In this document: positions 1 through 64,000 of the stretch, one piece after another
How positions within the stretch are numbered: the stretch's first letter is position 1
How the letters are laid out: each line of letters opens with the position of its first letter
Source of the DNA: a virus
Length of the DNA stretch: 64,000 nucleotides
Reading direction: 5' to 3' (one strand)
IMG/VR virus record: IMGVR_UViG_3300024336_000001
Span: 24,850 to 88,849 of that record
Notes under the pieces: model-generated
The model's input: only the letters and a program-made list of their open reading frames with translations
Database searches by the model: none
What the model was told of the DNA's origin: nothing
Program-made: the position numbers and the translations under genes

Positions 1-33
1 TGTCCATTTTAAAATAAGAAGGGAGCTGAAATT

Positions 34-210
34 ATGAGTTTAATAGCGACAATAACAGAAGAAATATTGTCAGATGATACAGACCAATCAAATAGGTTAC
101 AGTCTCTTTATGAGAACGGAACAGAGCAGGACAGGAAGGCTATTGATGAAGCTATGATGTGCGTTTGTGGGTGGACACTAGAGACATTAATTCAAAGGGC
201 AGGTGGGTAG
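34..210 (+). CDS. Small hypothetical early protein (58 aa, not in ORF track)
   Basis: GAAGGGAG RBS, ATG at 34, TAG at 208-210; MSLIATITEE...CVCGWTLETLIQRAGG. Confidence 0.7.
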   Translation: MSLIATITEEILSDDTDQSNRLQSLYENGTEQDRKAIDEAMMCVCGWTLETLIQRAGG

Positions 211-212
211 TT

Positions 213-452
213 ATGGACAAAGAAAGACTAGAAAGAATCAGAAAAGGGGAATCGATCGCTATTTTTTGGGGTTTTGAAGATATTTTAGGAGAAGCAAAAG
301 AAATGGGCATCAAACTAACAAAGGAACAGGCCAAGGAAATCTTACAGGAAATCGACATGCGACATGATGCAACAATAGGTGTTAATTGGGATGTTTTGAG
401 AGTCTATATTGAGAATTATTCTAGTGAAAGGGGGCTTGAGTCGAATGAATAA
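213..452 (+). CDS. Hypothetical early protein, paralogous to the C-terminus of 672..1100
   Basis: In frame with track ORF 159..452; ATG 213 follows the upstream stop; LTKEQAKEIL...IGVNWD motif. Confidence 0.7.
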   Translation: MDKERLERIRKGESIAIFWGFEDILGEAKEMGIKLTKEQAKEILQEIDMRHDATIGVNWDVLRVYIENYSSERGLESNE

Positions 453-666
453 ATGTAACGATAAAGTTAGTGGCTTGATTTTTGACGATTGGACACCACA
501 AGAACAGGGGCAAAATTACGATACGGATACGTGGACGCAGGTATGTACCAAATGCGCTAATAAACACAAATTAAAAAACTTAGATGATGCAGGGCAAGGG
601 ATTTGTGGGGTTGAAGGCTGTGAAAACGAGTCAGATTATTATTATGATTTTAATAGAGAGGAGTAA
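445..666 (+). CDS. Small Cys-rich (zinc-binding-like) hypothetical protein
   Basis: CTKC and CGVEGC motifs; ATG 445 in frame with track ORF. Confidence 0.65.
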   Translation: MNKCNDKVSGLIFDDWTPQEQGQNYDTDTWTQVCTKCANKHKLKNLDDAGQGICGVEGCENESDYYYDFNREE

Positions 667-671
667 AGCAA

Positions 672-1100
672 ATGATTGAAGCAACAGTAAGAAAGGATTT
701 AAGAGAGCAAGGCGACCGGCCAGCAACAAACGCCGGAGCTTTGCCGGCAGAGTTAATGAATAGCACCTTTGAGGCAATACAGCCGGACGAATTGGGTGAG
801 TTTGGGGATTTTTATAACATGGCAATTAAAGTAAAGGGCGATACGGATCAAATGTATTTGGTTAATAGCATTGATTTTGATTTTGACCAATCAACAAGAA
901 TCAGAACAAAAGCCTTTGGATTTAATCACGATGATGTACGACAAAAGCACGAAGAAATGAGAGAGGACGACAAAGATTTGCCAGAAACCCTGACAGATAA
1001 GCAGTGTAGCGATGTGCTGGATTATATGCTAAATAAGGGCGATGTGAGCATAGGCATAGGTTGGGATACGGTTGAGTTCGCTATTGAGGAGGTGATTTAA
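672..1100 (+). CDS. Hypothetical early protein
   Basis: GAGGAG RBS; stop overlaps next start (TAATG). Confidence 0.75.
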   Translation: MIEATVRKDLREQGDRPATNAGALPAELMNSTFEAIQPDELGEFGDFYNMAIKVKGDTDQMYLVNSIDFDFDQSTRIRTKAFGFNHDDVRQKHEEMREDDKDLPETLTDKQCSDVLDYMLNKGDVSIGIGWDTVEFAIEEVI

Positions 1101-1291
1101 TGCAAAAAATGACAGAGAAAACAATCAAGGGCGAGCCAAGATGTAAGCACGTACTAATTGATGGGGCTGGTACTTATTGCGAAAAAAAACCGACACCCGA
1201 ACACAAATGGCATAAATACCATAGAACAGATTGCTATGGGCTAAAGGGTAGCTGTCGGTTTTTAGAAAATTATGAGCAAGGAGAGAATTAA
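1100..1291 (+). CDS. Small Cys/His-rich hypothetical protein
   Basis: GGAGGT RBS, coupled to upstream gene. Confidence 0.65.
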   Translation: MQKMTEKTIKGEPRCKHVLIDGAGTYCEKKPTPEHKWHKYHRTDCYGLKGSCRFLENYEQGEN

Positions 1292-1292
1292 C

Positions 1293-1448
1293 ATGGCAAC
1301 CAAAGAATTAGTTGAAACACCAATTGAGGCATTGGAAGAAATAGTTAGGCTGCGAGAGCGAGGCAACACAAGGGGAATTCTTGATAATGACGAAGGGGTT
1401 AGAACGGTTTGGGACAAATATACCATTGAATCATTTGATAATAATTAG
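1293..1448 (+). CDS. Small hypothetical protein (51 aa, not in ORF track)
   Basis: AGGAG RBS; MATKELVETPIEALEE...; TAG 1446-1448. Confidence 0.6.
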   Translation: MATKELVETPIEALEEIVRLRERGNTRGILDNDEGVRTVWDKYTIESFDNN

Positions 1449-1459
1449 GAGGAAATATT

Positions 1460-1639
1460 ATGTCAGAACAACAAACATTTTCAGTAACTTATGCCGAAAC
1501 AAGATATTACACTAAGCAATTTGAGGCTAAAACAAAAGAAGAGGCTCTTGATAAGGCATCCGAGGATTGGTGCGAAGTTGGCGATTGGAACGATACCCAA
1601 AGCCCCGATGTAGGGATGCATGATGTTGCCCAATTATAA
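1460..1639 (+). CDS. DpnD/PcfM-like small protein (59 aa, not in ORF track)
   Basis: AGGAGG RBS; FSVTYAETRYYTKQFEAKTKEEALDKA pattern. Confidence 0.55.
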   Translation: MSEQQTFSVTYAETRYYTKQFEAKTKEEALDKASEDWCEVGDWNDTQSPDVGMHDVAQL

Positions 1640-1662
1640 AAATAAAGAAGGGAGCAAAAACA

Positions 1663-2160
1663 GTGAGTAAGCAAAAAGAATTAGCAAATAAATATCATAC
1701 TTGTAAGTGTAATGATAGGTTGATGGCGATTGATTGGGAATCCACAGCGTTGGTTGAAGTAGACTTTGAAAAAGCGAATAACATTAAGCCGTCAGGAAGA
1801 CTTATTTGGTTTGTATCTTCGTGCAGAACTTGTGACGGACGTATTTTGCATGGCTGTTCGTTTTGTGATTATAGGGTTGTTGGGGAAGAATTAATCAACA
1901 AGGCCCTCAAAGAAGCCAAGCGAAAAGTAAATAATTCATATGGCTTAATGGATACATTAAAAAAGTTGTGGCAAAAAAAGAACTTAGAGGTATTATGGGA
2001 AAAATTAGGAGATGTTCCGGTAAATGATGATGGAAAAATTGAAGAATCTTTTTTAGATTTTGAGGTTGGAACAGATAGAGAGGATATTTGGCATTGGTTT
2101 GAAGAACAGAACCCCGATATTTCGGTGGCAAAATTAATGTACAGTGGAAAGGGGCAATAA
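1663..2160 (+). CDS. Hypothetical protein: Cys-rich N-terminus, C-terminal domain seen in mobile elements
   Basis: GAAGGGAG RBS, GTG start; CKC/CRTC/CSFC; LWEKLGDVP...GTDREDIWHWFEE. Confidence 0.7.
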   Translation: MSKQKELANKYHTCKCNDRLMAIDWESTALVEVDFEKANNIKPSGRLIWFVSSCRTCDGRILHGCSFCDYRVVGEELINKALKEAKRKVNNSYGLMDTLKKLWQKKNLEVLWEKLGDVPVNDDGKIEESFLDFEVGTDREDIWHWFEEQNPDISVAKLMYSGKGQ

Positions 2161-2163
2161 ACT

Positions 2164-2385
2164 ATGAACAAACTACACATTATATTTTCAGGTGATAGAG
2201 AGTTTAGGGTTTTAAGAACAGTCAGAACAACTCACGAGGAAGCTTGGGAAATAGCAAACAGACTAGCCCAACATCCAAACAAAGATTTTGACCACTACGA
2301 TGTCTTGGGTGGCTATGATACAGAACAGGAAATGGACGAGGATATTAGGCAGCATTACGCACAATCGAAGCTAGGGTATAGATAA
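2164..2385 (+). CDS. Hypothetical protein
   Basis: Tightly packed after upstream gene. Confidence 0.65.
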   Translation: MNKLHIIFSGDREFRVLRTVRTTHEEAWEIANRLAQHPNKDFDHYDVLGGYDTEQEMDEDIRQHYAQSKLGYR

Positions 2386-2524
2386 ACAGGAAAAAATGGT
2401 GTATAATGTCTGACCCTATAAGCAGCACAATAGGTAAAAAAGCAGTAAAAATGTAAAAAAATGAAATTTATTGGGTTGTTTATACGATAACTATATATGA
2501 AGTAGATTTTAACGGGGGTGGAGA

Positions 2525-2758
2525 ATGTTAACCGCTTGTAAGGAAGTCATAAATACAATCGAAGCAGCTACAGTTACAAGTTTTCTTGTATTTGGCACTT
2601 CCTATATTTCCGAAACCGATCTTTTACAAGGCATTGAAGGCAAGAGGGACAGAACTATTGTAAAAGAAGCTATCAATGAATTGTTTTTTGTTTTCTATAC
2701 AAAGGTGAAAAAAGAAGCTGTCCGTTACCCTACTAGACCAGAATTTATAGTAAATTAA
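2525..2758 (+). CDS. Hypothetical protein
   Basis: GGGGTGGAG upstream of ATG; convergent with repressor gene. Confidence 0.5.
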   Translation: MLTACKEVINTIEAATVTSFLVFGTSYISETDLLQGIEGKRDRTIVKEAINELFFVFYTKVKKEAVRYPTRPEFIVN

Positions 2759-3284
2759 ACACCAGGTTTAAAACGCCCTCGATTTTTTCGGGCTTATCTT
2801 TAAGTTTATCAATGATTTTGTACATAGCTACTTTCTCTCGCTCTTCTAGCTGCGTAAGACTTATATTGGCCTGAATTGCAGCAGGCGTAACCAAGTGATC
2901 TCTTAAATCAAGAGTTATAAACCCTTTTAGCTCGTTTTCAAAAAAGCTATCCAAAATTTCATCTTTTGCTGTAGATGTTAAAAAGTGGTATTTCCAGTAA
3001 TTTTTATTTAAGTGCGCAGATATTTCTTCTATGTACTTAAGTAGCCCAGGCTCTTTGTTTCTTTCTTCGAAAGCAGCCAGAGCAAAATCATAGGCTTCTT
3101 CATCTGTTAAATTAAGAAGTTTAGCCAACGTCCGAACTTTATCTACTGGTGGAGCGATATGTTTGCCTGTTTCTATGTTTGAGATATAGCAGCGAGCAGA
3201 AATGTTCCCCAGCCCATCTAGCAAGCTTTGTTGGGTCATTTTCTTTTCTTTTCTATGTTTAGCGAGTAATTCAGCAAAGCTCAT
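2745..3284 (-). CDS. XRE-family HTH regulator, CI-like repressor candidate
   Basis: HRKEKKMTQQSL...YISNIETGK...LAKLLNL HTH_3 pattern plus C-terminal domain; operator array upstream. Confidence 0.85.
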   Translation of the reverse strand: MSFAELLAKHRKEKKMTQQSLLDGLGNISARCYISNIETGKHIAPPVDKVRTLAKLLNLTDEEAYDFALAAFEERNKEPGLLKYIEEISAHLNKNYWKYHFLTSTAKDEILDSFFENELKGFITLDLRDHLVTPAAIQANISLTQLEEREKVAMYKIIDKLKDKPEKIEGVLNLVFNLL

Positions 3285-3325
3285 TATATTACTAATAATA
3301 ACTATATTTTGATTTCAGCACAAGT

Positions 3326-3494
3326 TATATATACTCAGTATACCCATATCTATATACTAGCGCAGTAGACAAAAGTATACAGCGGCAGTATACTTGAATA
3401 TAGAGCAAGGAAAGAGAACGCCTAATTATGGAGCTAATAAGCAAGGTGATAACGGTTACATATACTAGCTCAGTATATATGACAGCTTAGTAGA
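3326..3494. promoter_or_regulatory. Array of five 17-bp palindromic operator-like sites, consensus TATACT-N5-AGTATA
   Basis: 3326 TATATATACTCAGTATA; 3353 TATACTAGCGCAGTAGA; 3376 TATACAGCGGCAGTATA; 3461 TATACTAGCTCAGTATA; 3478 TATGACAGCTTAGTAGA. Confidence 0.75.
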
Positions 3495-3514
3495 ACACTG
3501 GGCTAATCTTTATC

Positions 3515-3703
3515 TTATGAAAGGAGGTCGGTAAAAGGAACATTTAGTTTTTCGGCGACACGATCAAGCCAGTTGATACTTGGTACTCTTGCGCCGGATT
3601 CGATTTTTTTATAATAGCTTAAGGAGATGTGGAACTTTTGGGCAAATTCTTCTTGAGTCAAACCTAATTTGAGGCGAACCTCTTTAACTTTTATCTTATA
3701 CAT
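3515..3703 (-). CDS. Small XRE/Cro-like HTH protein
   Basis: VRLKLGLTQEEFAQKFHISLSYYKKIESGARVPS; probable ATG at 3703, 8 nt after TACAAT. Confidence 0.85.
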   Translation of the reverse strand: MYKIKVKEVRLKLGLTQEEFAQKFHISLSYYKKIESGARVPSINWLDRVAEKLNVPFTDLLS

Positions 3704-3777
3704 AATTAAAGATTGTAGTACGATAATGAGCTTAAGTAAGGGACACAAATAGGGAACTTTTTAAAAGGAGTAATGGG

Positions 3778-4170
3778 ATGAAAAACTACAAAGTAACGAT
3801 TGCTGAACAGCATCATTATAGTATTGCTGTAAAAGCTGCTGGGGAATTTGAGGCCGGAGAAATAGTAGAAAAGAAGTGGGATAACGGCAAGGGGCGTAAT
3901 GCATTTTCTGTAGAGGAAGTTAGTGGTTGTGATGTTGTGAGCACTGAACAGGTGTCAGATAAAAATGAAAAAATAGCGACTGTCCAAGATTTTAAAGATT
4001 ACAACAATAAAATGGAAAGGGCATTGAGAGACGTTTACCTATTTCTAAGGGCTAAAAATAAAGAAAACACATATAAATACCCAGAAGAAAATTTAGGGGA
4101 TATAAACCAACTCTTACAAGAGGTTTCAATTATATTTGAGCGAAAAATTCATCAGGAAGCACCAAGATAA
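3778..4170 (+). CDS. Protein with N-terminal DpnD/PcfM-like domain
   Basis: AGGAG RBS; MKNYKVTIAEQHHYSIAVKAAGEFEAGEIV. Confidence 0.6.
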   Translation: MKNYKVTIAEQHHYSIAVKAAGEFEAGEIVEKKWDNGKGRNAFSVEEVSGCDVVSTEQVSDKNEKIATVQDFKDYNNKMERALRDVYLFLRAKNKENTYKYPEENLGDINQLLQEVSIIFERKIHQEAPR

Positions 4171-4266
4171 AAATATTATTTGATGTATAATATAAAAAAT
4201 GAGCTTTTAGGGAAATTGCAGAAGATAAACGAGAAATAAAATCACTTTTTTGATATACTAATATAA

Positions 4267-4284
4267 TGTTTGATGCGTCAAACA
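4267..4284. promoter_or_regulatory. 18-bp palindromic site, copy 1 (TGTTTGATGCGTCAAACA)
   Basis: Abuts TATAAT at 4262-4267; differs by one base from the copy at 11078. Confidence 0.7.
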
Positions 4285-4315
4285 AACAAGGGTAATTTAG
4301 GGCAGTAAGGGACGT

Positions 4316-4825
4316 ATGAAAGAAATAAAAACAGACAACATACAAATTATTCAATATAAGAACGGGAAGCAACATAGTTTAAAAGATGAAATGGTGCGGA
4401 TGTTCCATTTTGAAAAACGAGATTTTAAAAATGCCCTCCGTTATTCCCATGAATACATTGTGGCTTGTCTTGAGATATCAAACAACCCTGAATATGCTGT
4501 AGGTATAAACACCTGGTATTTTCGTGATAATAAGAACGAGCGATTATTTCCAACCTGGAAAAGAGCCTTAATTTCTCAGCCAGTGATACCAGCCTCAATA
4601 ATTCAAAGACGCAGGCTTAACAAATACCTTCAGAACAGAATAAAGGAGCTGAAAGACACCAGTTCTTTAGACACTTTTTATGTCTTTGCTCCTTATAAAA
4701 TTGATATAATGAAAAGAGTCCTTAACACAATTTATTCGGAATATGTTTATTATCGGGATAAAGTGGGTAATACATCTATATTGAGTAGAGATGAGAGGAG
4801 ATATATATGCCACAAAAGAAAATGA
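4316..4825 (+). CDS. Hypothetical protein
   Basis: 169-aa ORF, AAGGGA upstream. Confidence 0.6.
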   Translation: MKEIKTDNIQIIQYKNGKQHSLKDEMVRMFHFEKRDFKNALRYSHEYIVACLEISNNPEYAVGINTWYFRDNKNERLFPTWKRALISQPVIPASIIQRRRLNKYLQNRIKELKDTSSLDTFYVFAPYKIDIMKRVLNTIYSEYVYYRDKVGNTSILSRDERRYICHKRK

Positions 4826-5260
4826 TAGCAACCCCTTTTGAAAAGCTTGCGGAAAAGTTAAGTCAGCGACTGGGCAAAAAAGTAGATTTAAACAAAGGCT
4901 GGGGAATATTTTTGCCCATAGCACTAAAAGCATCCTTGGGGAATTTACCTAAGAATGTTTTTTATTCAGCTACAGAACAAAAACCGTTTGCAGCTCCATT
5001 GCCTCCGAGATATTTAACCACAGCTTTTTCGACCATTTCCGTAAATTAGTCAAACCTAAACACGTCTTTAATCTTTTGAATTCAAAAATTCTTTTAAAAA
5101 TGGTACAGTATAAAGTATATTGACCGTATTGTTTGTATGCTTTATAGGATGCGTCACCAGTATGATTTAATAGCAGTTGAATAATGTGGGAGGGGAGCTT
5201 ATATAAGTCAGTAAATACCTTATACCCGAAATAAGGGGTAGCAAAATAGGGAGCCAGAAG

Positions 5261-6967
5261 ATGAATAAATTAAAAAAGAAAACAAAAGAAAAAGAAACGC
5301 TTCTCTCTGCTAATTTTATCACAAAAGATGGTTTAGAACACAAAGAACTAGACCTTCCTGAAAGTCACCCTGGAAAACTATCCCTCGGAAGAAATGTAAC
5401 CGATACAAATATTATCCCGCATGAAGACAGATTAGATCTTGATGGCGAAGATGTTGCTGGTTTATTCCCAGAGGTAAAAAAAGAAGTATTTGAACCAACG
5501 ACCGGTATTCAAGATAAAGATAAAAATTATATTCTTGAAAACGAAATCACAAATCTAGTTGAGGATGTCCAAAAAACAAAAGAAACCCCACAAATTATCA
5601 ATGCTAACGACCTTGTTTTTACTGTTACCAAAAAAGAACCAGGAGATAGGGTTGAGATTATCCAGGATTACCCGGCTAAAGTTTTTCCAGAGCCTAAAAA
5701 TAAAGCTTTTATTGAAAAAATAGACGAAATATGGAGCGAGACATCTTCAGGGATGTCTTTTCATCATCTCTACACAGAAGACTTTGCGCTAGATGGCCGA
5801 GAAATACACATTAAAGGGCAAAAGGTTCTCAATTTTGGGTCTTGTAGTTATTTGGGCTTAGAGCACCACCCAAAGCTAAAAGAAGGAGCGATAGAGGCAA
5901 TACAGAGATACGGCACTCAATACTCTTCGTCCATTACTTATCTGTCATTAGGTTTATATAAAGAACTGAAAGAAAAATACACAAAAATATTTGGAAGTAA
6001 CGTTGTGTTAGCCCCAACGACAACCTTGGCTCATGCATCTAGCATTCCATTGATAGCTGATGAACACGACGTTTTTTTGTTAGACCAACAAGTTCACAAC
6101 TCTGTACAAATGGGCACTCAATTAGCCGCAGCGCAGGGGACACCTTTTTTTATAATGCCTCACAACAATATCGAGGCTCTTGAAGATAAAATCCAGAAAT
6201 TGAAAAATGAACATAGAAAAATTTGGTATTTTCTTGATGGGGTTTACTCAATGTATGGAGATCTAGCCCCTATTGCCGAGCTAGAAAAGTTGCGAGATAA
6301 ATATGACAATTTATATCTTTATATAGATGATGCTCACGGAACAAGCTGGCGAGGAAAAAATGGGAAAGGTCATGCGTTAAGCTGCCTGAAAAGCTTAAGG
6401 AAGACCATAGTCGCTGTTTCTAACAACAAGGCGTTTGCTGGGGCCGGAGGATCCTTGGTTATAGAAGATCCAGAACTTTATAATGTTATAAGCAATTTTG
6501 GTCAGACAATGATTTTTGGGGGACCAATTCAACCGGCCAACTTAGGAGCATGTTTGGCTTCTGCCGATATTCATTTATCAAAAGAAATTTATGTGCTTCA
6601 AGATAAGCTTAGATCAAAGATTGATCTAAGAAATAGATTGTTTGATAAATATGATATTCCGGTTTTTGGAGATCGCCAAACCCCCATATCCTTTATTTGT
6701 GTGGGATCCCCAAAATCCCTTGGGATCCTTTTTCATAAATTGTTTGAAGATGGCATTTACACTAATTGTGCAGTATATCCGGCTGTATCCAAACAAAAAA
6801 GTGGTCTTAGGACAACAATGACTAATCATCTTACAGATGCGGACATTGAAAAATTTGTTGAGCGAGTTGCCTATCATTTGCCCAAAATTCTTCAAGAAGA
6901 AGGGTCCTCGATAGAAAAAATTAAAAAGAGGTTTAAAATAAAAGAGAGAAACCTTGTAAAGGTTTAA
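5261..6967 (+). CDS. PLP-dependent alpha-oxoamine synthase family enzyme (BioF/KBL/SPT/CqsA-LqsA superfamily) with long N-terminal extension; candidate autoinducer synthase
   Basis: NFGSCSYLGLEHHP, LDQQVHNS, DGVYSMYGD, IDDAHG, SNNKAFAGAGG (Schiff-base Lys ~K390), YPAV...GLR. Confidence 0.88.
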   Translation: MNKLKKKTKEKETLLSANFITKDGLEHKELDLPESHPGKLSLGRNVTDTNIIPHEDRLDLDGEDVAGLFPEVKKEVFEPTTGIQDKDKNYILENEITNLVEDVQKTKETPQIINANDLVFTVTKKEPGDRVEIIQDYPAKVFPEPKNKAFIEKIDEIWSETSSGMSFHHLYTEDFALDGREIHIKGQKVLNFGSCSYLGLEHHPKLKEGAIEAIQRYGTQYSSSITYLSLGLYKELKEKYTKIFGSNVVLAPTTTLAHASSIPLIADEHDVFLLDQQVHNSVQMGTQLAAAQGTPFFIMPHNNIEALEDKIQKLKNEHRKIWYFLDGVYSMYGDLAPIAELEKLRDKYDNLYLYIDDAHGTSWRGKNGKGHALSCLKSLRKTIVAVSNNKAFAGAGGSLVIEDPELYNVISNFGQTMIFGGPIQPANLGACLASADIHLSKEIYVLQDKLRSKIDLRNRLFDKYDIPVFGDRQTPISFICVGSPKSLGILFHKLFEDGIYTNCAVYPAVSKQKSGLRTTMTNHLTDADIEKFVERVAYHLPKILQEEGSSIEKIKKRFKIKERNLVKV

Positions 6968-6969
6968 CC

Positions 6970-9837
6970 TTGGATATATTTTACTGGTCTTCGATAGCTG
7001 CTTTTTTTCTCACATTATTTTTGGCCGTCTTTGTGTATTTTGAGGACAAGCAACGAAGCACCCACAAAGTATTAGGCTTGTTTGTTTTAATCTTGGCCGT
7101 AGGCATCTTTGGTGATTTTTATTACAGAATTCCAATAATTAACTCTTCTTTTATACCCAATATATTGCGGGGCATTTTCGCCATTGTGCCGTTTTCTCCG
7201 GCTTTATGGGTACATTTTATTTTCTTGTTTACAAAAATTAAACCAAAAAAACACGTACTCTCGACTATATATTTAAGTTCATTGGTGTTATCGGTGTTAA
7301 ATGTGCTATTTCCTAAATTTATTTTTAGTGAAGTTTCTTTAACGGCGACACATCTTCTTAAGACAACCCCGTCCATAGGATTTTATTTATTTGCTATATA
7401 TATCTTCGGGGGGGCAACTCTAAGTCTGTATTTTGTTATTAAAGCAAGAAAGCGCAGCGCAGGGCATTTTAGAGAGCAACTAAACTATTATTTGTTTGCA
7501 AACGTTATTATTTTTATAGCTGTAATATTGTATGCAATAGCGGTTGGTTTCTTTCCGGGCTTTCCTCGCCTGGATAATGTGTTTTTAAGTATATATGTTT
7601 TAATTATTGTTTATAGTATTACTAGAAGAGAGCTATTAAACATAAAACTCCTTGTTGGCCGTCTGCTCACATATGGGCTATTAGTAGCGGGGGTCGGCTT
7701 TGTGATGTATATGTCTCGTTTTTCCGTAGACAGTTTCTATTTATCTTCGCTCGTGGCTTTCGTTATCTCTACTTGGCTGGCATCATTTATTTTTATCAAG
7801 GGCAAAAGAAGCTTAATTAATAGAGTATTTGCAGGGTTTTTATTAACGCTATCTGCCGGAATATTTGGCGATTACTTTTATTATACGCCAGTGGTTAACA
7901 ATATTGCTCCAAGAGAATTGTTAAGAGCAGCGTATGTAATAACACCTTTTTCTGCATCTACGTTATTACATTTTATATTCTTATTCACAAAGACTAAGCC
8001 TCCCAAGGGTATAGTCCCATTATTATATACTGGATCTATATTATTGATGGTATTGAACTTAGCGATACCAGCGTTTTATTTTCAATCAGCCACAGTTAAA
8101 ACGTTAGGGGAGTTGAGCACGACAACGACACTGGCTTATCACGTCTTTAGTAGTTATAACCTGATGGCAGTATTGCTTAGTTTTGTGTTTGTAATACGCC
8201 GAAGAAGAAAAAGCAGAGGGAAATTAAGGGCGCAGATGAATTATTATCTTTTTGCTGCGGTTAGTATTATATGTGCAGCACTTTTATATTCTATTGCAAT
8301 GGGAATTTCTCCAAATACTCCAAGATTAGATAATATATTCTTGGTTCTTTATGTTTGTACCATTGCATATAGCATTACTAAAAGTGAACTATTTCAAATT
8401 CAGATTGTTATTAGTCGAACGCTTGCTTATGGGTTAACCTATGCCTCTGTAATATTTATTTTTTTGCTAATGAACCTACATATTAAAGAGCCGAATATAA
8501 AAGTATGGTTTAATCTGTTTTATTGTTTACTGTGTGCATTGGTAGCTCCTAGAGTAAGAGGAAAGCTTCAGACTGGATTAGAAGAGAAATTTGTGTCAGA
8601 CGATTATGAGCCTAATAAGGTTATAGATGAAATAACAAAAGATATTACCGGTGTTTATGAAAGAGAAGGTATTTTTAAAATTTTAATCAAAGCCATAGAA
8701 GCAATTATCAAAACCAAAGATAGTCATTTATTAGTTTTGGAAAAAGGGACTGAAAGAACCAACAATATTTTTCATTTATATGACAAGGATATGATAGAAG
8801 TTGCAAGTATGGACCCAGATAATCCGGTTATCAAATATTTTCATAATAAATATAAGCCAATAAAATTCAGTAAGCTAGATAAGGAAGCGCAGGGCGAACT
8901 AAAAAAATATTATATTAATAGATTTAGCATTCTAATTCCCTTATACTCTCCTCCCAATTTATTTGACGGGCTGCTTATTGTTGGACAAAAAGTATCAGAG
9001 GCCGCTTACACGAATAAAGATATAGGTTTGTTTCAAACCATTATAAATTTTACAAAAGTGATTTTAGATAGACTCCGGCCATATGAGGAAATCAAGCAGG
9101 AGTACGCAGAAGATAGAGAGCGAGTATATGAAGCTAAAATGATGGAAATTCAAGCCAAAAAAAATGAGGACTTCGCTTATACTATTCAAGAGTATAACCA
9201 CGAGATCAGAACCCCTTTAACTATGCTAATTGGAGCTATTCACACCTTACTTTATAAAATTAAAGGACAAAAGCCTATTTCGAACTTAAAAGAAGAGTTA
9301 GATGATATGCTAAAAAATGGAGAGAGGATGAACGATATAGTTGGCACAACATTAAGGCTTACTCCAGGCAGCATTAGTGAAAGAAAGCGGAAAAGAGATC
9401 CCCAAGGAATAAATGAAATTATCCAGCAAGCACTTGATCTATATACGTTTGTACACGAGGTTAAGGTGATTAAGAATTTTAATGAAGAAGAGATATATGT
9501 ATTCGGTGTTAATAATGATATTGAACGCATTTTCATAAATCTAATTCGTAATGCCGATGAAGCAATGCCTAAAGGAGGAAAGCTTCAAATTAAAACCTCC
9601 CTGCAAAATCAAGAAGCTTGCATTGAGATAAAAGACACCGGAATAGGAATCCCGGAAGAAGATCAACAAAAAGTATGGGAAATACATCGCTCAAGACATG
9701 TAACAAAAGGCAGAGGCTTAGGTTTGTCGATAGTTCATAGATTAGTGACTGAGCACCAAGCCAGGATCACTTTAAATAGTATAGAAGGGGAAGGCACAAC
9801 TTTTACTGTGCTTTTTCCGACAGTGGAGGCTATTTAG
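6970..9837 (+). CDS. Membrane sensor histidine kinase: 2x 7TM-type sensor, GAF-like domain, HisKA, HATPase
   Basis: H-box YNHEIRTPL, N-box IFINLIRNADEAM, G1 DTGIGIP, G2 GRGLGLSIV; ~520 hydrophobic N-terminal residues; TTG start 2 nt after synthase stop. Confidence 0.93.
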   Translation: MDIFYWSSIAAFFLTLFLAVFVYFEDKQRSTHKVLGLFVLILAVGIFGDFYYRIPIINSSFIPNILRGIFAIVPFSPALWVHFIFLFTKIKPKKHVLSTIYLSSLVLSVLNVLFPKFIFSEVSLTATHLLKTTPSIGFYLFAIYIFGGATLSLYFVIKARKRSAGHFREQLNYYLFANVIIFIAVILYAIAVGFFPGFPRLDNVFLSIYVLIIVYSITRRELLNIKLLVGRLLTYGLLVAGVGFVMYMSRFSVDSFYLSSLVAFVISTWLASFIFIKGKRSLINRVFAGFLLTLSAGIFGDYFYYTPVVNNIAPRELLRAAYVITPFSASTLLHFIFLFTKTKPPKGIVPLLYTGSILLMVLNLAIPAFYFQSATVKTLGELSTTTTLAYHVFSSYNLMAVLLSFVFVIRRRRKSRGKLRAQMNYYLFAAVSIICAALLYSIAMGISPNTPRLDNIFLVLYVCTIAYSITKSELFQIQIVISRTLAYGLTYASVIFIFLLMNLHIKEPNIKVWFNLFYCLLCALVAPRVRGKLQTGLEEKFVSDDYEPNKVIDEITKDITGVYEREGIFKILIKAIEAIIKTKDSHLLVLEKGTERTNNIFHLYDKDMIEVASMDPDNPVIKYFHNKYKPIKFSKLDKEAQGELKKYYINRFSILIPLYSPPNLFDGLLIVGQKVSEAAYTNKDIGLFQTIINFTKVILDRLRPYEEIKQEYAEDRERVYEAKMMEIQAKKNEDFAYTIQEYNHEIRTPLTMLIGAIHTLLYKIKGQKPISNLKEELDDMLKNGERMNDIVGTTLRLTPGSISERKRKRDPQGINEIIQQALDLYTFVHEVKVIKNFNEEEIYVFGVNNDIERIFINLIRNADEAMPKGGKLQIKTSLQNQEACIEIKDTGIGIPEEDQQKVWEIHRSRHVTKGRGLGLSIVHRLVTEHQARITLNSIEGEGTTFTVLFPTVEAI

Positions 9838-10072
9838 CCTCTGTAAGCGTCTGGGGTTTATTGATATATATAGACACTGGTTTATTTGAAGTAGGTCCAA
9901 ATAAAGCTTGCTTGCTTGATATCATGCTTTGAAAATTATCATCAGTATATTTGTGGCTATAGGGCACATATTTTTTTGCTAAATCGACAAATAGTTCCCC
10001 AGCCCTTTCAAAATTATCAACTATAATATTTTCAGCTAGACTAAAGTTTTCAATTACAATAAGGTTCCACAT
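9830..10072 (-). CDS. Hypothetical protein downstream of the response regulator
   Basis: GGGGA upstream of ATG; 3' end overlaps kinase 3' end. Confidence 0.55.
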   Translation of the reverse strand: MWNLIVIENFSLAENIIVDNFERAGELFVDLAKKYVPYSHKYTDDNFQSMISSKQALFGPTSNKPVSIYINKPQTLTEAK

Positions 10073-10114
10073 AGATATTCCCCAGGGCAGTTAAGATTAG
10101 CTGCTATCTCTTGA

Positions 10115-10612
10115 TTATTTAGATTCGTCTTCTAGTTCTTTGCGTCTGACATAAGATTTTTCTCTTAGATCATCTTTCATGTATTCACCATGCTTTTTGA
10201 TGACAACCTTTTCTAAAACATCTACTAATTCGTCTGGGTTAAATGGTTTTTTAAGATACCCTACTGCACCCCCCACAATGGGGCTAGTAGCTTTAGCCCA
10301 TTTTTTTTGATCTTCGTAAGCACTTAGTATAATAACACTCATTTCTTCATAAAAGCCTTCAGATTTGCGCCACTCCCTGAGCATATCAAGCCCATCCAGG
10401 TCAGGCATTTTTATGTCTAAAATTACACAATCAATTTTATTTGGTCCTATACCAACCCAGGTTTTATGTTTTTTTAATGTTTTCAAGCCTTCTTTTCCGC
10501 CGTTAGCGGTAATGATATTCCATCCTAAACGATCCTCAACAGTATTTTTTATCAAGTTTGTAACGCCCACCTCATCATCAATAGCTAAAATTAAAGGTTT
10601 ACCTTTTTTCAT
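10115..10612 (-). CDS. Single-domain response regulator (receiver only)
   Basis: ILAIDDE, VILDIKMPDLDG (phospho-Asp), ILSAY, YLKKPF; no DNA-binding output domain. Confidence 0.92.
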   Translation of the reverse strand: MKKGKPLILAIDDEVGVTNLIKNTVEDRLGWNIITANGGKEGLKTLKKHKTWVGIGPNKIDCVILDIKMPDLDGLDMLREWRKSEGFYEEMSVIILSAYEDQKKWAKATSPIVGGAVGYLKKPFNPDELVDVLEKVVIKKHGEYMKDDLREKSYVRRKELEDESK

Positions 10613-11039
10613 TTATGCCTCCTTTTTCAAATTTATTGTCCCAATAATCAAGACAATGCCCAAGAACATGATAAGGGCCTAAAAAGAAACCTTTAATTGG
10701 AAAATACACAATTAAAGGAAGATAGATAGCGAAAACAGTAAAAGCCTCTACAAACGGATGAGAGGGCTTTCTTTGACCGGCTTTATACTCTTTTTCAACC
10801 CGTGTTTTTTCGTATTCATTGCCAATGGCGTTTAGATAATAAGCCATATGTTTGTGGAAACTAGCTTGAGGATATGATTTTCTGTTCATAAGAGAATCAC
10901 GTATACAGCGAGCCATGTTTTTGTACCAAGAAACAAAGCCACCTAAAAAACCAATTATCGCTCCGTAAACTATTGACCATAACAATACGATTAAAAAGTA
11001 AATGTAAAATAAGATTTTTTTCATATAATAGCCTTCCAT
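10599..11039 (-). CDS. Membrane protein with two hydrophobic segments, overlapping the response regulator start
   Basis: Hydrophobic stretches at aa ~9-38 and ~97-121; 14-nt overlap containing GGAGG RBS of the regulator. Confidence 0.7.
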   Translation of the reverse strand: MEGYYMKKILFYIYFLIVLLWSIVYGAIIGFLGGFVSWYKNMARCIRDSLMNRKSYPQASFHKHMAYYLNAIGNEYEKTRVEKEYKAGQRKPSHPFVEAFTVFAIYLPLIVYFPIKGFFLGPYHVLGHCLDYWDNKFEKGGINEKR

Positions 11040-11077
11040 AATGACATCATTATATCACTATTTTAGCATTGTATCAC

Positions 11078-11095
11078 TGTTTGATGCATCAAACA
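11078..11095. promoter_or_regulatory. 18-bp perfect palindrome, copy 2 (TGTTTGATGCATCAAACA), in a divergent promoter region
   Basis: Perfect inverted repeat between 11039(-) and 11214(+); TATAAT at 11112-11117. Confidence 0.75.
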
Positions 11096-11213
11096 AATAA
11101 ACAATATGTTGTATAATGTAGAAATGTAAAATAACCATATGGCATAAGGCTATAAGTAACATTACATTCGGCTTATAATGCAATGTATTCTATAATAATG
11201 AGGGAGAATAAAA

Positions 11214-11480
11214 ATGAATAATGAATTTGGAATCAGCGATCTTCAAATAAAACTAATGGCAAATAAGCTGGGGTATCCAGGAGGGCTATCTGAGCAGGAA
11301 TTAGCGGATATTAAGGTGGGGCTTATTGGAGAAATATTCAAAAAAAGGGAAGAGCTAGTATACCCTGTTATTAAATATGCCCTTGAGCTAAGGCTTAAGA
11401 AAAATAAAGGTGTAGTTCGTACAAGATGTTGTGAAAAAGATGCTGCGAAAATAAGGTGCTGTGATAAGAATGAAGACTAA
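11214..11480 (+). CDS. Hypothetical protein
   Basis: GAGGGAG RBS. Confidence 0.6.
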   Translation: MNNEFGISDLQIKLMANKLGYPGGLSEQELADIKVGLIGEIFKKREELVYPVIKYALELRLKKNKGVVRTRCCEKDAAKIRCCDKNED

Positions 11481-11787
11481 GTATCTTAAAGATATCCTCA
11501 CAAGGATGTGCAGGCATCCTAAAAAATATCCATTAACAAACAGGTCTTCGGTTACAAATGCCCAAAGACTAGAAATAATTAAGGGGGTTTTCGATGAAAT
11601 GATAGAATGTTTATTAGAGGGGTGTAATTTTGAAATAAAGAATTTTGGGACAATAAAACGGAAAGAAAGACCAGGGAGAACTTATAGGAACCCCAAAACA
11701 GGTGATAAAATTAAAAAGGATCCGGCAACAACATTGAAGTTTAATATAGCAAAAAAGATGAGAGACAGGCTAAATGAGCAATCCTGA
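11470..11787 (+). CDS. HU/IHF-family DNA-binding protein
   Basis: FEIKNFGTIKRKERPGRTYRNPKTGDKI...LKFNIAKKMRDRLN signature. Confidence 0.9.
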   Translation: MKTKYLKDILTRMCRHPKKYPLTNRSSVTNAQRLEIIKGVFDEMIECLLEGCNFEIKNFGTIKRKERPGRTYRNPKTGDKIKKDPATTLKFNIAKKMRDRLNEQS

Positions 11788-11792
11788 ATATA

Positions 11793-12062
11793 ATGAGCCA
11801 AAGCAAGGAAATAAGTTCAAAGAGGGAAATGATGGGAGAAATGGATCAAAAAAGGATTATGAAAAAACTCGGAAGTAAAATTACTACTTTAAAGAAAAAG
11901 GAAGGGTTAGTTACTGAGGAATTAGCAAAGAAAATAGACGTAGCAAGAAGTACCTTATGGTGTATTGAGACGGGAAAAGTAGACCCTAAAATGAGCACAG
12001 TAGTAAAGATAGCAAAGTTTTTTGGTATGAGCATTTCGGAATTATTAGATTTTAATAAATAG
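11793..12062 (+). CDS. XRE-family HTH regulator
   Basis: EELAKKIDVARSTLWCIETGKVDPKMSTVVKIAKFFG. Confidence 0.88.
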   Translation: MSQSKEISSKREMMGEMDQKRIMKKLGSKITTLKKKEGLVTEELAKKIDVARSTLWCIETGKVDPKMSTVVKIAKFFGMSISELLDFNK

Positions 12063-12116
12063 AATCAGCCATATATTTTTTAAACTCATAATCTCGCATA
12101 AATAAATATATATACA

Positions 12117-12146
12117 TTGACAAATACACTAATTATGCATTATTAT
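12117..12146 (+). promoter_or_regulatory. Sigma70-type promoter for the recombinase
   Basis: TTGACA (12117-12122), 18 nt, TATTAT (12141-12146). Confidence 0.55.
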
Positions 12147-12168
12147 GCGAGAAACAAGGAGGTTTAAA

Positions 12169-13239
12169 TTGAATACTGAATTAAAATTACATAATGATAT
12201 AGAAACAAGGATTGAAAAGTTACCTGAACACTATAAAAAGTTTTTTATATGGAAGCAGCCAAACAAATCTACAAGACGACATACGATCAAATCATATTTA
12301 TTGCATTTGAATAAAGTAGAAGATCTATTAGGGAAAAAGTTGATGGAGAAAAAGGGGGCAGCATATGTTTCTGTAACCAAAGATGAGTTGGTTCAACTAA
12401 AAGACACTCTATCACATAAGCTTAACCATAAACCTTCAAGCGTGAATGCTTATTTAGCTTCAATAAAATCTATTTTCAAATATTGGACACAAGAGTTGGA
12501 GATTGTAGAAAAATCCCCTATCCCGCTGGACTTTCAAGAAGAAGAACCATACGCAGAGAAGGAAATGTATATTACTGAAGAACATTTAAGGGAAATAAAT
12601 AATATATTAGATGAGCTGGTTAAGACAGTTACAACTAAAATACCGGCCAGCATGAATGTCACAAGCCTTTTCTTCCATGCTTTACAACGCAAGGCAATTA
12701 TTAGGTTAATGATTGATACAGGGGCTAGAGTTGGGGAAATTGCTGGAATTACTGCAAATGATTTTGACAGATACGAAATTATGATAGACAAGAGAAAGCA
12801 CAAACAATGGCAAGTGAAAATATATAATTCTAAAAAACGAGATGGATCTCCCTTAGCTCGCTGGCTACCTATATCAAAAGAAACAAAAAAAGCAGTGGAT
12901 GAAATGCTTTATCATGCTCAATTAAAAATAAAAAACGGGGAACTGCCTTTATCAACTGCAAACTTTAGTAAAGCCTTTCATAGAAAAAATAGATCTAGGG
13001 CAATTCAAACTTGGATTAACGAGATACAAAAAGACCTTAATAAAATGGGGTACAATATCCCGAAGCTGACACCCCATCATTTTAGACATCTGTTTGCTAC
13101 CAGACTAATTCTGGCAGGCGAAAACGATGCAACCGTACAGAAAATGTTAGGGCAAAAAAACATTCAAAGTATAATCAGGTATGTTAAAGCCAGCAACCAA
13201 ATGGCTGGAGCTGCCAGCTATAGAACCTTTGGTTTTTAA
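12169..13239 (+). CDS. Tyrosine recombinase/integrase
   Basis: N-terminal core-binding-like region; DTGARVGE (R), HHFRH (HxxR), MLGQ, IIRY (Y); AGGAGG RBS favours TTG 12169 over ATG 12145. Confidence 0.92.
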   Translation: MNTELKLHNDIETRIEKLPEHYKKFFIWKQPNKSTRRHTIKSYLLHLNKVEDLLGKKLMEKKGAAYVSVTKDELVQLKDTLSHKLNHKPSSVNAYLASIKSIFKYWTQELEIVEKSPIPLDFQEEEPYAEKEMYITEEHLREINNILDELVKTVTTKIPASMNVTSLFFHALQRKAIIRLMIDTGARVGEIAGITANDFDRYEIMIDKRKHKQWQVKIYNSKKRDGSPLARWLPISKETKKAVDEMLYHAQLKIKNGELPLSTANFSKAFHRKNRSRAIQTWINEIQKDLNKMGYNIPKLTPHHFRHLFATRLILAGENDATVQKMLGQKNIQSIIRYVKASNQMAGAASYRTFGF

Positions 13240-13240
13240 C

Positions 13241-13483
13241 TTATATATCTTCAAAGATTAATGAGACGTGATCCCCGTCTTTAACAGCTAACAAATTTTT
13301 GTTTAGTTCGGGCCTATACCTAGTTAACCAGCCACCTACGTTTGCTAAAATGTTTTTTATGTAAGTTCCTTGATTTTCAGGATTTAATACTTGAGGATCC
13401 TTTATTACAAATTTCCCATCTGTCTCAATTATAGAGATGATTTTTTCTATAGTTGCCTCAGTTTTTTGTACCTTATCTGACAA
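13241..13483 (-). CDS. Hypothetical protein
   Basis: ORF convergent with the recombinase. Confidence 0.55.
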   Translation of the reverse strand: MSDKVQKTEATIEKIISIIETDGKFVIKDPQVLNPENQGTYIKNILANVGGWLTRYRPELNKNLLAVKDGDHVSLIFEDI

Positions 13484-13492
13484 AATTAACGC

Positions 13493-13777
13493 CTAATAAG
13501 AGTACGAAGGGTAGCTGTAATAATCGCTTGATTTCTTTGTTTTATATTTATTGGTTCCGGTTTTCCCTGTGTAAGTATTATAGTTCCCAGAATAGCTGAA
13601 ATTATCTTTTACGGTGTTGTTTGATTTAGTTCTATAGTATCCGTTTACATATGTGCCATTTTTGCGAGTATAGCCTTTTACATAGGTCGAGCCTACACAA
13701 AACACAGTGGTAGTAAACATAAAAAGCATTAATAATGCTGAGATAAAATATTTTTTCATTGAAAAAACTCCCTTCAT
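13493..13777 (-). CDS. Small secreted basic, Tyr-rich protein
   Basis: Signal peptide followed by YVKGYTRKNGTYVNGYYRT...DNFS...N.YTGKTGT, a widespread uncharacterised motif. Confidence 0.75.
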   Translation of the reverse strand: MKGVFSMKKYFISALLMLFMFTTTVFCVGSTYVKGYTRKNGTYVNGYYRTKSNNTVKDNFSYSGNYNTYTGKTGTNKYKTKKSSDYYSYPSYSY

Positions 13778-13843
13778 TTAACTTAAGATAATGGTAGCAC
13801 AGCACCAACTTTTTTTTAAACCTTTTCCGGGGTTTTGTGCCTA

Positions 13844-13861
13844 ATTTTGATGTGCCAAAAA
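13844..13861. promoter_or_regulatory. Degenerate copy of the 18-bp palindrome upstream of the replication operon
   Basis: ATTTTGATGTGCCAAAAA fits core TTTGAT-RYRY-CAAA. Confidence 0.45.
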
Positions 13862-13902
13862 CTAAAATGTAGTAATTAGGCTATTACGCCATAATGTTGG
13901 CT

Positions 13903-14094
13903 ATGCCTAAAAACAAGATAAATAATTTTCCTCATTCAACAAAACTCAGATTTACAAAAAACAACTTCAATAAGTTAAGAAAAATCAAATACGACAATAA
14001 CTCTTCATTCAATAAAATCATAAACGCTTTAATTTCACAAATTGACGAAAAATCTATTTCAAGCACTATCAAAAGCTGGAAGGCGAGTCTATGA
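13903..14094 (+). CDS. Small basic protein, ribbon-helix-helix-like DNA binder
   Basis: STKLRFTKNNFNKLRKI...SFNKIINALI; ATGA overlap with helicase. Confidence 0.5.
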   Translation: MPKNKINNFPHSTKLRFTKNNFNKLRKIKYDNNSSFNKIINALISQIDEKSISSTIKSWKASL

Positions 14095-15908
14095 ATAAGC
14101 CTGGCCGACCTTTTGAAGAGTCTCTTTTAACAATGGAGCAAAACCGACTTGTATATTGTGGAACGGCTGCTCAATTAAGGAATTGCTCTAAATCAATACC
14201 TATAAAGTATAACGACAAAACAAGATATTTTGAATTTCCAATTTTCCCAACTATCGCAAAACACCTTGAAAAAATTGTCCCCCATATGCAGATAGATGTG
14301 AGGCTGAAAAAGCACCTAACCAGTAAGTCCAAACAGTTAAGCAACTTCTGGGATCTTAAGCTATCAAAGGACATAAAAGAAGATGCTCCATTAAAAGATG
14401 TTGGGCTTATTGATATTAAACTTTTTCCTCATCAAAAAGTTTCTTCCCGTATTAACGAGTTATTTACAAGGGTACTTTGTTTGGATGAAATGGGACTAGG
14501 TAAAACCATAGTAGCTCTTCGGTCGGCCTTGTACCGTAAAATTTTCAATAAAAACAAACGCTGCCTAATTATCTGCCCAAATTCTATCAGGGTTACTGTA
14601 TGGGCAAATGAAATAAAAAGCCGGACAGGGCTGGGGATTTGTGTGCCAGACGGCACGAAGATCAAGCGAGAAAAGCTAATCAAGCAATTTATGGATCTTA
14701 ATGCTTCTAATGAAGCTTATCATTTTATGGTTATCAACTATGAGATGACCTACAAATACCTGGATCTCATAAAGCAATTCGCTGATGACCAGATGCTTAT
14801 TATCGATGAATCTCACTACATGAAAAACAGATTATCTCAAAGAACTAAAGCGATTTTCAAAATTAATCCTAAGTATCTAATAAGTATGACCGGAACTCCA
14901 TTCGACAATAAAATCGAAGATATTTTTGCTTTAGCTGAATATGTCTGCCCTTTAATTTTTTCCGGGAGCTACACTAAATTTAAAGACCAGTATTGTATAG
15001 AGCGCACTATCCCTCTTAAATCAAAAGGCAGGGTAATCCAGCGCAATGTAATTGCAGGCTATAAAAATCTTGCTCAACTTAGAGCCACATTAGGGCTTAT
15101 TTCTTATAGGCGCACAAAAAAAGAAGTTCTTGATTTGCCACCTAAACTTTATGAAAACCGACAAATTCAAATGACTGTAGAGCAATGGAAATGTTACGAA
15201 AAAATGCGTCTGGAATGTTATGTAATGGTTGCCAAACTAGACGAAAGCCAAATAGAAGCAACGGCCAAGGGCATTTTGGCAAAAATGTTGCGACTTTCAC
15301 AGATTACAGATGGCTATTTAACTGATTTTGCTGATAAAAGCAAAACTTATTGGATTAAAAATAGTGGAAAAGTAGCCGAGCTTGATGATCTTCTGGAGCA
15401 AATAATAAATAGCGGACACAAGGCGGTTGTATGGTCCCGGTTTGTTGAAGTAGTAACCCACTTAACCAAAAGATATAAAGAAAAATACGGAGCTGTTTAT
15501 ATTAATGGGCAAGTCCCTACAAGTATGCGGCCAGAAATTATTGACCGCTTCCAAACAGACGAAAACACAAAAGTTTTTGTCGGCCAAATTCAAAGTTGCG
15601 GAGTTGGCATGACTCTTCATGCTGCCAGTTATGAGATTTTTTTTGATAAGTGCTTCATTTCCTCTTCAGGTATCACACAGGCGGAAGATCGTTGCCACAG
15701 AATAGGAATGAAAGATCGACTGACGATAATACATCTTATTGCAAAAAGTACAATCGATGAATATTGGGAAAAGAATCTTAAAAATAAGCTTCAGGCTGTC
15801 AATGAAGTTACTCAAGATAATCAAGAGCAAGAATACACAGTTATCCCCGGAAAAGTTACTAAAGGAGATTTACTAGATTTATTAAAAATAGGAAAGAAGG
15901 GGGCCTAA
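14091..15908 (+). CDS. SNF2-family (SF2) helicase/ATPase
   Basis: DEMGLGKT, IIDESH, MTGTP, GVGMTL, QAEDRCHRIG. Confidence 0.93.
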   Translation: MNKPGRPFEESLLTMEQNRLVYCGTAAQLRNCSKSIPIKYNDKTRYFEFPIFPTIAKHLEKIVPHMQIDVRLKKHLTSKSKQLSNFWDLKLSKDIKEDAPLKDVGLIDIKLFPHQKVSSRINELFTRVLCLDEMGLGKTIVALRSALYRKIFNKNKRCLIICPNSIRVTVWANEIKSRTGLGICVPDGTKIKREKLIKQFMDLNASNEAYHFMVINYEMTYKYLDLIKQFADDQMLIIDESHYMKNRLSQRTKAIFKINPKYLISMTGTPFDNKIEDIFALAEYVCPLIFSGSYTKFKDQYCIERTIPLKSKGRVIQRNVIAGYKNLAQLRATLGLISYRRTKKEVLDLPPKLYENRQIQMTVEQWKCYEKMRLECYVMVAKLDESQIEATAKGILAKMLRLSQITDGYLTDFADKSKTYWIKNSGKVAELDDLLEQIINSGHKAVVWSRFVEVVTHLTKRYKEKYGAVYINGQVPTSMRPEIIDRFQTDENTKVFVGQIQSCGVGMTLHAASYEIFFDKCFISSSGITQAEDRCHRIGMKDRLTIIHLIAKSTIDEYWEKNLKNKLQAVNEVTQDNQEQEYTVIPGKVTKGDLLDLLKIGKKGA

Positions 15909-15910
15909 AA

Positions 15911-16138
15911 ATGAAGCTGTCTAAATACCAAGAAAAGAGATTAGAAAAGCTGAAACAAAACAAAGGAACCCCTGTGTTTCTTGCAGGTACAGAAGGCTCC
16001 ACCAAAGTTTCCGGGACAATAGTTTCTTTTAAGGTGGTTAAACCAAGAAAAAACCTAAAAATTCTTTATGGCTTGTTGTTTGAAGGCCAAAACAGTCCTA
16101 TTTACGGCTCTAAAAAAGCCTTTGTTTTCGCATCTTAA
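15911..16138 (+). CDS. Small basic hypothetical protein
   Basis: Operonic position, RBS. Confidence 0.6.
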   Translation: MKLSKYQEKRLEKLKQNKGTPVFLAGTEGSTKVSGTIVSFKVVKPRKNLKILYGLLFEGQNSPIYGSKKAFVFAS

Positions 16139-16156
16139 ATTAAAAGGAGAAAAACC

Positions 16157-16732
16157 ATGACATCTATAAACGAAACTTTAGAAAGTGAAATTGATAAAGA
16201 ATTAAATGAGCTTCAAGAAAATAAACCTGAGATGGTTCCCATTGAAGCTCTTGATGAAGCAGTTCAGGGAGCTTTTGATAAACAGTTTAAAGAATATGCA
16301 GAAAGATATTTAAGCTCGTATAACAAATATGTGCAGGCTAAGGCTGTTATGGATGATTTAAAAAACAAATCTGATGCTGCGGAGGTAGCAATGATTTCTT
16401 TTGCAAGGGATATTGGGGTTTTAACCAGTGAAGTAGCTCTTACTTATGACGGAATGGGAACGTTCAAGATTAAAGAGGCATATTTCGGTAATGTGACAAA
16501 GGCAAATCGGGCGAAAGTGTTTGCATTCTTTCGAAACCAGAAACGAGAAAACGAATTTTTTGAATTGTCAGTACGGAAAGCTGAGGTCAATAAATTTGTT
16601 CGAGAGAAGGTCGATAAATGCAAGAAAAATAGTAAAGGAGGTGAGATCGAGCCTGATTTACCAGATGGCGTTTCTTTTGGAAAGAAACACAGCGTTTCAT
16701 TATCAAACCGAAACTCTAGTTTTGGTGTATAA
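16157..16732 (+). CDS. Phage replication-region coiled-coil protein
   Basis: AGGAG RBS; helical N-half, C-terminal LPDGV motif. Confidence 0.6.
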   Translation: MTSINETLESEIDKELNELQENKPEMVPIEALDEAVQGAFDKQFKEYAERYLSSYNKYVQAKAVMDDLKNKSDAAEVAMISFARDIGVLTSEVALTYDGMGTFKIKEAYFGNVTKANRAKVFAFFRNQKRENEFFELSVRKAEVNKFVREKVDKCKKNSKGGEIEPDLPDGVSFGKKHSVSLSNRNSSFGV

Positions 16733-16758
16733 AAAATATTTTTAAGGAGGAAGTTATT

Positions 16759-17772
16759 ATGGATTGGCCAAACGAAGAAGTTGAAGAGGCAAAACAAAAT
16801 ACCGGGATAGTAGAACCGGCAAAAAAAGAAACAAAACAAGAAGACGCTCCAAGCGAGGAAGAAGCTTTCGAGCAGTTAGGAGAAGATATGATGCAAGATG
16901 CACCACAAGAAAAAACTGAGACACCATCCCCTGCCCCTGAACCAGAAAAAAAAGAAGAAAAGAAAGAGGATAAGTCACCAGAAACTCAAACAACGGCTGT
17001 TGAAGCAAAGCCAGAGCAAGCATTATCTACAGAAATTAATATGGAGGAGCACTTTATTGACGGAAAACCTAGAGGCTCTGTAGACATGGATGCTGGGGCA
17101 TTGAATACGCCGAGATGGGCGATTGTCCAAGGTATATCTGATATTGCAAAAACTCACCCAGACGCTCCAGGAAAAATTTATTTTTCAATGAACGATACTT
17201 TGCACAAAAAAGTAGAATTTTTGGTTATAGATTTTAAGCTTAACAGAAGGATGTTTGAACCTTTCAAGGATGAAAAGGGCAATAAGATAAAGGACCGATC
17301 AACACACCCCCTGTGTTACTCAGATACCGGACAGCTTAATGACGGTGGCGTTTTACACCCAGCCCTGCAATCTGTTCGATGTTCAGAATGCCCACATTCA
17401 AAATGGAAAGAAAGTGAGCAACCTGCCTGTACGATATTTCATAACTACCTTGTTATCTCGGTAGAGCAATTAATAGCTAAAGAAAGCTTGCCTTCCATTC
17501 TTGCTTGCTCAAAATCTCAAACCAGAGAAACAAAAAAATTCAATACAGAGCTTAATTCCAAAATGGTTAGCTACAAAGGAGCTTCTGTTCGAGCACCATA
17601 TTATTTTAATGTTTATTCATTAGAATCAATCGTGTCTCCAAACAATCCTGATGTCGGCTATATTCCAGTTTTCAATTTAGTTCGATCAGCGACAGCAGAA
17701 GAAATTAATGCGTGTCTGCAAATATCCAAGCAATTTGAATCTATTGAATGGGCAAGTTTAAGAGAAGGATAA
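16759..17772 (+). CDS. Putative ssDNA-binding/annealing protein with acidic disordered N-terminus
   Basis: AGGAGG RBS; CYS...CSECPHSKW...PAC cluster; lies between helicase and primase. Confidence 0.5.
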   Translation: MDWPNEEVEEAKQNTGIVEPAKKETKQEDAPSEEEAFEQLGEDMMQDAPQEKTETPSPAPEPEKKEEKKEDKSPETQTTAVEAKPEQALSTEINMEEHFIDGKPRGSVDMDAGALNTPRWAIVQGISDIAKTHPDAPGKIYFSMNDTLHKKVEFLVIDFKLNRRMFEPFKDEKGNKIKDRSTHPLCYSDTGQLNDGGVLHPALQSVRCSECPHSKWKESEQPACTIFHNYLVISVEQLIAKESLPSILACSKSQTRETKKFNTELNSKMVSYKGASVRAPYYFNVYSLESIVSPNNPDVGYIPVFNLVRSATAEEINACLQISKQFESIEWASLREG

Positions 17773-17773
17773 T

Positions 17774-17791
17774 CGTTTGATACACCAAACA
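17774..17791. promoter_or_regulatory. 18-bp palindromic site, copy 3 (CGTTTGATACACCAAACA)
   Basis: Lies in a 45-nt intergenic gap; 15/18 identical to copy 2. Confidence 0.6.
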
Positions 17792-17817
17792 AAAACAACT
17801 ACAAGGAGGTATAATGT

Positions 17818-18282
17818 ATGTATAAATTAAAAGGAATAACACATTTTGAGGGGCGACAAATCTTGGACTGCCTGGGAGCGCAAAACGAGGGCAAGGCTTC
17901 TATTAGCGAAATCCGAAAGATGTTGGGATTAATTGACAAAATAGAGGAGGTTGGCAAAGGGGTTCCTAGCGAAAGTGTAAACGATATGAATAAAATCATC
18001 GACACTTTCTCTGATGAGGCTAAAAAAACTTTAACAAAAGCTGATGTTGAGAAAAAGCAAGATGTGATTTGGGATACAATTTATATTGCTGAATTGGTAT
18101 TAGAAAACAAAGAATTCGAAACTATCAAAAAAGCTTTTGACGATATTAGCGATAAGCGGGCATTACCAAGAGATCTTCGGTATGCAAGACGATTTGATAG
18201 GTTTTACAAAGCCCTTGAGAAAACAGAGTCATTTGATGTGAACCAGAAAAAAGATGACCAAGTTGCTAAAGAGGACAAATAG
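17818..18282 (+). CDS. Hypothetical protein
   Basis: AGGAGGT RBS. Confidence 0.7.
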   Translation: MYKLKGITHFEGRQILDCLGAQNEGKASISEIRKMLGLIDKIEEVGKGVPSESVNDMNKIIDTFSDEAKKTLTKADVEKKQDVIWDTIYIAELVLENKEFETIKKAFDDISDKRALPRDLRYARRFDRFYKALEKTESFDVNQKKDDQVAKEDK

Positions 18283-18308
18283 GGGGATCCCTTGTAAAGC
18301 AAAATTTT

Positions 18309-21300
18309 ATGGATTTAGAACGGGTAAAGGGACAAGTAAAAGAGAGGTTTGATTATGAAAGTTATTATCATAACTTAGGTCTTCAAACCTCAAATCCACC
18401 AAAGCATACTCAAGATAGGCTAAGATTCTGCTGCCCATTTCACACCGATAAAACACCCTCTTTTTATGCCTATGTAAGCGGGCCAAAAAAAGGAAGATGG
18501 GAGTGTTATGGGGGAAGCTGTGGAAAATCCGGTGATATTTTCGACTTCATACAAGAGTATGAAAAGTGCGATTTTATGACCGCCCTTAAGAAAGCGGCTG
18601 AAATATGTGGCGTGGATACTGACGAAACACGTACCTACGAACCAAAAGGCAGACCACTTTTAAAAGAAAAGCTTGTAGACGATTACCATAAGAATTTAAT
18701 TGAAAACGAAGAATATAAACCACAGTTACAATGGCTAAAAGATATCCGTGGATTAACAGAGAAAACTATCCGAAAGTGGAAAATTGGATGGCGGCCACCA
18801 TATATAAAAGGGCAGCTTGGTCGATATTCTATTCCTATCTATGGCCCAGATAAACAGCTTTGGAATATTAAATACTATAACAGGGACGAAGAAGCAAAAT
18901 ATATTTTTCATACCTATAAGCCGAAAGGCGGTGAAAAATATAGTTACCATGAGCCACATCACGCCTTTGCTAATTGGCATCACAAACAAGCCTCTGGGCA
19001 TGTTTTAATTTGCGAAGGGGAAATGGACGGGCTAACTTTAGATCAATATAATTTTCCTTTCATTTGTGAATTAACCGGAGCTGGTAGCTGGAGTGGACAC
19101 AACAATGAATATTTAAGAGGTAAAACCGTACTAATTGCCTATGATAATGATGATGCGGGCAAAGAGGGGGCCGATAAGCTTCTTAAAAAAATAAGTGGCT
19201 ATCCAAAAGACATAGGGATATTAGATCTTTCTATAGCGGGGAAAGGTGCTGACATCACAGATTATTTTAATTTTCCGAAAACAAGAGAAGATTTTACTAC
19301 ATTAATTCAAGAAACAGAGCCAGTGGTAATTAACGAACCCAAAGAAGAAGAAAAAGTCAGCGAAAACATAGTTTCTTTAAACGATGTTTTGAAAAAAGCA
19401 TCTCTTTTTAATACTCATAACCGTTTTAAGATCAGGGTGGTTGGCGTATCGGAGCAACCAGGAACCATACCTACTAAAGCTTGCCTAACTTGTAATATGG
19501 ATGTGAAATGCACTTCTAAACGATGGTGTCCTGTTATAAGAAACCACAGTGCTAACCTAGAATTTGACCTTAAAAAAGACAAGAAATCCTTTATTACTTA
19601 CTTAACTTCGTCTCAAAGCGAAGCTGAGGGGGCTTTTAAGCGGTTAGCGGAAATCCCTAAAAGATGTTTTCAATCGGTACGCTTTTTAGACCAAGAAGTT
19701 TTGTCTTTTGTTGAAGCAAAAGTTGTTCAGAAAGTAGCTCTTGGTAATTTGAGTAATAAAATAGAAAGCACAGCTACCGTTTTTTATCTTGGTGAGGAAG
19801 AGATTAAGGCTAATTCTTGCTATGAAATGATCGGGAAAAGGGTTGAGCACCCCAAGAATCACGGAACCTTTATTATAGCAGACAAAGCTATCCCTGAAAT
19901 CGATGACCTCGATGCGTTTAAGATCACAGAAAAAGAATACGAGTTGTTAAATATATTTAGAAAACCATCCAACGTTAACGCCTATGATTGGATTCACCAA
20001 CAAAATAAAGATGTTTCTCAAAACGTATTAAAATTAGTTGGAACAACTATTATGGCAGATTCTATTTTAACCACTACTTTTTCACCGCTTAATTTTACTT
20101 TTATGAATGAGTTTATACCAAGAGGTCATCCTAATACATTAGTGGTTGGGGATACTGGCACGGGCAAATCTTCTGCTATCAGAAAATGGAATGAGTTTTG
20201 CCCATCTTTTGACATGGTATCCGGGGAACATTGTTCAGTGGCAGGTATGGTGGGCGGTCAAAAAAAGGGCGAAAAACAAGACATTCTGACACCCGGAGCC
20301 TTGCCACGAAATACCAGAAGAGCCATAGCAATAGATGAATTTAAAAAAATGCCAAAAGAGGTAAGACATGCTTTGACCCAGGTGCGCTCTGAAGGACGAG
20401 TTGATTATACAAAAATACAAAATATTACCTGGGAGGCCAGAACTAGGATTTTATTCTTTTCTTCTCCGGTTGGCCGAAACAATTCCTTGTCTTCCTATAA
20501 CCCACCGGTTAAAGCTGTTGCTGCAATGTTTGATTCCAGCAATGAAGATGTGCGGCGAACCGATCATATATATTTAATGCACAAAGATGAAGTTCCTATT
20601 GAAGCAATAAACAGAGTAATTCTTGATAATGAGAAGGTTGAGCATAAGTTTAAGTCGGATAATTTTAAATGCCTTCTAACTTATGCTTGGACAAGTAACG
20701 CAAACAATATTTGCATCACTGAAGAAGCAGAAGAGCTAATTTTAAGCGAAACTGTCCGTCTTTCAAAAAAATATGTGGATAAAATTACCATTGTAGACGG
20801 TAAGTCCCACCGCTATAAGCTTTGTATTGGCGCAATGAACCACGCTGTCAGATGTTTTTCAACCAATGAAGAGGCTGTTAGTAAAAAAATTAACGGAGAA
20901 ATCAGGACATTTGAAAAAGGGCGATTGTTAATCGTTTTACCAGAGCATGTTGAAAGCTATATCGAAATGTTTGAAGAGCATATGGATAGTGAAAAAGTTG
21001 GTTTCCTTGAGTTCAGTAGACAAATGCAAAGAAAAGATCGCTTAGTAGATGAGCACCTGGATCTTGGAAGTCTATTTAACCACGTCCTTCCAACGTTACA
21101 ACTAAAATACATCAAATTCAAAGAGATTATTTTCTCCCGTAATGTCAAAAATTTGGCTACATTAAAAATGCAGTTATGCCCAACAGACTCATTAAGGGGC
21201 GCAGATCTATTAATTGATTGGCTCTTAGGCTATGACTTCATAAAAATATCTGATGGCAAATATGTTGTTTATAATGCAAATCAGATAAAAAAATTACGAG

Positions 21301-21515
21301 TTAAGTGTGAAAAATATTATAGCCTTGGCATTACCAGCATCAGAAAAAAAGAAGCGGAATATACCGATAAAGTAAGCCGGGTAAGCTTAGATGATGTTGA
21401 TAAGAAAAAACAAAGTCTTGAAGAAGATGAAGAAGATCAAGAGGGGCAGTTTGATTTTAATACAAACCAATGGAAGGAGGGTCTTGATGAAGAGAATCAA
21501 GCTGACCTCACTTAA
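18309..21515 (+). CDS. Primase-helicase fusion: CHC2 zinc finger + DnaG-type TOPRIM + MCM-like AAA+ helicase
   Basis: CPFHTDKTPSF...CYGGSC; ICEGEMD, YDNDDAG; GDTGTGKS, PGAL...IAIDEFKKM (MCM IDEFDKM-like), RRTD. Confidence 0.88.
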   Translation: MDLERVKGQVKERFDYESYYHNLGLQTSNPPKHTQDRLRFCCPFHTDKTPSFYAYVSGPKKGRWECYGGSCGKSGDIFDFIQEYEKCDFMTALKKAAEICGVDTDETRTYEPKGRPLLKEKLVDDYHKNLIENEEYKPQLQWLKDIRGLTEKTIRKWKIGWRPPYIKGQLGRYSIPIYGPDKQLWNIKYYNRDEEAKYIFHTYKPKGGEKYSYHEPHHAFANWHHKQASGHVLICEGEMDGLTLDQYNFPFICELTGAGSWSGHNNEYLRGKTVLIAYDNDDAGKEGADKLLKKISGYPKDIGILDLSIAGKGADITDYFNFPKTREDFTTLIQETEPVVINEPKEEEKVSENIVSLNDVLKKASLFNTHNRFKIRVVGVSEQPGTIPTKACLTCNMDVKCTSKRWCPVIRNHSANLEFDLKKDKKSFITYLTSSQSEAEGAFKRLAEIPKRCFQSVRFLDQEVLSFVEAKVVQKVALGNLSNKIESTATVFYLGEEEIKANSCYEMIGKRVEHPKNHGTFIIADKAIPEIDDLDAFKITEKEYELLNIFRKPSNVNAYDWIHQQNKDVSQNVLKLVGTTIMADSILTTTFSPLNFTFMNEFIPRGHPNTLVVGDTGTGKSSAIRKWNEFCPSFDMVSGEHCSVAGMVGGQKKGEKQDILTPGALPRNTRRAIAIDEFKKMPKEVRHALTQVRSEGRVDYTKIQNITWEARTRILFFSSPVGRNNSLSSYNPPVKAVAAMFDSSNEDVRRTDHIYLMHKDEVPIEAINRVILDNEKVEHKFKSDNFKCLLTYAWTSNANNICITEEAEELILSETVRLSKKYVDKITIVDGKSHRYKLCIGAMNHAVRCFSTNEEAVSKKINGEIRTFEKGRLLIVLPEHVESYIEMFEEHMDSEKVGFLEFSRQMQRKDRLVDEHLDLGSLFNHVLPTLQLKYIKFKEIIFSRNVKNLATLKMQLCPTDSLRGADLLIDWLLGYDFIKISDGKYVVYNANQIKKLRVKCEKYYSLGITSIRKKEAEYTDKVSRVSLDDVDKKKQSLEEDEEDQEGQFDFNTNQWKEGLDEENQADLT

Positions 21516-21903
21516 AATTAGAAACTTTGACCGCATGAACGATGATGTGTTTGTTCGTTATAAATACAGCAATAAAAATGAACTTGATGTTATTTGTTAT
21601 GAGATCCACAAACTCCAAAGAGGTTTATATAAAGGTGAATTTACTGGCGAACTAAAAGAAATGTATCACCACTTAACAAGTCAGTTGGCTAAGTATTATA
21701 AAAACCCAGATCATTGGCTCACTAAGGTTGAGGCAGCAAAGCTACTTAACTGCCATCCAAGAAAAATAGATGCTTATTATCAACGTGGCTGTATCAGAGC
21801 CGAGGCTGTAGATACCTCCCGTGGAGAAGCCTTAAGACTTAGATATTGCAAAAATGATATTGAGGACCTAAAGGAAGAAATAGATGCCAAGACCAAAAAT
21901 TAA
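21487..21903 (+). CDS. Protein with C-terminal excisionase/MerR-like HTH
   Basis: WLTKVEAAKLLNCHPRKIDAYYQRG; AAGGAGG before ATG 21487. Confidence 0.65.
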   Translation: MKRIKLTSLKIRNFDRMNDDVFVRYKYSNKNELDVICYEIHKLQRGLYKGEFTGELKEMYHHLTSQLAKYYKNPDHWLTKVEAAKLLNCHPRKIDAYYQRGCIRAEAVDTSRGEALRLRYCKNDIEDLKEEIDAKTKN

Positions 21904-22489
21904 ATTCATAGCTTACCAACCAGAGGGTTTTAAAAAGTCTTTAGCAGAAGGAGCGTACACGAAGTTCTTTTTTAAACCAGTTGATGAGTTTGTTTATGTT
22001 ATAAAGGACAAGTTAGACAAAGATCTGTTTCCCTTTAAGGACCACGCTGTTTATTACCAAGAAGAAATCTTGTTTTGCAAGGAAATGCTAGAAGCTGTAA
22101 AGGCAGGCAAAATCCCTGAAGATATGGCAATAAAAAACGTAAGATCCATTCATTATTTGGTTAAAATGTTTGAAGGCACAATACAAAGAGGTCGTCATAT
22201 AGACCCAGATCCAACTATAGGGAAAACCCCGGACGTTCGGTATTGGAAGCGATTGAATGATTATGCTTTTACTGTGATAAAGGATGCCGAATTTGACGAG
22301 GCTATCAAAGCGTTAAGAATGAAACACTTTAAAATTTGGCCTAACAGTACCGGCGCACTGGGCTTGTTTCCACCTAATAAAATGGGAAAAGAAGAAAAGC
22401 AGGCCGTATCTTACAAATATATCATTCCGAACAAAGAACATATTAAAGAAGCCTTGAGCTGCATTTCAGACGTTACACCCAGGAATTAA
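21884..22489 (+). CDS. Hypothetical protein
   Basis: Operonic 201-aa ORF. Confidence 0.7.
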   Translation: MPRPKIKFIAYQPEGFKKSLAEGAYTKFFFKPVDEFVYVIKDKLDKDLFPFKDHAVYYQEEILFCKEMLEAVKAGKIPEDMAIKNVRSIHYLVKMFEGTIQRGRHIDPDPTIGKTPDVRYWKRLNDYAFTVIKDAEFDEAIKALRMKHFKIWPNSTGALGLFPPNKMGKEEKQAVSYKYIIPNKEHIKEALSCISDVTPRN

Positions 22490-22491
22490 AT

Positions 22492-22722
22492 ATGCCATTA
22501 ATAGTGAAAGTGTTTGTAAATAAACGGCAGATTGATGAAATAAAAATAGAACGCCTGGAGAGTTTTAATAAGAGGGATCAAGACTATCGATACGAAATTA
22601 TTAAGCCAAAAAATAAGGGGGGTGCTTTAAGACATCGGTATTCAAAGGGCTGGAAGCCTTTACTTATTAAAGCTTTGAAAAAACTAATTACGGAGGAAAC
22701 AAATGAGCGAAACTCAAGTTGA
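22492..22722 (+). CDS. Small basic hypothetical protein
   Basis: Operonic ORF. Confidence 0.65.
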   Translation: MPLIVKVFVNKRQIDEIKIERLESFNKRDQDYRYEIIKPKNKGGALRHRYSKGWKPLLIKALKKLITEETNERNSS

Positions 22723-23065
22723 ATCAAAAATAAAAACAATTACCTTTGAAGAACTTTTAAAGCAAGGAGAGACGCTGTACGGAAAAGATAAAAAGCTATG
22801 GAGGTTTAAATGTCCCATGTGCAACACTGTTCAATCTTTTTATGATTTTGTTGAAGCTGGCGTTGAAAAAAAACAAATAGAAAACTATCTGGGGTTTTCT
22901 TGTATAGGTAGATATAACGGCAACGGTAAATCAGCATTATTCGGAAAACCAACAAAAAAAACCGGTTGTGATTGGTCATTGGGCGGTTTGTTTACCTTGC
23001 ATAAAAAAGTAATTATCAAGGACGGCAAAGAATATCCTCGGTTTGAATTTGCAGACGAAGACTAA
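22703..23065 (+). CDS. VVA0879-family-like phage protein
   Basis: WRFKCPMC...GFSCIGRY...GCDWSLGGLF. Confidence 0.7.
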   Translation: MSETQVESKIKTITFEELLKQGETLYGKDKKLWRFKCPMCNTVQSFYDFVEAGVEKKQIENYLGFSCIGRYNGNGKSALFGKPTKKTGCDWSLGGLFTLHKKVIIKDGKEYPRFEFADED

Positions 23066-23066
23066 A

Positions 23067-23486
23067 ATGGCAGAAGGCACTAAACGCAAAAAGTGGGAAG
23101 AGCAGATACTAAAACTAGGTTTTAGAACTTGGAAATCTATCAAAATTCCTGATGCCCCAATGACCGGAAACAAAATATGCGACTCTATATTAGATAATGG
23201 CCAAACGTTTTATCTTGAATGGAAGGACCTGGATGTAAGTAAAACTGTAAATTATTTCAATCCTAAAAGCATCTTCCGGCCACATCAAATTAGAGAGCTT
23301 AACGAAATTGAGGATATGTCTTTGCGGAATTATAAATGCGCTTTTGGTATGTGCGGGAAAAAAATAAGCAACCGGATCCACATATACATAATTCCTGCTA
23401 AAGCCCTTAAACAAGATCGGATTTACTTGAAAGATTATGAGGCATATTCATTAGAAGGGGCGGTGAAGTTTTTTTGTCCAAGATAA
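23067..23486 (+). CDS. PD-(D/E)XK nuclease, putative Holliday junction resolvase
   Basis: G.K.WE, KIPD, CD...YLEWK, RPHQIREL. Confidence 0.7.
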   Translation: MAEGTKRKKWEEQILKLGFRTWKSIKIPDAPMTGNKICDSILDNGQTFYLEWKDLDVSKTVNYFNPKSIFRPHQIRELNEIEDMSLRNYKCAFGMCGKKISNRIHIYIIPAKALKQDRIYLKDYEAYSLEGAVKFFCPR

Positions 23487-24034
23487 ATTGTACAAACTGC
23501 AACCAGGATAAATTTTTAAAGATACCTCTTGTATCACTGGCAAACGAGGATACCGAAAAACTTTGTCTTGATAACTTAAAAGACATTCCTAGCGGTTTTT
23601 ACTATGTATGTGCCGGATGCAACAAGCCTTTAACCGAAGGCCCTCTTAACAAGCCAATTCTGCGCTTAATTAAAGTCGGGTGTTATACACACAAGATAAA
23701 GGAAGCTGGAAAGGCGCACAGCGAATATAAAGACGCTGTGTGTTTTTTAATGAGTCATAAAAAAGACACCGATTATCTCCAGGAGATTATCGGAGATCCG
23801 GGAGCCATTGGTGAACGCCCTCAGTGGCAACTAATACGAGACTTGGTAGATGTTGAATCAATAAAAGAAAAATATATTTTTGTTACTAAATTTGATGAGA
23901 AATTATTTTTAAACCATCCTCGCAACTATATTGTCTGTCTTACCCACAAAGAATACGACCAGCTAGAGTTAGATGCTTTTGTTTTGGATGCTAAATTTAG
24001 CGGAGTCTATAATTTCCAGGAATTTGAATCATGA
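23474..24034 (+). CDS. Hypothetical protein with N-terminal zinc ribbon
   Basis: CTNC...CAGC. Confidence 0.6.
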   Translation: MSKINCTNCNQDKFLKIPLVSLANEDTEKLCLDNLKDIPSGFYYVCAGCNKPLTEGPLNKPILRLIKVGCYTHKIKEAGKAHSEYKDAVCFLMSHKKDTDYLQEIIGDPGAIGERPQWQLIRDLVDVESIKEKYIFVTKFDEKLFLNHPRNYIVCLTHKEYDQLELDAFVLDAKFSGVYNFQEFES

Positions 24035-25314
24035 TAAAAATAGAAATCAACGATGAATTTAAAGAAGCCTTGATGCTGATGGAAGATACAAAAGAAAACC
24101 TTTTTATCACCGGAAAAGCCGGTACTGGTAAATCTACTTTGCTGTCTTATTTCATAGAAAACACGGGAAAGGACGTTGTTGTTTTAGCCCCCACCGGAAC
24201 GGCAGCCTTGAATATCAAAGGATCAACAATCCATTCATTTTTTCGTTTCAAGCCAGGAATTACCGTTGATAATGCAGAAGAAACGGCTTCTAAACTAACC
24301 GACCCTTCTCTTTATCGAAAAATCGACACTATCGTTATTGATGAAATATCAATGGTTAGGGCCGACCTTTTGGACTGTATAGACGTTTTTTTAAGAAAAG
24401 CCCGGAAGGAATACTTTCCCTTCGGAGGTGTACAGATGGTTTTTTTAGGGGATTTTTACCAGCTATCTCCGGTATTAAGCGGTTATGAAAAAGATGCTTT
24501 TTTGCAAATCTACAAAACTCCTTATATTTTTTCTTCAGAAGTTATGCAGGGTGAAGACTTTGATTTGCATTATATAGAGCTTAAGAAAATTTACCGTCAA
24601 AAAGATTCTCGTTTTATAGAGATCTTAAATGCGGTTCGCAAAAACTCTATTACAAACGAGCACCTGAGTATTTTAAATAGCAGATACTCCCCTTTCGCCA
24701 GAAAAAAAGATGCCGGTTTTATTTGCTTAACATCTACTAATAGCGGGGCTGACCACATTAACGCCATAGAACTAGAGGAGATTAAATCTAAAATGTCCGT
24801 TTTTAATGCAAGCGTAAGAGGGGATTTTGGTTTAAAGATGGATCCTACAGAGCGTAACTTAAAATTAAAAGTTGGCGCACAGGTGATGTGTTTAGCAAAT
24901 CATTCTGAAGGAGCTTATGTCAACGGCAGCATAGGAAATATATTAAACATAGAAGACGAAGTAATTACCGTAAAGTTGTTAAATGGAAACACTGTATTTA
25001 TCCAGCATTTTAAGTGGCAAATTTATGGGTACGAGCTTAATAGCAAAACCAGGCGATTGCAACAGATTATTATGGGATCATTTCAGCAATTTCCTTTAAA
25101 GCTTGCTTGGGCTATGACCATACATAAAAGCCAAGGGAAAACTTTTAATAAGATTATAATAGACTTAGGGAAAAGGGCTTTTGCTCACGGGCAAGTATAT
25201 GTTGCTTTAAGCCGTTGCACATCCTTAGAGGGACTTGCCTTTAAAAGACCTTTGCGAAGACAAGATGTCCTCGTAGATAGTTGCTTAGAATATTTTCTAG
25301 CGCAAATGGAGTAA
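24031..25314 (+). CDS. PIF1/RecD-like SF1B DNA helicase
   Basis: TGKAGTGKS, IDEISMV, GDFYQL, QFPLKLAWAMTIHKSQG, GQVYVALSR. Confidence 0.93.
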   Translation: MIKIEINDEFKEALMLMEDTKENLFITGKAGTGKSTLLSYFIENTGKDVVVLAPTGTAALNIKGSTIHSFFRFKPGITVDNAEETASKLTDPSLYRKIDTIVIDEISMVRADLLDCIDVFLRKARKEYFPFGGVQMVFLGDFYQLSPVLSGYEKDAFLQIYKTPYIFSSEVMQGEDFDLHYIELKKIYRQKDSRFIEILNAVRKNSITNEHLSILNSRYSPFARKKDAGFICLTSTNSGADHINAIELEEIKSKMSVFNASVRGDFGLKMDPTERNLKLKVGAQVMCLANHSEGAYVNGSIGNILNIEDEVITVKLLNGNTVFIQHFKWQIYGYELNSKTRRLQQIIMGSFQQFPLKLAWAMTIHKSQGKTFNKIIIDLGKRAFAHGQVYVALSRCTSLEGLAFKRPLRRQDVLVDSCLEYFLAQME

Positions 25315-25406
25315 AAAGTTTTAGTCCCTTAAAAAATATGCTACCTTAAAAAGGGGGACAAATAGCAGCGAAACAATGATGCTTTTATATTATTTCGGAG
25401 GTTAAA

Positions 25407-25952
25407 ATGAGATTATTTAAACAAGTCTTTATAATAATATTGCTTTTATCAATGCCTCTATTGGCGGAGGAAATATTAACCCTAAGCAATGGAAAAAAAA
25501 TTACAATTAAAGATAATTATACCTGGAAGTATGTTACGTCTAACAAACCATCAACCATTAAATATGCAGAAGAGGCCGTCACAATTTGGGACAAATCTTT
25601 ACTAAGAAAAGATAAAGATTATAGCAAAGCCTTGGGCCTATTTTTACACTATCAAAATCATACAAACAAAAAAATAATTGGTGTTGTTACGCAGGTGTCT
25701 ATCATCAATCCTTTTGGCAAACAAATCTTTAAAACAACATATGAAGATGAGGTTGTTTTAAAGCCAAGTCAAAGGATAAAGAATAATCAATATTGGGTGT
25801 ATAAAGACAATCAGTTTGTCTCTGATGAACCCTATGATCGTATGTGGCAAATGGCCGATAACGGTACAGCTAAAATAAAAACAAAGATAACAAAAGTAAT
25901 ATTTGAAGATGGCACTATACTAAAAGCAAAGCCCTCGAAACCAAGGAAATAG
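25407..25952 (+). CDS. Secreted/periplasmic protein (DUF3157-like N-terminus)
   Basis: Signal peptide; LSNGKKITIKDNYTWKY. Confidence 0.65.
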   Translation: MRLFKQVFIIILLLSMPLLAEEILTLSNGKKITIKDNYTWKYVTSNKPSTIKYAEEAVTIWDKSLLRKDKDYSKALGLFLHYQNHTNKKIIGVVTQVSIINPFGKQIFKTTYEDEVVLKPSQRIKNNQYWVYKDNQFVSDEPYDRMWQMADNGTAKIKTKITKVIFEDGTILKAKPSKPRK

Positions 25953-25963
25953 GATCTAAGTTC

Positions 25964-26641
25964 GTGAATAATTACTCTTTTTCTGATAATTCCCCCGTAT
26001 ATAAAATGAATGATATCTCTGAGAGAGAGTATAAGGAACTCGACAATATTTTACTCGACAAAAACGGGAAGCTAAAGCTTATTAAGGCGGCTGCGTTAAA
26101 AAATATTCCTCAGCAAAATATCGCTTGCTGGTGTAGAAAAAACTCAATATATTCTATCGTCACAACCGAATTAATTGATTGGCTTAAAGATCAAATAAAG
26201 GACAAAGTTGCCATTGAAATAGGCGCAGGCAAAAACATCTTAGGTAAAGAGCTTGGCATTGTTCAAACAGACTCGTATATCCAAAACACGCCTGAAGTAG
26301 TTGAAAAGTTCATACAGATGAGACAGCCTATAATTGAATATCCTGAGCGAGTCCAAAAATATGAAGCACGAGAAGCGTGTACTCGCTATCGCCCTCAAGT
26401 TGTTATTGGAACGTGGATAACACAATTAGGCGGGTCAACTGTCCCTCAAAGCAGCCCTTATGGAGTTAATGAAACCAAGGTAGTTAATTGGGTTGAAAAA
26501 TACATACTTATTGGACACGAGGATTCCCATAATATGAAAAAAATAATGGATATCCCTCACAAAACATATGAATTCCCCTGGCTATACTCAAGAGCTATGA
26601 ATGTAAATGGCAATAAAATCTGGGTCTGGGAAACTACTTAA
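25964..26641 (+). CDS. Hypothetical protein, possible class I SAM-methyltransferase fold
   Basis: AIEIGAG motif I-like. Confidence 0.45.
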   Translation: MNNYSFSDNSPVYKMNDISEREYKELDNILLDKNGKLKLIKAAALKNIPQQNIACWCRKNSIYSIVTTELIDWLKDQIKDKVAIEIGAGKNILGKELGIVQTDSYIQNTPEVVEKFIQMRQPIIEYPERVQKYEAREACTRYRPQVVIGTWITQLGGSTVPQSSPYGVNETKVVNWVEKYILIGHEDSHNMKKIMDIPHKTYEFPWLYSRAMNVNGNKIWVWETT

Positions 26642-27068
26642 CTAAAGCCAAAATAGCTGATAGCACCCCAGTTACAACGCTAACCAAGGTGAAAAAAGTT
26701 ACAACTAACCACTTTAGCCTTGATTCTGTCCAAGCCCTAAGCTTTCCTATTTCTTCTTCAATGTTTTTTTTATGTTCCCCAACATCTTCTTTTATACCAC
26801 CTATTTCTTTCCATTGGCTCTTATGGGACTGCTGCAACAAACTTAGTGTTTTTGTTACCTCTTGCTGCTGATTTTTTATATCTTCTGTGTTTTTCAGTAT
26901 CTTATATTGATCTTCGTGGCTTGATTTTATAGCTTGTTCAGTTAAAGCGATCCTCACCTCGTAATTAACGAGTTTTTCTTGTTTGGATTTGAGATCTTCT
27001 ACATTATTTTGGAGGACCGCAATTTCTGTATCCGTACTTTTTTTTGTGCTTTTTTTACTGGCAACCAT
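26634..27068 (-). CDS. Coiled-coil protein with C-terminal TM (holin/antiholin/lysis accessory candidate)
   Basis: Heptad-rich body and hydrophobic C-terminus; last gene of late operon. Confidence 0.55.
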   Translation of the reverse strand: MVASKKSTKKSTDTEIAVLQNNVEDLKSKQEKLVNYEVRIALTEQAIKSSHEDQYKILKNTEDIKNQQQEVTKTLSLLQQSHKSQWKEIGGIKEDVGEHKKNIEEEIGKLRAWTESRLKWLVVTFFTLVSVVTGVLSAILALVK

Positions 27069-27523
27069 TAAAACACAAACTCTTTTACAACCGGAAATGT
27101 AATACCAAAACTTTGATAATTTAATACACCTAGCATATCTAAATTAGTTTTTGCTCCCGGAGCTTTTGCGCCAATATTAATTCCATAAAAGAAACGAGCT
27201 GCCCAATTAAATGGGGACCATTCCAGACGACCAGAAAATCTGTAGCCGTAGTGATTTAATGTGCCAAATGGCTTGTTGTGTCTTTCTTGTTCAAATACAT
27301 ATCCAGCACTCCATTTCATAGCAATTTCAGGAATTACCTGCCATTCCATTTGAAACGGAACGAGATTAACAAAAGCTGGGCCATTGTCTATACCCCCGAA
27401 TTCTAAAGTTGGACTAATAGCAAGTCTTGGCCGACCGGCTGCGTTTCCTTTATTGAAAGCTGACTTAGCAATAATGTTTGAAGATAAAGCTAAAATTAAA
27501 AGTAAAAATATTATTCGTCTCAT
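27068..27523 (-). CDS. Secreted beta-strand-rich protein, possible small outer-membrane protein
   Basis: Signal peptide, aromatic amphipathic strands, C-terminal Phe. Confidence 0.5.
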   Translation of the reverse strand: MRRIIFLLLILALSSNIIAKSAFNKGNAAGRPRLAISPTLEFGGIDNGPAFVNLVPFQMEWQVIPEIAMKWSAGYVFEQERHNKPFGTLNHYGYRFSGRLEWSPFNWAARFFYGINIGAKAPGAKTNLDMLGVLNYQSFGITFPVVKEFVF

Positions 27524-27534
27524 TTGATCTCTCC

Positions 27535-27897
27535 TTATTTTTTATTAACATTTGTTCCAATACCCGGAGTATTGTGTAGAAGATCGCCCAAAAAGCCGAT
27601 TGGTCCTTCTAATAATATTGTTGCAACATCCGGGATTGATTTATTTATTATCGGGATTTTAGTATTTACAACCGGCACATAATTAAGAAGTTTAATTACT
27701 TTTGTAATAGGCTTCACAACCTCACTGGCCGCAGAGTTCTTGGCCTCCCATTTACCAATCAGCCCTTTTTGTTTTTTTTGCTCCGCTATAAACTGCTTTT
27801 TCGTAATCCTTCCCGTAAGGTATAAGATTGAAGAAAGGCAGCCTAATAGCCACATTACAACCTCTGGTTCTGACAATTTTGATATAATTTCTTGCAT
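27535..27897 (-). CDS. Membrane protein, holin candidate
   Basis: N-terminal TM, GGAGG RBS, follows tail fibre. Confidence 0.45.
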   Translation of the reverse strand: MQEIISKLSEPEVVMWLLGCLSSILYLTGRITKKQFIAEQKKQKGLIGKWEAKNSAASEVVKPITKVIKLLNYVPVVNTKIPIINKSIPDVATILLEGPIGFLGDLLHNTPGIGTNVNKK

Positions 27898-27983
27898 AGA
27901 AAATCCTCCTGTTTTTTATTTTATTTATGTCTAAAAATGTCTAACTATTTCTATGGATTTCTATTTATGGCTATCTGAAAAAG

Positions 27984-30900
27984 CTAAATACTCCCTGAAA
28001 CTACGGTGACGGACAAAACATCGGTTGCTCCTGATGTTTGCCTTATGTCCAGATAATTGCCACTATATTGAAGGTCAAAAGGACTACTGCCCGTGCTACT
28101 CAAAACAGCTTCATTCCAATATATACCCTTTCCTGAATAAGAATAGGCAATAATCGCTGAATGCCCATTTGTGCTTAAATTAGCAAAAACAAGCCCTGAT
28201 TCTCTTGAACCATTAAAAGCCTTCAGTGTATACCAAACATTGTTTGATGCGCTTTCAATTCTCTTAGTTGTAAAGTTCCCTCTCCCATATAAAGATAATC
28301 GGCTATCATTTTGATATAAATCTAAAAAACCTTCTTGCGTTAAACACATTTTCTCAGAAATGGCATCTGAGGATCTGGTATAAAATGAAAGATCTCCTGA
28401 TACACCAGAATCTCGCCGCTTCCCTTTAATCATTGCCGACAAATGGTCATCGTCAGACTCGTAATTGCTGGTTGTTGTATGAAATCTTAGCTCTGGCCCT
28501 GCACCATCCGATGTAGATGAATGTGAAAGTACCAGCAAATTAGCACTAGAGTCTTTAATAATACATTTTGTATCAATAACTGTAGTGCCTATCCCTACTT
28601 GACCATCTCCCGTAAACCTTATTGCCTCTGCCCCACCGGGCTTGAAAATTATATGGCCAGTTGAATTCCAGCCTGCTGTAATTGTTAGCTCGTTTGATTG
28701 TCCCACTCTTAAAACATCTATTCCGCTGTGATTAATTCCAAACCTATTCCCAGAGTTGTAATTATTTTCTATTGTTGTTTTATAGGCACTTTCTTCTGTT
28801 CCTAAGACTATTTGGGTTGTTGCATGATATTTACTTATTTCAAGGCCGTTAGTCGCTGCCGGAGCCGTAGTACCAATACCAACTTTCCCATCATTTTTAA
28901 TTACAAATTTTGTTGAGTGGCTGTCACCTGGTGTATAAAACTGGAAGTCGTATGTATTAGAATATGTGTTTGGAATCGCTTTAATCCCCGCCGTAACTGT
29001 TCCTGCCATATTTGACTGAAACTTAATCTCACAAGGATAAACATCCAAATTAGTAGTATTCATATTATGTAACAACAACACAGTTCCAGCCGTGCTATTT
29101 GATTTGTATAGTTCTAATAATTGGCTTGGGGAAGATGTGCCAATCCCAACTCGTCCGCTCGAATTTTCACTCAGTATTTTTCGGCCATCGGTATCACTTG
29201 TAGGCGCACTTCCTTTTAGCCTAAGATCCGCATTGTCATCTAACCAAATTCTATGATTAGCTGTATGGGTGGCTAATCCTAAAGACACTCTCTCTGCATC
29301 AGAACCTAACTCAAGATTTATGAAACCACCACCGTTACCTGTCCCGTGCGCCCAAATGATTCGCTTATCGTCCCCTGTATCCTTTACGTCTAATTTATAA
29401 AGAGGGTCCCCATCATCAAGCCCTATGCCAGTATTCCCACTGCTATTGATAGTTAATCGATGCTCTCCCGCATCACTGTCATAAAAACTTAAAAAACCTC
29501 CGCCTATTGTCCAAGAACTATCAGTTGAAATCATGTTGTATTTTCTGCCGCCGGTCCCGCTCGACCAAACGCCAACCCAGGGAGAAGCTGTCTGGCTAAG
29601 AATTGCTCCAGCCACTTCTAATTTTTGACCTGGGTTAGTTGCTCCTATCCCAACGTTTCCGTCACTTGCTATTCTTATGCGCTCCGCACTATTAACATGA
29701 AACACCATATAATCCACAGGTGTGCCACCTGTAAAATGGTAATAGCCTATCATTCCTGGAGATCCATCTTTATCGCTAAAATGTATTCTATTTCCAATGC
29801 TTGTAGGTGAAGTGGCTGAAGCAAATAAGTTTATTTGCGATGCGTTATATGCCTCAGCGTGTGTACCTTCTATTGTTAGTGTGGATGTATCTCCATAAGA
29901 GCCATATATATGAAGTCTTGTAGAGGGGCTGCTAGTCCCAATCCCAACCTCTCCCGTAGGAGTAACCGCAAGTTTGCTTACCCCGCCTGTTGTTAAATTT
30001 CTTATTTCAAAATTATCACCACTCGCCCCATTAATTCGCATTCCCCAATTAATCGCATCATTTCCTATTCCTATGCCTATGATTCCATTAGCTGTGGTCC
30101 CATTATGTACATAGAGTGGGTACTGATTATCTGTGGCTACTTCAACATGCAGCAACTCCGTTGGCTGATCTGTACCTATTCCAACTCGCCCAGTAGCGTT
30201 TTTTATTGTAACGGCCCGACTCCAAGCTGTTGAATCGTGTCTCCATAAAGCTAAATCTGAGTTTGCTTGTAATTGCCATGCCATTTTTTTATTTGAATCA
30301 GAGTTATAAAACTCTACCCCTGATACGCCTGTCGAAGAGTTTGTGTTTTCTAATGTGAGATAAGAATAATCAGCGTGTTTTATATGAAATATTGTACTAG
30401 GACTAGATATGCCAATCCCCCATTTCCCATCACTAGTTATCCTTGCCGCTTCATTGCTCGTAAGTAACCCATTAAGAGAAAAAATAATAGGGATCGCACT
30501 TTCTGTTGCCAGCACTAAGCCTGATGTTGACGCTTGCGCTGATACAAAACATCGTCCCGTTAAAATTGTGTGTGTAGAGTGCGCTGTTCCTGCCACACCA
30601 ATGTTACAACCGCCTCCGGTATCATTTAATGTTCCCCAATAAACTAATCCAGCACTGTTTATGTTTTCAGCCCTTGCTCTCAAGGAGCTTGCTGTTGATT
30701 TATAGACGTGAAGCTCATAGTCTGGGTTTGTTGTGCCAAGACCGACATTGCCACCATTGTAATAGATTTCACTCCCATTAGCAGACCAGTAGGTATCACT
30801 TGAGGTTCCCACAGGCACTCCATTAATCGTGATGCTATCAGCCTCGATATTTCCAACAACTTCAAGCGGGTGTCCTGGTGAAGTTGTACCAATGCCAACA

Positions 30901-33900
30901 TTTCCATTATTTCTTATATATACTTTAGGCGTTGCAGATGATGCGCTATTTCCTGGGGCATAAAGTGCAAGGAAATCGTAGTTATTTTCCCACCCTGTTT
31001 TAATAACTTTGTTGTAAGCAGCGGTTGGGTTAATGATTGCACTACCATAGTTGAATCCTATGTCACCCCTAACATCAAGCTTAACAACAGGTGATGCTGT
31101 GCCAATACCAACGCTGCCCTCCTCATCTATGGTCATTCTCTTTAAAAGGCCAGCCGAGTGGTTATATGTCCAAAAATCTAAGGCCGTATGGTTATTGGTC
31201 GATGGGTTCAATCTGTATGCGTTTATCCTGGCATAGCCTCCAGCCCAAGTGATTCCCCCCATGCTGCTGGGGTTAGATGTTGTCCCCCCTGACCAGCTAT
31301 AATCGATATTAATCGTGTCATGAACGGCTTCCCCATATTCAAAATAATCTTTTATATGTAATCGAGTAGACGGAGAACCTGTTCCTATACCAACATCACC
31401 TGAAAAATCAATCATAAAGGGAATTTCTGATTTAGATTCGTTTTTTAAATAAAAATTATCATTGCCTGCGTCCATCCCCAATGTATAAGCGCATTGACCA
31501 TTTTGGATCAATAAGATTCGACAAGCTTCCCCGTCTTCAGTAGCTATACGAAGTGGCCCTTGGTTATACCCAACATTAACGGCACTTCCAATATGTAACA
31601 AAGCTTCGGGTGTCGTGTTTCCTATGCCTATATTTCCATCACCATCAACAACAAAATCAAATCTGGCATCATCATTGTTATAAAGAATAAAGCCCAATCC
31701 ATCCACACCCAATTTAAAAGAATCTCTGCCCCCGTCCGTAGACTCTATAAAAAGATAGGTGCTTGAAGAGGAACTTAAGTGTAAAAGACTTTGTGGGTCT
31801 GAGACTCCTATTCCAACGTCTCCGGCATTGTAATAAGCTTTTGGTCCATTAACTGACCAAACATTAGAGGCTGTTGTTAAATTAGTTTCTGCCCCTGCTG
31901 AACTCTTGTAGTATAAAAAACCATCCGAAGCTTTTACATACAGCTTCCCATATCCTGCCGAAACCCCCGGCGGCGTTACCATCTCATCAAATGAAACAGC
32001 TCCCTCTACAGTAAGTTTTTCGTTAATGCTGCTTGTACCAACTCCAAAATTACCGCTCTTAACATAGCTATCTCCACCTGGATTAAAAGCTATTCGAGCA
32101 GTCGCCCCGTCATAAAGATAAAGCTTTATAGCTGAAACGCCATCATACAATGAAACAGCTCCGGCATTGGGAGCAAGATGTAAGTTGCCAGCCACGGTTT
32201 TTATGGTTGGCGTACCCCCGCCAGACAAAGCAATATTTCCCTCAACACCCAATGCTTCACTTGGGATGCTTGTGCCTATCCCGACTCTCCCCTCCCCAGT
32301 TATTCTCATTTTTTCGGTTCCCGTGCGTACACTACGATCATCACTGGTGTAAAAGCGAATATACTTTGTTGTATTATAACTATTCAAACCCCCGCCAATA
32401 AATAAATGGTTTTCGACAGAATTAGAGTCAAAAAACAACCCCAGGTAGCCTTCGGATTCTGCTGCTGAATTATACTGAGAACCAATGATAGCTCCAAATT
32501 TTTGAGTATCATTGTCTTCGTTAGAAGATAATCTTAGCTCATAGTTAACATGAAAAGTGTCCAGTGGGTTTTCTATTCCTATACCCACCTTGCCATCAGT
32601 TCTAAACGTTGCCCAGGTTGAAGCTTTATCGGTAGACCCTATTTTCAATACCGAGTCGGTTCTTCCCCAAATAGCACCTGCACTATGAAATATAATCGTA
32701 GCCGCATTTGCATCAGACCCGACTCCTGCTGCGGTAATGCGTAAAGTAGCTCCTCCTGAAACGACTGGGTTTTGTGTTAGCTTCACGGTTTTGTCATCAC
32801 CGAAAACTTCCAATATTTCATCTGGGCTGGTAGTTCCTATCCCAATTTTTCCAGTTGGATCTACAGTTAAAGCTCGAATTGGAGCTAAGTTAACTCCTGA
32901 GCTTTGGGTTAGAATATTAAAGCGGCTCTCACTTGCCTCAAACCCAAAAACATTTGCATAAGAAGACGTTACAGTTTGAGTTGCGTAGGTAGTTGCATCT
33001 CCTAATGTTCCGTTAAGAAATATAAATTGTTTTGCCCCGGAACCAGAGTAAACCTGAGCAATATTTACCTGCCTGTTTGTTGCGCCGGTTGGTGAATAAC
33101 CCCCAATAAACATATAGTGAACTTGATCGTATCCTTCATTTTTAACCATTATTCGGCCAGTTTTACACAAGATATTCCCGGATACATCAAGCTTTTCTGT
33201 CGGGTTGCTTTCAGCGATACCAACTTTCCCGGTATTAAATCGAAAACCCGTATCCGCAGTAAAATCCAAATACCCATCGTTTAAAGATCCGATATGAATA
33301 GCTGAATCTCTGAATTTAATCGTATTATTACTTGTTATCGTTCCGCCAGCTAAAGGAAGAAACCCTGAAATTTGGTGGGTATGGCTTGTCGCTGTCAAAG
33401 CATTTGTTGATCCTGTATCACAAGTGCTTGGGGTTCCCATAGTTATAGATCCTGAGCTTGTGATAGTAGAAAAATCCATCCCGTTTCCGGCAGAAACACT
33501 CAAAACTCCATCATCCGGGCTTAAAAGAGACTGCCAATCGGACATAGCCGTATTATTGCCAGTTGAATTTATATAGGTTTGGTCTTCGTCTGTCCTTACA
33601 CAGACATCACCTTTTTGTACTGTTAATGCCAGTTGCGCCGTTTCGTTGGCTGCTACATACGTTTCCGTAATAGCCAAAGCCGGTAATACAGAATTTTCAA
33701 GCTTTCCGCTTCCATTAAGGACAGGGATATTTCCTGATCCGGTTCCTGTGTCTTTTATGGCCGCTGTGCCTAATCCCAAAGTGCCTCTAGCTGTGCTAAC
33801 GTTTGCATCATCTAGCAATGTCCTGGCAAAAGAAGATAAGCTCGTTACTGCATAGGTATCATACGCCGTTGTATAAATCATTTTATCTGTATCAGTAACC

Positions 33901-36900
33901 AGATCTGCTATAGAAGCTAGTCCTACATCATAACTTTGGATATCAACATCGATCTCCAAGCCCAAATTATTTCTGGCCGCCTCTGCGCTACTTGCGCCTG
34001 TGCCACCATTAACAATTTCAAGGTCTGCTCCACTCCAGTTATTATTGTTAATTGTATTTAATGTAGACAGGCTTCCAAAGCCCGCCTCAGTTCTTGTTTG
34101 ATTAATCCATTTACTAGAGCCAAAATCATATGCAAGCAATTCATTGTCTGCCGGGGAAGAAATGACCGTATCATCTAAACCGGCTAAGGTTCCTGCTGGC
34201 AAGTCACCCCAAGCAACAACACCCAAGCCGTTCGTTTTTAAAACCTGTTCATCAGAGCCATCAACTGAAGGTAAAACATATGCCCCTATTTTCACGGATC
34301 CATTTACGTGTAATTTTTCTGTTGGGGTATCTATTCCAATTCCTAGTCCGGTGCTGGTCAATTTCATTCTGGTGCTTGTAAGGCTCTGGTCAGTAAAATA
34401 AATATTGATTCCGCCTAAATAGATGTTGTTCGTGTCTGAATAAACAACCGCACCTTTTCCGCTTGCAATTCCTAGCCGCACCTTATTTGCTCCTGAGCCA
34501 GCCATAACCCTAACAAAAGAATCCGCTGCGCTTGTATCGATATCTAATTTTTCACTTGGACCTGTTGTCCCAATCCCAACGTTCCCATCCCAGCTTACAG
34601 TTAATTGTTTTTGATTAGATGTCATTAAACTTAGATTCGTGGCATTTGCATAAGCCGAAGCAGAATAAGCAACCATTCCTCCCATTTTGCTAGACTCTCC
34701 TGCGGATCCCTCTGTTGCTAGTTTCAATAAGAAACCAAGCTCTCTTGTGCCAGAACTACTGCTTGCGCCCCTGTGTCCGATTACAACTGCTTCTGAATAT
34801 GCGCCTGTACTTGTCCCGGTTGATACCTCCATTTTTGGAGTAACCCCAGCAAACATACCCGCACTTCCGTTCATTGTCATTGGGTTACTTACACCAATCC
34901 CAACCTCTCCTGAACTTAATATTGTCATTCGCTCAACTAAATCAGCATAAAGATACGTGCCTGCGTTTTGTACCAAAAAGGCAAGGCGAGGGTTTAAAGG
35001 ACTTGGATTGCTTGCCATTGTAATAAGCCTAAGTTCAGCCGAATACTCTGATATTGAAGCTCCTGTGGTATTACTAATATTTATAGATGTGTATTCATTT
35101 TGAAGTATTGATTGGCTTTTTACCCGTAACCCAATAGTGTCTTTGTCTGTTGAAACATCAAGTTTATAATTTGGATTAGTGTCCATAATCCCGACATTGC
35201 CACCGCTTAATATTCTCATTGCCTCCAACGCAGTAGCCACATCATTCACATAAAACCTTAAAGCATGACTCCCCTTTAACATCTCATTTGCCGGATTAAA
35301 TATCATATACCTTGAGTTTGTTGTAGCCTCTATCTTTAGGTTAGGGTCGTTGGCTTTGATATGCAGTAAAGAATCTGGTGTCGATGTTCCAATGCCCATC
35401 TCTCCTGAGCTTAATATTGTCATCCGTTCTACAATGTCCGCATATTCGTGTGTATATTTATTTTGCAGCAAAAAAGCCAAGCGAGGATTAAAAAAATTAG
35501 GGCTAGACTCTGTGGTAATCAGCCTTAGCTCGCCTGAATATGACGAAGGGTTAGAGCTTGAATTGCTTATATTAATCGCCGTGTAATTTCCCGCTATTCC
35601 GCAGTTGTTTCTTATTCTAAACGCAATGGTGCTAGGCTCTGACATAATATCAAATAAATAATAAGGATCAGCCTTTATCCCAAATTTATTATCGACTCTC
35701 GTTTGATCGTAATTATGCTTAAGCCTATAGACAAAAGCTCCGCCGGAATTGGGCGTTGAGCCAATCTGAAACTCGGCTTTATTACTATCAATAGTCTCAC
35801 TTTTTAATATAAGATTAGGGTTCCCGGTAGCCTGCATTTTAAAATCAATGAATGGCGAACTTCCCCTTAATCTTAAGTTTCCCTCAACATCTACTTTTTG
35901 TTCTGGTGAAGTAACACCAACACCTAAAGTCCCATCTACAGTAAAACCGCTACTATTAAGTTTTGCTCTTTTAATACCTCCTGTCCCAAAAACAATATTT
36001 TGGTTCATATCAGCATCAGTGCTATAACCAGACACATCTATATAAGATTGATATACAGTATCCAACCCTCCGCCAGCAGAAAGACGTAAAAACCCATCAT
36101 TTTGTGCTAATGAATTTTCTCTGTAGCCTCTAACTTCGCCATCAATAACGGTTGTACTTAAAGATGGCCGAGCCATTGCTTCTCCTGTAGAACCTGGTAA
36201 AGCAAGTGAATTTGTATAAATCTGTGGTATGGGCTGTGTTTCTTCTCCAATTAAATTTCTAAAAAAGGGATCATCTTTTGCATTAAGAAATGATCTTTTG
36301 TCCGCAACATTCGTAATATTTGTTGCATCTGTTGTTGCCACACAAATAGGATAACAACGGGTCAAAAAGCCAGTAGTGTTTGAAGCTAAGACCCCTGAAC
36401 CATTGATAAAAACATATGAGGTGGACAACGCAGGCAAGGTTATCGTCTGGTCATTATGTGAATAAAAGTTGGAACCATAAATAACCCTGCCGTTGTTGAC
36501 TGTAAGATTTAAAGTTGGCGGTGCAACTACTGATGGTCTGTAATCCTGCGAAGTAGTAAACGGCTCCGATGTAAAAGAAGCCCGCTCATATTCAATTTTG
36601 TATTCGTGTTCAGATACAAAAAAATTCTGTTTATTTTGTTGAGAAGAGGCACTGTTAATGTGCTTAATTCCTTCTCCTTGAGGAATGCCCGTATTTTTAA
36701 TGGTTATATATAAATATCCATTGTAGTAAATCCAAGCCCACTGCTCATTTAAAATTTCTGCCGAAGTTAATGAAAGCATATTAACCACCGAAGTTAGTGG
36801 TTGTATAAAATACAATCTAGGTGAAATTGTTGGAGCTACAGTTGTTTTGATTCGAAGCCAATATTTTGTAACAATATTTACTGTGTCAGTTGTAAAATCG

Positions 36901-37547
36901 CCCGGCAATGTAAATCTAATGCGCCCGGAACGTGTAAAATTTTCAGTGTCATCAACAAGCCCGGAAACGACTTCCCAGGTATCCCCGCCTTTAGAATATT
37001 CAATGCTAATATTTAACCCTAAACCAAGTGTTTCAAATTCAAGATCAAGCCCATTAAAAACAGCATCGCTTCCAATATAAAGAACATCATCTGTCTCGTC
37101 TCGCAAAACATCAAAAGGAGTTCCGAATTCACTGGCTGCCTCTGCTGTTTGATCGTTATAAGTTGTCCCGTCATAATCTAAAATAGAGTCAAAAGATGTG
37201 GCCGCTTCACTTGTAGCTTCACCCCGGTTATCAAGTTCTTTATCGTCAAAATAAAGATTATTAACAGTATTAACTTTAAAATCAGAAATCGGATATTTCC
37301 ATATAGAATATCCGGCCTCTGCCTTCAGATGTGCCCAATTAGTAAACGTAGACACATCATTGCCAAGCTTAATGTCACGTTTCCATTGCCGATCCAAACC
37401 CAGGTCCACAAAGATCTGATCCATTTCATTTTGATTGAATTTGGCCTCTTTGATCTTGCCGTCAAGCTTAAGGTCGTTATCAACCAAAGCTTTCACGGCC
37501 TGTTCTTGAGGTATCCTAGTATTAATTATTTGTATGTCTGAACTCAT
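27984..37547 (-). CDS. Giant tail fibre/adhesin (3187 aa) with ~25 G-x-VGIGT-x-x-P repeats
   Basis: Repeats GNVGIGTTSP, GRVGIGTSSP etc.; central ARNNLGL/ARGTLGLG fibre motifs. Confidence 0.85.
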   Translation of the reverse strand: MSSDIQIINTRIPQEQAVKALVDNDLKLDGKIKEAKFNQNEMDQIFVDLGLDRQWKRDIKLGNDVSTFTNWAHLKAEAGYSIWKYPISDFKVNTVNNLYFDDKELDNRGEATSEAATSFDSILDYDGTTYNDQTAEAASEFGTPFDVLRDETDDVLYIGSDAVFNGLDLEFETLGLGLNISIEYSKGGDTWEVVSGLVDDTENFTRSGRIRFTLPGDFTTDTVNIVTKYWLRIKTTVAPTISPRLYFIQPLTSVVNMLSLTSAEILNEQWAWIYYNGYLYITIKNTGIPQGEGIKHINSASSQQNKQNFFVSEHEYKIEYERASFTSEPFTTSQDYRPSVVAPPTLNLTVNNGRVIYGSNFYSHNDQTITLPALSTSYVFINGSGVLASNTTGFLTRCYPICVATTDATNITNVADKRSFLNAKDDPFFRNLIGEETQPIPQIYTNSLALPGSTGEAMARPSLSTTVIDGEVRGYRENSLAQNDGFLRLSAGGGLDTVYQSYIDVSGYSTDADMNQNIVFGTGGIKRAKLNSSGFTVDGTLGVGVTSPEQKVDVEGNLRLRGSSPFIDFKMQATGNPNLILKSETIDSNKAEFQIGSTPNSGGAFVYRLKHNYDQTRVDNKFGIKADPYYLFDIMSEPSTIAFRIRNNCGIAGNYTAINISNSSSNPSSYSGELRLITTESSPNFFNPRLAFLLQNKYTHEYADIVERMTILSSGEMGIGTSTPDSLLHIKANDPNLKIEATTNSRYMIFNPANEMLKGSHALRFYVNDVATALEAMRILSGGNVGIMDTNPNYKLDVSTDKDTIGLRVKSQSILQNEYTSINISNTTGASISEYSAELRLITMASNPSPLNPRLAFLVQNAGTYLYADLVERMTILSSGEVGIGVSNPMTMNGSAGMFAGVTPKMEVSTGTSTGAYSEAVVIGHRGASSSSGTRELGFLLKLATEGSAGESSKMGGMVAYSASAYANATNLSLMTSNQKQLTVSWDGNVGIGTTGPSEKLDIDTSAADSFVRVMAGSGANKVRLGIASGKGAVVYSDTNNIYLGGINIYFTDQSLTSTRMKLTSTGLGIGIDTPTEKLHVNGSVKIGAYVLPSVDGSDEQVLKTNGLGVVAWGDLPAGTLAGLDDTVISSPADNELLAYDFGSSKWINQTRTEAGFGSLSTLNTINNNNWSGADLEIVNGGTGASSAEAARNNLGLEIDVDIQSYDVGLASIADLVTDTDKMIYTTAYDTYAVTSLSSFARTLLDDANVSTARGTLGLGTAAIKDTGTGSGNIPVLNGSGKLENSVLPALAITETYVAANETAQLALTVQKGDVCVRTDEDQTYINSTGNNTAMSDWQSLLSPDDGVLSVSAGNGMDFSTITSSGSITMGTPSTCDTGSTNALTATSHTHQISGFLPLAGGTITSNNTIKFRDSAIHIGSLNDGYLDFTADTGFRFNTGKVGIAESNPTEKLDVSGNILCKTGRIMVKNEGYDQVHYMFIGGYSPTGATNRQVNIAQVYSGSGAKQFIFLNGTLGDATTYATQTVTSSYANVFGFEASESRFNILTQSSGVNLAPIRALTVDPTGKIGIGTTSPDEILEVFGDDKTVKLTQNPVVSGGATLRITAAGVGSDANAATIIFHSAGAIWGRTDSVLKIGSTDKASTWATFRTDGKVGIGIENPLDTFHVNYELRLSSNEDNDTQKFGAIIGSQYNSAAESEGYLGLFFDSNSVENHLFIGGGLNSYNTTKYIRFYTSDDRSVRTGTEKMRITGEGRVGIGTSIPSEALGVEGNIALSGGGTPTIKTVAGNLHLAPNAGAVSLYDGVSAIKLYLYDGATARIAFNPGGDSYVKSGNFGVGTSSINEKLTVEGAVSFDEMVTPPGVSAGYGKLYVKASDGFLYYKSSAGAETNLTTASNVWSVNGPKAYYNAGDVGIGVSDPQSLLHLSSSSSTYLFIESTDGGRDSFKLGVDGLGFILYNNDDARFDFVVDGDGNIGIGNTTPEALLHIGSAVNVGYNQGPLRIATEDGEACRILLIQNGQCAYTLGMDAGNDNFYLKNESKSEIPFMIDFSGDVGIGTGSPSTRLHIKDYFEYGEAVHDTINIDYSWSGGTTSNPSSMGGITWAGGYARINAYRLNPSTNNHTALDFWTYNHSAGLLKRMTIDEEGSVGIGTASPVVKLDVRGDIGFNYGSAIINPTAAYNKVIKTGWENNYDFLALYAPGNSASSATPKVYIRNNGNVGIGTTSPGHPLEVVGNIEADSITINGVPVGTSSDTYWSANGSEIYYNGGNVGLGTTNPDYELHVYKSTASSLRARAENINSAGLVYWGTLNDTGGGCNIGVAGTAHSTHTILTGRCFVSAQASTSGLVLATESAIPIIFSLNGLLTSNEAARITSDGKWGIGISSPSTIFHIKHADYSYLTLENTNSSTGVSGVEFYNSDSNKKMAWQLQANSDLALWRHDSTAWSRAVTIKNATGRVGIGTDQPTELLHVEVATDNQYPLYVHNGTTANGIIGIGIGNDAINWGMRINGASGDNFEIRNLTTGGVSKLAVTPTGEVGIGTSSPSTRLHIYGSYGDTSTLTIEGTHAEAYNASQINLFASATSPTSIGNRIHFSDKDGSPGMIGYYHFTGGTPVDYMVFHVNSAERIRIASDGNVGIGATNPGQKLEVAGAILSQTASPWVGVWSSGTGGRKYNMISTDSSWTIGGGFLSFYDSDAGEHRLTINSSGNTGIGLDDGDPLYKLDVKDTGDDKRIIWAHGTGNGGGFINLELGSDAERVSLGLATHTANHRIWLDDNADLRLKGSAPTSDTDGRKILSENSSGRVGIGTSSPSQLLELYKSNSTAGTVLLLHNMNTTNLDVYPCEIKFQSNMAGTVTAGIKAIPNTYSNTYDFQFYTPGDSHSTKFVIKNDGKVGIGTTAPAATNGLEISKYHATTQIVLGTEESAYKTTIENNYNSGNRFGINHSGIDVLRVGQSNELTITAGWNSTGHIIFKPGGAEAIRFTGDGQVGIGTTVIDTKCIIKDSSANLLVLSHSSTSDGAGPELRFHTTTSNYESDDDHLSAMIKGKRRDSGVSGDLSFYTRSSDAISEKMCLTQEGFLDLYQNDSRLSLYGRGNFTTKRIESASNNVWYTLKAFNGSRESGLVFANLSTNGHSAIIAYSYSGKGIYWNEAVLSSTGSSPFDLQYSGNYLDIRQTSGATDVLSVTVVSGSI

Positions 37548-37623
37548 ATTAATCCCTCTTTACATAATCTTAGGTTAGTTTATTAAAAAAAACATTTTAG
37601 TATCTGCTAAAGAAAAACTAAGA

Positions 37624-38082
37624 TTAACTAAAGGTTTTATCCTTGATTTCTATGTATCGTATCTTTTTTTCTTCTATCGCTTTTGCGATTTCCGGGTAGA
37701 CTCTTTTGTACGCTCCGGTAGAACTTGAAATAAATCCATTTTGGACCGTATTGTTGTTTGCTGAATCACCAAGAAGCAAGCACCCATCCGTGTTTCCTTT
37801 GTGGTTTCCTATGTGAATTAATATGTATTTAAAATTGGGAACTTTTTTTATGTGCAACATCCCTTTATGAAAATCAGGAAACTTTTTTTTGTATCTATTA
37901 TGAAGTTTTCCTGCTTTTCTAAGCCCTAACTGGTATTTGCCTTCCGGGATCCTGGTTTTCCCGGCCACCTTTTCCTTTCTAAAAGTATCTTCTAGTGTGT
38001 AACACATAAATTCCTCATTAAGAAAAAGCAACCCTAGTGTGCTTTCCCCATTATCTGAATACCTAATTAATTTTAATGACAT
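37624..38082 (-). CDS. DUF5675-like protein, candidate endolysin
   Basis: STLG.L...CYTLED...IPEGKY...ILIHIGN...TDGCLLLG. Confidence 0.75.
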   Translation of the reverse strand: MSLKLIRYSDNGESTLGLLFLNEEFMCYTLEDTFRKEKVAGKTRIPEGKYQLGLRKAGKLHNRYKKKFPDFHKGMLHIKKVPNFKYILIHIGNHKGNTDGCLLLGDSANNNTVQNGFISSSTGAYKRVYPEIAKAIEEKKIRYIEIKDKTFS

Positions 38083-38094
38083 TTGTTTTCCTCC

Positions 38095-41000
38095 TTATAT
38101 ATCGTTTAATCCTGTTGTTCCGGCACTTATCGTTCCTAAAGAATCCGAGCCATAACAGGAATTACATAAAACAGTCCCGTTAGTAACATTAACGCCTATT
38201 GCGTACCCTGTTCCTGATCCGGGATTTGTGACCTTTATTCGATTGCTGTTTACACAAAGTCCTTTTGAGCTTGTAACCCAGTTTTCGTTATAAATCCCAT
38301 AAGAATTTGAAGAGCTACTTACATTAATCTGAATTGTGTTGCCGACTATTGCGTTATTTCCGTAGTTATCAATCCCCCAGTTAGAGGTTGATCCCCTTAG
38401 CTCTCTAATGACATTGCCTGTAATTGTCGCTTCATCAGTTCTCGCATCAATCCCGATTACCGACCCCGACCTTGCTAAATCCGTAATAAGATTCCCCTGA
38501 ACCACTGCTCCATCATCCAAAATACTAATCCCCACGCCACCAGTATTGTTATGGATGTTATTGTTTGAAATTACTGCGCCTTCTTCATAGTAGTCATAGC
38601 TGTTTGTGACCATATTGCAATGGATTCCAGTACCAACAGTACAATCAGTAATTACGTTACTGGAAATAATGACTGAATTTGTATATGAGTCTCCGCCACC
38701 ATCGATGTATATACCAATACTCAAAGAGCAACCTTTTATAATATTTCCAGTAATAGACCCTCCTCTCGAATCTTCAATATAGATTCCGTAATCACCGCTT
38801 CCATCCCAAATATGATTGTTAGAAATAACATAATTACCCTGAGCATTTTTCAAATGAATAGCGGAAGAATTTGAAGATCGTAGTTTGTTATTAACAATCG
38901 TTGTTCTATATGATGATGTATTGCAGTAGACCCCATAATCACAGTTTTCAAAATTATTGCCGTCAATAACAGCATGCACGTCATAACCTTCGGTTTGAAC
39001 CCCTACATCTAGGTTCTCAAAACGACAATCTTTTATGCTTGAAAACTGATAAACCCCTGTCCCTGCCCCACCTGTTCTCGCAAAGAAAACACAGTCCCGT
39101 ACAATCCCGTTGTCCTGGATAAACCCACCGTCTCCCTGAAGCCCAACAGATCCCGATTTGACAGTAAAAGAGCAATCTATAACTTTCAAAATATCGTAGT
39201 TATAACACCTTACATTTACGCTCGTGGCATCTTTAAATACACAGTTTTTAATTTCTATATGCTTTGCATTACTGCCAACATACACACAATAACTCGCATC
39301 ATAGCTTGAGTCGTAAATATCAACTGCAAGATCCTGAATTTTTACATTGTCTCTATATGTAGCAACATTAATAACAGAGCTTAAGGTTGTGCTTGCTCGC
39401 AACTCTGTTTGATAAGGCCCAGCACCTTTGATCGTAATATTGTTATAACCTACGCTTACGGTTGTGTTTATGTAGTGGATCCCGCTTGTAAGATAAACTA
39501 TCCCTCCGGCAGAGCCTAAATACGAAATTGCATTATTTATAGCTGTCCCTGAAGAACTACTGGCATCTACTTTTACAATCCGTTGTCCAATGTCTGCCTC
39601 TCTTGCAAAAACTCGGCCATCAGCAGCCGTTAATGAAAACTTTTGTGTGCTATCTCCGTATCCTTTTAATCCGGTATTATCTAGCACCAGCCCGTTTACT
39701 GTGGCCGATGACGAAGTTCTTATTTTAGCTCCGCTCCCAGCAGTCAAAGCACTAGATGTTATCGTCCACCCTGCAATGTTTCCTGAAGCTGTAGCCGTAA
39801 GCGTATTACAAGAAATATCTCCGGTTATTACCGCATTGCTCGCATAAAGCTGGCCGTTAAAATTTACCCTGAAGGGAGCTGATGAAGGCGTTGCATTCCC
39901 TGTATAAAAAGCATATGTGCCGGATGCGCTTACCCCAACAGAAGTAGCCCCGGATCCTGCGGTTAGCGAACTATTATTTACAGTAAAGCCTCCAAGCGTA
40001 ACCGTTCCCGATGCGCTCCAGGAAAATGTGCTTGATGAACCTAAAAAACCGGCCCCGTCTGTCCCTAACTTAAAACGTTCATTACTTGAAGCGTCATATC
40101 CTCGAAACGAGCTGCCATCAAGCTTTATCCCAGCGTTTGCCGCTCCGTCTGTTTGGATCACACCATTGCCTACATTGGTCAAAGCACTAGACGTAATGCT
40201 CCAGCCATTAGCCACCGAGCCAATATAGCCAGAGGTCGCTTTTACTTGTCCTGTTATATCTGCGTTTTCTGCTATCAAATTCCCATTTTTATTAACCCTG
40301 AATGGTGCGGATCCTGACGTGGCGTGACCGACCCATAATCTATACGTGCCATCCACCGAACTCATTTTTGCTACATCATTACTAACCCCAACCGTCACAA
40401 CTCCGGTACTGGAAAGCTCTGTGTTTCCTCCGGTTAGTGTTGTCGCTCCTAATGTCCAGCCACCGATTGTTCCACTGGTAGCTTTAATAACACCTGCCAT
40501 AGTGACGCTGAAAGGAGCAAGGGCCTGTAAAGAGTTACCTAAAAATAACCCATCCGTATTATTAATTTTTATAATTGAATTGCCAGTACCCAGTGAAACT
40601 GAAGATGTCGTCCCGGAAATAGTAAGCCCGGAAGAATTTAAAACAGCATCCCCGGCTTTTAAGCCATAATTTGAACCATCATATTTGCCAAGAATAATTT
40701 GTGAACTTGAGCCATTTGTAATAGTGATCGTTCCTGCGGCCCCAGATAAAATACTTATTATCGGGGTTCCGCCTGAATCTGAAACTATTCCGCTCGAATT
40801 TATAATCCAACCGCCGACCTCACCTTTCTTTGCTATTATTTTGCCAGTTGCTCCATCCAGGTAGACATCATTGATACTACCAACAATTATTTTCCCCCCT
40901 GCATTTCCGTCAATATCTATAAAGGATCCAACATCTATTTTGTTATTAGCTCCGTCAATGATGATTGTATCCACTGTGATTTTTTCAGTTGAGCTATCAA

Positions 41001-43662
41001 GAATAATTTTATCGTTGCTGGATTTTATCTGGTTCCCAGATATTTCCCAGTTTGCAACAGCCCCGGAAGTAGCTGTGATTTTTCCGGTAAGAAAAACATT
41101 CTCAGACCACAAACCAAATCCAGTTGCGCCACTAATTCCGTTAATGTTTCCGATTCTAGCCCGGACCGATTCTGTGAAATCGCCAGTTCTTTCAATAATA
41201 TCTATATAAGGTAAGTTGGCGTATCCGCTTGCGACCAAAGACACCCTGGACTCTATTGAAACAACTGCCGTACCTTTATTCCAAGAAAAAGCTCCCCCAC
41301 TATCAAAGTTTCGGGTAACATTAATAAAATCTCCAATACCATCAGATCCCGTACCGGTCACTTTTAGCATCTCGTCTCTTGTGGCTCCGTCTTTCATTCT
41401 TAATCGGTCGCCAATAAAAAAGACGCTCTCTGTTACATATAATTTTGTTTGTGTGTTATCAATATCATCCAGCAAACTAGCCGCATCCGTAATCAAAAGC
41501 TGTCCGTTCGTTGCGTGGATCTGATCTTTTACAAATATTGATGTATGCAAACGACCTCTAACAACACAGTTTCTAAACTCTGAATCTCCGTTGCCATCAA
41601 TACGCCAACCACTTACCCCTGATGCGTAGTTAGTGCTTTCAATTCTTTCGTTAGCTCCATCAATAAGCACTGTGCCGCCAACGTTTATGCGCTTATTAGC
41701 CGAATCAAAAATCAGATTACTTCCTGGAGAAATTAGGGCATATGAAGAAATCACCCATCCGGCGATCTCGCCATAAGTTGATTTCAGCTCACCTTGCATC
41801 GTTACCGAAAACGGCGCAGAGGCTTTGACTGCATTTCCTAAATAAATACCATCTGAATTGTTGATCTTGATAACATTATTACTTGTTCCCAATGAAATCC
41901 TGGAATAAGTCCCATTAATCGTTAATCCGTTGCTGGTCAGTGTTGCATCTCCGGCAACAAAGGATCCTGTATCCGCTAAGGTTATTTTTTGTAATGACCC
42001 ATCTATTGTTATTCCTGTCCCAACAGTTATCGAACCCGATCCTGTTCCAATAATATCTATGGCCGTGCCAACATCTATCCTGGAAGCGGAGCCTGTAATT
42101 AAAATGTCTCCAGCCTTGATTGTCCCGCCGGAACTTGAATCAATATCAATGTTAGTAGAAAAGATTTTTGATGCGCTTAAAGACCATCCGGCAATTTGAC
42201 CTATCGTTGCTTGAATGGATCCGGCACTACCATTTAAAGTAACCCCAGCCCCAACAGTTATTGTGCCTCCACCCGCACCGGAAATGTTTATATCCGTGCC
42301 AACTAAAATAGATCCTGTGCCCGCCCCCAATAAATCAATCCCAGTGCCAACATCTATTGTTGAGTTCGAGCCTGTAATAGTTACTCCACCTGCGGTTATC
42401 ACGCCTCCGGCAGCAGAAGACAAAGAAACGCTTCCTGAAGAAAGCTCTGTTGCCCCAATGCTCCAGCCACCAATCAAACCTGAAACACTATTTAATTTTC
42501 CGTCCCGCTCAACATTAAATGGGGCAAGCAAAGGGTTTTCATGTCCTATCCAAAGCCGATGCGTTGCGTGTCCGGCATCCAAGGTCGCAATATTATTGCT
42601 AGTTCCAAGTTCAAGCCTGCCGGTAGATTTCAAAGATGCGTCCCCACCAGACAGTTCCGTTGCCCCTATTGTCCAACCTCCAATTTCCCCTACCTGTGAG
42701 TAAATTGTCCCTCTGACAGTTACATTATTAAATTCTGCGTTTCCATCTGCTTTTATCTGAAAACCGGAACTACCAGATTGATAGCCAACTGATTCTAAAG
42801 TTGATGGCGTAACTCTTATTTTCCCTACACGGGCATCGTTTCTTCCGAAATGAGAAAATTCCTCGCCTAGTGAGCTATAGAAAAAAACTCCGTTTGCGTT
42901 AAACTTGGCCAAAACATTTTGAGAAGGATCTTTGATTTTTACTTCCCTAGAATCCATTGCAAGGCTACCTTGGATATTTTCTATTGTTAAATTTTCGTGA
43001 AGCTTGATTACCCCAAAAATGTTCTCAGCAAAAAGCTCCTGCATCGTATTTTTCAGAGAAATAATTGTGTCATCGTCAAACTGATGGTTATTATCAAAAA
43101 GAGGGTCTGAAGACTGCACAATATAAGCGTTTATTCCGTTCCCATCTAAGTCTGCGTGATTTTGTATTTTGTTTGAATATGGCGACTGCTTATCAATTCT
43201 TGCTAAAACTAAAGCGTTTTGTGGTGGGGTTAAAGATATCTCAAGCAATCCAATAGTCGTTATGTATACATACATTGAGGTTGAGATATTTAAGTCCACA
43301 TCAAGCACTGTATCTGTCGCTAACTCAATTTTTTTGCCGGAAATATAGCCAAAACCTTTTTGGATCCTTATTTTATCGCTTATAGGGTTTGTCGAAATAA
43401 CAGCTAACCCCTGGACTACAATCCCACCAATTCCGTTTTGAATAAAATCTTGTAGCCGAAAAAGATAGTTGCTAATCTCATTAACTTTTTCCATCAAAAA
43501 CGCTGGCGTAGAGCTTGAAATACCGGCCAGGTTTGCCATATCCGAAGTTCCAGGGCTTAATAATCTATCTGCCAAAGCATTTGCTATAGATGAATCTGAA
43601 GTAACCTTTTTAATTAGATCCTCTAAAACATTATGTAGCGTTTGTGTTGTTATGGTTTTCAT
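38095..43662 (-). CDS. Large tail fibre/spike with IGGW repeats and C-terminal right-handed beta-helix (depolymerase-like)
   Basis: IGGWTI/IAGW/APF(S/R)V repeats; AINNAI...GGIVYLTSG.H then ISNNHI/ITGNII repeats. Confidence 0.82.
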   Translation of the reverse strand: MKTITTQTLHNVLEDLIKKVTSDSSIANALADRLLSPGTSDMANLAGISSSTPAFLMEKVNEISNYLFRLQDFIQNGIGGIVVQGLAVISTNPISDKIRIQKGFGYISGKKIELATDTVLDVDLNISTSMYVYITTIGLLEISLTPPQNALVLARIDKQSPYSNKIQNHADLDGNGINAYIVQSSDPLFDNNHQFDDDTIISLKNTMQELFAENIFGVIKLHENLTIENIQGSLAMDSREVKIKDPSQNVLAKFNANGVFFYSSLGEEFSHFGRNDARVGKIRVTPSTLESVGYQSGSSGFQIKADGNAEFNNVTVRGTIYSQVGEIGGWTIGATELSGGDASLKSTGRLELGTSNNIATLDAGHATHRLWIGHENPLLAPFNVERDGKLNSVSGLIGGWSIGATELSSGSVSLSSAAGGVITAGGVTITGSNSTIDVGTGIDLLGAGTGSILVGTDINISGAGGGTITVGAGVTLNGSAGSIQATIGQIAGWSLSASKIFSTNIDIDSSSGGTIKAGDILITGSASRIDVGTAIDIIGTGSGSITVGTGITIDGSLQKITLADTGSFVAGDATLTSNGLTINGTYSRISLGTSNNVIKINNSDGIYLGNAVKASAPFSVTMQGELKSTYGEIAGWVISSYALISPGSNLIFDSANKRINVGGTVLIDGANERIESTNYASGVSGWRIDGNGDSEFRNCVVRGRLHTSIFVKDQIHATNGQLLITDAASLLDDIDNTQTKLYVTESVFFIGDRLRMKDGATRDEMLKVTGTGSDGIGDFINVTRNFDSGGAFSWNKGTAVVSIESRVSLVASGYANLPYIDIIERTGDFTESVRARIGNINGISGATGFGLWSENVFLTGKITATSGAVANWEISGNQIKSSNDKIILDSSTEKITVDTIIIDGANNKIDVGSFIDIDGNAGGKIIVGSINDVYLDGATGKIIAKKGEVGGWIINSSGIVSDSGGTPIISILSGAAGTITITNGSSSQIILGKYDGSNYGLKAGDAVLNSSGLTISGTTSSVSLGTGNSIIKINNTDGLFLGNSLQALAPFSVTMAGVIKATSGTIGGWTLGATTLTGGNTELSSTGVVTVGVSNDVAKMSSVDGTYRLWVGHATSGSAPFRVNKNGNLIAENADITGQVKATSGYIGSVANGWSITSSALTNVGNGVIQTDGAANAGIKLDGSSFRGYDASSNERFKLGTDGAGFLGSSSTFSWSASGTVTLGGFTVNNSSLTAGSGATSVGVSASGTYAFYTGNATPSSAPFRVNFNGQLYASNAVITGDISCNTLTATASGNIAGWTITSSALTAGSGAKIRTSSSATVNGLVLDNTGLKGYGDSTQKFSLTAADGRVFAREADIGQRIVKVDASSSSGTAINNAISYLGSAGGIVYLTSGIHYINTTVSVGYNNITIKGAGPYQTELRASTTLSSVINVATYRDNVKIQDLAVDIYDSSYDASYCVYVGSNAKHIEIKNCVFKDATSVNVRCYNYDILKVIDCSFTVKSGSVGLQGDGGFIQDNGIVRDCVFFARTGGAGTGVYQFSSIKDCRFENLDVGVQTEGYDVHAVIDGNNFENCDYGVYCNTSSYRTTIVNNKLRSSNSSAIHLKNAQGNYVISNNHIWDGSGDYGIYIEDSRGGSITGNIIKGCSLSIGIYIDGGGDSYTNSVIISSNVITDCTVGTGIHCNMVTNSYDYYEEGAVISNNNIHNNTGGVGISILDDGAVVQGNLITDLARSGSVIGIDARTDEATITGNVIRELRGSTSNWGIDNYGNNAIVGNTIQINVSSSSNSYGIYNENWVTSSKGLCVNSNRIKVTNPGSGTGYAIGVNVTNGTVLCNSCYGSDSLGTISAGTTGLNDI

Positions 43663-46600
43663 GGGTAATACGCAAGCTCCATTGAATAGTTGCCATTATT
43701 GGAAACTACCGACTCTATAAAATAATTTCTGTCTATCTCAAACGAAGGCGAATATTGGTCAGTTAATCTAGCTGTTTGACCAACAAAGGCGTATGGGGCA
43801 AACACGTTTTCTATCCGAACCTTGTTATGGTTTTTATAATATTCGGCCAAAAGATCCCTAGCTTTCTTGTTTAGCTTTTCTTGAGTGGTTAGTATCTGCG
43901 ATATTCCACGTTGCTTATAAACTTTATCGCCAATTTCTTTGAGCAATGCGTTTGGATCCCTGACATATAGCCCTTCTTCTTCCCAGACATTTTCTTTAGC
44001 AATATAAGCTCCTTGATAATGTCCTTCAGAAAGCCCGAAAACTCCGGTAAATGTTGTGGCTGTTTTGCCCGTATAAGTAAATTTTTCCGTTCCCAAATAT
44101 GCGGTCCCGGACGAAGAAAAAAGCGAGGTGTCTTTTACTTGCAATGTTGATGGCGGAGAAGAAAACCCTGTCTCCAAAGTAGTAGTGGCCGACAATTTTG
44201 CATCGGCTTCAAATTCAACATCCTCAAATACATTAAAAGAAGCCAGAGATACCGGATAAGCAATTACCCGTCTTGCATATTCCACTGGCTCTACGTGATC
44301 TACAACTGCCCGGATCATACGACATTCAAACGAATCCCCAAGCTGATCTTTTGTTATGCTGATAGCATCCCCGGACTTTAAAGAAATATTCGTTGTTTCT
44401 TGAGAAATATTTGAAAAACGATCTATCAAAATAAGTGCGTATCGGTTTCTTCTGTGTGATGCTCCGGTTTCAGGGTCAGTTGTCCATTCATATCCAATGT
44501 CGTGCGTTTCAGACAAACCAGAAACCCCAGTAAAAGAATTGCTTGTTTTTCCTGTATAAGTAAAGGAGTCATCGCCAACAAAAGCCGTCCCGGATGAGGG
44601 GAAATTTGCTGTCTGCCCCCACTTTACTTTAAGGCTGGTAGAAGATGGCCCCGCATCGCTTATTAAAGTCGCAAATGCTGTTGAGTTTGAGCTTTGTAGC
44701 GTTAAAGCAAACTCGCAGTCCAGCGCAAACCCTGAGTCATAAGCTCTATGCGGATAAAATTTCCCTGCAATAATATCTATAGCCTGAACTTTAAGGTTCC
44801 TCTGAAAATCAATAATAAAAGCAGGCTGTCCAGCGATTGACGTTCTATTGAAAAATAAAAGCTGTGCCTCTGTTGCAGAATCGCCATCCTTTAAATTTTG
44901 AGGTTCATCTACTCTTGCTAAAGTTGACCTATATCTAAATGACGCTGTGATCTGACTATATATACCTAAAACCAATGAGCCGCCGCCACGATAATAATTA
45001 GTTTGAAAAGTATCTACTCCATCTGGAATATCGCCTATATTATGAAAAATTTGATAACTAAAAAGATCCCTATGAATCCAAAAATAGCACCCTTTCAAAT
45101 ACCAAGCGGGCTTCCCATTAATCTGCTGAGGCATTATTACCGAATAAGAAACATACGCTATCTTTCTTACAAACGACTTGATAAAAGTCCAATCGTAAAA
45201 ATATGCGTGATCTTCAGCCTGAAATACTCTACATATTTTTCTCCCCTCTGGATGGTATGGCGTAATTTGAAGCAAATCAAAAGAATGGATATCCATATTT
45301 GCTGTGTTTGCTTTAGTGATTACCAAGTCCGATAAAGAATTCATAACATTGCCGTCTACATCATAAAAAACAATACTCGTTTCACTGTTTGTTGGTGGAA
45401 TAATATTTTTATGCGGAATTCGAACGTGGTAATTTACTGTTTTTTCTTTAGGGTCCATCTTTACAATAAAATCCCATCCCCACTCTGTCTTTGTTATAGA
45501 CTCTAAAGAAACCGGCATCCTGGATTTTCTTACAATTTGATTCCCCAAAACCGCTCCATCTATTTTTAAAGTTGGAGTAACTGTTCTTTCATCCTCAACC
45601 CAGCTTGAGTAAATCATCATGGAATCTGTTGTCCATCTCCAAGCTTCGCTTTCCATCCGATAAATTGAGAAAGGATAATAGTCTGTCCGAAAATTCCCTC
45701 TTTCCGGTATCCTCAAAGGCTGGTCTGTTGCATAAGAATTAAAGGTTAACCCGTATTCATTAATATTTAATATATTAGTCGTTTCCTCCAGCATTACGTT
45801 TCTTGGATTATTATTTTTCCCTCGAAGAAAAACACGGCTATAAACTTCTTGATCTGTTACATATTGAATCTGCTTGTTGAGTTTGAGCTGATAATCTTCT
45901 TTACCGTCCGGCTTTTGGGCTAAAAATTTACCCCAAACCCTTGATGTCCCTTGAGTAAACAAAACATAGTTCGGCGGCAAGAGAGTAAGAAGGTCCCTTT
46001 TTATAGCTTCAAATCTATTTGCGTGTTTTGCTTTAGATAAGCGCAAATATGGAATCTCAATCCCTGTAGACTGAAGTGTTATGAAATTGTAATCTTTGTT
46101 TAGGGTAACGGATGTAGTTGACACAATTTGTGTGTCTACTAAGAGAACCCCCTGTCTTTCATCAAAGGTTTCAAAGCTGGCTCCGGGTATCGTGAAGTCC
46201 CCAGAGCTAATAGTATCGGTAACATTGTTATAGGTAGTCTTCCACGCTCTTGTTGTTATCCCATCCCCAATATCATAAAAAGCCTCTACCTTAGATCCTC
46301 TTAATAGTGCCGCCGAATGGCTGCCTGAAACATTCAAAAGCTTTGTCATTTCTATGCCGCCAATAGTAACGTCCGACTTGCCGTTATATTGAAAATCAAC
46401 GCTATCAATTTTAAATTTATATGTTGAGATGAATTTCCAGCTATCCGCACGAGGAATATATACCTCTGTATCAGAGGTTCCTTTTTTTACTAAAAGTTGA
46501 GAATTTAGATTTAAGGGCGTAGTAATCGGAATCAAACTATCCGTGCTTGTATCCTCTTCAGCACTTAAAGATGAGCTTAATTCGGCCAAAGTAAAAACGT

Positions 46601-47363
46601 CATTCCCAAAAGAATCTGGCTCAAGCATAATGTCTTTGATGATATCTTCTGCAAGTAAGCCTTTTTTGAAATAGTAATAGCTTGCCTTAACATCAAAATC
46701 CTCAACATTAATAACCTGATTTAAAGCAACCTGCCCGGATTTATATACAATTTCAAACCCGTCAGTTGTAGTTTTTGCAACATTTGAGCTGCCCTTTTCG
46801 GTAATTTGTACTGTAGGCGGTGGCAAGTTTGCCCAGGCTGCGTAATTGCCATCAAAAACTTGCGCCAAATGATCCCTTGGCTCTTCTAATGTGTTTGGGG
46901 TTAATAAATCATTTTCAATAAAATCTTTGTCCGGGCTTTCAAATACTTTCTCAATATCGGTTTCCTGGAGCTTAATTAATGAATCATAGCAGGTGATTTC
47001 AACTTCATTTCCCGAAGACTTTTTAACGGGATTAATCTGCTTTACTGTCCCGTAAAATCGCTCAAACTTAATTGATGAATATTCATCAAAATACTCTTTT
47101 ATAGTAAGTGTATAACCCCTCTTAATAATGGCAAATTCATTGTCTGGCGAAAAAGCCCCTGTTGTATTTTTTACAACTATTGTGGCTGTTGAAGATTGAA
47201 ATTTACGACTTAGACTAAATGAATAATTTTTTATGGAATTTAGGTACTGGGAATCATTTACTACATTGCCATCTAAGTCACGTATCTCAAAATAAACACT
47301 TTTGGTGACATTTTTTTTATTGATGATATTGTCAATAATCGCTTGCGATAACTTTTTTGGCAC
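43659..47363 (-). CDS. Baseplate hub / Tal-like tail protein
   Basis: Follows distal-tail gene; ATIVVKN, EITCYD motifs; C-terminal ARDLLAEY...VGQTARL. Confidence 0.65.
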   Translation of the reverse strand: MPKKLSQAIIDNIINKKNVTKSVYFEIRDLDGNVVNDSQYLNSIKNYSFSLSRKFQSSTATIVVKNTTGAFSPDNEFAIIKRGYTLTIKEYFDEYSSIKFERFYGTVKQINPVKKSSGNEVEITCYDSLIKLQETDIEKVFESPDKDFIENDLLTPNTLEEPRDHLAQVFDGNYAAWANLPPPTVQITEKGSSNVAKTTTDGFEIVYKSGQVALNQVINVEDFDVKASYYYFKKGLLAEDIIKDIMLEPDSFGNDVFTLAELSSSLSAEEDTSTDSLIPITTPLNLNSQLLVKKGTSDTEVYIPRADSWKFISTYKFKIDSVDFQYNGKSDVTIGGIEMTKLLNVSGSHSAALLRGSKVEAFYDIGDGITTRAWKTTYNNVTDTISSGDFTIPGASFETFDERQGVLLVDTQIVSTTSVTLNKDYNFITLQSTGIEIPYLRLSKAKHANRFEAIKRDLLTLLPPNYVLFTQGTSRVWGKFLAQKPDGKEDYQLKLNKQIQYVTDQEVYSRVFLRGKNNNPRNVMLEETTNILNINEYGLTFNSYATDQPLRIPERGNFRTDYYPFSIYRMESEAWRWTTDSMMIYSSWVEDERTVTPTLKIDGAVLGNQIVRKSRMPVSLESITKTEWGWDFIVKMDPKEKTVNYHVRIPHKNIIPPTNSETSIVFYDVDGNVMNSLSDLVITKANTANMDIHSFDLLQITPYHPEGRKICRVFQAEDHAYFYDWTFIKSFVRKIAYVSYSVIMPQQINGKPAWYLKGCYFWIHRDLFSYQIFHNIGDIPDGVDTFQTNYYRGGGSLVLGIYSQITASFRYRSTLARVDEPQNLKDGDSATEAQLLFFNRTSIAGQPAFIIDFQRNLKVQAIDIIAGKFYPHRAYDSGFALDCEFALTLQSSNSTAFATLISDAGPSSTSLKVKWGQTANFPSSGTAFVGDDSFTYTGKTSNSFTGVSGLSETHDIGYEWTTDPETGASHRRNRYALILIDRFSNISQETTNISLKSGDAISITKDQLGDSFECRMIRAVVDHVEPVEYARRVIAYPVSLASFNVFEDVEFEADAKLSATTTLETGFSSPPSTLQVKDTSLFSSSGTAYLGTEKFTYTGKTATTFTGVFGLSEGHYQGAYIAKENVWEEEGLYVRDPNALLKEIGDKVYKQRGISQILTTQEKLNKKARDLLAEYYKNHNKVRIENVFAPYAFVGQTARLTDQYSPSFEIDRNYFIESVVSNNGNYSMELAYYP

Positions 47364-47394
47364 TTTCCCATCCTTTTATGCTAAAATATTTTTA

Positions 47395-47724
47395 ATGCTA
47401 AAACGTTTGTCTTTTATTATTTTCTTGTGTTGTCTAATAAATTTCTATTTAGTTTCTAGCCCAACTTTCGGGCAGGGGAAATACACAACAAAATTCCAGT
47501 TAATCGATGCTCCTCGTGAAGCAGGCGGCGGTTCACATTTCTCAAGACTTAAAGTCCCTGGTGGTTGGCTAGTTAAATATGAGTGTTGGGATGATTCTGC
47601 TAACCCTATGGTTTCCACCATGACCTTTTTACCTGACCCCAACAATGAATGGAAAGTTGAAAGCAAATTTTTAGATCGTGTCAAAAAACTTGAAAAAGAA
47701 AACGCTAAAAAACAAAAAAAGTAA
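47395..47724 (+). CDS. Moron-like secreted protein on the opposite strand inside the tail operon
   Basis: Signal peptide MLKRLSFIIFLCC; RLKVPGGWLV...TFLPDPNNEW; own extended -10 element. Confidence 0.7.
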   Translation: MLKRLSFIIFLCCLINFYLVSSPTFGQGKYTTKFQLIDAPREAGGGSHFSRLKVPGGWLVKYECWDDSANPMVSTMTFLPDPNNEWKVESKFLDRVKKLEKENAKKQKK

Positions 47725-47728
47725 TTCA

Positions 47729-48163
47729 TCATGATATTTGAAATGGTTGAAACATCGCTGTTATTTGATAAAGCTGTTCGTTTCCATCTCGACCAATAAC
47801 CCACTCTGCTACAACATCCCCGATAAGATACCCTTCAACACCAAAGCCCTCGCCAAAAAAATCTCCATCGTATGACTCGCCGCTATCCTTACATTCAACT
47901 TGTAATCCAGTGGCATTATTAATATAGTTTTGTAGTTTTTGTTTTAATTCCGTTCTGTTTTTAAACTGCCATATCCAGGTAATAGGGCTTTTCACAGCTT
48001 TTGTAGATGGCCGCTCCAAACAGTTATCTCCATCCGCAAGCTGTGTAACCACAGTATTGGACTTAACGACCTCCCTAAAATTACGATTTGGAGAAGGAAG
48101 CGTCCCGTCTGAGACAAAAGCTGCACCATTCCACGTATATACATTCCATAAAGTCTCTATCAT
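47729..48163 (-). CDS. Distal tail (Dit-like) protein
   Basis: Immediately after tape measure; size and beta-rich composition. Confidence 0.55.
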   Translation of the reverse strand: MIETLWNVYTWNGAAFVSDGTLPSPNRNFREVVKSNTVVTQLADGDNCLERPSTKAVKSPITWIWQFKNRTELKQKLQNYINNATGLQVECKDSGESYDGDFFGEGFGVEGYLIGDVVAEWVIGRDGNEQLYQITAMFQPFQIS

Positions 48164-51100
48164 GCCTGTGCGCCTCTAACCCCTTCCTCTGATAATGTTT
48201 GCAACACAGCCTCTCCAACACTTTGCGGTGTTATGTCGCCTTCTGCCGCAGAACCATTTAAAATAAAATCACCCTCAAAGATTACTCCTCCAGATGCAGG
48301 GCTTCTGTTTGCTGAAAAATAAAATGAGCTTTGGAGGGCATAGGCCGTAGAATCTTCACGTATCGCCGTGAGATTTCTATTGATATCCCTGAGAATAGTG
48401 TTTGATAAATCCAGCCTAAACGCCACGGCTGGAGCTTCTTCTTTTTCTTCCTCTTTTTTTCCACCAAATAAGCTTCCTAAAAAACCGCCAACAATTCCCC
48501 CAATTCCGGGCAAAATAGCATTACCTATCGCACCGCCCACGGCTCCCATAACTTGACTTGTCTGATCTCCACCTCTAGCGTTTGCCAAAGATGCTCCTGA
48601 CATAGCCCCGGAAAAAACATTACCTAATCCCTTCATAAAGTCAGACCCGCCCCCTGCCTGTGCGCCCTTACCTCCGCCTATAGAGATGTTGCCACCTCCA
48701 CCACCTTCCGGGAAACCAGGCATCCCCATTCCTTCCCGTCCAATTTGGGTTGCGGCCATTTTTCTCGCAACAATATCTCCAAGACTATTAAATAATGGAG
48801 GTAGGCTTGTTTGTAATTTAGTAACCAATAAATCCCCGCCTTTTCCTATCTGGGATTCAACCGTCATCCCGCCAATATCAAACACCCCTAACAACTGATC
48901 CATTAAGTTGTTAAACTGTTTTTCTAAAATAATTTTACCGATAGTATCTCCAACATTGTTTAACGCTTCATCCAGTCGCTTTGCGTTCATCAAGGAATCA
49001 AATAGGGATTGCTTTATTCCATCATTAATCTCTTGCGCCACATCATAGCTAATCTGAGTCAGCGCAAGCATTTCTTCTCTTTGAGCAGACAACAATGTTA
49101 CCCCTTGAGCCTCAAGGGTATTTTTTATTTGCGCCGCCTCATTGTTCCCGGCAGCAAGTTCATTTAAACGAGCTAAATATTCAACTTTTATTCTTGCCCT
49201 CTCTAACTCATTATCTCCTTGAATAACCGCCTGCTCTTGTAAAAACAAAAACTCTTCGGTCAATAATTTTCGTCTTTCTTCTATTGGGATTAGTTTTTCA
49301 CTGAGCACCACTGTCTCTTGAAGCTGCTGATTTAATTTAGCGATCTTTTCTTCTACCGCTTTATATTTTATATCCTGGGTATCTAGTGTTTCTTTGATGT
49401 TTTTTAATGCCGTAACTTCCTGCTCAATATATTTTATTTTTTCTTTTGCAATAACGCTGTTTTTTGAGCCATATGCCTTAAGAATACTTAATCGTTCTTT
49501 TCGCTCCATTTCTATAGCAGCTATTGTGTCTTTATCATTTTTTTTACGCATATCTACTTCTTTGCGAAGTCCTTGTAGCTTCTCATCGTTTAAAGCCTTT
49601 GCTAATTTCACCAAATCTTTTTTGGCATCTTCATCTGCGTACCCCATCGACAATATTTCTTTTTCTGTTTTTTTTCTGGCATCCTCCAAAGACAAAATAA
49701 TTCCATATTCATTTTTTAGCTTGTTTAGTATTTGCTGTACCTTAGTTTTTAAAACAACCTCATCCTTGGTATTTTTTATAGTTAAAGACTCAATTTGATA
49801 CCGATTTCTAAGCTCCCTCAATGAATCCTTTGTGAATTTTGCTATCTCTCTTTTCTTTTTCAGGCTATCATCTTCAATCTCAAGTAGAAGTTTATGTATA
49901 GCCAAAACCTCTTTTTCTGCGCCCACATGCTTAGATGTTTGATTTATAAGCGTTTGCAATAACGTCAGCCTGCGTTTGTTGATGTCTAAATTTTTTGTTA
50001 ATACAAATTTTTGTTCCGAAAGATGTTTAACTGTTGCTGCTCCAACTTTTTTGTTGGTCTGTGCTCTTTTGACAATCTCGGCAATAGCATCATTAACCTG
50101 CGATACCTTAACAAAGATATCTCCATTAACTTGCGCTGCAATCTGGCTCTGCTCTCTGAACTTAGCCATGCTCTCCATAGCTTCACGGATAGATTTTGGT
50201 AAAGCTCCTGGATCTATTTCTACCCCAAAAGCCCCTTTAATAGCCTTCGCTGTGTCGTTAGCCTCTCCCTTTAAAACAGATAAATATTTTTTTTGGACAT
50301 CGATCTGGTGCTTTAATTGATCCAACTTGCTCATATCCTTTTGTAAGGCCGGGCCAATAACGAAAACATCTGATTTCTGCCCACTTATCTCTTTTTCAAC
50401 CCTACGCCTAACCACCTTAGCTATTATTTCTAGCCTTCTTAGTTTTCTTTCTTCATTCTTGATGTTTTCCCCAGCTCTAAACTTAACCATTTTCCCGGCC
50501 AAAGGCTCTATCCCTTTGTTAAACGCCCCAGATAATTTAGATAAAAAGACAAAGGTGTTTTTTAATCCATTAGTAACTCCCAGGATGTCATTTAATAAAA
50601 CAAAGCTTTCACCTAAAGTATTTTTCCATCTAGTAAAAGCCCCCACCAACGTATCTGTTTGTATTTTCGCAAGAACCTCTGCCATATGCTTACTTTCTTC
50701 GGCTGACCTGCCAACGGCATCTTTATATCGCTCCATATTATTTACAATTTGAGCAACTGCACGAGCACCCCTGATACCAAAAGCTTCAATAAGTTCTTTA
50801 AATTCCTCTGTTGAAACCCCACCCTCTTTTATTTGCTCTGCAACCTGAGTAATCACTTCATTGAATTTCAAGGGTTTGGTTGGGTCAAAAGAGACATTAA
50901 ATGTAGTTTTTAATTTATCTGCGTTCTTAGCAAGCTGGATAGTGGCATTCATCAAGGCCGTACCCGCCCGTGTTCCTTTTAGCATACCGGTATTAAGGAA
51001 GCCCAAAGTACCAACAAGCTCATTAAAATCAACATCTAAAAGAGAAACTGCACTGGCCGCAATCCTAAACCCTGCCTCTAATTCAGAAAGCTCTATCTGC

Positions 51101-51837
51101 TGTCTTGAAAAAGTATCGGCCACCGTATCTGCAATGGCCCTGAATTTTTCTAAGTCGGTTTCGGCATTGCCAAGTTTTTCAGAAAAAACATTAAAGGATC
51201 CAGCAACAAGTTTGGCCGTAAATTCCATATCTCCCAAAGTGCCAACCACTAAATCTGATACAGGCTTTATTGATGCTATTTGCTGAGAAACTGTAAGCCC
51301 TGCGGATCCGGCAGCATAAGCAGCTACCGTAATCTCCTGAAAAGATTTTTTGGTTTCTTTTGCTACACTAAAAACTTCTTTACGGATCTCCCATAATGCA
51401 GAGGCTAACGTTTGAGATGTCGCCCTCGTGACTGTAGCAACTCTAGCCATAGCCTCTTCAAGCTCAACTATCGATTTAACCAAATCAAACACAAAAGCCT
51501 GAACCTTAACAATCGCTGCTGTCAGTGTTACAAATAAGCTAATCTTTCCGGCAAGTTTACCTATAGATTCTCCAAACACAGTAAAGCCTTTGGCTGTTTT
51601 TTTTGTTTTCTCGGCCTCATCATTTACTTTTTTTAATGCTGCCTTCGCCTTATTTGCATTGGCCGCTGCCTTATCCAATGGCTTAAACGTTTTGTCCAGG
51701 CCCGGACCTAAATTTCTGATCCTTGCCAATGATTTTTCTATGCGCTCTAAATGTGCAGAGATCCTTTTAAGCCGATCCTCGCCTTTTGATCCGATCTCAA
51801 AATCTAGTTTAATTAAATCCTGGAAGCGTTTACCCAT
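48160..51837 (-). CDS. Tail tape measure protein
   Basis: TP901-type core (LGFLNTGMLKGTRAGTAL, EAFGIRGA), long coiled coil, Gly-rich C-terminus; GGAGG before ATG 51837. Confidence 0.92.
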   Translation of the reverse strand: MGKRFQDLIKLDFEIGSKGEDRLKRISAHLERIEKSLARIRNLGPGLDKTFKPLDKAAANANKAKAALKKVNDEAEKTKKTAKGFTVFGESIGKLAGKISLFVTLTAAIVKVQAFVFDLVKSIVELEEAMARVATVTRATSQTLASALWEIRKEVFSVAKETKKSFQEITVAAYAAGSAGLTVSQQIASIKPVSDLVVGTLGDMEFTAKLVAGSFNVFSEKLGNAETDLEKFRAIADTVADTFSRQQIELSELEAGFRIAASAVSLLDVDFNELVGTLGFLNTGMLKGTRAGTALMNATIQLAKNADKLKTTFNVSFDPTKPLKFNEVITQVAEQIKEGGVSTEEFKELIEAFGIRGARAVAQIVNNMERYKDAVGRSAEESKHMAEVLAKIQTDTLVGAFTRWKNTLGESFVLLNDILGVTNGLKNTFVFLSKLSGAFNKGIEPLAGKMVKFRAGENIKNEERKLRRLEIIAKVVRRRVEKEISGQKSDVFVIGPALQKDMSKLDQLKHQIDVQKKYLSVLKGEANDTAKAIKGAFGVEIDPGALPKSIREAMESMAKFREQSQIAAQVNGDIFVKVSQVNDAIAEIVKRAQTNKKVGAATVKHLSEQKFVLTKNLDINKRRLTLLQTLINQTSKHVGAEKEVLAIHKLLLEIEDDSLKKKREIAKFTKDSLRELRNRYQIESLTIKNTKDEVVLKTKVQQILNKLKNEYGIILSLEDARKKTEKEILSMGYADEDAKKDLVKLAKALNDEKLQGLRKEVDMRKKNDKDTIAAIEMERKERLSILKAYGSKNSVIAKEKIKYIEQEVTALKNIKETLDTQDIKYKAVEEKIAKLNQQLQETVVLSEKLIPIEERRKLLTEEFLFLQEQAVIQGDNELERARIKVEYLARLNELAAGNNEAAQIKNTLEAQGVTLLSAQREEMLALTQISYDVAQEINDGIKQSLFDSLMNAKRLDEALNNVGDTIGKIILEKQFNNLMDQLLGVFDIGGMTVESQIGKGGDLLVTKLQTSLPPLFNSLGDIVARKMAATQIGREGMGMPGFPEGGGGGNISIGGGKGAQAGGGSDFMKGLGNVFSGAMSGASLANARGGDQTSQVMGAVGGAIGNAILPGIGGIVGGFLGSLFGGKKEEEKEEAPAVAFRLDLSNTILRDINRNLTAIREDSTAYALQSSFYFSANRSPASGGVIFEGDFILNGSAAEGDITPQSVGEAVLQTLSEEGVRGAQA

Positions 51838-52322
51838 TATGCAACCTCCCAAGTAAGCAGCAGCTCATTCGTCAAGGTAAGTAATACTTGATAAAACTCT
51901 TCTGTGTGTGCGGGAATAGGTGCAGATAAAATGTTCTTACTAAGTCCTTTTTTTCCTAAGTGATAACCAGCTTTTCTAAAAGCATAATCAAGCCTTCCGA
52001 CATATCTTGATAGTTTTAAAGCTCCGCCTGTTGCATCATCGGTTGTGATACGAAAAGACCAAGTAAGTGCCTTCGTTTCTCCACGCACAGGATTTAAACC
52101 AACTGTATCTACTCCGCCTTTTTTATGTCCGTCTCCACCAGCTATTTGAAAAAATATTTGTGGCTTCGACAAAGGATTGTTTAGCTTTCTGTCTATAATT
52201 TCTATATCCGCATCAAAGCCAGCCGCTTCATTAAAAAATTCTGTTAAAAACTCATTCATTAAAACCAAGGCGGTTTCAACATAATTATCAGGATCAATAA
52301 CGTTAATAAGAGGTAATGTCAT
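51837..52322 (-). CDS. Tail terminator/completion-like protein
   Basis: Position and size; PQIFF motif. Confidence 0.5.
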   Translation of the reverse strand: MTLPLINVIDPDNYVETALVLMNEFLTEFFNEAAGFDADIEIIDRKLNNPLSKPQIFFQIAGGDGHKKGGVDTVGLNPVRGETKALTWSFRITTDDATGGALKLSRYVGRLDYAFRKAGYHLGKKGLSKNILSAPIPAHTEEFYQVLLTLTNELLLTWEVA

Positions 52323-52795
52323 CTAAGCATCCCCCTTATTACAGCCTTATAATAATCAGAAGAAAATCGCTTACCAAAAACATTTAGCCAGCCGCTTGGA
52401 CTATAATAAAAATCACGCCTAGGGTAGCCCTCAACTGGGTATACAGAAGTTATCCCTTCAATTACCAACATCGGGTAATACTGATGATTGCTATTTGGTC
52501 TATCCATTTCCAAAGAATTCGTTAAAGGTATGTGAAGAGTAAATTTATGCCTATCTAATTGACTTACAAGCACTGCATTAAATAGGTTGAATGTCCTTTG
52601 ATATTCTTTTGGCTGGTAGGCTCTATAAACCTCATCCAAAACAATCTCTTGCGCTCTTGTCCTATACTCAGTTCTTTTTTGGTTCAAAAATGAACGAACT
52701 GTACCGTCCCTTTTAAAATTGCGGATATTTTTTGCAAGTTTGCGATATTTTTTAAAAACTCTGCCAGCATTGCTGCTCACCTTTACATTAATCAC
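52319..52795 (-). CDS. Neck/tail-completion protein (HK97 gp10-like)
   Basis: YQRTFNLFNA, YPRRDF motifs; basic. Confidence 0.55.
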   Translation of the reverse strand: MINVKVSSNAGRVFKKYRKLAKNIRNFKRDGTVRSFLNQKRTEYRTRAQEIVLDEVYRAYQPKEYQRTFNLFNAVLVSQLDRHKFTLHIPLTNSLEMDRPNSNHQYYPMLVIEGITSVYPVEGYPRRDFYYSPSGWLNVFGKRFSSDYYKAVIRGMLR

Positions 52796-53253
52796 GCACC
52801 GACCTCCTCTTTAATGCCTGAGCGGCCTTTGATCCGTGAGCAAATTAATGTTTGAAAAATATGGTCATCTCCTATGGATGTTGTTAATATTTCTTGCTGC
52901 TCCGGGGAAAAAATAATAGGGTAATAATCCACTTCAAGATGAGTTACAACTAATTCCGGCTTGCTTAAATCTTCACCTCTACTAAACCGGAAAATAACAT
53001 CGCCAATTTTTATATCGCCAAAGTCATAGGTAGAAATCGTTGCCGGAGTAATAATAATTTTTTCTGCTTTAATCCATTCTTTTACAGCTCTTTTATCTTC
53101 ACCGCCGTCATGCTGTTTAAATAAGTCGTTAAAAGCTCCTCCCGTATTCCCTACTTTCCAGCTCAGAGTTACTGTGGCTGCCTGGGCACTAAAAAGGAAT
53201 CTTCCTTCGTCTCTTAATATTTTTGCTTTTGCTAATTTCGTTAAAAAGCTCAC
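52792..53253 (-). CDS. Head-closure-like protein
   Basis: Position and size; GTG start overlapping upstream stop. Confidence 0.45.
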   Translation of the reverse strand: MSFLTKLAKAKILRDEGRFLFSAQAATVTLSWKVGNTGGAFNDLFKQHDGGEDKRAVKEWIKAEKIIITPATISTYDFGDIKIGDVIFRFSRGEDLSKPELVVTHLEVDYYPIIFSPEQQEILTTSIGDDHIFQTLICSRIKGRSGIKEEVGA

Positions 53254-53522
53254 CTTACTTTTCTCCTTTGAGTTGTTTGCCTTGGCTCTGGCGGCGGCTG
53301 TCTATGTATCCACTCCGAATAATATGCCTCTGTTAGGTGCATAATTTCTGTGGTGGCAAGCATTTCCGCTCTAGTTTTCTTATCTTTTCTAAAAAACTCG
53401 TCTGGAGGGATTCCCCACTCTTTTGCTGTGCGTAGCTGAATGTAATAAAAGCTAAAGGTTAGCGGTGGAACTCGTTTGCTAGGTTTCCAACCCCGGAGTT
53501 CCTTCGGGGTTAATTCTCCTTT
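53250..53522 (-). CDS. -1 frame extension of tail assembly chaperone (GT-like; not in ORF track)
   Basis: Open -1 frame KGELTP...LRTAKEWGIPPDEFF...RRKVR fills the gap exactly; A_AAG slip site plus hairpin. Confidence 0.8.
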   Translation of the reverse strand, partial: KGELTPKELRGWKPSKRVPPLTFSFYYIQLRTAKEWGIPPDEFFRKDKKTRAEMLATTEIMHLTEAYYSEWIHRQPPPEPRQTTQRRKVR

Positions 53523-53971
53523 AGCGCATCTACTTCTGCTGGAAGTAAACTGCTGATTCTTAATATTTCCAGTGTTAAATTTTCTATACTTCCTGCGGAT
53601 CCTTTCTTAAGAAAGTTCCATTTATCACGATCCGTTTCGCCAGGGATATTGTGTCCATCTGGATCTACCAACCCAAACTCAAGAATTTTTAAGGCTCTCT
53701 TTATTTCAACTTCCTCTAACTGTTTTGAATAACTTTCTGCGTCATAATCCGGTTCGTGTTGCGGTTTCCCTTGAATAATAATCGGAGATCCATCCTGTTT
53801 TGTTTTTACTTTCATCGGCGGAACCGGGGCAGGAATATTTTTAATCAAATCGTATTCCTCACCATCTAGTTCCTGTATTACAAAGCTCCGGCCACCAATG
53901 ACCACACTTTGCTTGTTTTTAACTGACCAATTATCCCAACTGCTTTTTTCTTGATTTTGTTGCTTATTCAT
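53510..53971 (-). CDS. Tail assembly chaperone (G-like)
   Basis: AAGGAG RBS before ATG 53971; follows tube-like gene; ends at slippery site. Confidence 0.75.
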   Translation of the reverse strand: MNKQQNQEKSSWDNWSVKNKQSVVIGGRSFVIQELDGEEYDLIKNIPAPVPPMKVKTKQDGSPIIIQGKPQHEPDYDAESYSKQLEEVEIKRALKILEFGLVDPDGHNIPGETDRDKWNFLKKGSAGSIENLTLEILRISSLLPAEVDALKEN

Positions 53972-53975
53972 AGCT

Positions 53976-54812
53976 TTACTCCTTTGTAAATGTGTCTTTA
54001 AATGTCGTTGTGTAAGAAAATTCACTCACACTATTTTGGTTATCTTGGTTTCCTATGTTCTCCGAATCTAGGGAGCAGCCAATCAAATTAAAGCCGTCCT
54101 CTTGAAACGTTTCTGGCATAGAATAAAAAACCCTTATCGAATATTCTTTGTCTCCTTCCTTTAGTCTCCTGTCATAATCTAAATCAGCTAAAAATGCTGA
54201 AAAAGCTATCTGAGTGTCTTCAGAGAGCTTTATTTTCTTTTTATATTTTGTTCTGAACTGTGGAACGCTGGCCTTTTGTATCCTTGTGTTCATCCTTAAA
54301 GATTGCACGAAAAGAAGCTCTGCTCTGTCAAATTCCTGGTAAACAGTTTCGCCTTTAGTGTGGCTTCCTAAACCACTCACCCCTTTCAAAATATTTCCCT
54401 CTCTTGAGGTGTATGCAAAAGCGTCTTGTCCTACAATCGCCGAATACGAACCTGAAAGAATCCCATCAAAAGTAGCTGCATCAAGTAAAGTAAGATCTCC
54501 TGACCCTGCATATTTCTGAGCTATTACAGACCGCCGCCTTTGCTTGATATCTTTTGCCACAGAAAACTTTAAATCTGTCCCAGCCACAACGTTTCTATCT
54601 AAAGTTAATTGCGTCTCAAGGGTAGGGTTTGATGCAACAGTAAAAAATCCTTTACCTATAACAAAAACCCTATCCCCGGAAACGACACCTTGACTTATAA
54701 ACTTCGCTTTGGCAGAGGTTAAAACAGTGTTGCCGGTAGCAACGCCATCCGCCTGAAGCTCAACCTCTTCATAGATGCTCAAGTAAACATCATTTAATGA
54801 ATGCACTTGCAT
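53976..54812 (-). CDS. Tail tube-like protein 2 with inserted beta domains
   Basis: C-terminal tube-like pattern (FNLIGCSLDSENIG...EFSY); directly precedes chaperone. Confidence 0.5.
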   Translation of the reverse strand: MQVHSLNDVYLSIYEEVELQADGVATGNTVLTSAKAKFISQGVVSGDRVFVIGKGFFTVASNPTLETQLTLDRNVVAGTDLKFSVAKDIKQRRRSVIAQKYAGSGDLTLLDAATFDGILSGSYSAIVGQDAFAYTSREGNILKGVSGLGSHTKGETVYQEFDRAELLFVQSLRMNTRIQKASVPQFRTKYKKKIKLSEDTQIAFSAFLADLDYDRRLKEGDKEYSIRVFYSMPETFQEDGFNLIGCSLDSENIGNQDNQNSVSEFSYTTTFKDTFTKE

Positions 54813-54827
54813 TAACGATGCTCCTTA

Positions 54828-55166
54828 CTAGCTTTCCAATACGTCTTCTGCATCTGCAAATTCCGGTAGAGTCTTTAGATAGTTGTACGCATTTTTTATC
54901 AAATTCGCATCAACCGCATCCATAGCCGCTATTGAAAAATTGTCTGCAAATGGAGTTACTGGGGTTTCCCCCTCTGCCACGTCTTGAGAAACGTGAAGGT
55001 TGTGCTCCGAAACTTTAATTGGCTGCGCTTGCTCTTTTGCGGTATATGCCCCCAAAAGCAAACAAACCCTTTGCTCGTTTATTATGTCTACACGCATAAT
55101 CTTGTAATAAGCATCCGTGATCGATAATCCGGTGTTATTGTCTACATACGTTTGTTTTAATCCCAT
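54828..55166 (-). CDS. Conserved small phage virion-associated protein
   Basis: AYYKI...AYNYLKTLPEFADAEDV motif. Confidence 0.6.
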   Translation of the reverse strand: MGLKQTYVDNNTGLSITDAYYKIMRVDIINEQRVCLLLGAYTAKEQAQPIKVSEHNLHVSQDVAEGETPVTPFADNFSIAAMDAVDANLIKNAYNYLKTLPEFADAEDVLES

Positions 55167-55180
55167 GCTAAACTCCCTTC

Positions 55181-56002
55181 TTAAATGATAAACATTTCTC
55201 TAAAATTCCCATCAGCGTCCATAGTTCCATCAGCACCATCGCCACCAAATGAAACCGGAACGTTTAACCGGGATTTTGAGAAGAAATAAGTCTCTGCTAT
55301 TTCAGCACTGCCATCTTCTGTGATATCCAGCTTGATAGTCACATCTCTATCCCTTAAAAACTGAAGGGATCCTCCAAACACAGTGTAAAACTGGCTTATG
55401 TTCAGCGTGTTTTCTGCACGTTGTCTCTTGTAATGATCTACGGCTTCATACTTCAAAGGAATTGCACGAGAAGTCGTGCCTTTGTTCCAGCCAAATCCGT
55501 TATCAAATTTGATTAAGCCACCTTTGCCTGGCGTTGAGTAATCCGCTTGTTGTGGAACCATTAATAATTTAAACTTCGTTCCTACTGTAATGGAGTGGTT
55601 TGCTGGTTGAGTTCCTTTAACAAGTACACTTGTTACGGTCTTCCATTTCTTACCGACTGCCGCTTCAGGGACTACTATGCCTTGGTCTACTTGAGTCCTG
55701 GCGGGAATTGTTACCTCTTGTGTAGCTGCCGCATCATCTTCATCAGTACCTACAACCTCAAGAACCACCGGCTCATCTCCTTGCGCCCTGGCATTTACCT
55801 TCACATACAAATTATCTCCATATGTACCACCAACAAGAGCTGCTTGGTTTTCGGCTGACATTTCCGTGACCTTATCAGCATAATCACCGGCATCGGTTCC
55901 ATCATCATCAACCAACAACTCCCCGATTATCCCTAGTTCTCTGAATGTGTAATACAAAAGACCTTCATTTTGGTTTTTTACACTCACTGTCATCTTAATC
56001 AC
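55181..56002 (-). CDS. Major tail tube-like protein 1
   Basis: Acidic, beta-rich; C-terminal DVTIKLDI...ETYFFSK...DGTMDADG. Confidence 0.5.
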   Translation of the reverse strand: MIKMTVSVKNQNEGLLYYTFRELGIIGELLVDDDGTDAGDYADKVTEMSAENQAALVGGTYGDNLYVKVNARAQGDEPVVLEVVGTDEDDAAATQEVTIPARTQVDQGIVVPEAAVGKKWKTVTSVLVKGTQPANHSITVGTKFKLLMVPQQADYSTPGKGGLIKFDNGFGWNKGTTSRAIPLKYEAVDHYKRQRAENTLNISQFYTVFGGSLQFLRDRDVTIKLDITEDGSAEIAETYFFSKSRLNVPVSFGGDGADGTMDADGNFREMFII

Positions 56003-56484
56003 TCTCCTTTCGAGTTAGATATTTTTTTGTTTCTTATTGCATACGAAACTGTTTTCAAAACCCCAGAAGCTACCAAGAGAATTTTTCTGAAATTCTCATC
56101 CAATAACTTTTTAAGATCTTCGTTTTCATCTGGCACAAGAACCTCTACAGCATTCAAGATATTATGAGCAAAAAAAGCTAACCGCTCAGAGTCTTTTCCA
56201 ACCTTCGCCCAGCCCTGCTCATCTTCAGCTATCTCTCCAAAAACAAAGCCCCGCACTTCTTTTGATGTGTTTTTAAGATGCCCTGAAATTATTCCAAAAT
56301 ATTTCTTGAAATAGGCATCCCTCAACGCAATCAATCTTGCGTCTGCATCGTCTGGAATGATCTGGTCCATATCTCTTGCAAGATTAAGCATTTGAAAGCC
56401 CAGCTTTTCACAGTCTGATGCTAACTCAACACAAATCTTTACAGGGATTTTTCCCTTACCTGGTATCTCAATTTTTCTAGCCAT
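55999..56484 (-). CDS. Hypothetical protein in head-tail region
   Basis: AGGAG RBS; operonic. Confidence 0.7.
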   Translation of the reverse strand: MARKIEIPGKGKIPVKICVELASDCEKLGFQMLNLARDMDQIIPDDADARLIALRDAYFKKYFGIISGHLKNTSKEVRGFVFGEIAEDEQGWAKVGKDSERLAFFAHNILNAVEVLVPDENEDLKKLLDENFRKILLVASGVLKTVSYAIRNKKISNSKGE

Positions 56485-56502
56485 AAAAATTCTCCTTTTG
56501 TC

Positions 56503-56859
56503 TTATTTTTTCTTTTTTTCTTTCTTAGAAACTTTTCTTGATTCCTCTTCAGCCTCTTCAGTTAATTCTTCAGAGCTATCAACCTCAGAAACTTCATTTT
56601 CTTCAGAAACCGACTCTTCATCAGATACCGGTTCTGCGACCTCAATAGGTTCGCTCTCCATTTTTTCAGGAGCCACTTGCTTTTCTTCTTGCCCCACATA
56701 TTTTATGTGGCCAAGATCAATGTTCTTTTTCACATCGTCTCGTTTCAGCTCTTCTTCAGTAACTAAAAACACTTTGTTCATCTTTCGAAAAATGCCTTTA
56801 ACTATGATTCCTGTGCTACACGAGCAGATGTATTTACCCGTTTTATATTTATTGCTCAT
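56503..56859 (-). CDS. Small protein with acidic tail
   Basis: GGAGG RBS; E-rich C-terminus. Confidence 0.7.
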   Translation of the reverse strand: MSNKYKTGKYICSCSTGIIVKGIFRKMNKVFLVTEEELKRDDVKKNIDLGHIKYVGQEEKQVAPEKMESEPIEVAEPVSDEESVSEENEVSEVDSSEELTEEAEEESRKVSKKEKKKK

Positions 56860-56871
56860 TATGACAACCTC

Positions 56872-57327
56872 CTATCCATTGGTTTGAGCCTCTAAAACTG
56901 TTGTCTCAAGTCTATTCGCCCGGTTTAAATAGTTATCAAACTCGTTCGTAGACCGGACAACTATAGCCGTTCCGCCAGACTCTATTTCCATTATTCGCTT
57001 CCGTAGATCCTGCCTTTGCTCTTCTAGTCCTGGCATCCCTTCAATAAATTTTGATAAAGATGCTGTCCTATAAGAAAAAGAGTCCTCCGGTAACAAAATT
57101 GATAGAGCTGTCTTTAAAATGAGTAATTTCTTTTGTTCTTTGGTTAAGCTTGGCTGTATCTCTTTGTTCCCAGAAGATTCAACAACAGAAAACTCACCAT
57201 CAAAATCAAATTGAATGATGTACTCAATGGCTAAATTAAGATCCAAATTGGGCAAAACGTTTTCATCGTCTTGCCTCATTATCTGGTATCGAATAAAGCT
57301 ATAAAGATCCTTTAAAGGTGTGCTCAT
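56872..57327 (-). CDS. Head-tail adaptor-like protein
   Basis: Helical, ~150 aa, downstream of capsid. Confidence 0.5.
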   Translation of the reverse strand: MSTPLKDLYSFIRYQIMRQDDENVLPNLDLNLAIEYIIQFDFDGEFSVVESSGNKEIQPSLTKEQKKLLILKTALSILLPEDSFSYRTASLSKFIEGMPGLEEQRQDLRKRIMEIESGGTAIVVRSTNEFDNYLNRANRLETTVLEAQTNG

Positions 57328-57875
57328 CTACTCTTTTTGTCTCCGTGCTGTTTAGCTGGGTTTCCCGACAAAGTTGGTTGAGAATCACGTTTTTCAGCCC
57401 CCTTGGACTTTTCCTGAAGAGGTGGGGTTATTCCCCCTATCTGGTCTTCGGGTTCAACCTTTGGAGGTTCCGGGGACTTCTCTTCTTTTGCTGGCTCTGC
57501 TTCTTTTTCAGGTTCTTGTGCTGCTGGTTCAGTGGGTTCCTCTTTTGGAGGCTCTGGCACATCTTCCTCTTTTGCTGGTTCTGGTTCCGCTTCCTTCTCT
57601 GGCTCTGGAGCTACCGGTTCAGGATCTTCAGTTTTTGGGGGTTCCTGATCCTTTTCTCCCTTGTCCTTGCCTGTGTCCTTTTCAGCGTTAGGTTTACTTG
57701 CTTTTTTGGATTCTGCAAACGCTCCCTCAGCTTTAAAATGCTCATATGCCTGCTTAACTTGCGGGTCATCTAGGTTAAGCGTATATTCACGCCCAAAATA
57801 AATAACCTGCTTGCCAATACCAGGAGCACCATCTTTATAATTTTTCTTTAATCTCACTTTGATTAAGTTAGCCAT
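57324..57875 (-). CDS. Pro/Glu-rich low-complexity protein after capsid gene
   Basis: AGGAG RBS; repeated EPEKEAEP..AKEE. Confidence 0.7.
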   Translation of the reverse strand: MANLIKVRLKKNYKDGAPGIGKQVIYFGREYTLNLDDPQVKQAYEHFKAEGAFAESKKASKPNAEKDTGKDKGEKDQEPPKTEDPEPVAPEPEKEAEPEPAKEEDVPEPPKEEPTEPAAQEPEKEAEPAKEEKSPEPPKVEPEDQIGGITPPLQEKSKGAEKRDSQPTLSGNPAKQHGDKKSR

Positions 57876-57899
57876 GTTATTTCTCCTTTTTATCTGTCA

Positions 57900-59051
57900 T
57901 TAATTGATCTTTACTCTTAATGAATTAAGCTTCCAAGGCGAAGGTATAATTGGTACAACCACCTTAGATATTTGGATCCCCTCGTGATTTTGAATGCTAT
58001 TTCTAGCTTCAAGATCATCTTCCGAATAACGCTTAACACGATCAAACTCAGGCTTCATATACAACCTTCCAAAAGGACGGTCAGTAGAAACCCTTACATA
58101 GGTGTTTGCAAATGTGTTGGTTATTCTTAGTCGGAATGTATGCCCAAAAAGGTTGCCTATAATTCCTTTTGTTTGGATCTCGTTTTCTATTGCTTGAGAA
58201 ACTTGCTGACCTGGCTGGATAGTTCCGCCAGTAAAGCCAGAAACTACAGATCCAATACTCCAAAGGTTTTCAAGCTCTGTAGATGGAATCCAAATAGTTC
58301 TAACTTTGGGTCCGCTATCGCCCATATTGGCGTAATGCTGGAATATCTTTTTAAACATATTCAGATTTACACCTGGGGTTGCAGAAAGATTCAAAGCGTT
58401 TCCTGCCGGGTATGCACCCGCATTCGCAATCTTAGGATCTAGGTCATAAATCGTTTCTGGCGCACCAAATGTTGTTTCATAGTTAGCGTCCATCAACGTA
58501 AATAGATCATCGTCCATTTTACGATCCCAATCGTGAGCAACACGGTTATTAACTCGCTCTGCAACTTCAACAAATCGTCCTATAATTGGAGACATGATTG
58601 GATACGTTGCAACGTCACTCTTTAAGATATAAGGAATGAATTGAGATAATGTGTCTAAGTTTTGGAATTGATCGTATGGCGCACCGCCATGCATACCAAT
58701 CTGACTCGTAACCCATCTTTGATCTCTTTGTAAAACAAGCTGCGGAATTTCATCGTGAGCCAATTCAGTAACTTCAAAGAAATCCATCCCTATAAGGGCC
58801 TCTAAAACATTTAGCTTGATCCTGTCTATTCTGGCTGACGCTATTTCGTTTTTCTGAGATTCAGTCCCAGAAAAAACAAGCCCCGCCACTTCTTTTTTAA
58901 CAGTCTCGTCCATTGCAGGAAGAGCCGCTATTTCTTGTTGTTTACTCTTAACGAGTTCTGCGTTTTGCGACAAAACCGATCCTGGATCAAAGTTTTTTCT
59001 GTACTCTGATCCAGGATACCCTTTCACTAATGGTAATTTTTTTAAACTCAT
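57900..59051 (-). CDS. Major capsid protein (HK97-fold expected)
   Basis: 383 aa, GGAGGTG RBS, canonical position after protease/scaffold and decoration gene. Confidence 0.75.
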   Translation of the reverse strand: MSLKKLPLVKGYPGSEYRKNFDPGSVLSQNAELVKSKQQEIAALPAMDETVKKEVAGLVFSGTESQKNEIASARIDRIKLNVLEALIGMDFFEVTELAHDEIPQLVLQRDQRWVTSQIGMHGGAPYDQFQNLDTLSQFIPYILKSDVATYPIMSPIIGRFVEVAERVNNRVAHDWDRKMDDDLFTLMDANYETTFGAPETIYDLDPKIANAGAYPAGNALNLSATPGVNLNMFKKIFQHYANMGDSGPKVRTIWIPSTELENLWSIGSVVSGFTGGTIQPGQQVSQAIENEIQTKGIIGNLFGHTFRLRITNTFANTYVRVSTDRPFGRLYMKPEFDRVKRYSEDDLEARNSIQNHEGIQISKVVVPIIPSPWKLNSLRVKIN

Positions 59052-59081
59052 CTTGTAACACCTCCTGTTAATTTAGTTTTG

Positions 59082-59534
59082 TTATGGCGTAACTACGGCA
59101 GTTCGTAGAACTTCGATTCGATAATCACCTGTAACACCATTAAAATCTTTTTCTAGTAAACGACCGATAACCTTATCGCCCGCTATAGCTACACGCCATT
59201 TGCCAGCGTTAATGCCTAGATCAGCATTAATCGCAGCAGCAGCAAGACCAGCATCAGCTTGACCAGTAACGATCTCACCTTCTCCGCTTCTTACTGTGAC
59301 ACGCTGTCCAATAGGAACTTCGTCAACAGGAATTCCCGCATTTTGTATCTCAAAAGCCGGTCCTGTAACTGTTACCTCTTGAAGCAAAAAACCAATGGTT
59401 CCATTACCACCAGCTTCAATAATTGTTGGATCAGCAGCTTTTTCTTGAACCGCCAATCCCTTTTCTAACGCAGCGTCAGTGTTGTAACTTCTCGCTTCTG
59501 TTAGTCCTCTCAATACTCTTAATTTAGTTGTCAT
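59082..59534 (-). CDS. Head decoration/cement protein
   Basis: 150 aa, Gly/Ala-rich; IGFLLQEV, VIGRLLE; between scaffold and capsid. Confidence 0.7.
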   Translation of the reverse strand: MTTKLRVLRGLTEARSYNTDAALEKGLAVQEKAADPTIIEAGGNGTIGFLLQEVTVTGPAFEIQNAGIPVDEVPIGQRVTVRSGEGEIVTGQADAGLAAAAINADLGINAGKWRVAIAGDKVIGRLLEKDFNGVTGDYRIEVLRTAVVTP

Positions 59535-59563
59535 TTAAAACACCTCCTCGTGTTATGTATTAA

Positions 59564-60169
59564 TTACTTAAACATTGATGCTAATACGGGCTTTTCTGTG
59601 CCTTCTGTATCGGTTGCGCCATTTGTGTTTAAAGTGGAGCCAATAGAGGCTGTTTCATTGCCTTTGTTGTCTTTTGTTTTATCTGTCTTATCGTCTTTTT
59701 TATCTTTAGAAGAAAGGCTTGCAACCTCTTTTAATTCTTCTAAATAAGAGGCAAACTCTTTGTTGCCTTCATCATCAAAAGAAAAAGTTTTAATCTTTTC
59801 TTTTCGTGAATCAGTCAAAGGTATCTTTGCGTCTGCAACTTGCTTTTCTCTGTCTACTACTGATGATTGCTCTGTTTCCCAGGCTTTTCTTGCCTTTGGC
59901 ACTTCCGATGCAATAGCCGTATCCACAGCCGTTTTGATAGCTGACTCGTGATCGGCTTTCTTAACAAATCCTTCACCAAACTTTTTCTCCGCTTCTGATG
60001 CGATTTCCTGAACTTTCGATTGAAGTTCGGCTTTAATGCCTTCGATAACGTTCTTAGCCTTTGAAGCTTCCAGGCCAGATGCCTCAATAACGCTTTGCAA
60101 TGCTGGAGAAAGGCTGGCTAATTGTGCCTTGAACTCCTCCATCAATTTCTTTTTTTGTTCTTCTGTCAT
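59564..60169 (-). CDS. Nested in-frame scaffolding protein (201 aa)
   Basis: Internal GGAGGTG-8nt-ATG (MTEEQKKK); coiled-coil, charged. Confidence 0.72.
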   Translation of the reverse strand: MTEEQKKKLMEEFKAQLASLSPALQSVIEASGLEASKAKNVIEGIKAELQSKVQEIASEAEKKFGEGFVKKADHESAIKTAVDTAIASEVPKARKAWETEQSSVVDREKQVADAKIPLTDSRKEKIKTFSFDDEGNKEFASYLEELKEVASLSSKDKKDDKTDKTKDNKGNETASIGSTLNTNGATDTEGTEKPVLASMFK

Positions 60170-60988
60170 TTCAGAATCACCTCCATTAATATTTGATTTT
60201 TCTTTGTCTTGGTCATTAACTGACGCTTTTTCTTTTTTTGGCTCCTTCTCTGCTGTTGAAAGAAATACAAATTTCTTTTTCTCAATAGATGCTGTCTCAA
60301 GTTCAATCTCTGGGTTTCGTCTGTCTGCGGGCGTTAAAGTTAGTCCCGCACCCCAATAATCAACAAAACCGTCACGTCCTCCCAACACGTAAACAACTCT
60401 TTCTCCATCTAAGGATCCGGTACTAGATGGGCCGATTTTTTCTATCAATTCTTCGGATGCTTCCGATATTGGAATGAACCTATCTCCCAGCAATATTTCA
60501 TCTTCTGAACGATTGCTGATTTCAAAAGATGCCTTCCAGCTCGCAAAGCCGGTCTGTACATCTTCGATGATCTTTCTTGCTTGATCGATCCGGTTCCATA
60601 AAACAGCCCAAACGACCGTAGGCACGGCCTTATCTGGTATGATTGGATTTCCAGGGATATCTTCTATTTGTGCTCCGACCATAACCCCCAAAATAAGATC
60701 TTCGTCCGAAAATCCGGGGTTTGAGGACATCAAATGCTCCATGTTCAATGGGTTCAGCTTAACGCTTGATATGGAATTTTTTTGGGTTCTATAAGTGACT
60801 GCTCTACCTTTAGCATTAACCGCCGGAAGCGTGTGTACTAAGGTAAATTTGGCTATGGTTTGGTTCTCGTTTGGCTCAATATTAAAAGGTAGAGCCGGTA
60901 AACTGGCTATTTCTTTTGGCTGATATAATCTAAGTTTTTCTACTTTCCAATCAAGCGTGATTGTGTCTTGCTTGAGTTTAGTAGGAAT
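59564..60988 (-). CDS. Prohead protease-scaffold fusion, probably ATT-initiated (474 aa)
   Basis: Frame open 80 codons upstream of track start; GGAGGTG 7 nt before ATT 60988; VNAKG...PLNMEH and KASFE protease-like motifs. Confidence 0.72.
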   Translation of the reverse strand: MPTKLKQDTITLDWKVEKLRLYQPKEIASLPALPFNIEPNENQTIAKFTLVHTLPAVNAKGRAVTYRTQKNSISSVKLNPLNMEHLMSSNPGFSDEDLILGVMVGAQIEDIPGNPIIPDKAVPTVVWAVLWNRIDQARKIIEDVQTGFASWKASFEISNRSEDEILLGDRFIPISEASEELIEKIGPSSTGSLDGERVVYVLGGRDGFVDYWGAGLTLTPADRRNPEIELETASIEKKKFVFLSTAEKEPKKEKASVNDQDKEKSNINGGDSEMTEEQKKKLMEEFKAQLASLSPALQSVIEASGLEASKAKNVIEGIKAELQSKVQEIASEAEKKFGEGFVKKADHESAIKTAVDTAIASEVPKARKAWETEQSSVVDREKQVADAKIPLTDSRKEKIKTFSFDDEGNKEFASYLEELKEVASLSSKDKKDDKTDKTKDNKGNETASIGSTLNTNGATDTEGTEKPVLASMFK

Positions 60989-61094
60989 GTTAATTCACCT
61001 CCCTCTCTGCCATAATAAATATCTTTTTTCAGCATATTTAAAACTATAGCAACTTAGGGAAAGGAAAATAATTTAGTTTTTGGTATAGGATAAT

Positions 61095-61784
61095 TTATAT
61101 GGTATTTGCTCTGTATACTTCGAAATTCACAACCGCTTTAAAGCTTTTTGCTGCCTCTTGATCGGACTTAGCCCCATCTGAGTTGCCGATTGTAATTTTT
61201 ATTTTTGCCAGATTCGGAAACGTCCCTCTGCCCTCTGTGTTTAATGGAATAGGAACCGTTCCCAACAGATTATAATATTTTGAGTATCTTCCAATCACAG
61301 CATCTTGACTATCAAGGTATTCAATATGTGCGTAAGCACCTATTGGTGCTTCTGTACAAATAATAAAAACGTCCTTTATATCAACCGATTCATTAAAAGA
61401 TATTTCTTTATCCTTGGTTGGATCTGATGCCGTCATATTAAAAAGTAACCTAACCCCTTCACCAATACCGTTTTCAGAATGATCTCCCGCCCCTGAAAAA
61501 TAAGTTTCGCTCCCATCTTTTCGTGTAGACGAATAAACCATTTGCCTTGAATCATCTGACCTGTGCTCCAGGGCTGGTTTGTTTATATCTATATCAGATT
61601 TAAAGTTGTCATAAAAATCTTTGCAATCCGTTCCTTCTGTTGCATATTCAGACTTCAAAAAGCTTGTAAACCAGCTTCGAATACCATCTATTTTATATGG
61701 CTCGTATTCTTTGCCGTCTTCGTTGTAATCTAAAACACCTGGCTTTTCTTTTAAATCGATCCATTCAACCCATTTTGCTTTCAT
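61095..61784 (-). CDS. Hypothetical virion-region protein
   Basis: Coupled operonic ORF. Confidence 0.7.
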   Translation of the reverse strand: MKAKWVEWIDLKEKPGVLDYNEDGKEYEPYKIDGIRSWFTSFLKSEYATEGTDCKDFYDNFKSDIDINKPALEHRSDDSRQMVYSSTRKDGSETYFSGAGDHSENGIGEGVRLLFNMTASDPTKDKEISFNESVDIKDVFIICTEAPIGAYAHIEYLDSQDAVIGRYSKYYNLLGTVPIPLNTEGRGTFPNLAKIKITIGNSDGAKSDQEAAKSFKAVVNFEVYRANTI

Positions 61785-62401
61785 TAGCCTTCCTCTCTCG
61801 ACACATAACGCTCTTCTCGCAACATAATTAAACTAGCCAATATTTTTTTTGATTTTGATTCGTTGTTATATGCCTTTACAACTAGGCTGCTACAAAAGTC
61901 AGCAGGCGTTAAAAAAGCATTTATAAATTGCTTTTTATCTGCGCCAACTCCAATAAAAAAACCATTCTCTTCATGCCTCTCTTTTAATTTATATTCGTCC
62001 TTTAAATCTTTAAGGTTCAGCTTATACACCTGGATTTCGTCTACTACCAGCTCTATATCAAATGTATCCTTTTCAACCCTAACCATAATAAACTCAACTT
62101 GCCCCGGAGAAATACCAAACTCGCCAGTGTCCAATATGGTATAAGAACCACCATTGCCAGTAACGAGTCTGTCCGTCTTGTCAGCAAAAACCCTCGGTCC
62201 AAATCTGGGCATATCCGTAATAACAGTATCCCCAACAACATCTACCTTTAACCGCTGATTTTTTAATTCGAAAGGAAGGAAGATCCCGCTCGTCTCATCT
62301 TTAGCAAAGTTAGCCGCCATCGTTGGAAGATAACCGCTAATATTATCTAAATTAGCCGGGATATTTTCTTCTCCCACAACTTGAGCAACAACAAATGGCA
62401 T
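61784..62401 (-). CDS. Hypothetical virion-region protein
   Basis: Coupled operonic ORF. Confidence 0.7.
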   Translation of the reverse strand: MPFVVAQVVGEENIPANLDNISGYLPTMAANFAKDETSGIFLPFELKNQRLKVDVVGDTVITDMPRFGPRVFADKTDRLVTGNGGSYTILDTGEFGISPGQVEFIMVRVEKDTFDIELVVDEIQVYKLNLKDLKDEYKLKERHEENGFFIGVGADKKQFINAFLTPADFCSSLVVKAYNNESKSKKILASLIMLREERYVSREEG

Positions 62402-62725
62402 TTAAGTCACCGCCCTTGCAATATTTTGTACCCGGCTTCCCTGATAAGTTAATGTGTCCGTAACTGTTTTTGTCATAGTGTTGTCATCCGGGTTATGTAT
62501 TACCGTAGATATTTGGGATACTTTTCCTTGGCTATAGGTCATTGCCTGGCTATACAAAGTTACCGCCTTAGATGAGTCCTTATACCCAACCAAGCTTGTA
62601 AGCTTCGAGCCAGAGTAAACCATCTCCTCATAGACATCCTGATCCGTCACTCCCAAATTTGTTTCAAAGTTCGTTGAGAACTCTTTTTTTGATTGATCGG
62701 ATTGTAGTTTGGTTTTAAAGGTCAT
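62402..62725 (-). CDS. Small beta-hairpin repeat protein
   Basis: YSGSKLT / YSQGKVS / YQGSRVQ repeats. Confidence 0.65.
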   Translation of the reverse strand: MTFKTKLQSDQSKKEFSTNFETNLGVTDQDVYEEMVYSGSKLTSLVGYKDSSKAVTLYSQAMTYSQGKVSQISTVIHNPDDNTMTKTVTDTLTYQGSRVQNIARAVT

Positions 62726-63072
62726 TATTTAGCCTTTTTTTTGCCTTTTTTCTTAGACTCTTCCTCAATAGGTGGTGTAATTTTTTCAATTATAGAAACG
62801 CCCTTTTTCTTTTTAACTTTAGGTTTTTGGTAATCCTCTTCAGCTTCTTGTAGTTCTTGTTTTCTCAACACAGCATCTTTTTCCAACATTGTGATGCTCT
62901 GGATATAGCGATCACTGTCATAATCGATTGCTCTTAAAATATCGTTTATCTCCCCTATCTGTCCCTGTAAACGATGGATCTCGTCTTGATGTTTCAGCCT
63001 TCGTTTATGAAGCCTTTGCCTAAAGGCGGTCATATACTCTGGCGATCTTGGGTCTAAAATTTGTTCTGTCAT
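62725..63072 (-). CDS. Coiled-coil basic protein
   Basis: AGGAG RBS before ATG 63072. Confidence 0.65.
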   Translation of the reverse strand: MTEQILDPRSPEYMTAFRQRLHKRRLKHQDEIHRLQGQIGEINDILRAIDYDSDRYIQSITMLEKDAVLRKQELQEAEEDYQKPKVKKKKGVSIIEKITPPIEEESKKKGKKKAK

Positions 63073-63123
63073 TATTTTTCTCCTTCTCAAAGTGGCCGGT
63101 TTTCCCGGCCACCTTCATTGTTC

Positions 63124-64000
63124 TTACGCTTTTCTAATTATGTATGTCAAAATAGCTGGTCTTGCTGCACTAGCTGTAACGTTTCCACGAAATGTTACTT
63201 GGGTTGTACTTGTTTCCTCGTAATCAACCTCATCTGTTGCTGTGTCTGGAGACAATAGCTGCCCATTCAAATACACATCCATATGCAAACCATTGTCGGC
63301 TGAATCTGGGGTGTATGTTTTTGAGCTAGGTAAAGTATGGGCTGTATTCTTTGGAATCAAAGAAGTAACCAACTCAACAATCTTCTCAACGTCTGTGTCA
63401 GACAGTTTTTCTGCTAAGTCTTCCAATGAATCCGTAATAGTATCTCCGTCATTAATGATGTTGTTTGCCAAGGTAGAATACTGCCGTGACCCAACTGCAT
63501 CATTTATGTCATTGATAGCTGTCTCAAGATTGTCTGGATCTGCATCAAGTGGATATGTTGCAGATGTGTTGGTCCAAGTTGGCCTTGTTTCCCCGTCTGA
63601 CCCGCCAGTAAATGATTGAAGATCATCGATGTCTTGCCCAACTTCAGCATCTTCATTTAGCCCTAGAATACGCTTCCTTCTGTTTACGTCTTCCGGTAAA
63701 TCGGTCAACGTGTAACGCTCGGCATAAACAACGTTGATTGTTGTAGGATCATCTGCTGTCCAAGCATACGGCGTTGCTGAAGCATCGTTTGTTCCGGTGA
63801 AAAACTTGATTTTGATGTTGGTTCCTTCTACGCCTTTAAAAATTCGGCCAAAAACAACAGCTCCATCGCCTCCCGCTTTTAGGACACTTCCGGTTTCTGG
63901 ATCTTTTAACTCAACTATGGTCGCCAAGTAATTTGTCTCGTCCAACTCTCCAGAGTCCGCCACAGGGACACCGGTTTTATCTATCGCATCTGCATATTGA
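63124..64000 (-). CDS. Acidic virion structural protein, 5'-truncated by window end
   Basis: Frame stays open to the window edge; DVYLNGQLL...DYEE motif. Confidence 0.7.
   Translation of the reverse strand, partial: QYADAIDKTGVPVADSGELDETNYLATIVELKDPETGSVLKAGGDGAVVFGRIFKGVEGTNIKIKFFTGTNDASATPYAWTADDPTTINVVYAERYTLTDLPEDVNRRKRILGLNEDAEVGQDIDDLQSFTGGSDGETRPTWTNTSATYPLDADPDNLETAINDINDAVGSRQYSTLANNIINDGDTITDSLEDLAEKLSDTDVEKIVELVTSLIPKNTAHTLPSSKTYTPDSADNGLHMDVYLNGQLLSPDTATDEVDYEETSTTQVTFRGNVTASAARPAILTYIIRKA

What the first reader, a model, noticed from the sequence alone, without database searches (positions are those of the whole stretch)
5261..11039. Candidate phage-encoded quorum-sensing system: alpha-oxoamine synthase + double-7TM histidine kinase + receiver-only regulator
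Seen: a PLP enzyme with intact motifs, followed 2 nt later by a multi-TM kinase, converging on a response regulator operon. The block lies between the repressor region and HU-XRE-recombinase, with phage genes on both sides and no other biotin or sphingolipid genes. Known: this superfamily condenses acyl-CoA with an amino acid or SAM. Its members CqsA (Vibrio) and LqsA (Legionella) make alpha-hydroxy/amino-ketone autoinducers sensed by linked membrane kinases (CqsS, LqsS; regulator LqsR). The phage communication systems I know are peptide-based (arbitrium, agr-like, Rap-Phr) or receptor-only (VqmA/LuxR-like). Inference: the phage makes and senses its own lipid-like signal, to count lysogens or steer lysis-lysogeny or host behaviour. 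The GSCSYLGL variant differs from canonical SNDYLGL, so the signal may be chemically new.
Basis: partly seen in the sequence, partly recalled or inferred. Interest (0 to 1): 0.95.

Follow-up and report, generated by a model that had tools for sequence, protein, structure and literature searches.

The report
Phage-borne aminoketone synthase plus sensor kinase
A complete marine temperate phage carries an alpha-oxoamine synthase next to a 14-helix membrane histidine kinase, a lone receiver protein and a small membrane protein; comparative genomics suggests a signal-maker/sensor pair of a kind not yet described, but no function has been shown.

Summary
The genes sit where stated, have intact catalytic motifs, and lie inside a complete 88.8-kb temperate phage genome with direct terminal repeats. 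Near-identical DNA recurs in independent seawater metagenomes.

The enzyme is not a CqsA/LqsA relative (88 bits against a 428-bit cut-off), and it is not BioF, KBL or SPT. It belongs to a deep, uncharacterised alpha-oxoamine synthase clade (best model PRK07505). Members are often fused to a C-terminal FemAB/GNAT-like domain. The nearest solved relative is the glutamate-using Alb29.

That clade is linked to signalling genes:
- A histidine kinase lies within 3 genes in 25 of 73 cellular loci.
- CqsA/LqsA positive controls gave 5 of 9 loci.
- KBL/BioF/SPT paralogues from the same genomes gave 0 of 24.

Two related marine contigs between them carry the same four genes, in a different order. A Margulisbacteria single-cell contig has the synthase followed by the same 7TM sensor module fused to a PP2C phosphatase instead of a kinase.

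Best reading (about 45%): the synthase makes a hydrophobic aminoketone-derived signal that the 7TM kinase senses. Main rival (about 30%): a sensor-controlled membrane-lipid enzyme.

Other first-stage notes on this same genome had already flagged the palindrome, the duplicated sensor and the receiver-only output.

The parts
5261..6967 (+). Alpha-oxoamine synthase (PLP), 568 aa. Residues 1-170 are a hydrophilic extension with no Pfam match; residues 171-545 are the catalytic domain. It belongs to the PRK07505-type clade and has no GNAT fusion.
6970..9837 (+). Sensor histidine kinase, 955 aa: two tandem HisKA_7TM modules (about 1-252 and 253-520), a cytoplasmic middle domain (about 530-730), then HisKA and HATPase_c.
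9830..10072 (-). 80-aa ORF downstream of the receiver gene. No family and no homologue were found, so its status as a gene is uncertain.
10115..10612 (-). Receiver-only response regulator, 165 aa, with an intact D12/D13/D66/S97/K122 set. It is the only receiver domain in the phage genome.
10599..11039 (-). Small membrane protein, 146 aa, of no known family. It overlaps the receiver gene by 14 nt. A 33%-identical homologue sits directly upstream of the receiver and kinase genes in the marine contig L083.
4267..4284 (.). 18-bp palindrome TGTTTGATGCGTCAAACA, immediately after a TATAAT and 31 nt before the ORF at 4316. It looks like an operator on the left side of the cassette.
11078..11095 (.). 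Perfect copy of the palindrome, in the divergent promoter region between the membrane-protein/receiver operon (-) and the HU-XRE-integrase operon (+).
4316..5049 (+). Two ORFs of unknown function (169 aa and 80 aa) between the left palindrome and the synthase. They may belong to the same transcription unit.
   Evidence: an RNA-library contig spans 4765-5142

Best explanation
The block is one functional signalling module that a temperate marine phage acquired from a Margulisbacteria-like lineage.

Proposed mechanism:
- The stand-alone alpha-oxoamine synthase condenses an amino acid with an acyl thioester to give an alpha-aminoketone, or a product derived from it. The product is probably hydrophobic.
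- The co-translated kinase detects that product, or the related host-made compound, in the membrane through its two short-looped 7TM modules.
- The kinase changes the phosphorylation of the receiver-only regulator. That regulator acts by protein-protein contact or as a phosphate sink. The conserved small membrane protein is a likely partner, and the kinase may also cross-talk to a host OmpR-type regulator.
- Both arms are bracketed by one operator-like palindrome that also sits at the HU-XRE-integrase promoter. This ties the expression of the module to the lysogeny region.

Shown: gene content, intact catalytic residues, clade placement, conserved linkage, and recurrence in the ocean.

Inferred: that the product is a signal, that this kinase senses it, the phosphotransfer partner, and any effect on lysis-lysogeny.
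For: 1. The 2-nt gap and upstream AAAGG suggest that synthase and kinase are translationally coupled.
2. The nearest relatives of both proteins are co-located. L082 carries a kinase (about 41-45% identical) convergent with the synthase P0006 (58% identical). L083 carries the membrane protein (33%), then the receiver (54%), then the 7TM kinase. So the four genes are kept, in a different order, across two short contigs that may or may not come from one element.
3. In Margulisbacteria contig L002 the synthase (49% identical) is followed 84 bp later by the same 7TM plus middle module (29% identity over kinase residues 258-731, E 3e-48), fused to SpoIIE/PP2C instead of a kinase. The conserved partner is therefore the sensor, not the output.
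4. Across the clade, the only recurrent neighbours in 73 cellular loci are kinases (30 loci), STAS-like DUF7793 (24 loci) and response regulators.
5. The kinase share of neighbouring genes is 36/389 within 3 genes against 9/394 at 5 genes or more.
6. Controls: CqsA/LqsA loci gave 5/51 genes and 5/9 loci; KBL/BioF/SPT paralogues gave 0/144 genes and 0/24 loci (Fisher p=1.6e-5 and 3e-4).
7. The linkage appears in at least six phyla with different kinase types and gene orders.
8. Precedent from established knowledge: CqsA/CqsS and LqsA/LqsS pair an AOS-family synthase with a multi-pass membrane kinase.
9. RNA-library contigs identical to parts of the synthase, kinase, receiver and membrane-protein genes occur in two metatranscriptome runs. 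This is a weak hint because no silent control stretch was laid.
Against: - There is no biochemical evidence of any kind.
- The enzyme is far from CqsA/LqsA, so the analogy is by architecture only.
- Two-component genes often sit next to the genes they regulate, so adjacency alone does not show a ligand-receptor relation.
- The linked kinases in other phyla are heterogeneous (PAS, GAF, hybrid). No single receptor family co-varies with the enzyme.
- The enrichment statistics are not corrected for shared ancestry.
- The phage has no DNA-binding output, so any route to gene expression is unknown.
- Most clade members carry a C-terminal FemAB/GNAT-like domain that the phage lacks. The phage product may therefore differ or be incomplete.
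- The host is not identified.
Confidence: 0.45

Rival explanations
1. Sensor-controlled lipid remodelling, with no intercellular signal. The synthase makes a sphingoid-like or aminolipid precursor that changes the host envelope, for example for superinfection exclusion or membrane adaptation. The 7TM kinase monitors membrane state and regulates the enzyme or its pathway as a homeostatic loop.
For: - After Alb29, the nearest solved relatives are serine palmitoyltransferases (112 bits).
- Most clade members are fused to a FemAB/GNAT-like acyltransferase domain, as expected for N-acylation of an amino-lipid.
- Two-component genes commonly neighbour their target genes (established knowledge).
- 7TM sensors with short loops suit membrane sensing.
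- Some viruses are known to carry SPT-type enzymes (own knowledge, not checked here).
Against: - True SPT paralogues in the same Bacteroidota genomes show no kinase within 3 genes (0 of 18 neighbouring genes at 3 SPT loci).
- The SPT family models score far below their cut-offs (164 against 640).
- The phage copy lacks the acyltransferase domain, and no other lipid gene is nearby.
Confidence: 0.3
2. Eavesdropping or hijack module. The kinase senses a host-made compound (the host has its own synthase and several 7TM sensors) and reports host density or state to the phage. The phage synthase mainly manipulates host signalling rather than serving phage-to-phage communication.
For: - The phage synthase clade is sister to the Margulisbacteria-like stand-alone synthases (SH-aLRT 100).
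- Margulisbacteria genome G001 has at least five paralogues of the 7TM sensor. One is a kinase followed by an OmpR-type regulator.
- Phage receptors that listen to host autoinducers are known: VP882 VqmA and phage LuxR receptors (PMC6456758, PMC7790227).
Against: - The host is not established. No att or spacer-like match was found in G001 or G002.
- Kinase identity to the G001 paralogues is only 25-29%.
- This reading is a sub-case of the best explanation rather than a true alternative.
Confidence: 0.12
3. Unconnected cargo or artefact. The synthase and the two-component genes are independent morons that happen to be neighbours, or a host fragment was joined to a phage contig by assembly.
For: - Accessory genes cluster near lysogeny modules in many temperate phages (established knowledge).
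- Single contigs in runs X2 and X4 diverge at about 5421 and about 11017-11031, which hints at variants with other flanks.
Against: - The same genes stay together in L082, L083 and L002.
- Linkage is clade-wide, with clean negative controls.
- The record has terminal repeats and is rated complete.
- Two independent DNA runs cover the block and both flanks.
- GC content is uniform.
- The two best copies of a palindrome that occurs only three times in the genome bracket the block.
Confidence: 0.08

Closest known systems
CqsA/CqsS (Vibrio) and LqsA/LqsR/LqsS (Legionella) alpha-hydroxyketone quorum sensing
   Same: An AOS-superfamily PLP enzyme is encoded next to a multi-pass membrane histidine kinase with short loops. 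The neighbourhood statistic is the same as for this clade: a kinase within 3 genes in 5/9 control loci against 25/73.
   Different: - The enzyme clade differs: 88 bits against a 428-bit cut-off, 49.5 bits to solved CqsA, and a long branch between the clades.
- The sensor is HisKA_7TM, duplicated to 14 helices, not the CqsS/LqsS type.
- The regulator is a bare receiver.
- The system is carried by a phage.
PRK07505-type alpha-oxoamine synthases, mostly fused to a C-terminal FemAB/GNAT-like domain (PF13480/PF04339); function unknown
   Same: This is the best family model (272 bits). Identity is 41-50% over the catalytic domain. The clade is monophyletic with SH-aLRT 100 and shares the FGSC[SG]Y[LF]GLE motif.
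   Different: - The score is below the curated cut-off (342).
- The phage enzyme lacks the C-terminal domain of about 410 aa and has a 170-aa N-terminal extension instead.
- Whether M. tuberculosis BioF2 (Rv0032), which does not complement bioF (PMC12910592), belongs to this clade was not tested. The review describes its extra domain as N-terminal.
Alb29, the AOS of albogrisin biosynthesis in Streptomyces albogriseolus (PDB 8XHA, 8I7U)
   Same: It is the nearest solved relative (125 bits) and has a similar SSYSYLGL motif. It makes aminoketones from an amino acid and acyl-CoAs (PMC11906848).
   Different: It is a distant match (125 bits) that sits in a natural-product pathway, not a signalling context. 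Its glutamate specificity cannot be transferred to the phage enzyme.
Phage-encoded quorum-sensing genes: agrB/agrD/agrC of C. difficile phage phiCDHM1; prophage LuxI/LuxR of Phaeobacter inhibens
   Same: A phage carries both a signal-making gene and a receptor. phiCDHM1 even carries a histidine kinase without its DNA-binding regulator (PMC3901668; bioRxiv 10.64898/2026.07.02.736140).
   Different: Those signals are a peptide and an acyl-homoserine lactone. No AOS-type synthase on a phage came up in the papers searched. The synthase matches no PHROG family.

Membership tests
CqsA/LqsA alpha-hydroxyketone autoinducer synthases (NCBIfam NF005526) | Score above the curated family cut-off (428 bits) | tested here: not met
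   88.5-89.2 bits
CqsA/LqsA alpha-hydroxyketone autoinducer synthases (NCBIfam NF005526) | Groups with bona fide members in a tree | tested here: not met
   Nine loci over the cut-off form their own clade. The phage enzyme lies across a branch of 2.69 changes per site, SH-aLRT 100 (quick IQ-TREE).
CqsA/LqsA alpha-hydroxyketone autoinducer synthases (NCBIfam NF005526) | Encoded beside a cognate membrane sensor kinase | tested here: met
   The kinase starts 2 nt downstream. This is a resemblance in layout only.
CqsA/LqsA alpha-hydroxyketone autoinducer synthases (NCBIfam NF005526) | Makes an alpha-hydroxy/amino-ketone autoinducer | not testable with these tools
   Needs enzyme assay and LC-MS.
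Alpha-oxoamine synthase superfamily (fold-type I PLP, PF00155) | PLP-binding lysine, the His/Asp/His set, and a full-length domain | tested here: met
   PF00155 1e-24 over profile positions 2-361 of 361. H279, D356, H359 and K390 are invariant. K390 aligns with the lysine of the Alb29 and SPT chains.
PRK07505 subfamily (NCBIfam NF005697) | Score above the curated cut-off (342 bits) | tested here: not met
   272.3 bits. It is the best of all models but below the cut-off.
PRK07505 subfamily (NCBIfam NF005697) | Monophyly with the clade, and the shared FGSC[SG]Y[LF]GLE motif | tested here: met
BioF (TIGR00858), KBL (NF005394), SPT (NF047600) | Score above the equivalog cut-off and grouping with the family | tested here: not met
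   174 against 426, 144 against 460 and 164 against 640 bits. The families form separate clades.
Two-component sensor histidine kinase with HisKA_7TM sensor (PF16927) | 7TM module, H-box histidine and HATPase_c | tested here: met
   PF16927 in two stretches, HisKA 1.5e-7, HATPase_c 9e-23. H744 is invariant.
Response regulator, receiver-only (PF00072) | Receiver domain with acidic pocket, phospho-acceptor Asp, Ser/Thr and Lys; no output domain | tested here: met
   PF00072 1.3e-20 over residues 8-133 of 165. D12, D13, D66, S97 and K122 were read from the sequence.
Cognate kinase-regulator pair | Phosphotransfer from this kinase to this receiver | not testable with these tools
   The only evidence is co-location here and as an operon in L083.

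The most novel reading that the evidence does not exclude
PRK07505-type alpha-oxoamine synthases are a previously unrecognised, widespread class of signal synthases. They would be paired with kinase, PP2C or STAS sensors in at least six bacterial phyla. This phage would carry a complete private copy (synthase, 14-helix receptor kinase, receiver) and use it to count lysogens or read host density, which would make it the first aminoketone-type, two-component communication system on a virus.
Probability: 0.3. Interest if true: 0.9.

Novelty: new variant of a known kind. Interest (0 to 1): 0.74.

Why it matters
Phage communication systems found in the papers searched here use peptides (arbitrium, agr, Rap-Phr) or acyl-homoserine lactones, or they only listen to host signals. 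A phage carrying both an AOS-type synthase and a membrane kinase would add a new chemical channel and a new receptor type.

The wider result may matter more. A large uncharacterised enzyme clade sits next to signalling genes as often as true CqsA/LqsA synthases do, while its metabolic paralogues never do. This gives a concrete, testable candidate for unknown signalling chemistry in Bacteroidota, Cyanobacteria, Myxococcota, Actinomycetota and Margulisbacteria.

Tried and rejected
The longer contigs holding P0008 (17.9 kb), P0010 (40.6 kb), P0009 (31.3 kb) and P0125 (7.6 kb) could not be read.
- Three IMG/VR scans found no further viral copy: synthase alone, synthase alignment, and kinase alignment.
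- Megablast of 5000-25000 against GenBank phages gave no match. tblastn of the synthase there found only ordinary BioF/KBL genes at under 30% identity.
- Host search: the first 20 kb of the window against two Margulisbacteria genomes matched only the synthase gene (64% nt) and gave no att-like or spacer-like hit.
- The small membrane protein was not found in those genomes. It had no PHROG, Pfam or Atlas lead.
- The careful tree did not finish in two 300-s runs, so the quick tree was used.
- Full-text searches for an AOS-kinase signalling link, HisKA_7TM ligands or BioF2 function gave nothing usable beyond the papers cited.
- RNA-library contigs left many bins uncovered, including most of the kinase. 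Runs with small word shares (X14-X18) are not used for habitat.
- L084-L086 from the metagenome scan match only the kinase catalytic core and were set aside.
Full report
**What is there.**
The window is bases 24850-88849 of an 88,849-bp IMG/VR virus record with direct terminal repeats, rated 100% complete. The finding's coordinates hold five ORFs.
- 5261-6967 (+) encodes a 568-aa protein. Residues 188-536 match Aminotran_1_2 end to end.
- Two nucleotides after its TAA stop, a TTG preceded by AAAGG opens a 955-aa protein at 6970-9837. It has two HisKA_7TM stretches, HisKA and HATPase_c.
- On the other strand, converging on and overlapping the kinase end by 8 nt, lie three ORFs: a 146-aa membrane protein (10599-11039), a 165-aa receiver-only regulator (10115-10612) and an 80-aa ORF (9830-10072).
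- Catalytic residues are intact. In the synthase these are H279, D356, H359 and K390 (invariant among relatives; aligned to Alb29 and SPT chains). In the kinase it is H744. In the receiver they are D12, D13, D66, S97 and K122 (read).
- The two 7TM halves are 42% identical, so the duplication is old.

**Context.**
- Left of the block is a repressor-like HTH gene at 2745-3284(-).
- Right of it are HU, an XRE protein, a tyrosine integrase and an SNF2 helicase.
- Further on are a primase-helicase, a Dda-like helicase, a 3187-aa tail fibre, baseplate-like proteins and a tape measure.
- The genome has no second receiver domain and no PF13480 acyltransferase domain.
- The 18-bp palindrome TGTTTGATGCRTCAAACA occurs three times in the whole genome, against 0.04 expected per window.
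- One copy follows a TATAAT at 4267, ahead of two unknown ORFs and the synthase.
- A perfect copy lies at 11078, in the divergent promoter region between the membrane-protein/receiver operon and the HU-XRE-integrase operon.
- A degenerate copy lies at 17774, ahead of the primase module.
- Other first-stage notes had flagged this palindrome, and I confirm it.

**Is the block real?**
- Near-identical DNA is held by many seawater or marine runs from several studies.
- Two of them, laid on 2500-14500, cover all thirty bins. Nearly all contigs are at 99% identity or more, and some bridge the gene junctions.
- GC content is even across the block and its flanks.
- Misassembly is therefore unlikely.
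- Two metatranscriptome runs hold contigs identical to parts of the synthase, kinase, receiver, membrane-protein, HU/XRE, integrase and repressor genes. No silent control stretch could be laid, so this is only a hint of expression.

**What the enzyme is.**
- NCBIfam ranks it as PRK07505 at 272 bits (cut-off 342), bioF 174, SPT 164, KBL 144, ALAS 107 and CqsA/LqsA type 88.
- Among solved structures the best is Alb29 (8XHA family, 125 bits). Alb29 condenses L-glutamate with acyl-CoAs (PMC11906848). SPT follows at 112, KBL at about 89, E. coli BioF at 80 and CqsA at 49.5.
- I built a tree of 76 catalytic domains (quick IQ-TREE). The references came from genomes and were flagged by family cut-offs: nine CqsA/LqsA loci, KBL, BioF and SPT.
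- The tree puts the phage enzyme in a 41-member clade, cut off from all canonical families by the longest internal branch (2.69, SH-aLRT 100).
- Inside that clade, the phage and three marine metagenome proteins (56-58% identical, with the same long N-terminal extension) form a group (SH-aLRT 100). Together with P0010 and a group of stand-alone enzymes that includes two proteins labelled Margulisbacteria, they form a clade with SH-aLRT 100.
- Most other members are proteins of about 815 aa, with the synthase at the N-terminus and a FemAB/GNAT-like extension of about 410 aa at the C-terminus.
- No function for this clade turned up in the literature searched. M. tuberculosis BioF2 fails to complement bioF (PMC12910592), but I did not test whether it belongs to this clade.
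- The GSCSYLGL motif is a trait of the clade.

**Is the enzyme linked to sensors?**
The best 80 loci were kept with 10-kb flanks.
- After clustering all neighbours, the only recurrent families were histidine kinases (30 of 73 loci), a 134-aa protein that is DUF7793 (SpoIIAA/STAS-like, 24 loci) and response regulators.
- Kinases make up 10%, 8% and 10% of genes at distances 1, 2 and 3, against 2.3% at distance 5 or more. In 39 of 73 loci a kinase, regulator or DUF7793 lies within two genes.
- The same script on 19-kb stretches gave clear controls. For nine CqsA/LqsA loci (positive control) it found 5/51 genes and 5/9 loci. For 24 KBL, BioF, SPT and related paralogues from the same genomes it found 0/144 genes and 0/24 loci. 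Fisher p is 1.6e-5 for genes and 3e-4 for loci.
- The linkage occurs in Bacteroidota, Cyanobacteria, Myxococcota, Actinomycetota, Gammaproteobacteria and Margulisbacteria, with several gene orders and kinase types: PAS, GAF, hybrid and HisKA_3.
- These counts are not corrected for shared descent.

**The closest relatives keep the module.**
- The kinase has only four close homologues (44-58% identical). Three of them (693-695 aa) have a single 7TM; the fourth, P0125 (660 aa), begins inside the 7TM region.
- A metagenome scan with their alignment returned two informative marine contigs.
- L082 carries a kinase C-terminus convergent with the synthase P0006.
- L083 carries a homologue of the small membrane protein (33%), then the receiver (54%), then the 7TM kinase, in one direction. 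A SpoIIE-like gene lies upstream on the other strand.
- L002, a contig from a Margulisbacteria single-cell genome, has the synthase followed after 84 bp by a 737-aa protein. Its 7TM and middle domains align with the phage kinase (29% over 474 residues, E 3e-48), but its output is a SpoIIE/PP2C phosphatase.
- That genome has at least five paralogues of the sensor. One is a kinase followed by an OmpR-type regulator.
- The conserved partner of the synthase is thus the 7TM sensor module, and the output varies.

**Reading.**
- The data support a functional module in which the enzyme's product and the 7TM sensor are connected.
- The most economical mechanism is the one known for CqsA/CqsS and LqsA/LqsS: a hydrophobic aminoketone-derived compound sensed within the membrane.
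- The same data also fit a sensor that controls, or reports on, a membrane-lipid enzyme.
- The output path is open. The only phage regulator is a bare receiver, its conserved neighbour is a small membrane protein of no known family, and the cellular paralogue uses an OmpR-type regulator, so cross-talk to the host is possible.
- A role in lysis-lysogeny is suggested only by position and by the shared palindrome.

**Novelty.**
- Phage-borne kinases and receivers exist in PHROGs, but the synthase matches no PHROG family.
- Known phage systems with both signal and receptor are agr in phiCDHM1 (PMC3901668) and prophage LuxI/LuxR (bioRxiv 10.64898/2026.07.02.736140).
- A 2026 review of phage communication mentions no AOS-type or two-component system of this kind.
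- I class this as a new variant of a known kind, with a wider lead: the whole enzyme clade may be a signalling family.

**Limits.**
- The careful tree did not finish.
- The host is unknown.
- Nothing here shows a product, a ligand or phosphotransfer.

Noticed in passing
window 4267-4284, 11078-11095, 17774-17791: The 18-bp palindrome TGTTTGATGCRTCAAACA occurs only three times in the 88.8-kb genome. The two best copies bracket the signalling block. The third, degenerate copy precedes the primase module. It looks like the operator of an unidentified phage regulator.
   Followed up: yes
L011:10001-14892, L025, L029, L035, L043, L050, L053, L079 (Bacteroidota): A recurrent cassette runs synthase-GNAT fusion, then one or two DUF7793 (SpoIIAA/STAS-like) genes, then a PAS hybrid histidine kinase. 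A divergent version with a 223-aa regulator occurs in L046, L061, L068 and L069. No paper describing it came up in the searches made here.
   Followed up: partly
L002:2531-4741 and genome G001 (C43, C145, C8, C5): A Margulisbacteria single-cell genome has at least five paralogues of the 7TM plus middle-domain sensor. Their outputs are either a kinase (followed by an OmpR-type regulator in L088) or a SpoIIE/PP2C phosphatase (next to the synthase).
   Followed up: partly
window about 5421 and about 11017-11031: Single contigs in two independent DNA runs diverge from the phage sequence at these points. Both points lie close to the outer ends of the block, which may mean related elements carry the block in other flanks. 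Other loose ends lie inside the block, so this may be ordinary strain mosaicism.
   Followed up: no
window 18309-21515: A 1068-aa protein combines a DNA primase N-terminus (phrog_47 and others) with a helicase-like C-terminus (phrog_10371). Another first-stage note calls it a DnaG-type primase fused to an MCM-like helicase. Only the PHROG matches were checked.
   Followed up: partly
window 27984-37547 (-): A 3187-aa ORF has multiple tail-fibre family matches (phrog_18345 in 8 stretches). This is unusually long for one tail-fibre gene.
   Followed up: no
window 5261-5770 (synthase residues 1-170): A hydrophilic, Lys/Glu-rich N-terminal extension has no family match. It is shared only with the three closest marine homologues. 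The Margulisbacteria-like relatives have shorter extensions (66-104 aa), and the rest of the clade has none.
   Followed up: partly

Follow-up and report, generated by a model that had tools for sequence, protein, structure and literature searches.

What does a temperate phage gain from a sensor kinase whose membrane part consists of two seven-helix modules in series, what might such a protein sense, and where did the doubling arise? This question is raised by the window analysed here, a stretch of 64,000 nucleotides (positions 24,850 to 88,849 of record IMGVR_UViG_3300024336_000001) from an 88.8 kb phage genome with direct terminal repeats, rated 100% complete in IMG/VR. The presence of a tape measure, a baseplate, helicases and an integrase identifies it as a tailed temperate phage. 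The kinase gene belongs to a cassette situated in the accessory region next to the integrase, with the following features:

4268..4283, no strand: operator-like 16-bp palindrome GTTTGATGCGTCAAAC, upstream of the cassette's + strand genes
4807..5049, + strand: 80-aa ORF, conserved partner gene, 48.6% identical (tblastn) to an ORF that immediately precedes the synthase gene of the bacterial MAG locus L003
5261..6967, + strand: 568-aa PLP enzyme of the alpha-oxoamine synthase (AOS) family (Pfam Aminotran_1_2, PF00155, 87.9 bits)
6970..9837, + strand: sensor histidine kinase, 955 aa (HisKA_7TM twice, GAF-like, HisKA, HATPase_c)
9830..10072, - strand: 80-aa ORF downstream of the receiver gene (ORF call)
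10115..10612, - strand: 165-aa response regulator made of a lone receiver domain and a short charged tail (PF00072, 74.1 bits)
10599..11039, - strand: small membrane protein, 146 aa, conserved partner, overlapping the receiver gene
11079..11094, no strand: perfect palindrome GTTTGATGCATCAAAC, upstream of the - strand operon and beside a promoter-like site
12145..13239, + strand: tyrosine integrase (PHROG 1 integrase, E 6e-34)

The kinase reading frame opens with a TTG start codon 2 nt past the stop of the upstream gene, with AAAGG 6 nt upstream, and is divided as follows, all on the + strand:

6970..7725: repeat 1 (aa 1-252), seven TM helices and the linker helix TM8; PF16927, 47.5 bits
7726..8481: repeat 2 (aa 253-504), seven TM helices and TM8'; PF16927, 34.2 bits
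8482..8550: TM9' (aa ~505-527), the unduplicated 17th helix, placed by hydropathy, K/R distribution and an AF2 helix at 508-543, and predicted on the same grounds to bring the chain back to the cytoplasm
8662..9144: divergent GAF-like domain (aa ~565-725), by profile match to the GAF regions of homologues
9196..9360: HisKA phospho-acceptor domain (aa 743-797; H-box NHEIRTPL); PF00512, 31.7 bits
9511..9822: HATPase_c catalytic domain (aa 848-951), with N, G1 and G2 boxes; PF02518, 81.3 bits

The H-box histidine and the N, G1 and G2 boxes are those of a class I sensor histidine kinase, and the motifs NHEIRTPL, NLIRNADEA, DTGIGI and GRGLGLS are all readable in the translation; the motifs of the receiver and of the synthase are likewise intact. 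The GAF-like domain that had been announced after the repeats has indirect support. When aa 530-742 of the kinase are combined in a profile with the four proteins closest to it, this finds the regions that Pfam annotates as GAF in three homologues (P0006, P0011 and P0013; i-E 3e-14 to 3e-7), while the Pfam GAF models gave no direct match to the kinase protein and a PDB sequence search with this region returned nothing.

The two repeats of ~252 aa on which the original prediction was based are confirmed: aa 1-252 and aa 253-504 share 104/245 identities (42%) and 63% positives in BLASTP, with 0 gaps (E 2e-69), and all the quoted motifs occur in both halves. The repeat had been located at 6970-8470; the period of 252 aa moves its end to 8481. 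As DNA, the halves can be aligned over their full length, third positions mostly differing. Each half alone passes the gathering cut-off of HisKA_7TM (PF16927; 28.6 bits), in the Pfam check that had been suggested, and covers positions 3-222 of the 224 of the model, which is the only family matching the membrane part of the kinase. The divergence had been assigned to the loops but is not confined to them: identity is 22-35% in the first outer loop and in the TM4/beta-hairpin/TM5 stretch, and rises to 55-58% in TM6, TM7 and the third outer loop. The residues of the family consensus are kept at 32 of 58 positions in repeat 1, including the motifs GIFGD, HFIFLFT, Q-NYY, PRLDN and YSIT, and at 35 of 58 in repeat 2. 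Conserved positions that pair up between the repeats are D49/D301, H82/H334, N172-Y173/N424-Y425 and R200-D202-N203/R452-D454-N455.

The AlphaFold model of the kinase (pLDDT 85.6, pTM 0.79) comprises 17 helices. Those of repeat 1 span residues 3-25, 30-52, 62-88, 94-113, 136-162, 166-194, 202-220 and 229-251, with a beta-hairpin at 119-134 and a pLDDT mostly above 85. Loops 1, 3, 5 and 7 of each unit hold 3-8 lysine or arginine residues, compared with 1-2 in the alternate loops. Taken together, the model and the positive-inside rule predict 17 TM helices arranged as (7+1) + (7+2), the N-terminus lying outside and the C-terminus with the kinase inside. Since the copied unit is predicted to have eight helices, an even number, the orientation of the second bundle would be preserved; the duplication of an even number of helices can be regarded as a topologically legal way to enlarge polytopic sensors, one that has been taken several times independently. 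Each module is confidently predicted as a seven-helix bundle, and both keep consensus residues, which supports the earlier claim of two complete 7TM modules. The best 50 VIA-align rows are all GPCR 7TM domains (Z 13-15.8, rmsd ~4 Å, 200-220 residues), although a GPCR-like Z of 13-16 barely exceeds what helical bundles score from their arrangement alone. Foldseek found no match in the PDB at E <= 1e-3, its weak matches being class C GPCR 7TM domains. The likeness to the bundles of eukaryotic GPCRs is a structural analogy only: the number, order and orientation of the helices are shared, whereas sequence identity is 5-12%, common descent is unsupported and the output is here a histidine kinase.

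At the evolutionary level, the most informative relatives are bacterial. A Margulisbacteria-related MAG carries the same cassette (locus L003), with a single-unit kinase that matches repeat 2; identity to the phage proteins is 56% for the receiver that adjoins this kinase, 45% for the single-7TM kinase, 58% for the synthase and 49% for the small upstream ORF, and a membrane protein is also encoded, by the gene preceding the receiver, with 30% identity over 131 aa to the small membrane protein of the phage. The nearest relatives of the kinase (P0002-P0005) are also single-module proteins, of 693-695 aa, 45% identical over aa 253-955, and their module is 52-54% identical to repeat 2 versus 38-41% to repeat 1. 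By these identities, repeat 2 corresponds to the lone module of the closest bacterial kinases; repeat 1 would be an extra, older copy, evolving about three-fold faster as judged from its branch length (1.28 vs 0.41 for repeat 2). A second MAG (contig G024:C563) contains a gene in which unit 1, TM8 and unit 2 are colinear with aa 1-308 of the phage kinase across the junction (score 594); the junction itself is 48.6% identical to that of the phage, as against 20-26% for the TM8 of single forms. This doubled gene is broken, by an in-frame TAG and by being cut off after 57 aa of unit 2, and no intact bacterial orthologue of the doubled phage kinase was seen. The doubling was not invented by the phage and is no adaptation of it, since a colinear doubled gene sharing the junction is found in bacterial chromosomal surroundings; as far as sequence comparison can tell, it is bacterial in origin, from Margulisbacteria-like lineages, and older than the capture by the phage.

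The double form is not the norm in host kinases, as only 2 of the ~55 HisKA_7TM sensors in 101 related genomes are doubled; with ~19 other doubled representatives (clusters), it is, on the sequences compared, a minority yet recurrent architecture. At least two of these (P0154 and P0192) are internal duplications of their own, with units 60-63% identical, while in most other doubles the units share 23-35% identity, each being closer to single-unit relatives. The tree of repeat 1, repeat 2 and the single forms amounts to a trichotomy. Its maximum-likelihood version groups repeat 2 with the single forms (support 78/22), and the AU test gives p 0.38 for pairing the two repeats and 0.31 for pairing repeat 1 with the single forms, so that with these alignments none of the alternative orders of events is rejected (p 0.31-0.38). 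A fusion with the 7TM module of a synthase-adjacent PP2C-type sensor was considered as a source of repeat 1 and rejected, the modules of this type in G027 and G018 falling in a different clade (100/99); the 7TM regions of the two SpoIIE proteins of L003 gave no match to the repeat profile. Proteins of G027 and G018 are exactly identical to NCBI entries named Candidatus Margulisiibacteriota. It can be surmised, from gene similarity only, that the phage host is Margulisbacteria-related; we know of no cultured phage-host system in this phylum.

The phage is present in many seawater metagenomes, and its cassette does not vary among many such data sets. One contig of an independent seawater run reaches across the two repeats, with 0 differences and without deletion joints, and no joint of a single-repeat variant was found among the contigs of independent seawater runs; since independent contigs span both repeats, an assembly artefact is already an unlikely source of the doubled form. 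Contigs from RNA libraries match stretches of the synthase, kinase, receiver and membrane-protein genes at 100% identity; expression of the cassette is possible, such contigs being no proof of transcription. Queried with the kinase and with alignments of the kinase and of the synthase, pattern-based scans of IMG/VR, in which near-identical records may be missing, returned no viral relative of the locus. In GenBank phage records, tblastn with the kinase matched only the catalytic core (aa ~670-950) and nothing in the 7TM region, tblastn with the synthase matched only bioF/kbl-type genes (22-29% identity), and a scan of metagenome contigs gave generic kinase-core matches only. Protein identities of 30-58% to the bacterial copies imply that the capture is old and that the frames have been maintained since.

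The partner genes point to a possible ligand. The synthase belongs to the AOS superfamily by its aminotransferase class I/II fold match, PLP-lysine and DDAHG motif, residues D356, D357, A358, H359, G360 and K390 (the PLP-lysine) being invariant in alignment A5, and it is by sequence a candidate signal or lipid synthase. It is 58% identical to a MAG homologue (P0276). Its best model is NCBIfam PRK07505 (NF005697; 272.3 bits, under the subfamily cut-off of 342). The receiver protein has no DNA-binding domain. Searches of the Pfam/NCBIfam type found no family for the small membrane protein, a Pfam search gave no match for the ORF at 4807..5049, and neither the L003 comparison nor a family search found a homologue of the ORF at 9830..10072. 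A DNA pattern search of the window located three palindrome sites, at 4268, at 11079 and, in weaker form, at 17775, compared with 0.08 expected; the shared cassette palindrome can be written GTTTGATGCRTCAAAC.

In the 101 related genomes, 11 of 104 AOS-family matches, distributed over 9 genomes, lie within 5 kb of a HisKA_7TM sensor, mostly directly upstream and on the same strand, and the linked sensors carry HK or PP2C outputs. The binomial P of this linkage ranges from 4e-11 to 1e-3, depending on the sensor density assumed. The linked AOS genes have open frames of 465-600 aa versus 370-400 aa for unlinked ones, and a long N-terminal extension, of ~175 aa in the phage enzyme, is specific to the linked copies. 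Sensor domains of the HisKA_7TM family are widespread in bacterial and archaeal kinases. For none of them is a ligand known (PMC5847659), and the AOS operon link provides a concrete, testable ligand hypothesis, the first for this orphan domain. The repeated adjacency of AOS genes and HisKA_7TM sensors makes the hydrophobic ligand of the original prediction plausible, and by analogy with the Cqs and Lqs systems it supports the sensing of a lipophilic AOS product by this domain.

The best explanation, in which as a whole we place moderate confidence, is that the gene product is an intact class I sensor histidine kinase, that its membrane part is formed by two GPCR-like seven-helix HisKA_7TM bundles in series, and that it senses the product of the AOS and signals to the lone receiver. 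The doubling occurred first in bacteria, in Margulisbacteria-like lineages, and a marine temperate phage later captured the kinase together with its partner genes. The repeat, its domain identity, the predicted topology, the phage context, the bacterial origin and the linkage of synthase and sensor genes are shown by the analysis; we infer the ligand, the direction of signalling and any division of labour between the bundles as follows. The adjacent AOS would make a lipophilic product of the amino-ketone type, which would partition into the membrane and be sensed within one or both 7TM bundles. Sensing would switch the kinase/phosphatase activity toward the receiver, comparably to CqsA/CqsS and LqsA/LqsS/LqsR. 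Repeat 2 would drive the GAF-DHp-CA output via the conserved YSITKSELFQIQ juxtamembrane helix, whereas repeat 1 may be a second ligand site or a modulatory bundle packed on repeat 2. The original prediction is partly supported, the part in which two pockets would tell a self signal from a host signal being hypothetical. A more elaborate reading, which we regard as quite unlikely, is a phage lipid-signal circuit of synthase, receptor and regulator in uncultivated marine Margulisbacteria, with both operons controlled by one palindromic operator. In it the two diverged bundles would each recognise another AOS-type product, that of the phage in one case and that of the host in the other, and the kinase compares or coincidence-detects the densities of lysogens and hosts, thereby steering the lysis-lysogeny decision or host physiology. 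If different AOS products were indeed bound by the two bundles, they would constitute the first ligand class for HisKA_7TM.

The same genes could be read as a sensor of membrane homeostasis, the AOS making a structural amino- or sphingo-type lipid and the bundles monitoring lipid composition or fluidity; the phage would then retune the host envelope during lysogeny, and the second bundle would merely add lipid-exposed sensing surface. We consider this rather improbable, though it is consistent with several features of the enzyme and its relatives. The best family of the AOS is PRK07505/BioF2-like, and serine-palmitoyltransferase models outscore that of CqsA (164 vs 88 bits). The AOS family is large, and its members are often fused to acyltransferase-like domains (GNAT/FemAB-like, in other phyla), so that the product could be a structural lipid. 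In addition, linked bacterial sensors often have PP2C phosphatase outputs, which are typical of stress pathways, and the synthase of G018 has a carotenoid-oxygenase-like gene upstream. Conversely, the Cqs/Lqs autoinducer systems show the same compact arrangement of synthase, sensor and receiver in an operon, the long N-terminal extension is restricted to sensor-linked synthases, and the cassette holds no further lipid-biosynthesis genes.

It is also conceivable, if unlikely, that repeat 1 is a non-sensing appendage, a duplication relic retained to anchor the protein in the membrane, to serve in dimerisation or as a scaffold, or to act as a decoy pairing with host 7TM sensors, and that the ligand is bound at repeat 2 only. 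Its three-fold longer branch would fit such a role, as would its juxtamembrane output helix, which is identical to that of the single forms at 4 of 8 positions (7 of 8 in repeat 2) and runs only into the linker helix; furthermore, the sole bacterial counterpart seen is broken and the closest bacterial kinases work with one module. Repeat 1 nevertheless retains nearly as many consensus positions as repeat 2, motifs included, outscores it on the Pfam model, is predicted with high pLDDT, and is invariant and undeleted across independent seawater samples. A further idea is that the cassette is passenger DNA from an imprecise excision, with no role in the phage. Such cargo accumulates beside integrases, where the cassette lies, and its closest relatives are bacterial chromosomal genes; yet none of the five conserved genes is damaged, one palindrome precedes both operons and recurs near the phage replication genes, and many seawater data sets contain the cassette in identical form, with RNA-library contigs matching it. 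We regard this idea as very improbable.

The closest known parallels are CqsA/CqsS of Vibrio and LqsA-LqsR-HdeD-LqsS of Legionella, in which an AOS-family enzyme gene adjoins that of a polytopic membrane histidine kinase. These systems respond to a hydrophobic ligand perceived inside the membrane domain, and CqsS and LqsS are six-TM sensors. The phage system differs in its sensor, a doubled HisKA_7TM with seven helices per unit followed by a GAF-like domain, in being phage-borne, and in its synthase, which is not an orthologue of CqsA/LqsA (88.5 bits on PRK07179, NF005526, far under the equivalog cut-off of 428); the BioF/KBL-like synthases of paralogous bacterial modules, at 183-229 bits on this model, are also under the cut-off. 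The Lqs cluster groups a synthase and a multi-TM kinase with a receiver-only regulator and a membrane-protein gene (PMC3376566); the phage cassette likewise has a receiver that lacks a known output domain, and a gene for a small membrane protein. Single-module HisKA_7TM kinases and phosphatases have the same N-terminal sensor domain followed by GAF and HisKA/HATPase_c or SpoIIE, with 9 TM helices versus 17 here, owing to the extra N-terminal 7TM+TM8 unit. Other doubled HisKA_7TM proteins from metagenomes (for example P0006, P0144, P0154, P0192 and P0233; 776-1000 aa) also have ~20-45 aa between their units, room for one TM helix, and GAF-HK or another output after them; they are, however, 18-24% identical to the phage kinase and located elsewhere in the unit tree, and none is known as phage-borne.

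Known phage-encoded communication includes peptide systems (arbitrium, agr) and receptor-only systems. Among the former, the Clostridioides difficile temperate phage phiCDHM1 carries the host-derived genes agrB, agrD and agrC (PMC3901668). It has in common with the present phage the association of signal-production genes with a membrane histidine kinase in a temperate phage, but its system is based on a peptide (AgrD) and an AgrC-type kinase, whereas an AOS enzyme, a doubled 7TM sensor and a receiver gene are found here. A phage with synthase, sensor and regulator would therefore extend phage communication beyond peptide and receptor-only systems to a lipid chemistry resembling that of Cqs and Lqs.

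The repeat within the sensor kinase is real and far beyond chance. This is established by BLASTP of the halves, in which unit 1 (aa 1-252) and unit 2 (aa 253-504) share 42% identity and 63% positives over 245 residues without gaps (E 2e-69), and by the HisKA_7TM model (PF16927), nearly the whole of which is matched by either unit alone, with 47.5 bits for unit 1 and 34.2 bits for unit 2, both above the Pfam gathering cut-off of 28.6 bits. The tandem 7TM-type duplication of the original prediction is therefore upheld, but its end, placed at 8470, lies at 8481, given the period of exactly 252 aa (repeat region 6970-8481). The proposal of a GAF-like domain behind it is a reasonable one: no GAF model matches the kinase directly, but a profile of aa 530-742 from the kinase and its four closest relatives aligns with Pfam-annotated GAF regions in more distant homologues. 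The silent sites are saturated between the DNA copies of the two units, and the duplication is thus old. The preceding gene ends in TAA 2 bases before the TTG start codon of the kinase, and AAAGG lies 6 bases ahead of that start, which suggests translational coupling of the two genes.

Features of the signalling cassette and the adjoining integrase
4807-5049, +, 80-aa ORF
5261-6967, +, alpha-oxoamine synthase (AOS), 568 aa
6970..9837, +, sensor histidine kinase, ORF of 955 aa
aa 743-797 of the kinase, +, HisKA (Pfam)
aa 848-951 of the kinase, +, HATPase_c (Pfam)
10599-11039, -, small membrane protein, converging
10115-10612, -, stand-alone receiver, converging
After the receiver, -, 80-aa ORF of the minus-strand operon, converging
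12145-13239, tyrosine integrase (PHROG)

An AlphaFold2 model of aa 1-560, based on an alignment of 60 sequences (mean pLDDT 85.6, pTM 0.79), agrees with hydropathy and with the K/R distribution on 17 predicted TM helices. Unit 1 is predicted to comprise seven helices and one linker helix (aa 229-251), and unit 2 seven helices and two more, the last of which (aa 508-543) extends into the cytoplasm. In either unit, loops 1, 3, 5 and 7 hold 3-8 K/R each and the alternate loops 1-2, from which the N-terminus is predicted outside and the kinase domain inside. Single-module relatives have 7+2 helices, and the duplicated block is one of eight, an even number that preserves the orientation of the second bundle; other doubled proteins have 20-45 aa between units, room for one helix. 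In the model, both units bear a beta-hairpin on the outer face between TM4 and TM5. Foldseek against the PDB gave no convincing match, the best (E 3e-3) being to class C GPCR 7TM domains and LYCHOS. The top 50 VIA-align rows, among 48,161 representative chains compared, were GPCR 7TM domains only (Z 13-15.8, rmsd about 4 Å, 200-220 residues aligned), most of them on unit 1 and one on unit 2; this result supports a GPCR-like bundle arrangement, without demonstrating homology or a pocket.

A search of 5.8 billion clustered proteins returned as closest relatives four proteins of 693-695 aa (P0002-P0005) with 44-45% identity, covering only 73% of the query. Their alignment spans aa 253-955, and they are thus single-module forms, the counterpart of unit 2 onward; their module is 52-54% identical to unit 2 and 38-41% to unit 1. 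P0005 is encoded on a 17.9-kb contig (L003) of the 1.6-Mb MAG G001, which has the same partner genes as the phage cassette: the small ORF upstream of the synthase (49% identity to the phage counterpart), the synthase with the same N-terminal extension (58%), the kinase (45%), the receiver (56%) and the membrane protein (30%). Two 7TM-SpoIIE phosphatases also lie on this contig. Directly past the stop of its single-7TM kinase, a 53-aa remnant (4790-4939, -), 49% identical to the synthase C-terminus (aa 514-566), suggests a trace of former synthase-kinase adjacency, since rearranged. Proteins of two G001 relatives, G027 and G018, match exactly NCBI entries under the name Candidatus Margulisiibacteriota, and the nearest homologue of the synthase is from surface water sampled by Tara. 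We infer a marine Margulisbacteria origin for the cassette, and the phage probably infects this same group.

The doubled HisKA_7TM architecture is already present in public protein sets. A profile of both units, used in an exhaustive HMMER search, matched 632 representative proteins at E <= 1e-3, with two matched stretches in about 20 of the best 150; two units were found in 21 of 164 retrieved proteins, that is, in 19 distinct proteins besides the phage kinase, and for P0006 (942 aa) and P0009 (1411 aa) the two stretches are borne out by Pfam. These other doubled proteins are far from the phage kinase in a tree of 173 units. Sibling units are mutually nearest, as reciprocal best hits, in the phage kinase (42%), P0154 (63%) and P0192 (60%), and these are separate internal duplications; the units of the remaining doubles are 23-35% identical, each with closer single-unit relatives. 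The 101 G001-related genomes gave 55 unit matches, among them only two doubled genes, one of which (G073, 966 aa) belongs to an unrelated clade. The other, on contig C563 of G024 (L028, 11669-12775), has one in-frame TAG after unit 1 and, when read through, is colinear with phage kinase aa 1-308 (score 594, one 2-aa gap), from unit 1 through the linker helix and 57 residues into unit 2. At the junction, identity is 48.6% to the phage kinase versus 20-26% to TM8 of single forms or unit 2, and the unit-2 fragment of the gene is 52% identical to phage unit 2 versus 43% to unit 1. The neighbours mnmG, prmC, prfA and rpmE place it in a chromosomal context. After these 57 residues the contig continues for its last ~180 bases into unrelated sequence, and the gene is thus either a pseudogene or an assembly chimera. 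The same duplication was thus already present in bacteria and was inherited by the phage. In the ML tree, unit 1, unit 2 and the single forms split three ways in unsettled order within a well-supported clade (98/95); AU tests rejected no alternative ordering (p 0.31-0.38), favouring neither loss of unit 1 by the single forms nor its original absence.

The IMG/VR record holding the window (88,849 bp, direct terminal repeats) is rated complete, and PHROG scans identified a tape measure protein, a baseplate-like protein, two helicases and the tyrosine integrase, which adjoins the accessory block containing the kinase. At 27984-47363 (-), in the structural region, lie very large ORFs of 3187, 1855 and 1234 aa, the last with weak baseplate-wedge similarity, and an HU/IHF-type DNA-binding protein gene (11461-11787; PF00216, 67.8 bits) lies between cassette and integrase. 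The palindrome GTTTGATGCRTCAAAC stands upstream of both cassette operons (4268-4283 and 11079-11094), with a weaker copy at 17775-17790: three sites in the window versus 0.08 expected by chance. The 11079 copy abuts a minus-strand promoter-like site, GTGATA-17-TATAAT with TG.

The gene upstream of the kinase encodes a PLP enzyme of the AOS family whose catalytic motifs are conserved and whose best model is PRK07505 (272 bits, below cut-off). Its subfamily adjoins a HisKA_7TM sensor in all three bacterial genomes having it among the first 41 searched: directly upstream of a 7TM-GAF-SpoIIE phosphatase in G027 and of a 7TM-GAF protein in G018, and within 4.3 kb of the sensor in G001. A candidate 462-aa carotenoid-cleavage-oxygenase-like (RPE65-type) ORF lies directly upstream of the G018 synthase (L027, 3443-4831, -). 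The same gene order is kept in three more genomes by paralogous modules whose BioF/KBL-like synthases share 25-28% identity with the phage enzyme: synthase, kinase and receiver in G021, synthase, kinase and a converging REC-SpoIIE gene in G009, and synthase and kinase in G026. Overall, of the 104 AOS-family matches in 101 genomes, 11, spread over nine genomes, have a HisKA_7TM sensor no more than 5 kb away, against a chance expectation of about 0.6-3.7 (P 4e-11 to 1e-3). Sensor-linked synthases have open frames of 465-600 aa versus 370-400 aa for unlinked copies; they carry a long charged, probably disordered N-terminal extension (aa 1-175 in the phage, 5261-5785), which housekeeping BioF/KBL copies lack. 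Several synthase loci (L003, L026, L008, G043:C23, G028:C1) have two separate HisKA_7TM-type sensors with differing outputs, HK and SpoIIE/PP2C, or REC-SpoIIE as regulator, and a single synthase in these genomes seems to serve two or more sensors. As the partner output varies (HK, PP2C) and the 7TM-GAF part is constant, the linkage implicates the sensor module.

The original prediction had read the kinase as a sensor with two pockets for hydrophobic ligands; its two 7TM units are confirmed as an observation, and the interpretation is partly supported. We propose, with middling confidence, that this is a functional kinase of bacterial inheritance in which two GPCR-like 7TM bundles would respond to a lipophilic compound made by the neighbouring synthase, with unit 2 as the ancestral signalling bundle and unit 1 as a second site or modulator that has diverged. 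What is sensed is contested by the rather unlikely alternative of a membrane-lipid homeostasis sensor. No ligand of HisKA_7TM has been described (PMC5847659), and the cassette supplies a ligand hypothesis for this orphan sensor domain.

The role of unit 1 is contested by a further reading, somewhat less probable still, in which it would be a non-sensing appendage. The branch of unit 1 is three-fold longer than that of unit 2 (1.28 vs 0.41), and identity between the units falls to 22-35% in the first outer loop, TM4, the hairpin and TM5; between unit 2 and single forms, too, variation is greatest in the TM4-hairpin-TM5 stretch. Identity peaks in TM6, the third outer loop and TM7 (55-58%), with 48% in TM3. 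At 58 columns conserved across 171 other HisKA_7TM units, unit 1 keeps the consensus residue at 32 and unit 2 at 35; unit 1 has thus diverged, yet is not decaying. Both alternatives overlap with parts of the proposed reading and are not strictly exclusive of it. That the cassette is passenger DNA appears very improbable. It recurs nearly identical in seawater and marine metagenomes from at least eight studies, one independent DNA contig covers both repeats with no differences, and no deletion joints at the repeats were seen in independent seawater contigs. Two seawater RNA libraries contain contigs that are 100% identical to stretches of the synthase, kinase, receiver and membrane genes and of the synthase-kinase junction, a hint of expression without proof of it.

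No paper on tandem HisKA_7TM modules was found in the literature, and neither pattern-based IMG/VR scans nor GenBank phage tblastn found a HisKA_7TM kinase or this synthase family in any phage record. The greater interest lies in a phage that carries a synthase-sensor-regulator cassette from an uncultivated marine phylum, and in the ligand hypothesis given above. In Cqs/Lqs systems, a polytopic kinase senses a hydrophobic alpha-hydroxyketone produced by an AOS enzyme, and no output is known for the receiver protein LqsR (PMC3376566). The layout of the phage cassette parallels CqsA/CqsS and LqsA-LqsR-HdeD-LqsS, but its synthase reaches only 88.5 bits on the CqsA/LqsA model against a cut-off of 428, which rules it out as an orthologue of these known autoinducer synthases. 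As a signalling cassette borne by a phage, it resembles that of phiCDHM1, which carries agrB, agrD and agrC (PMC3901668).
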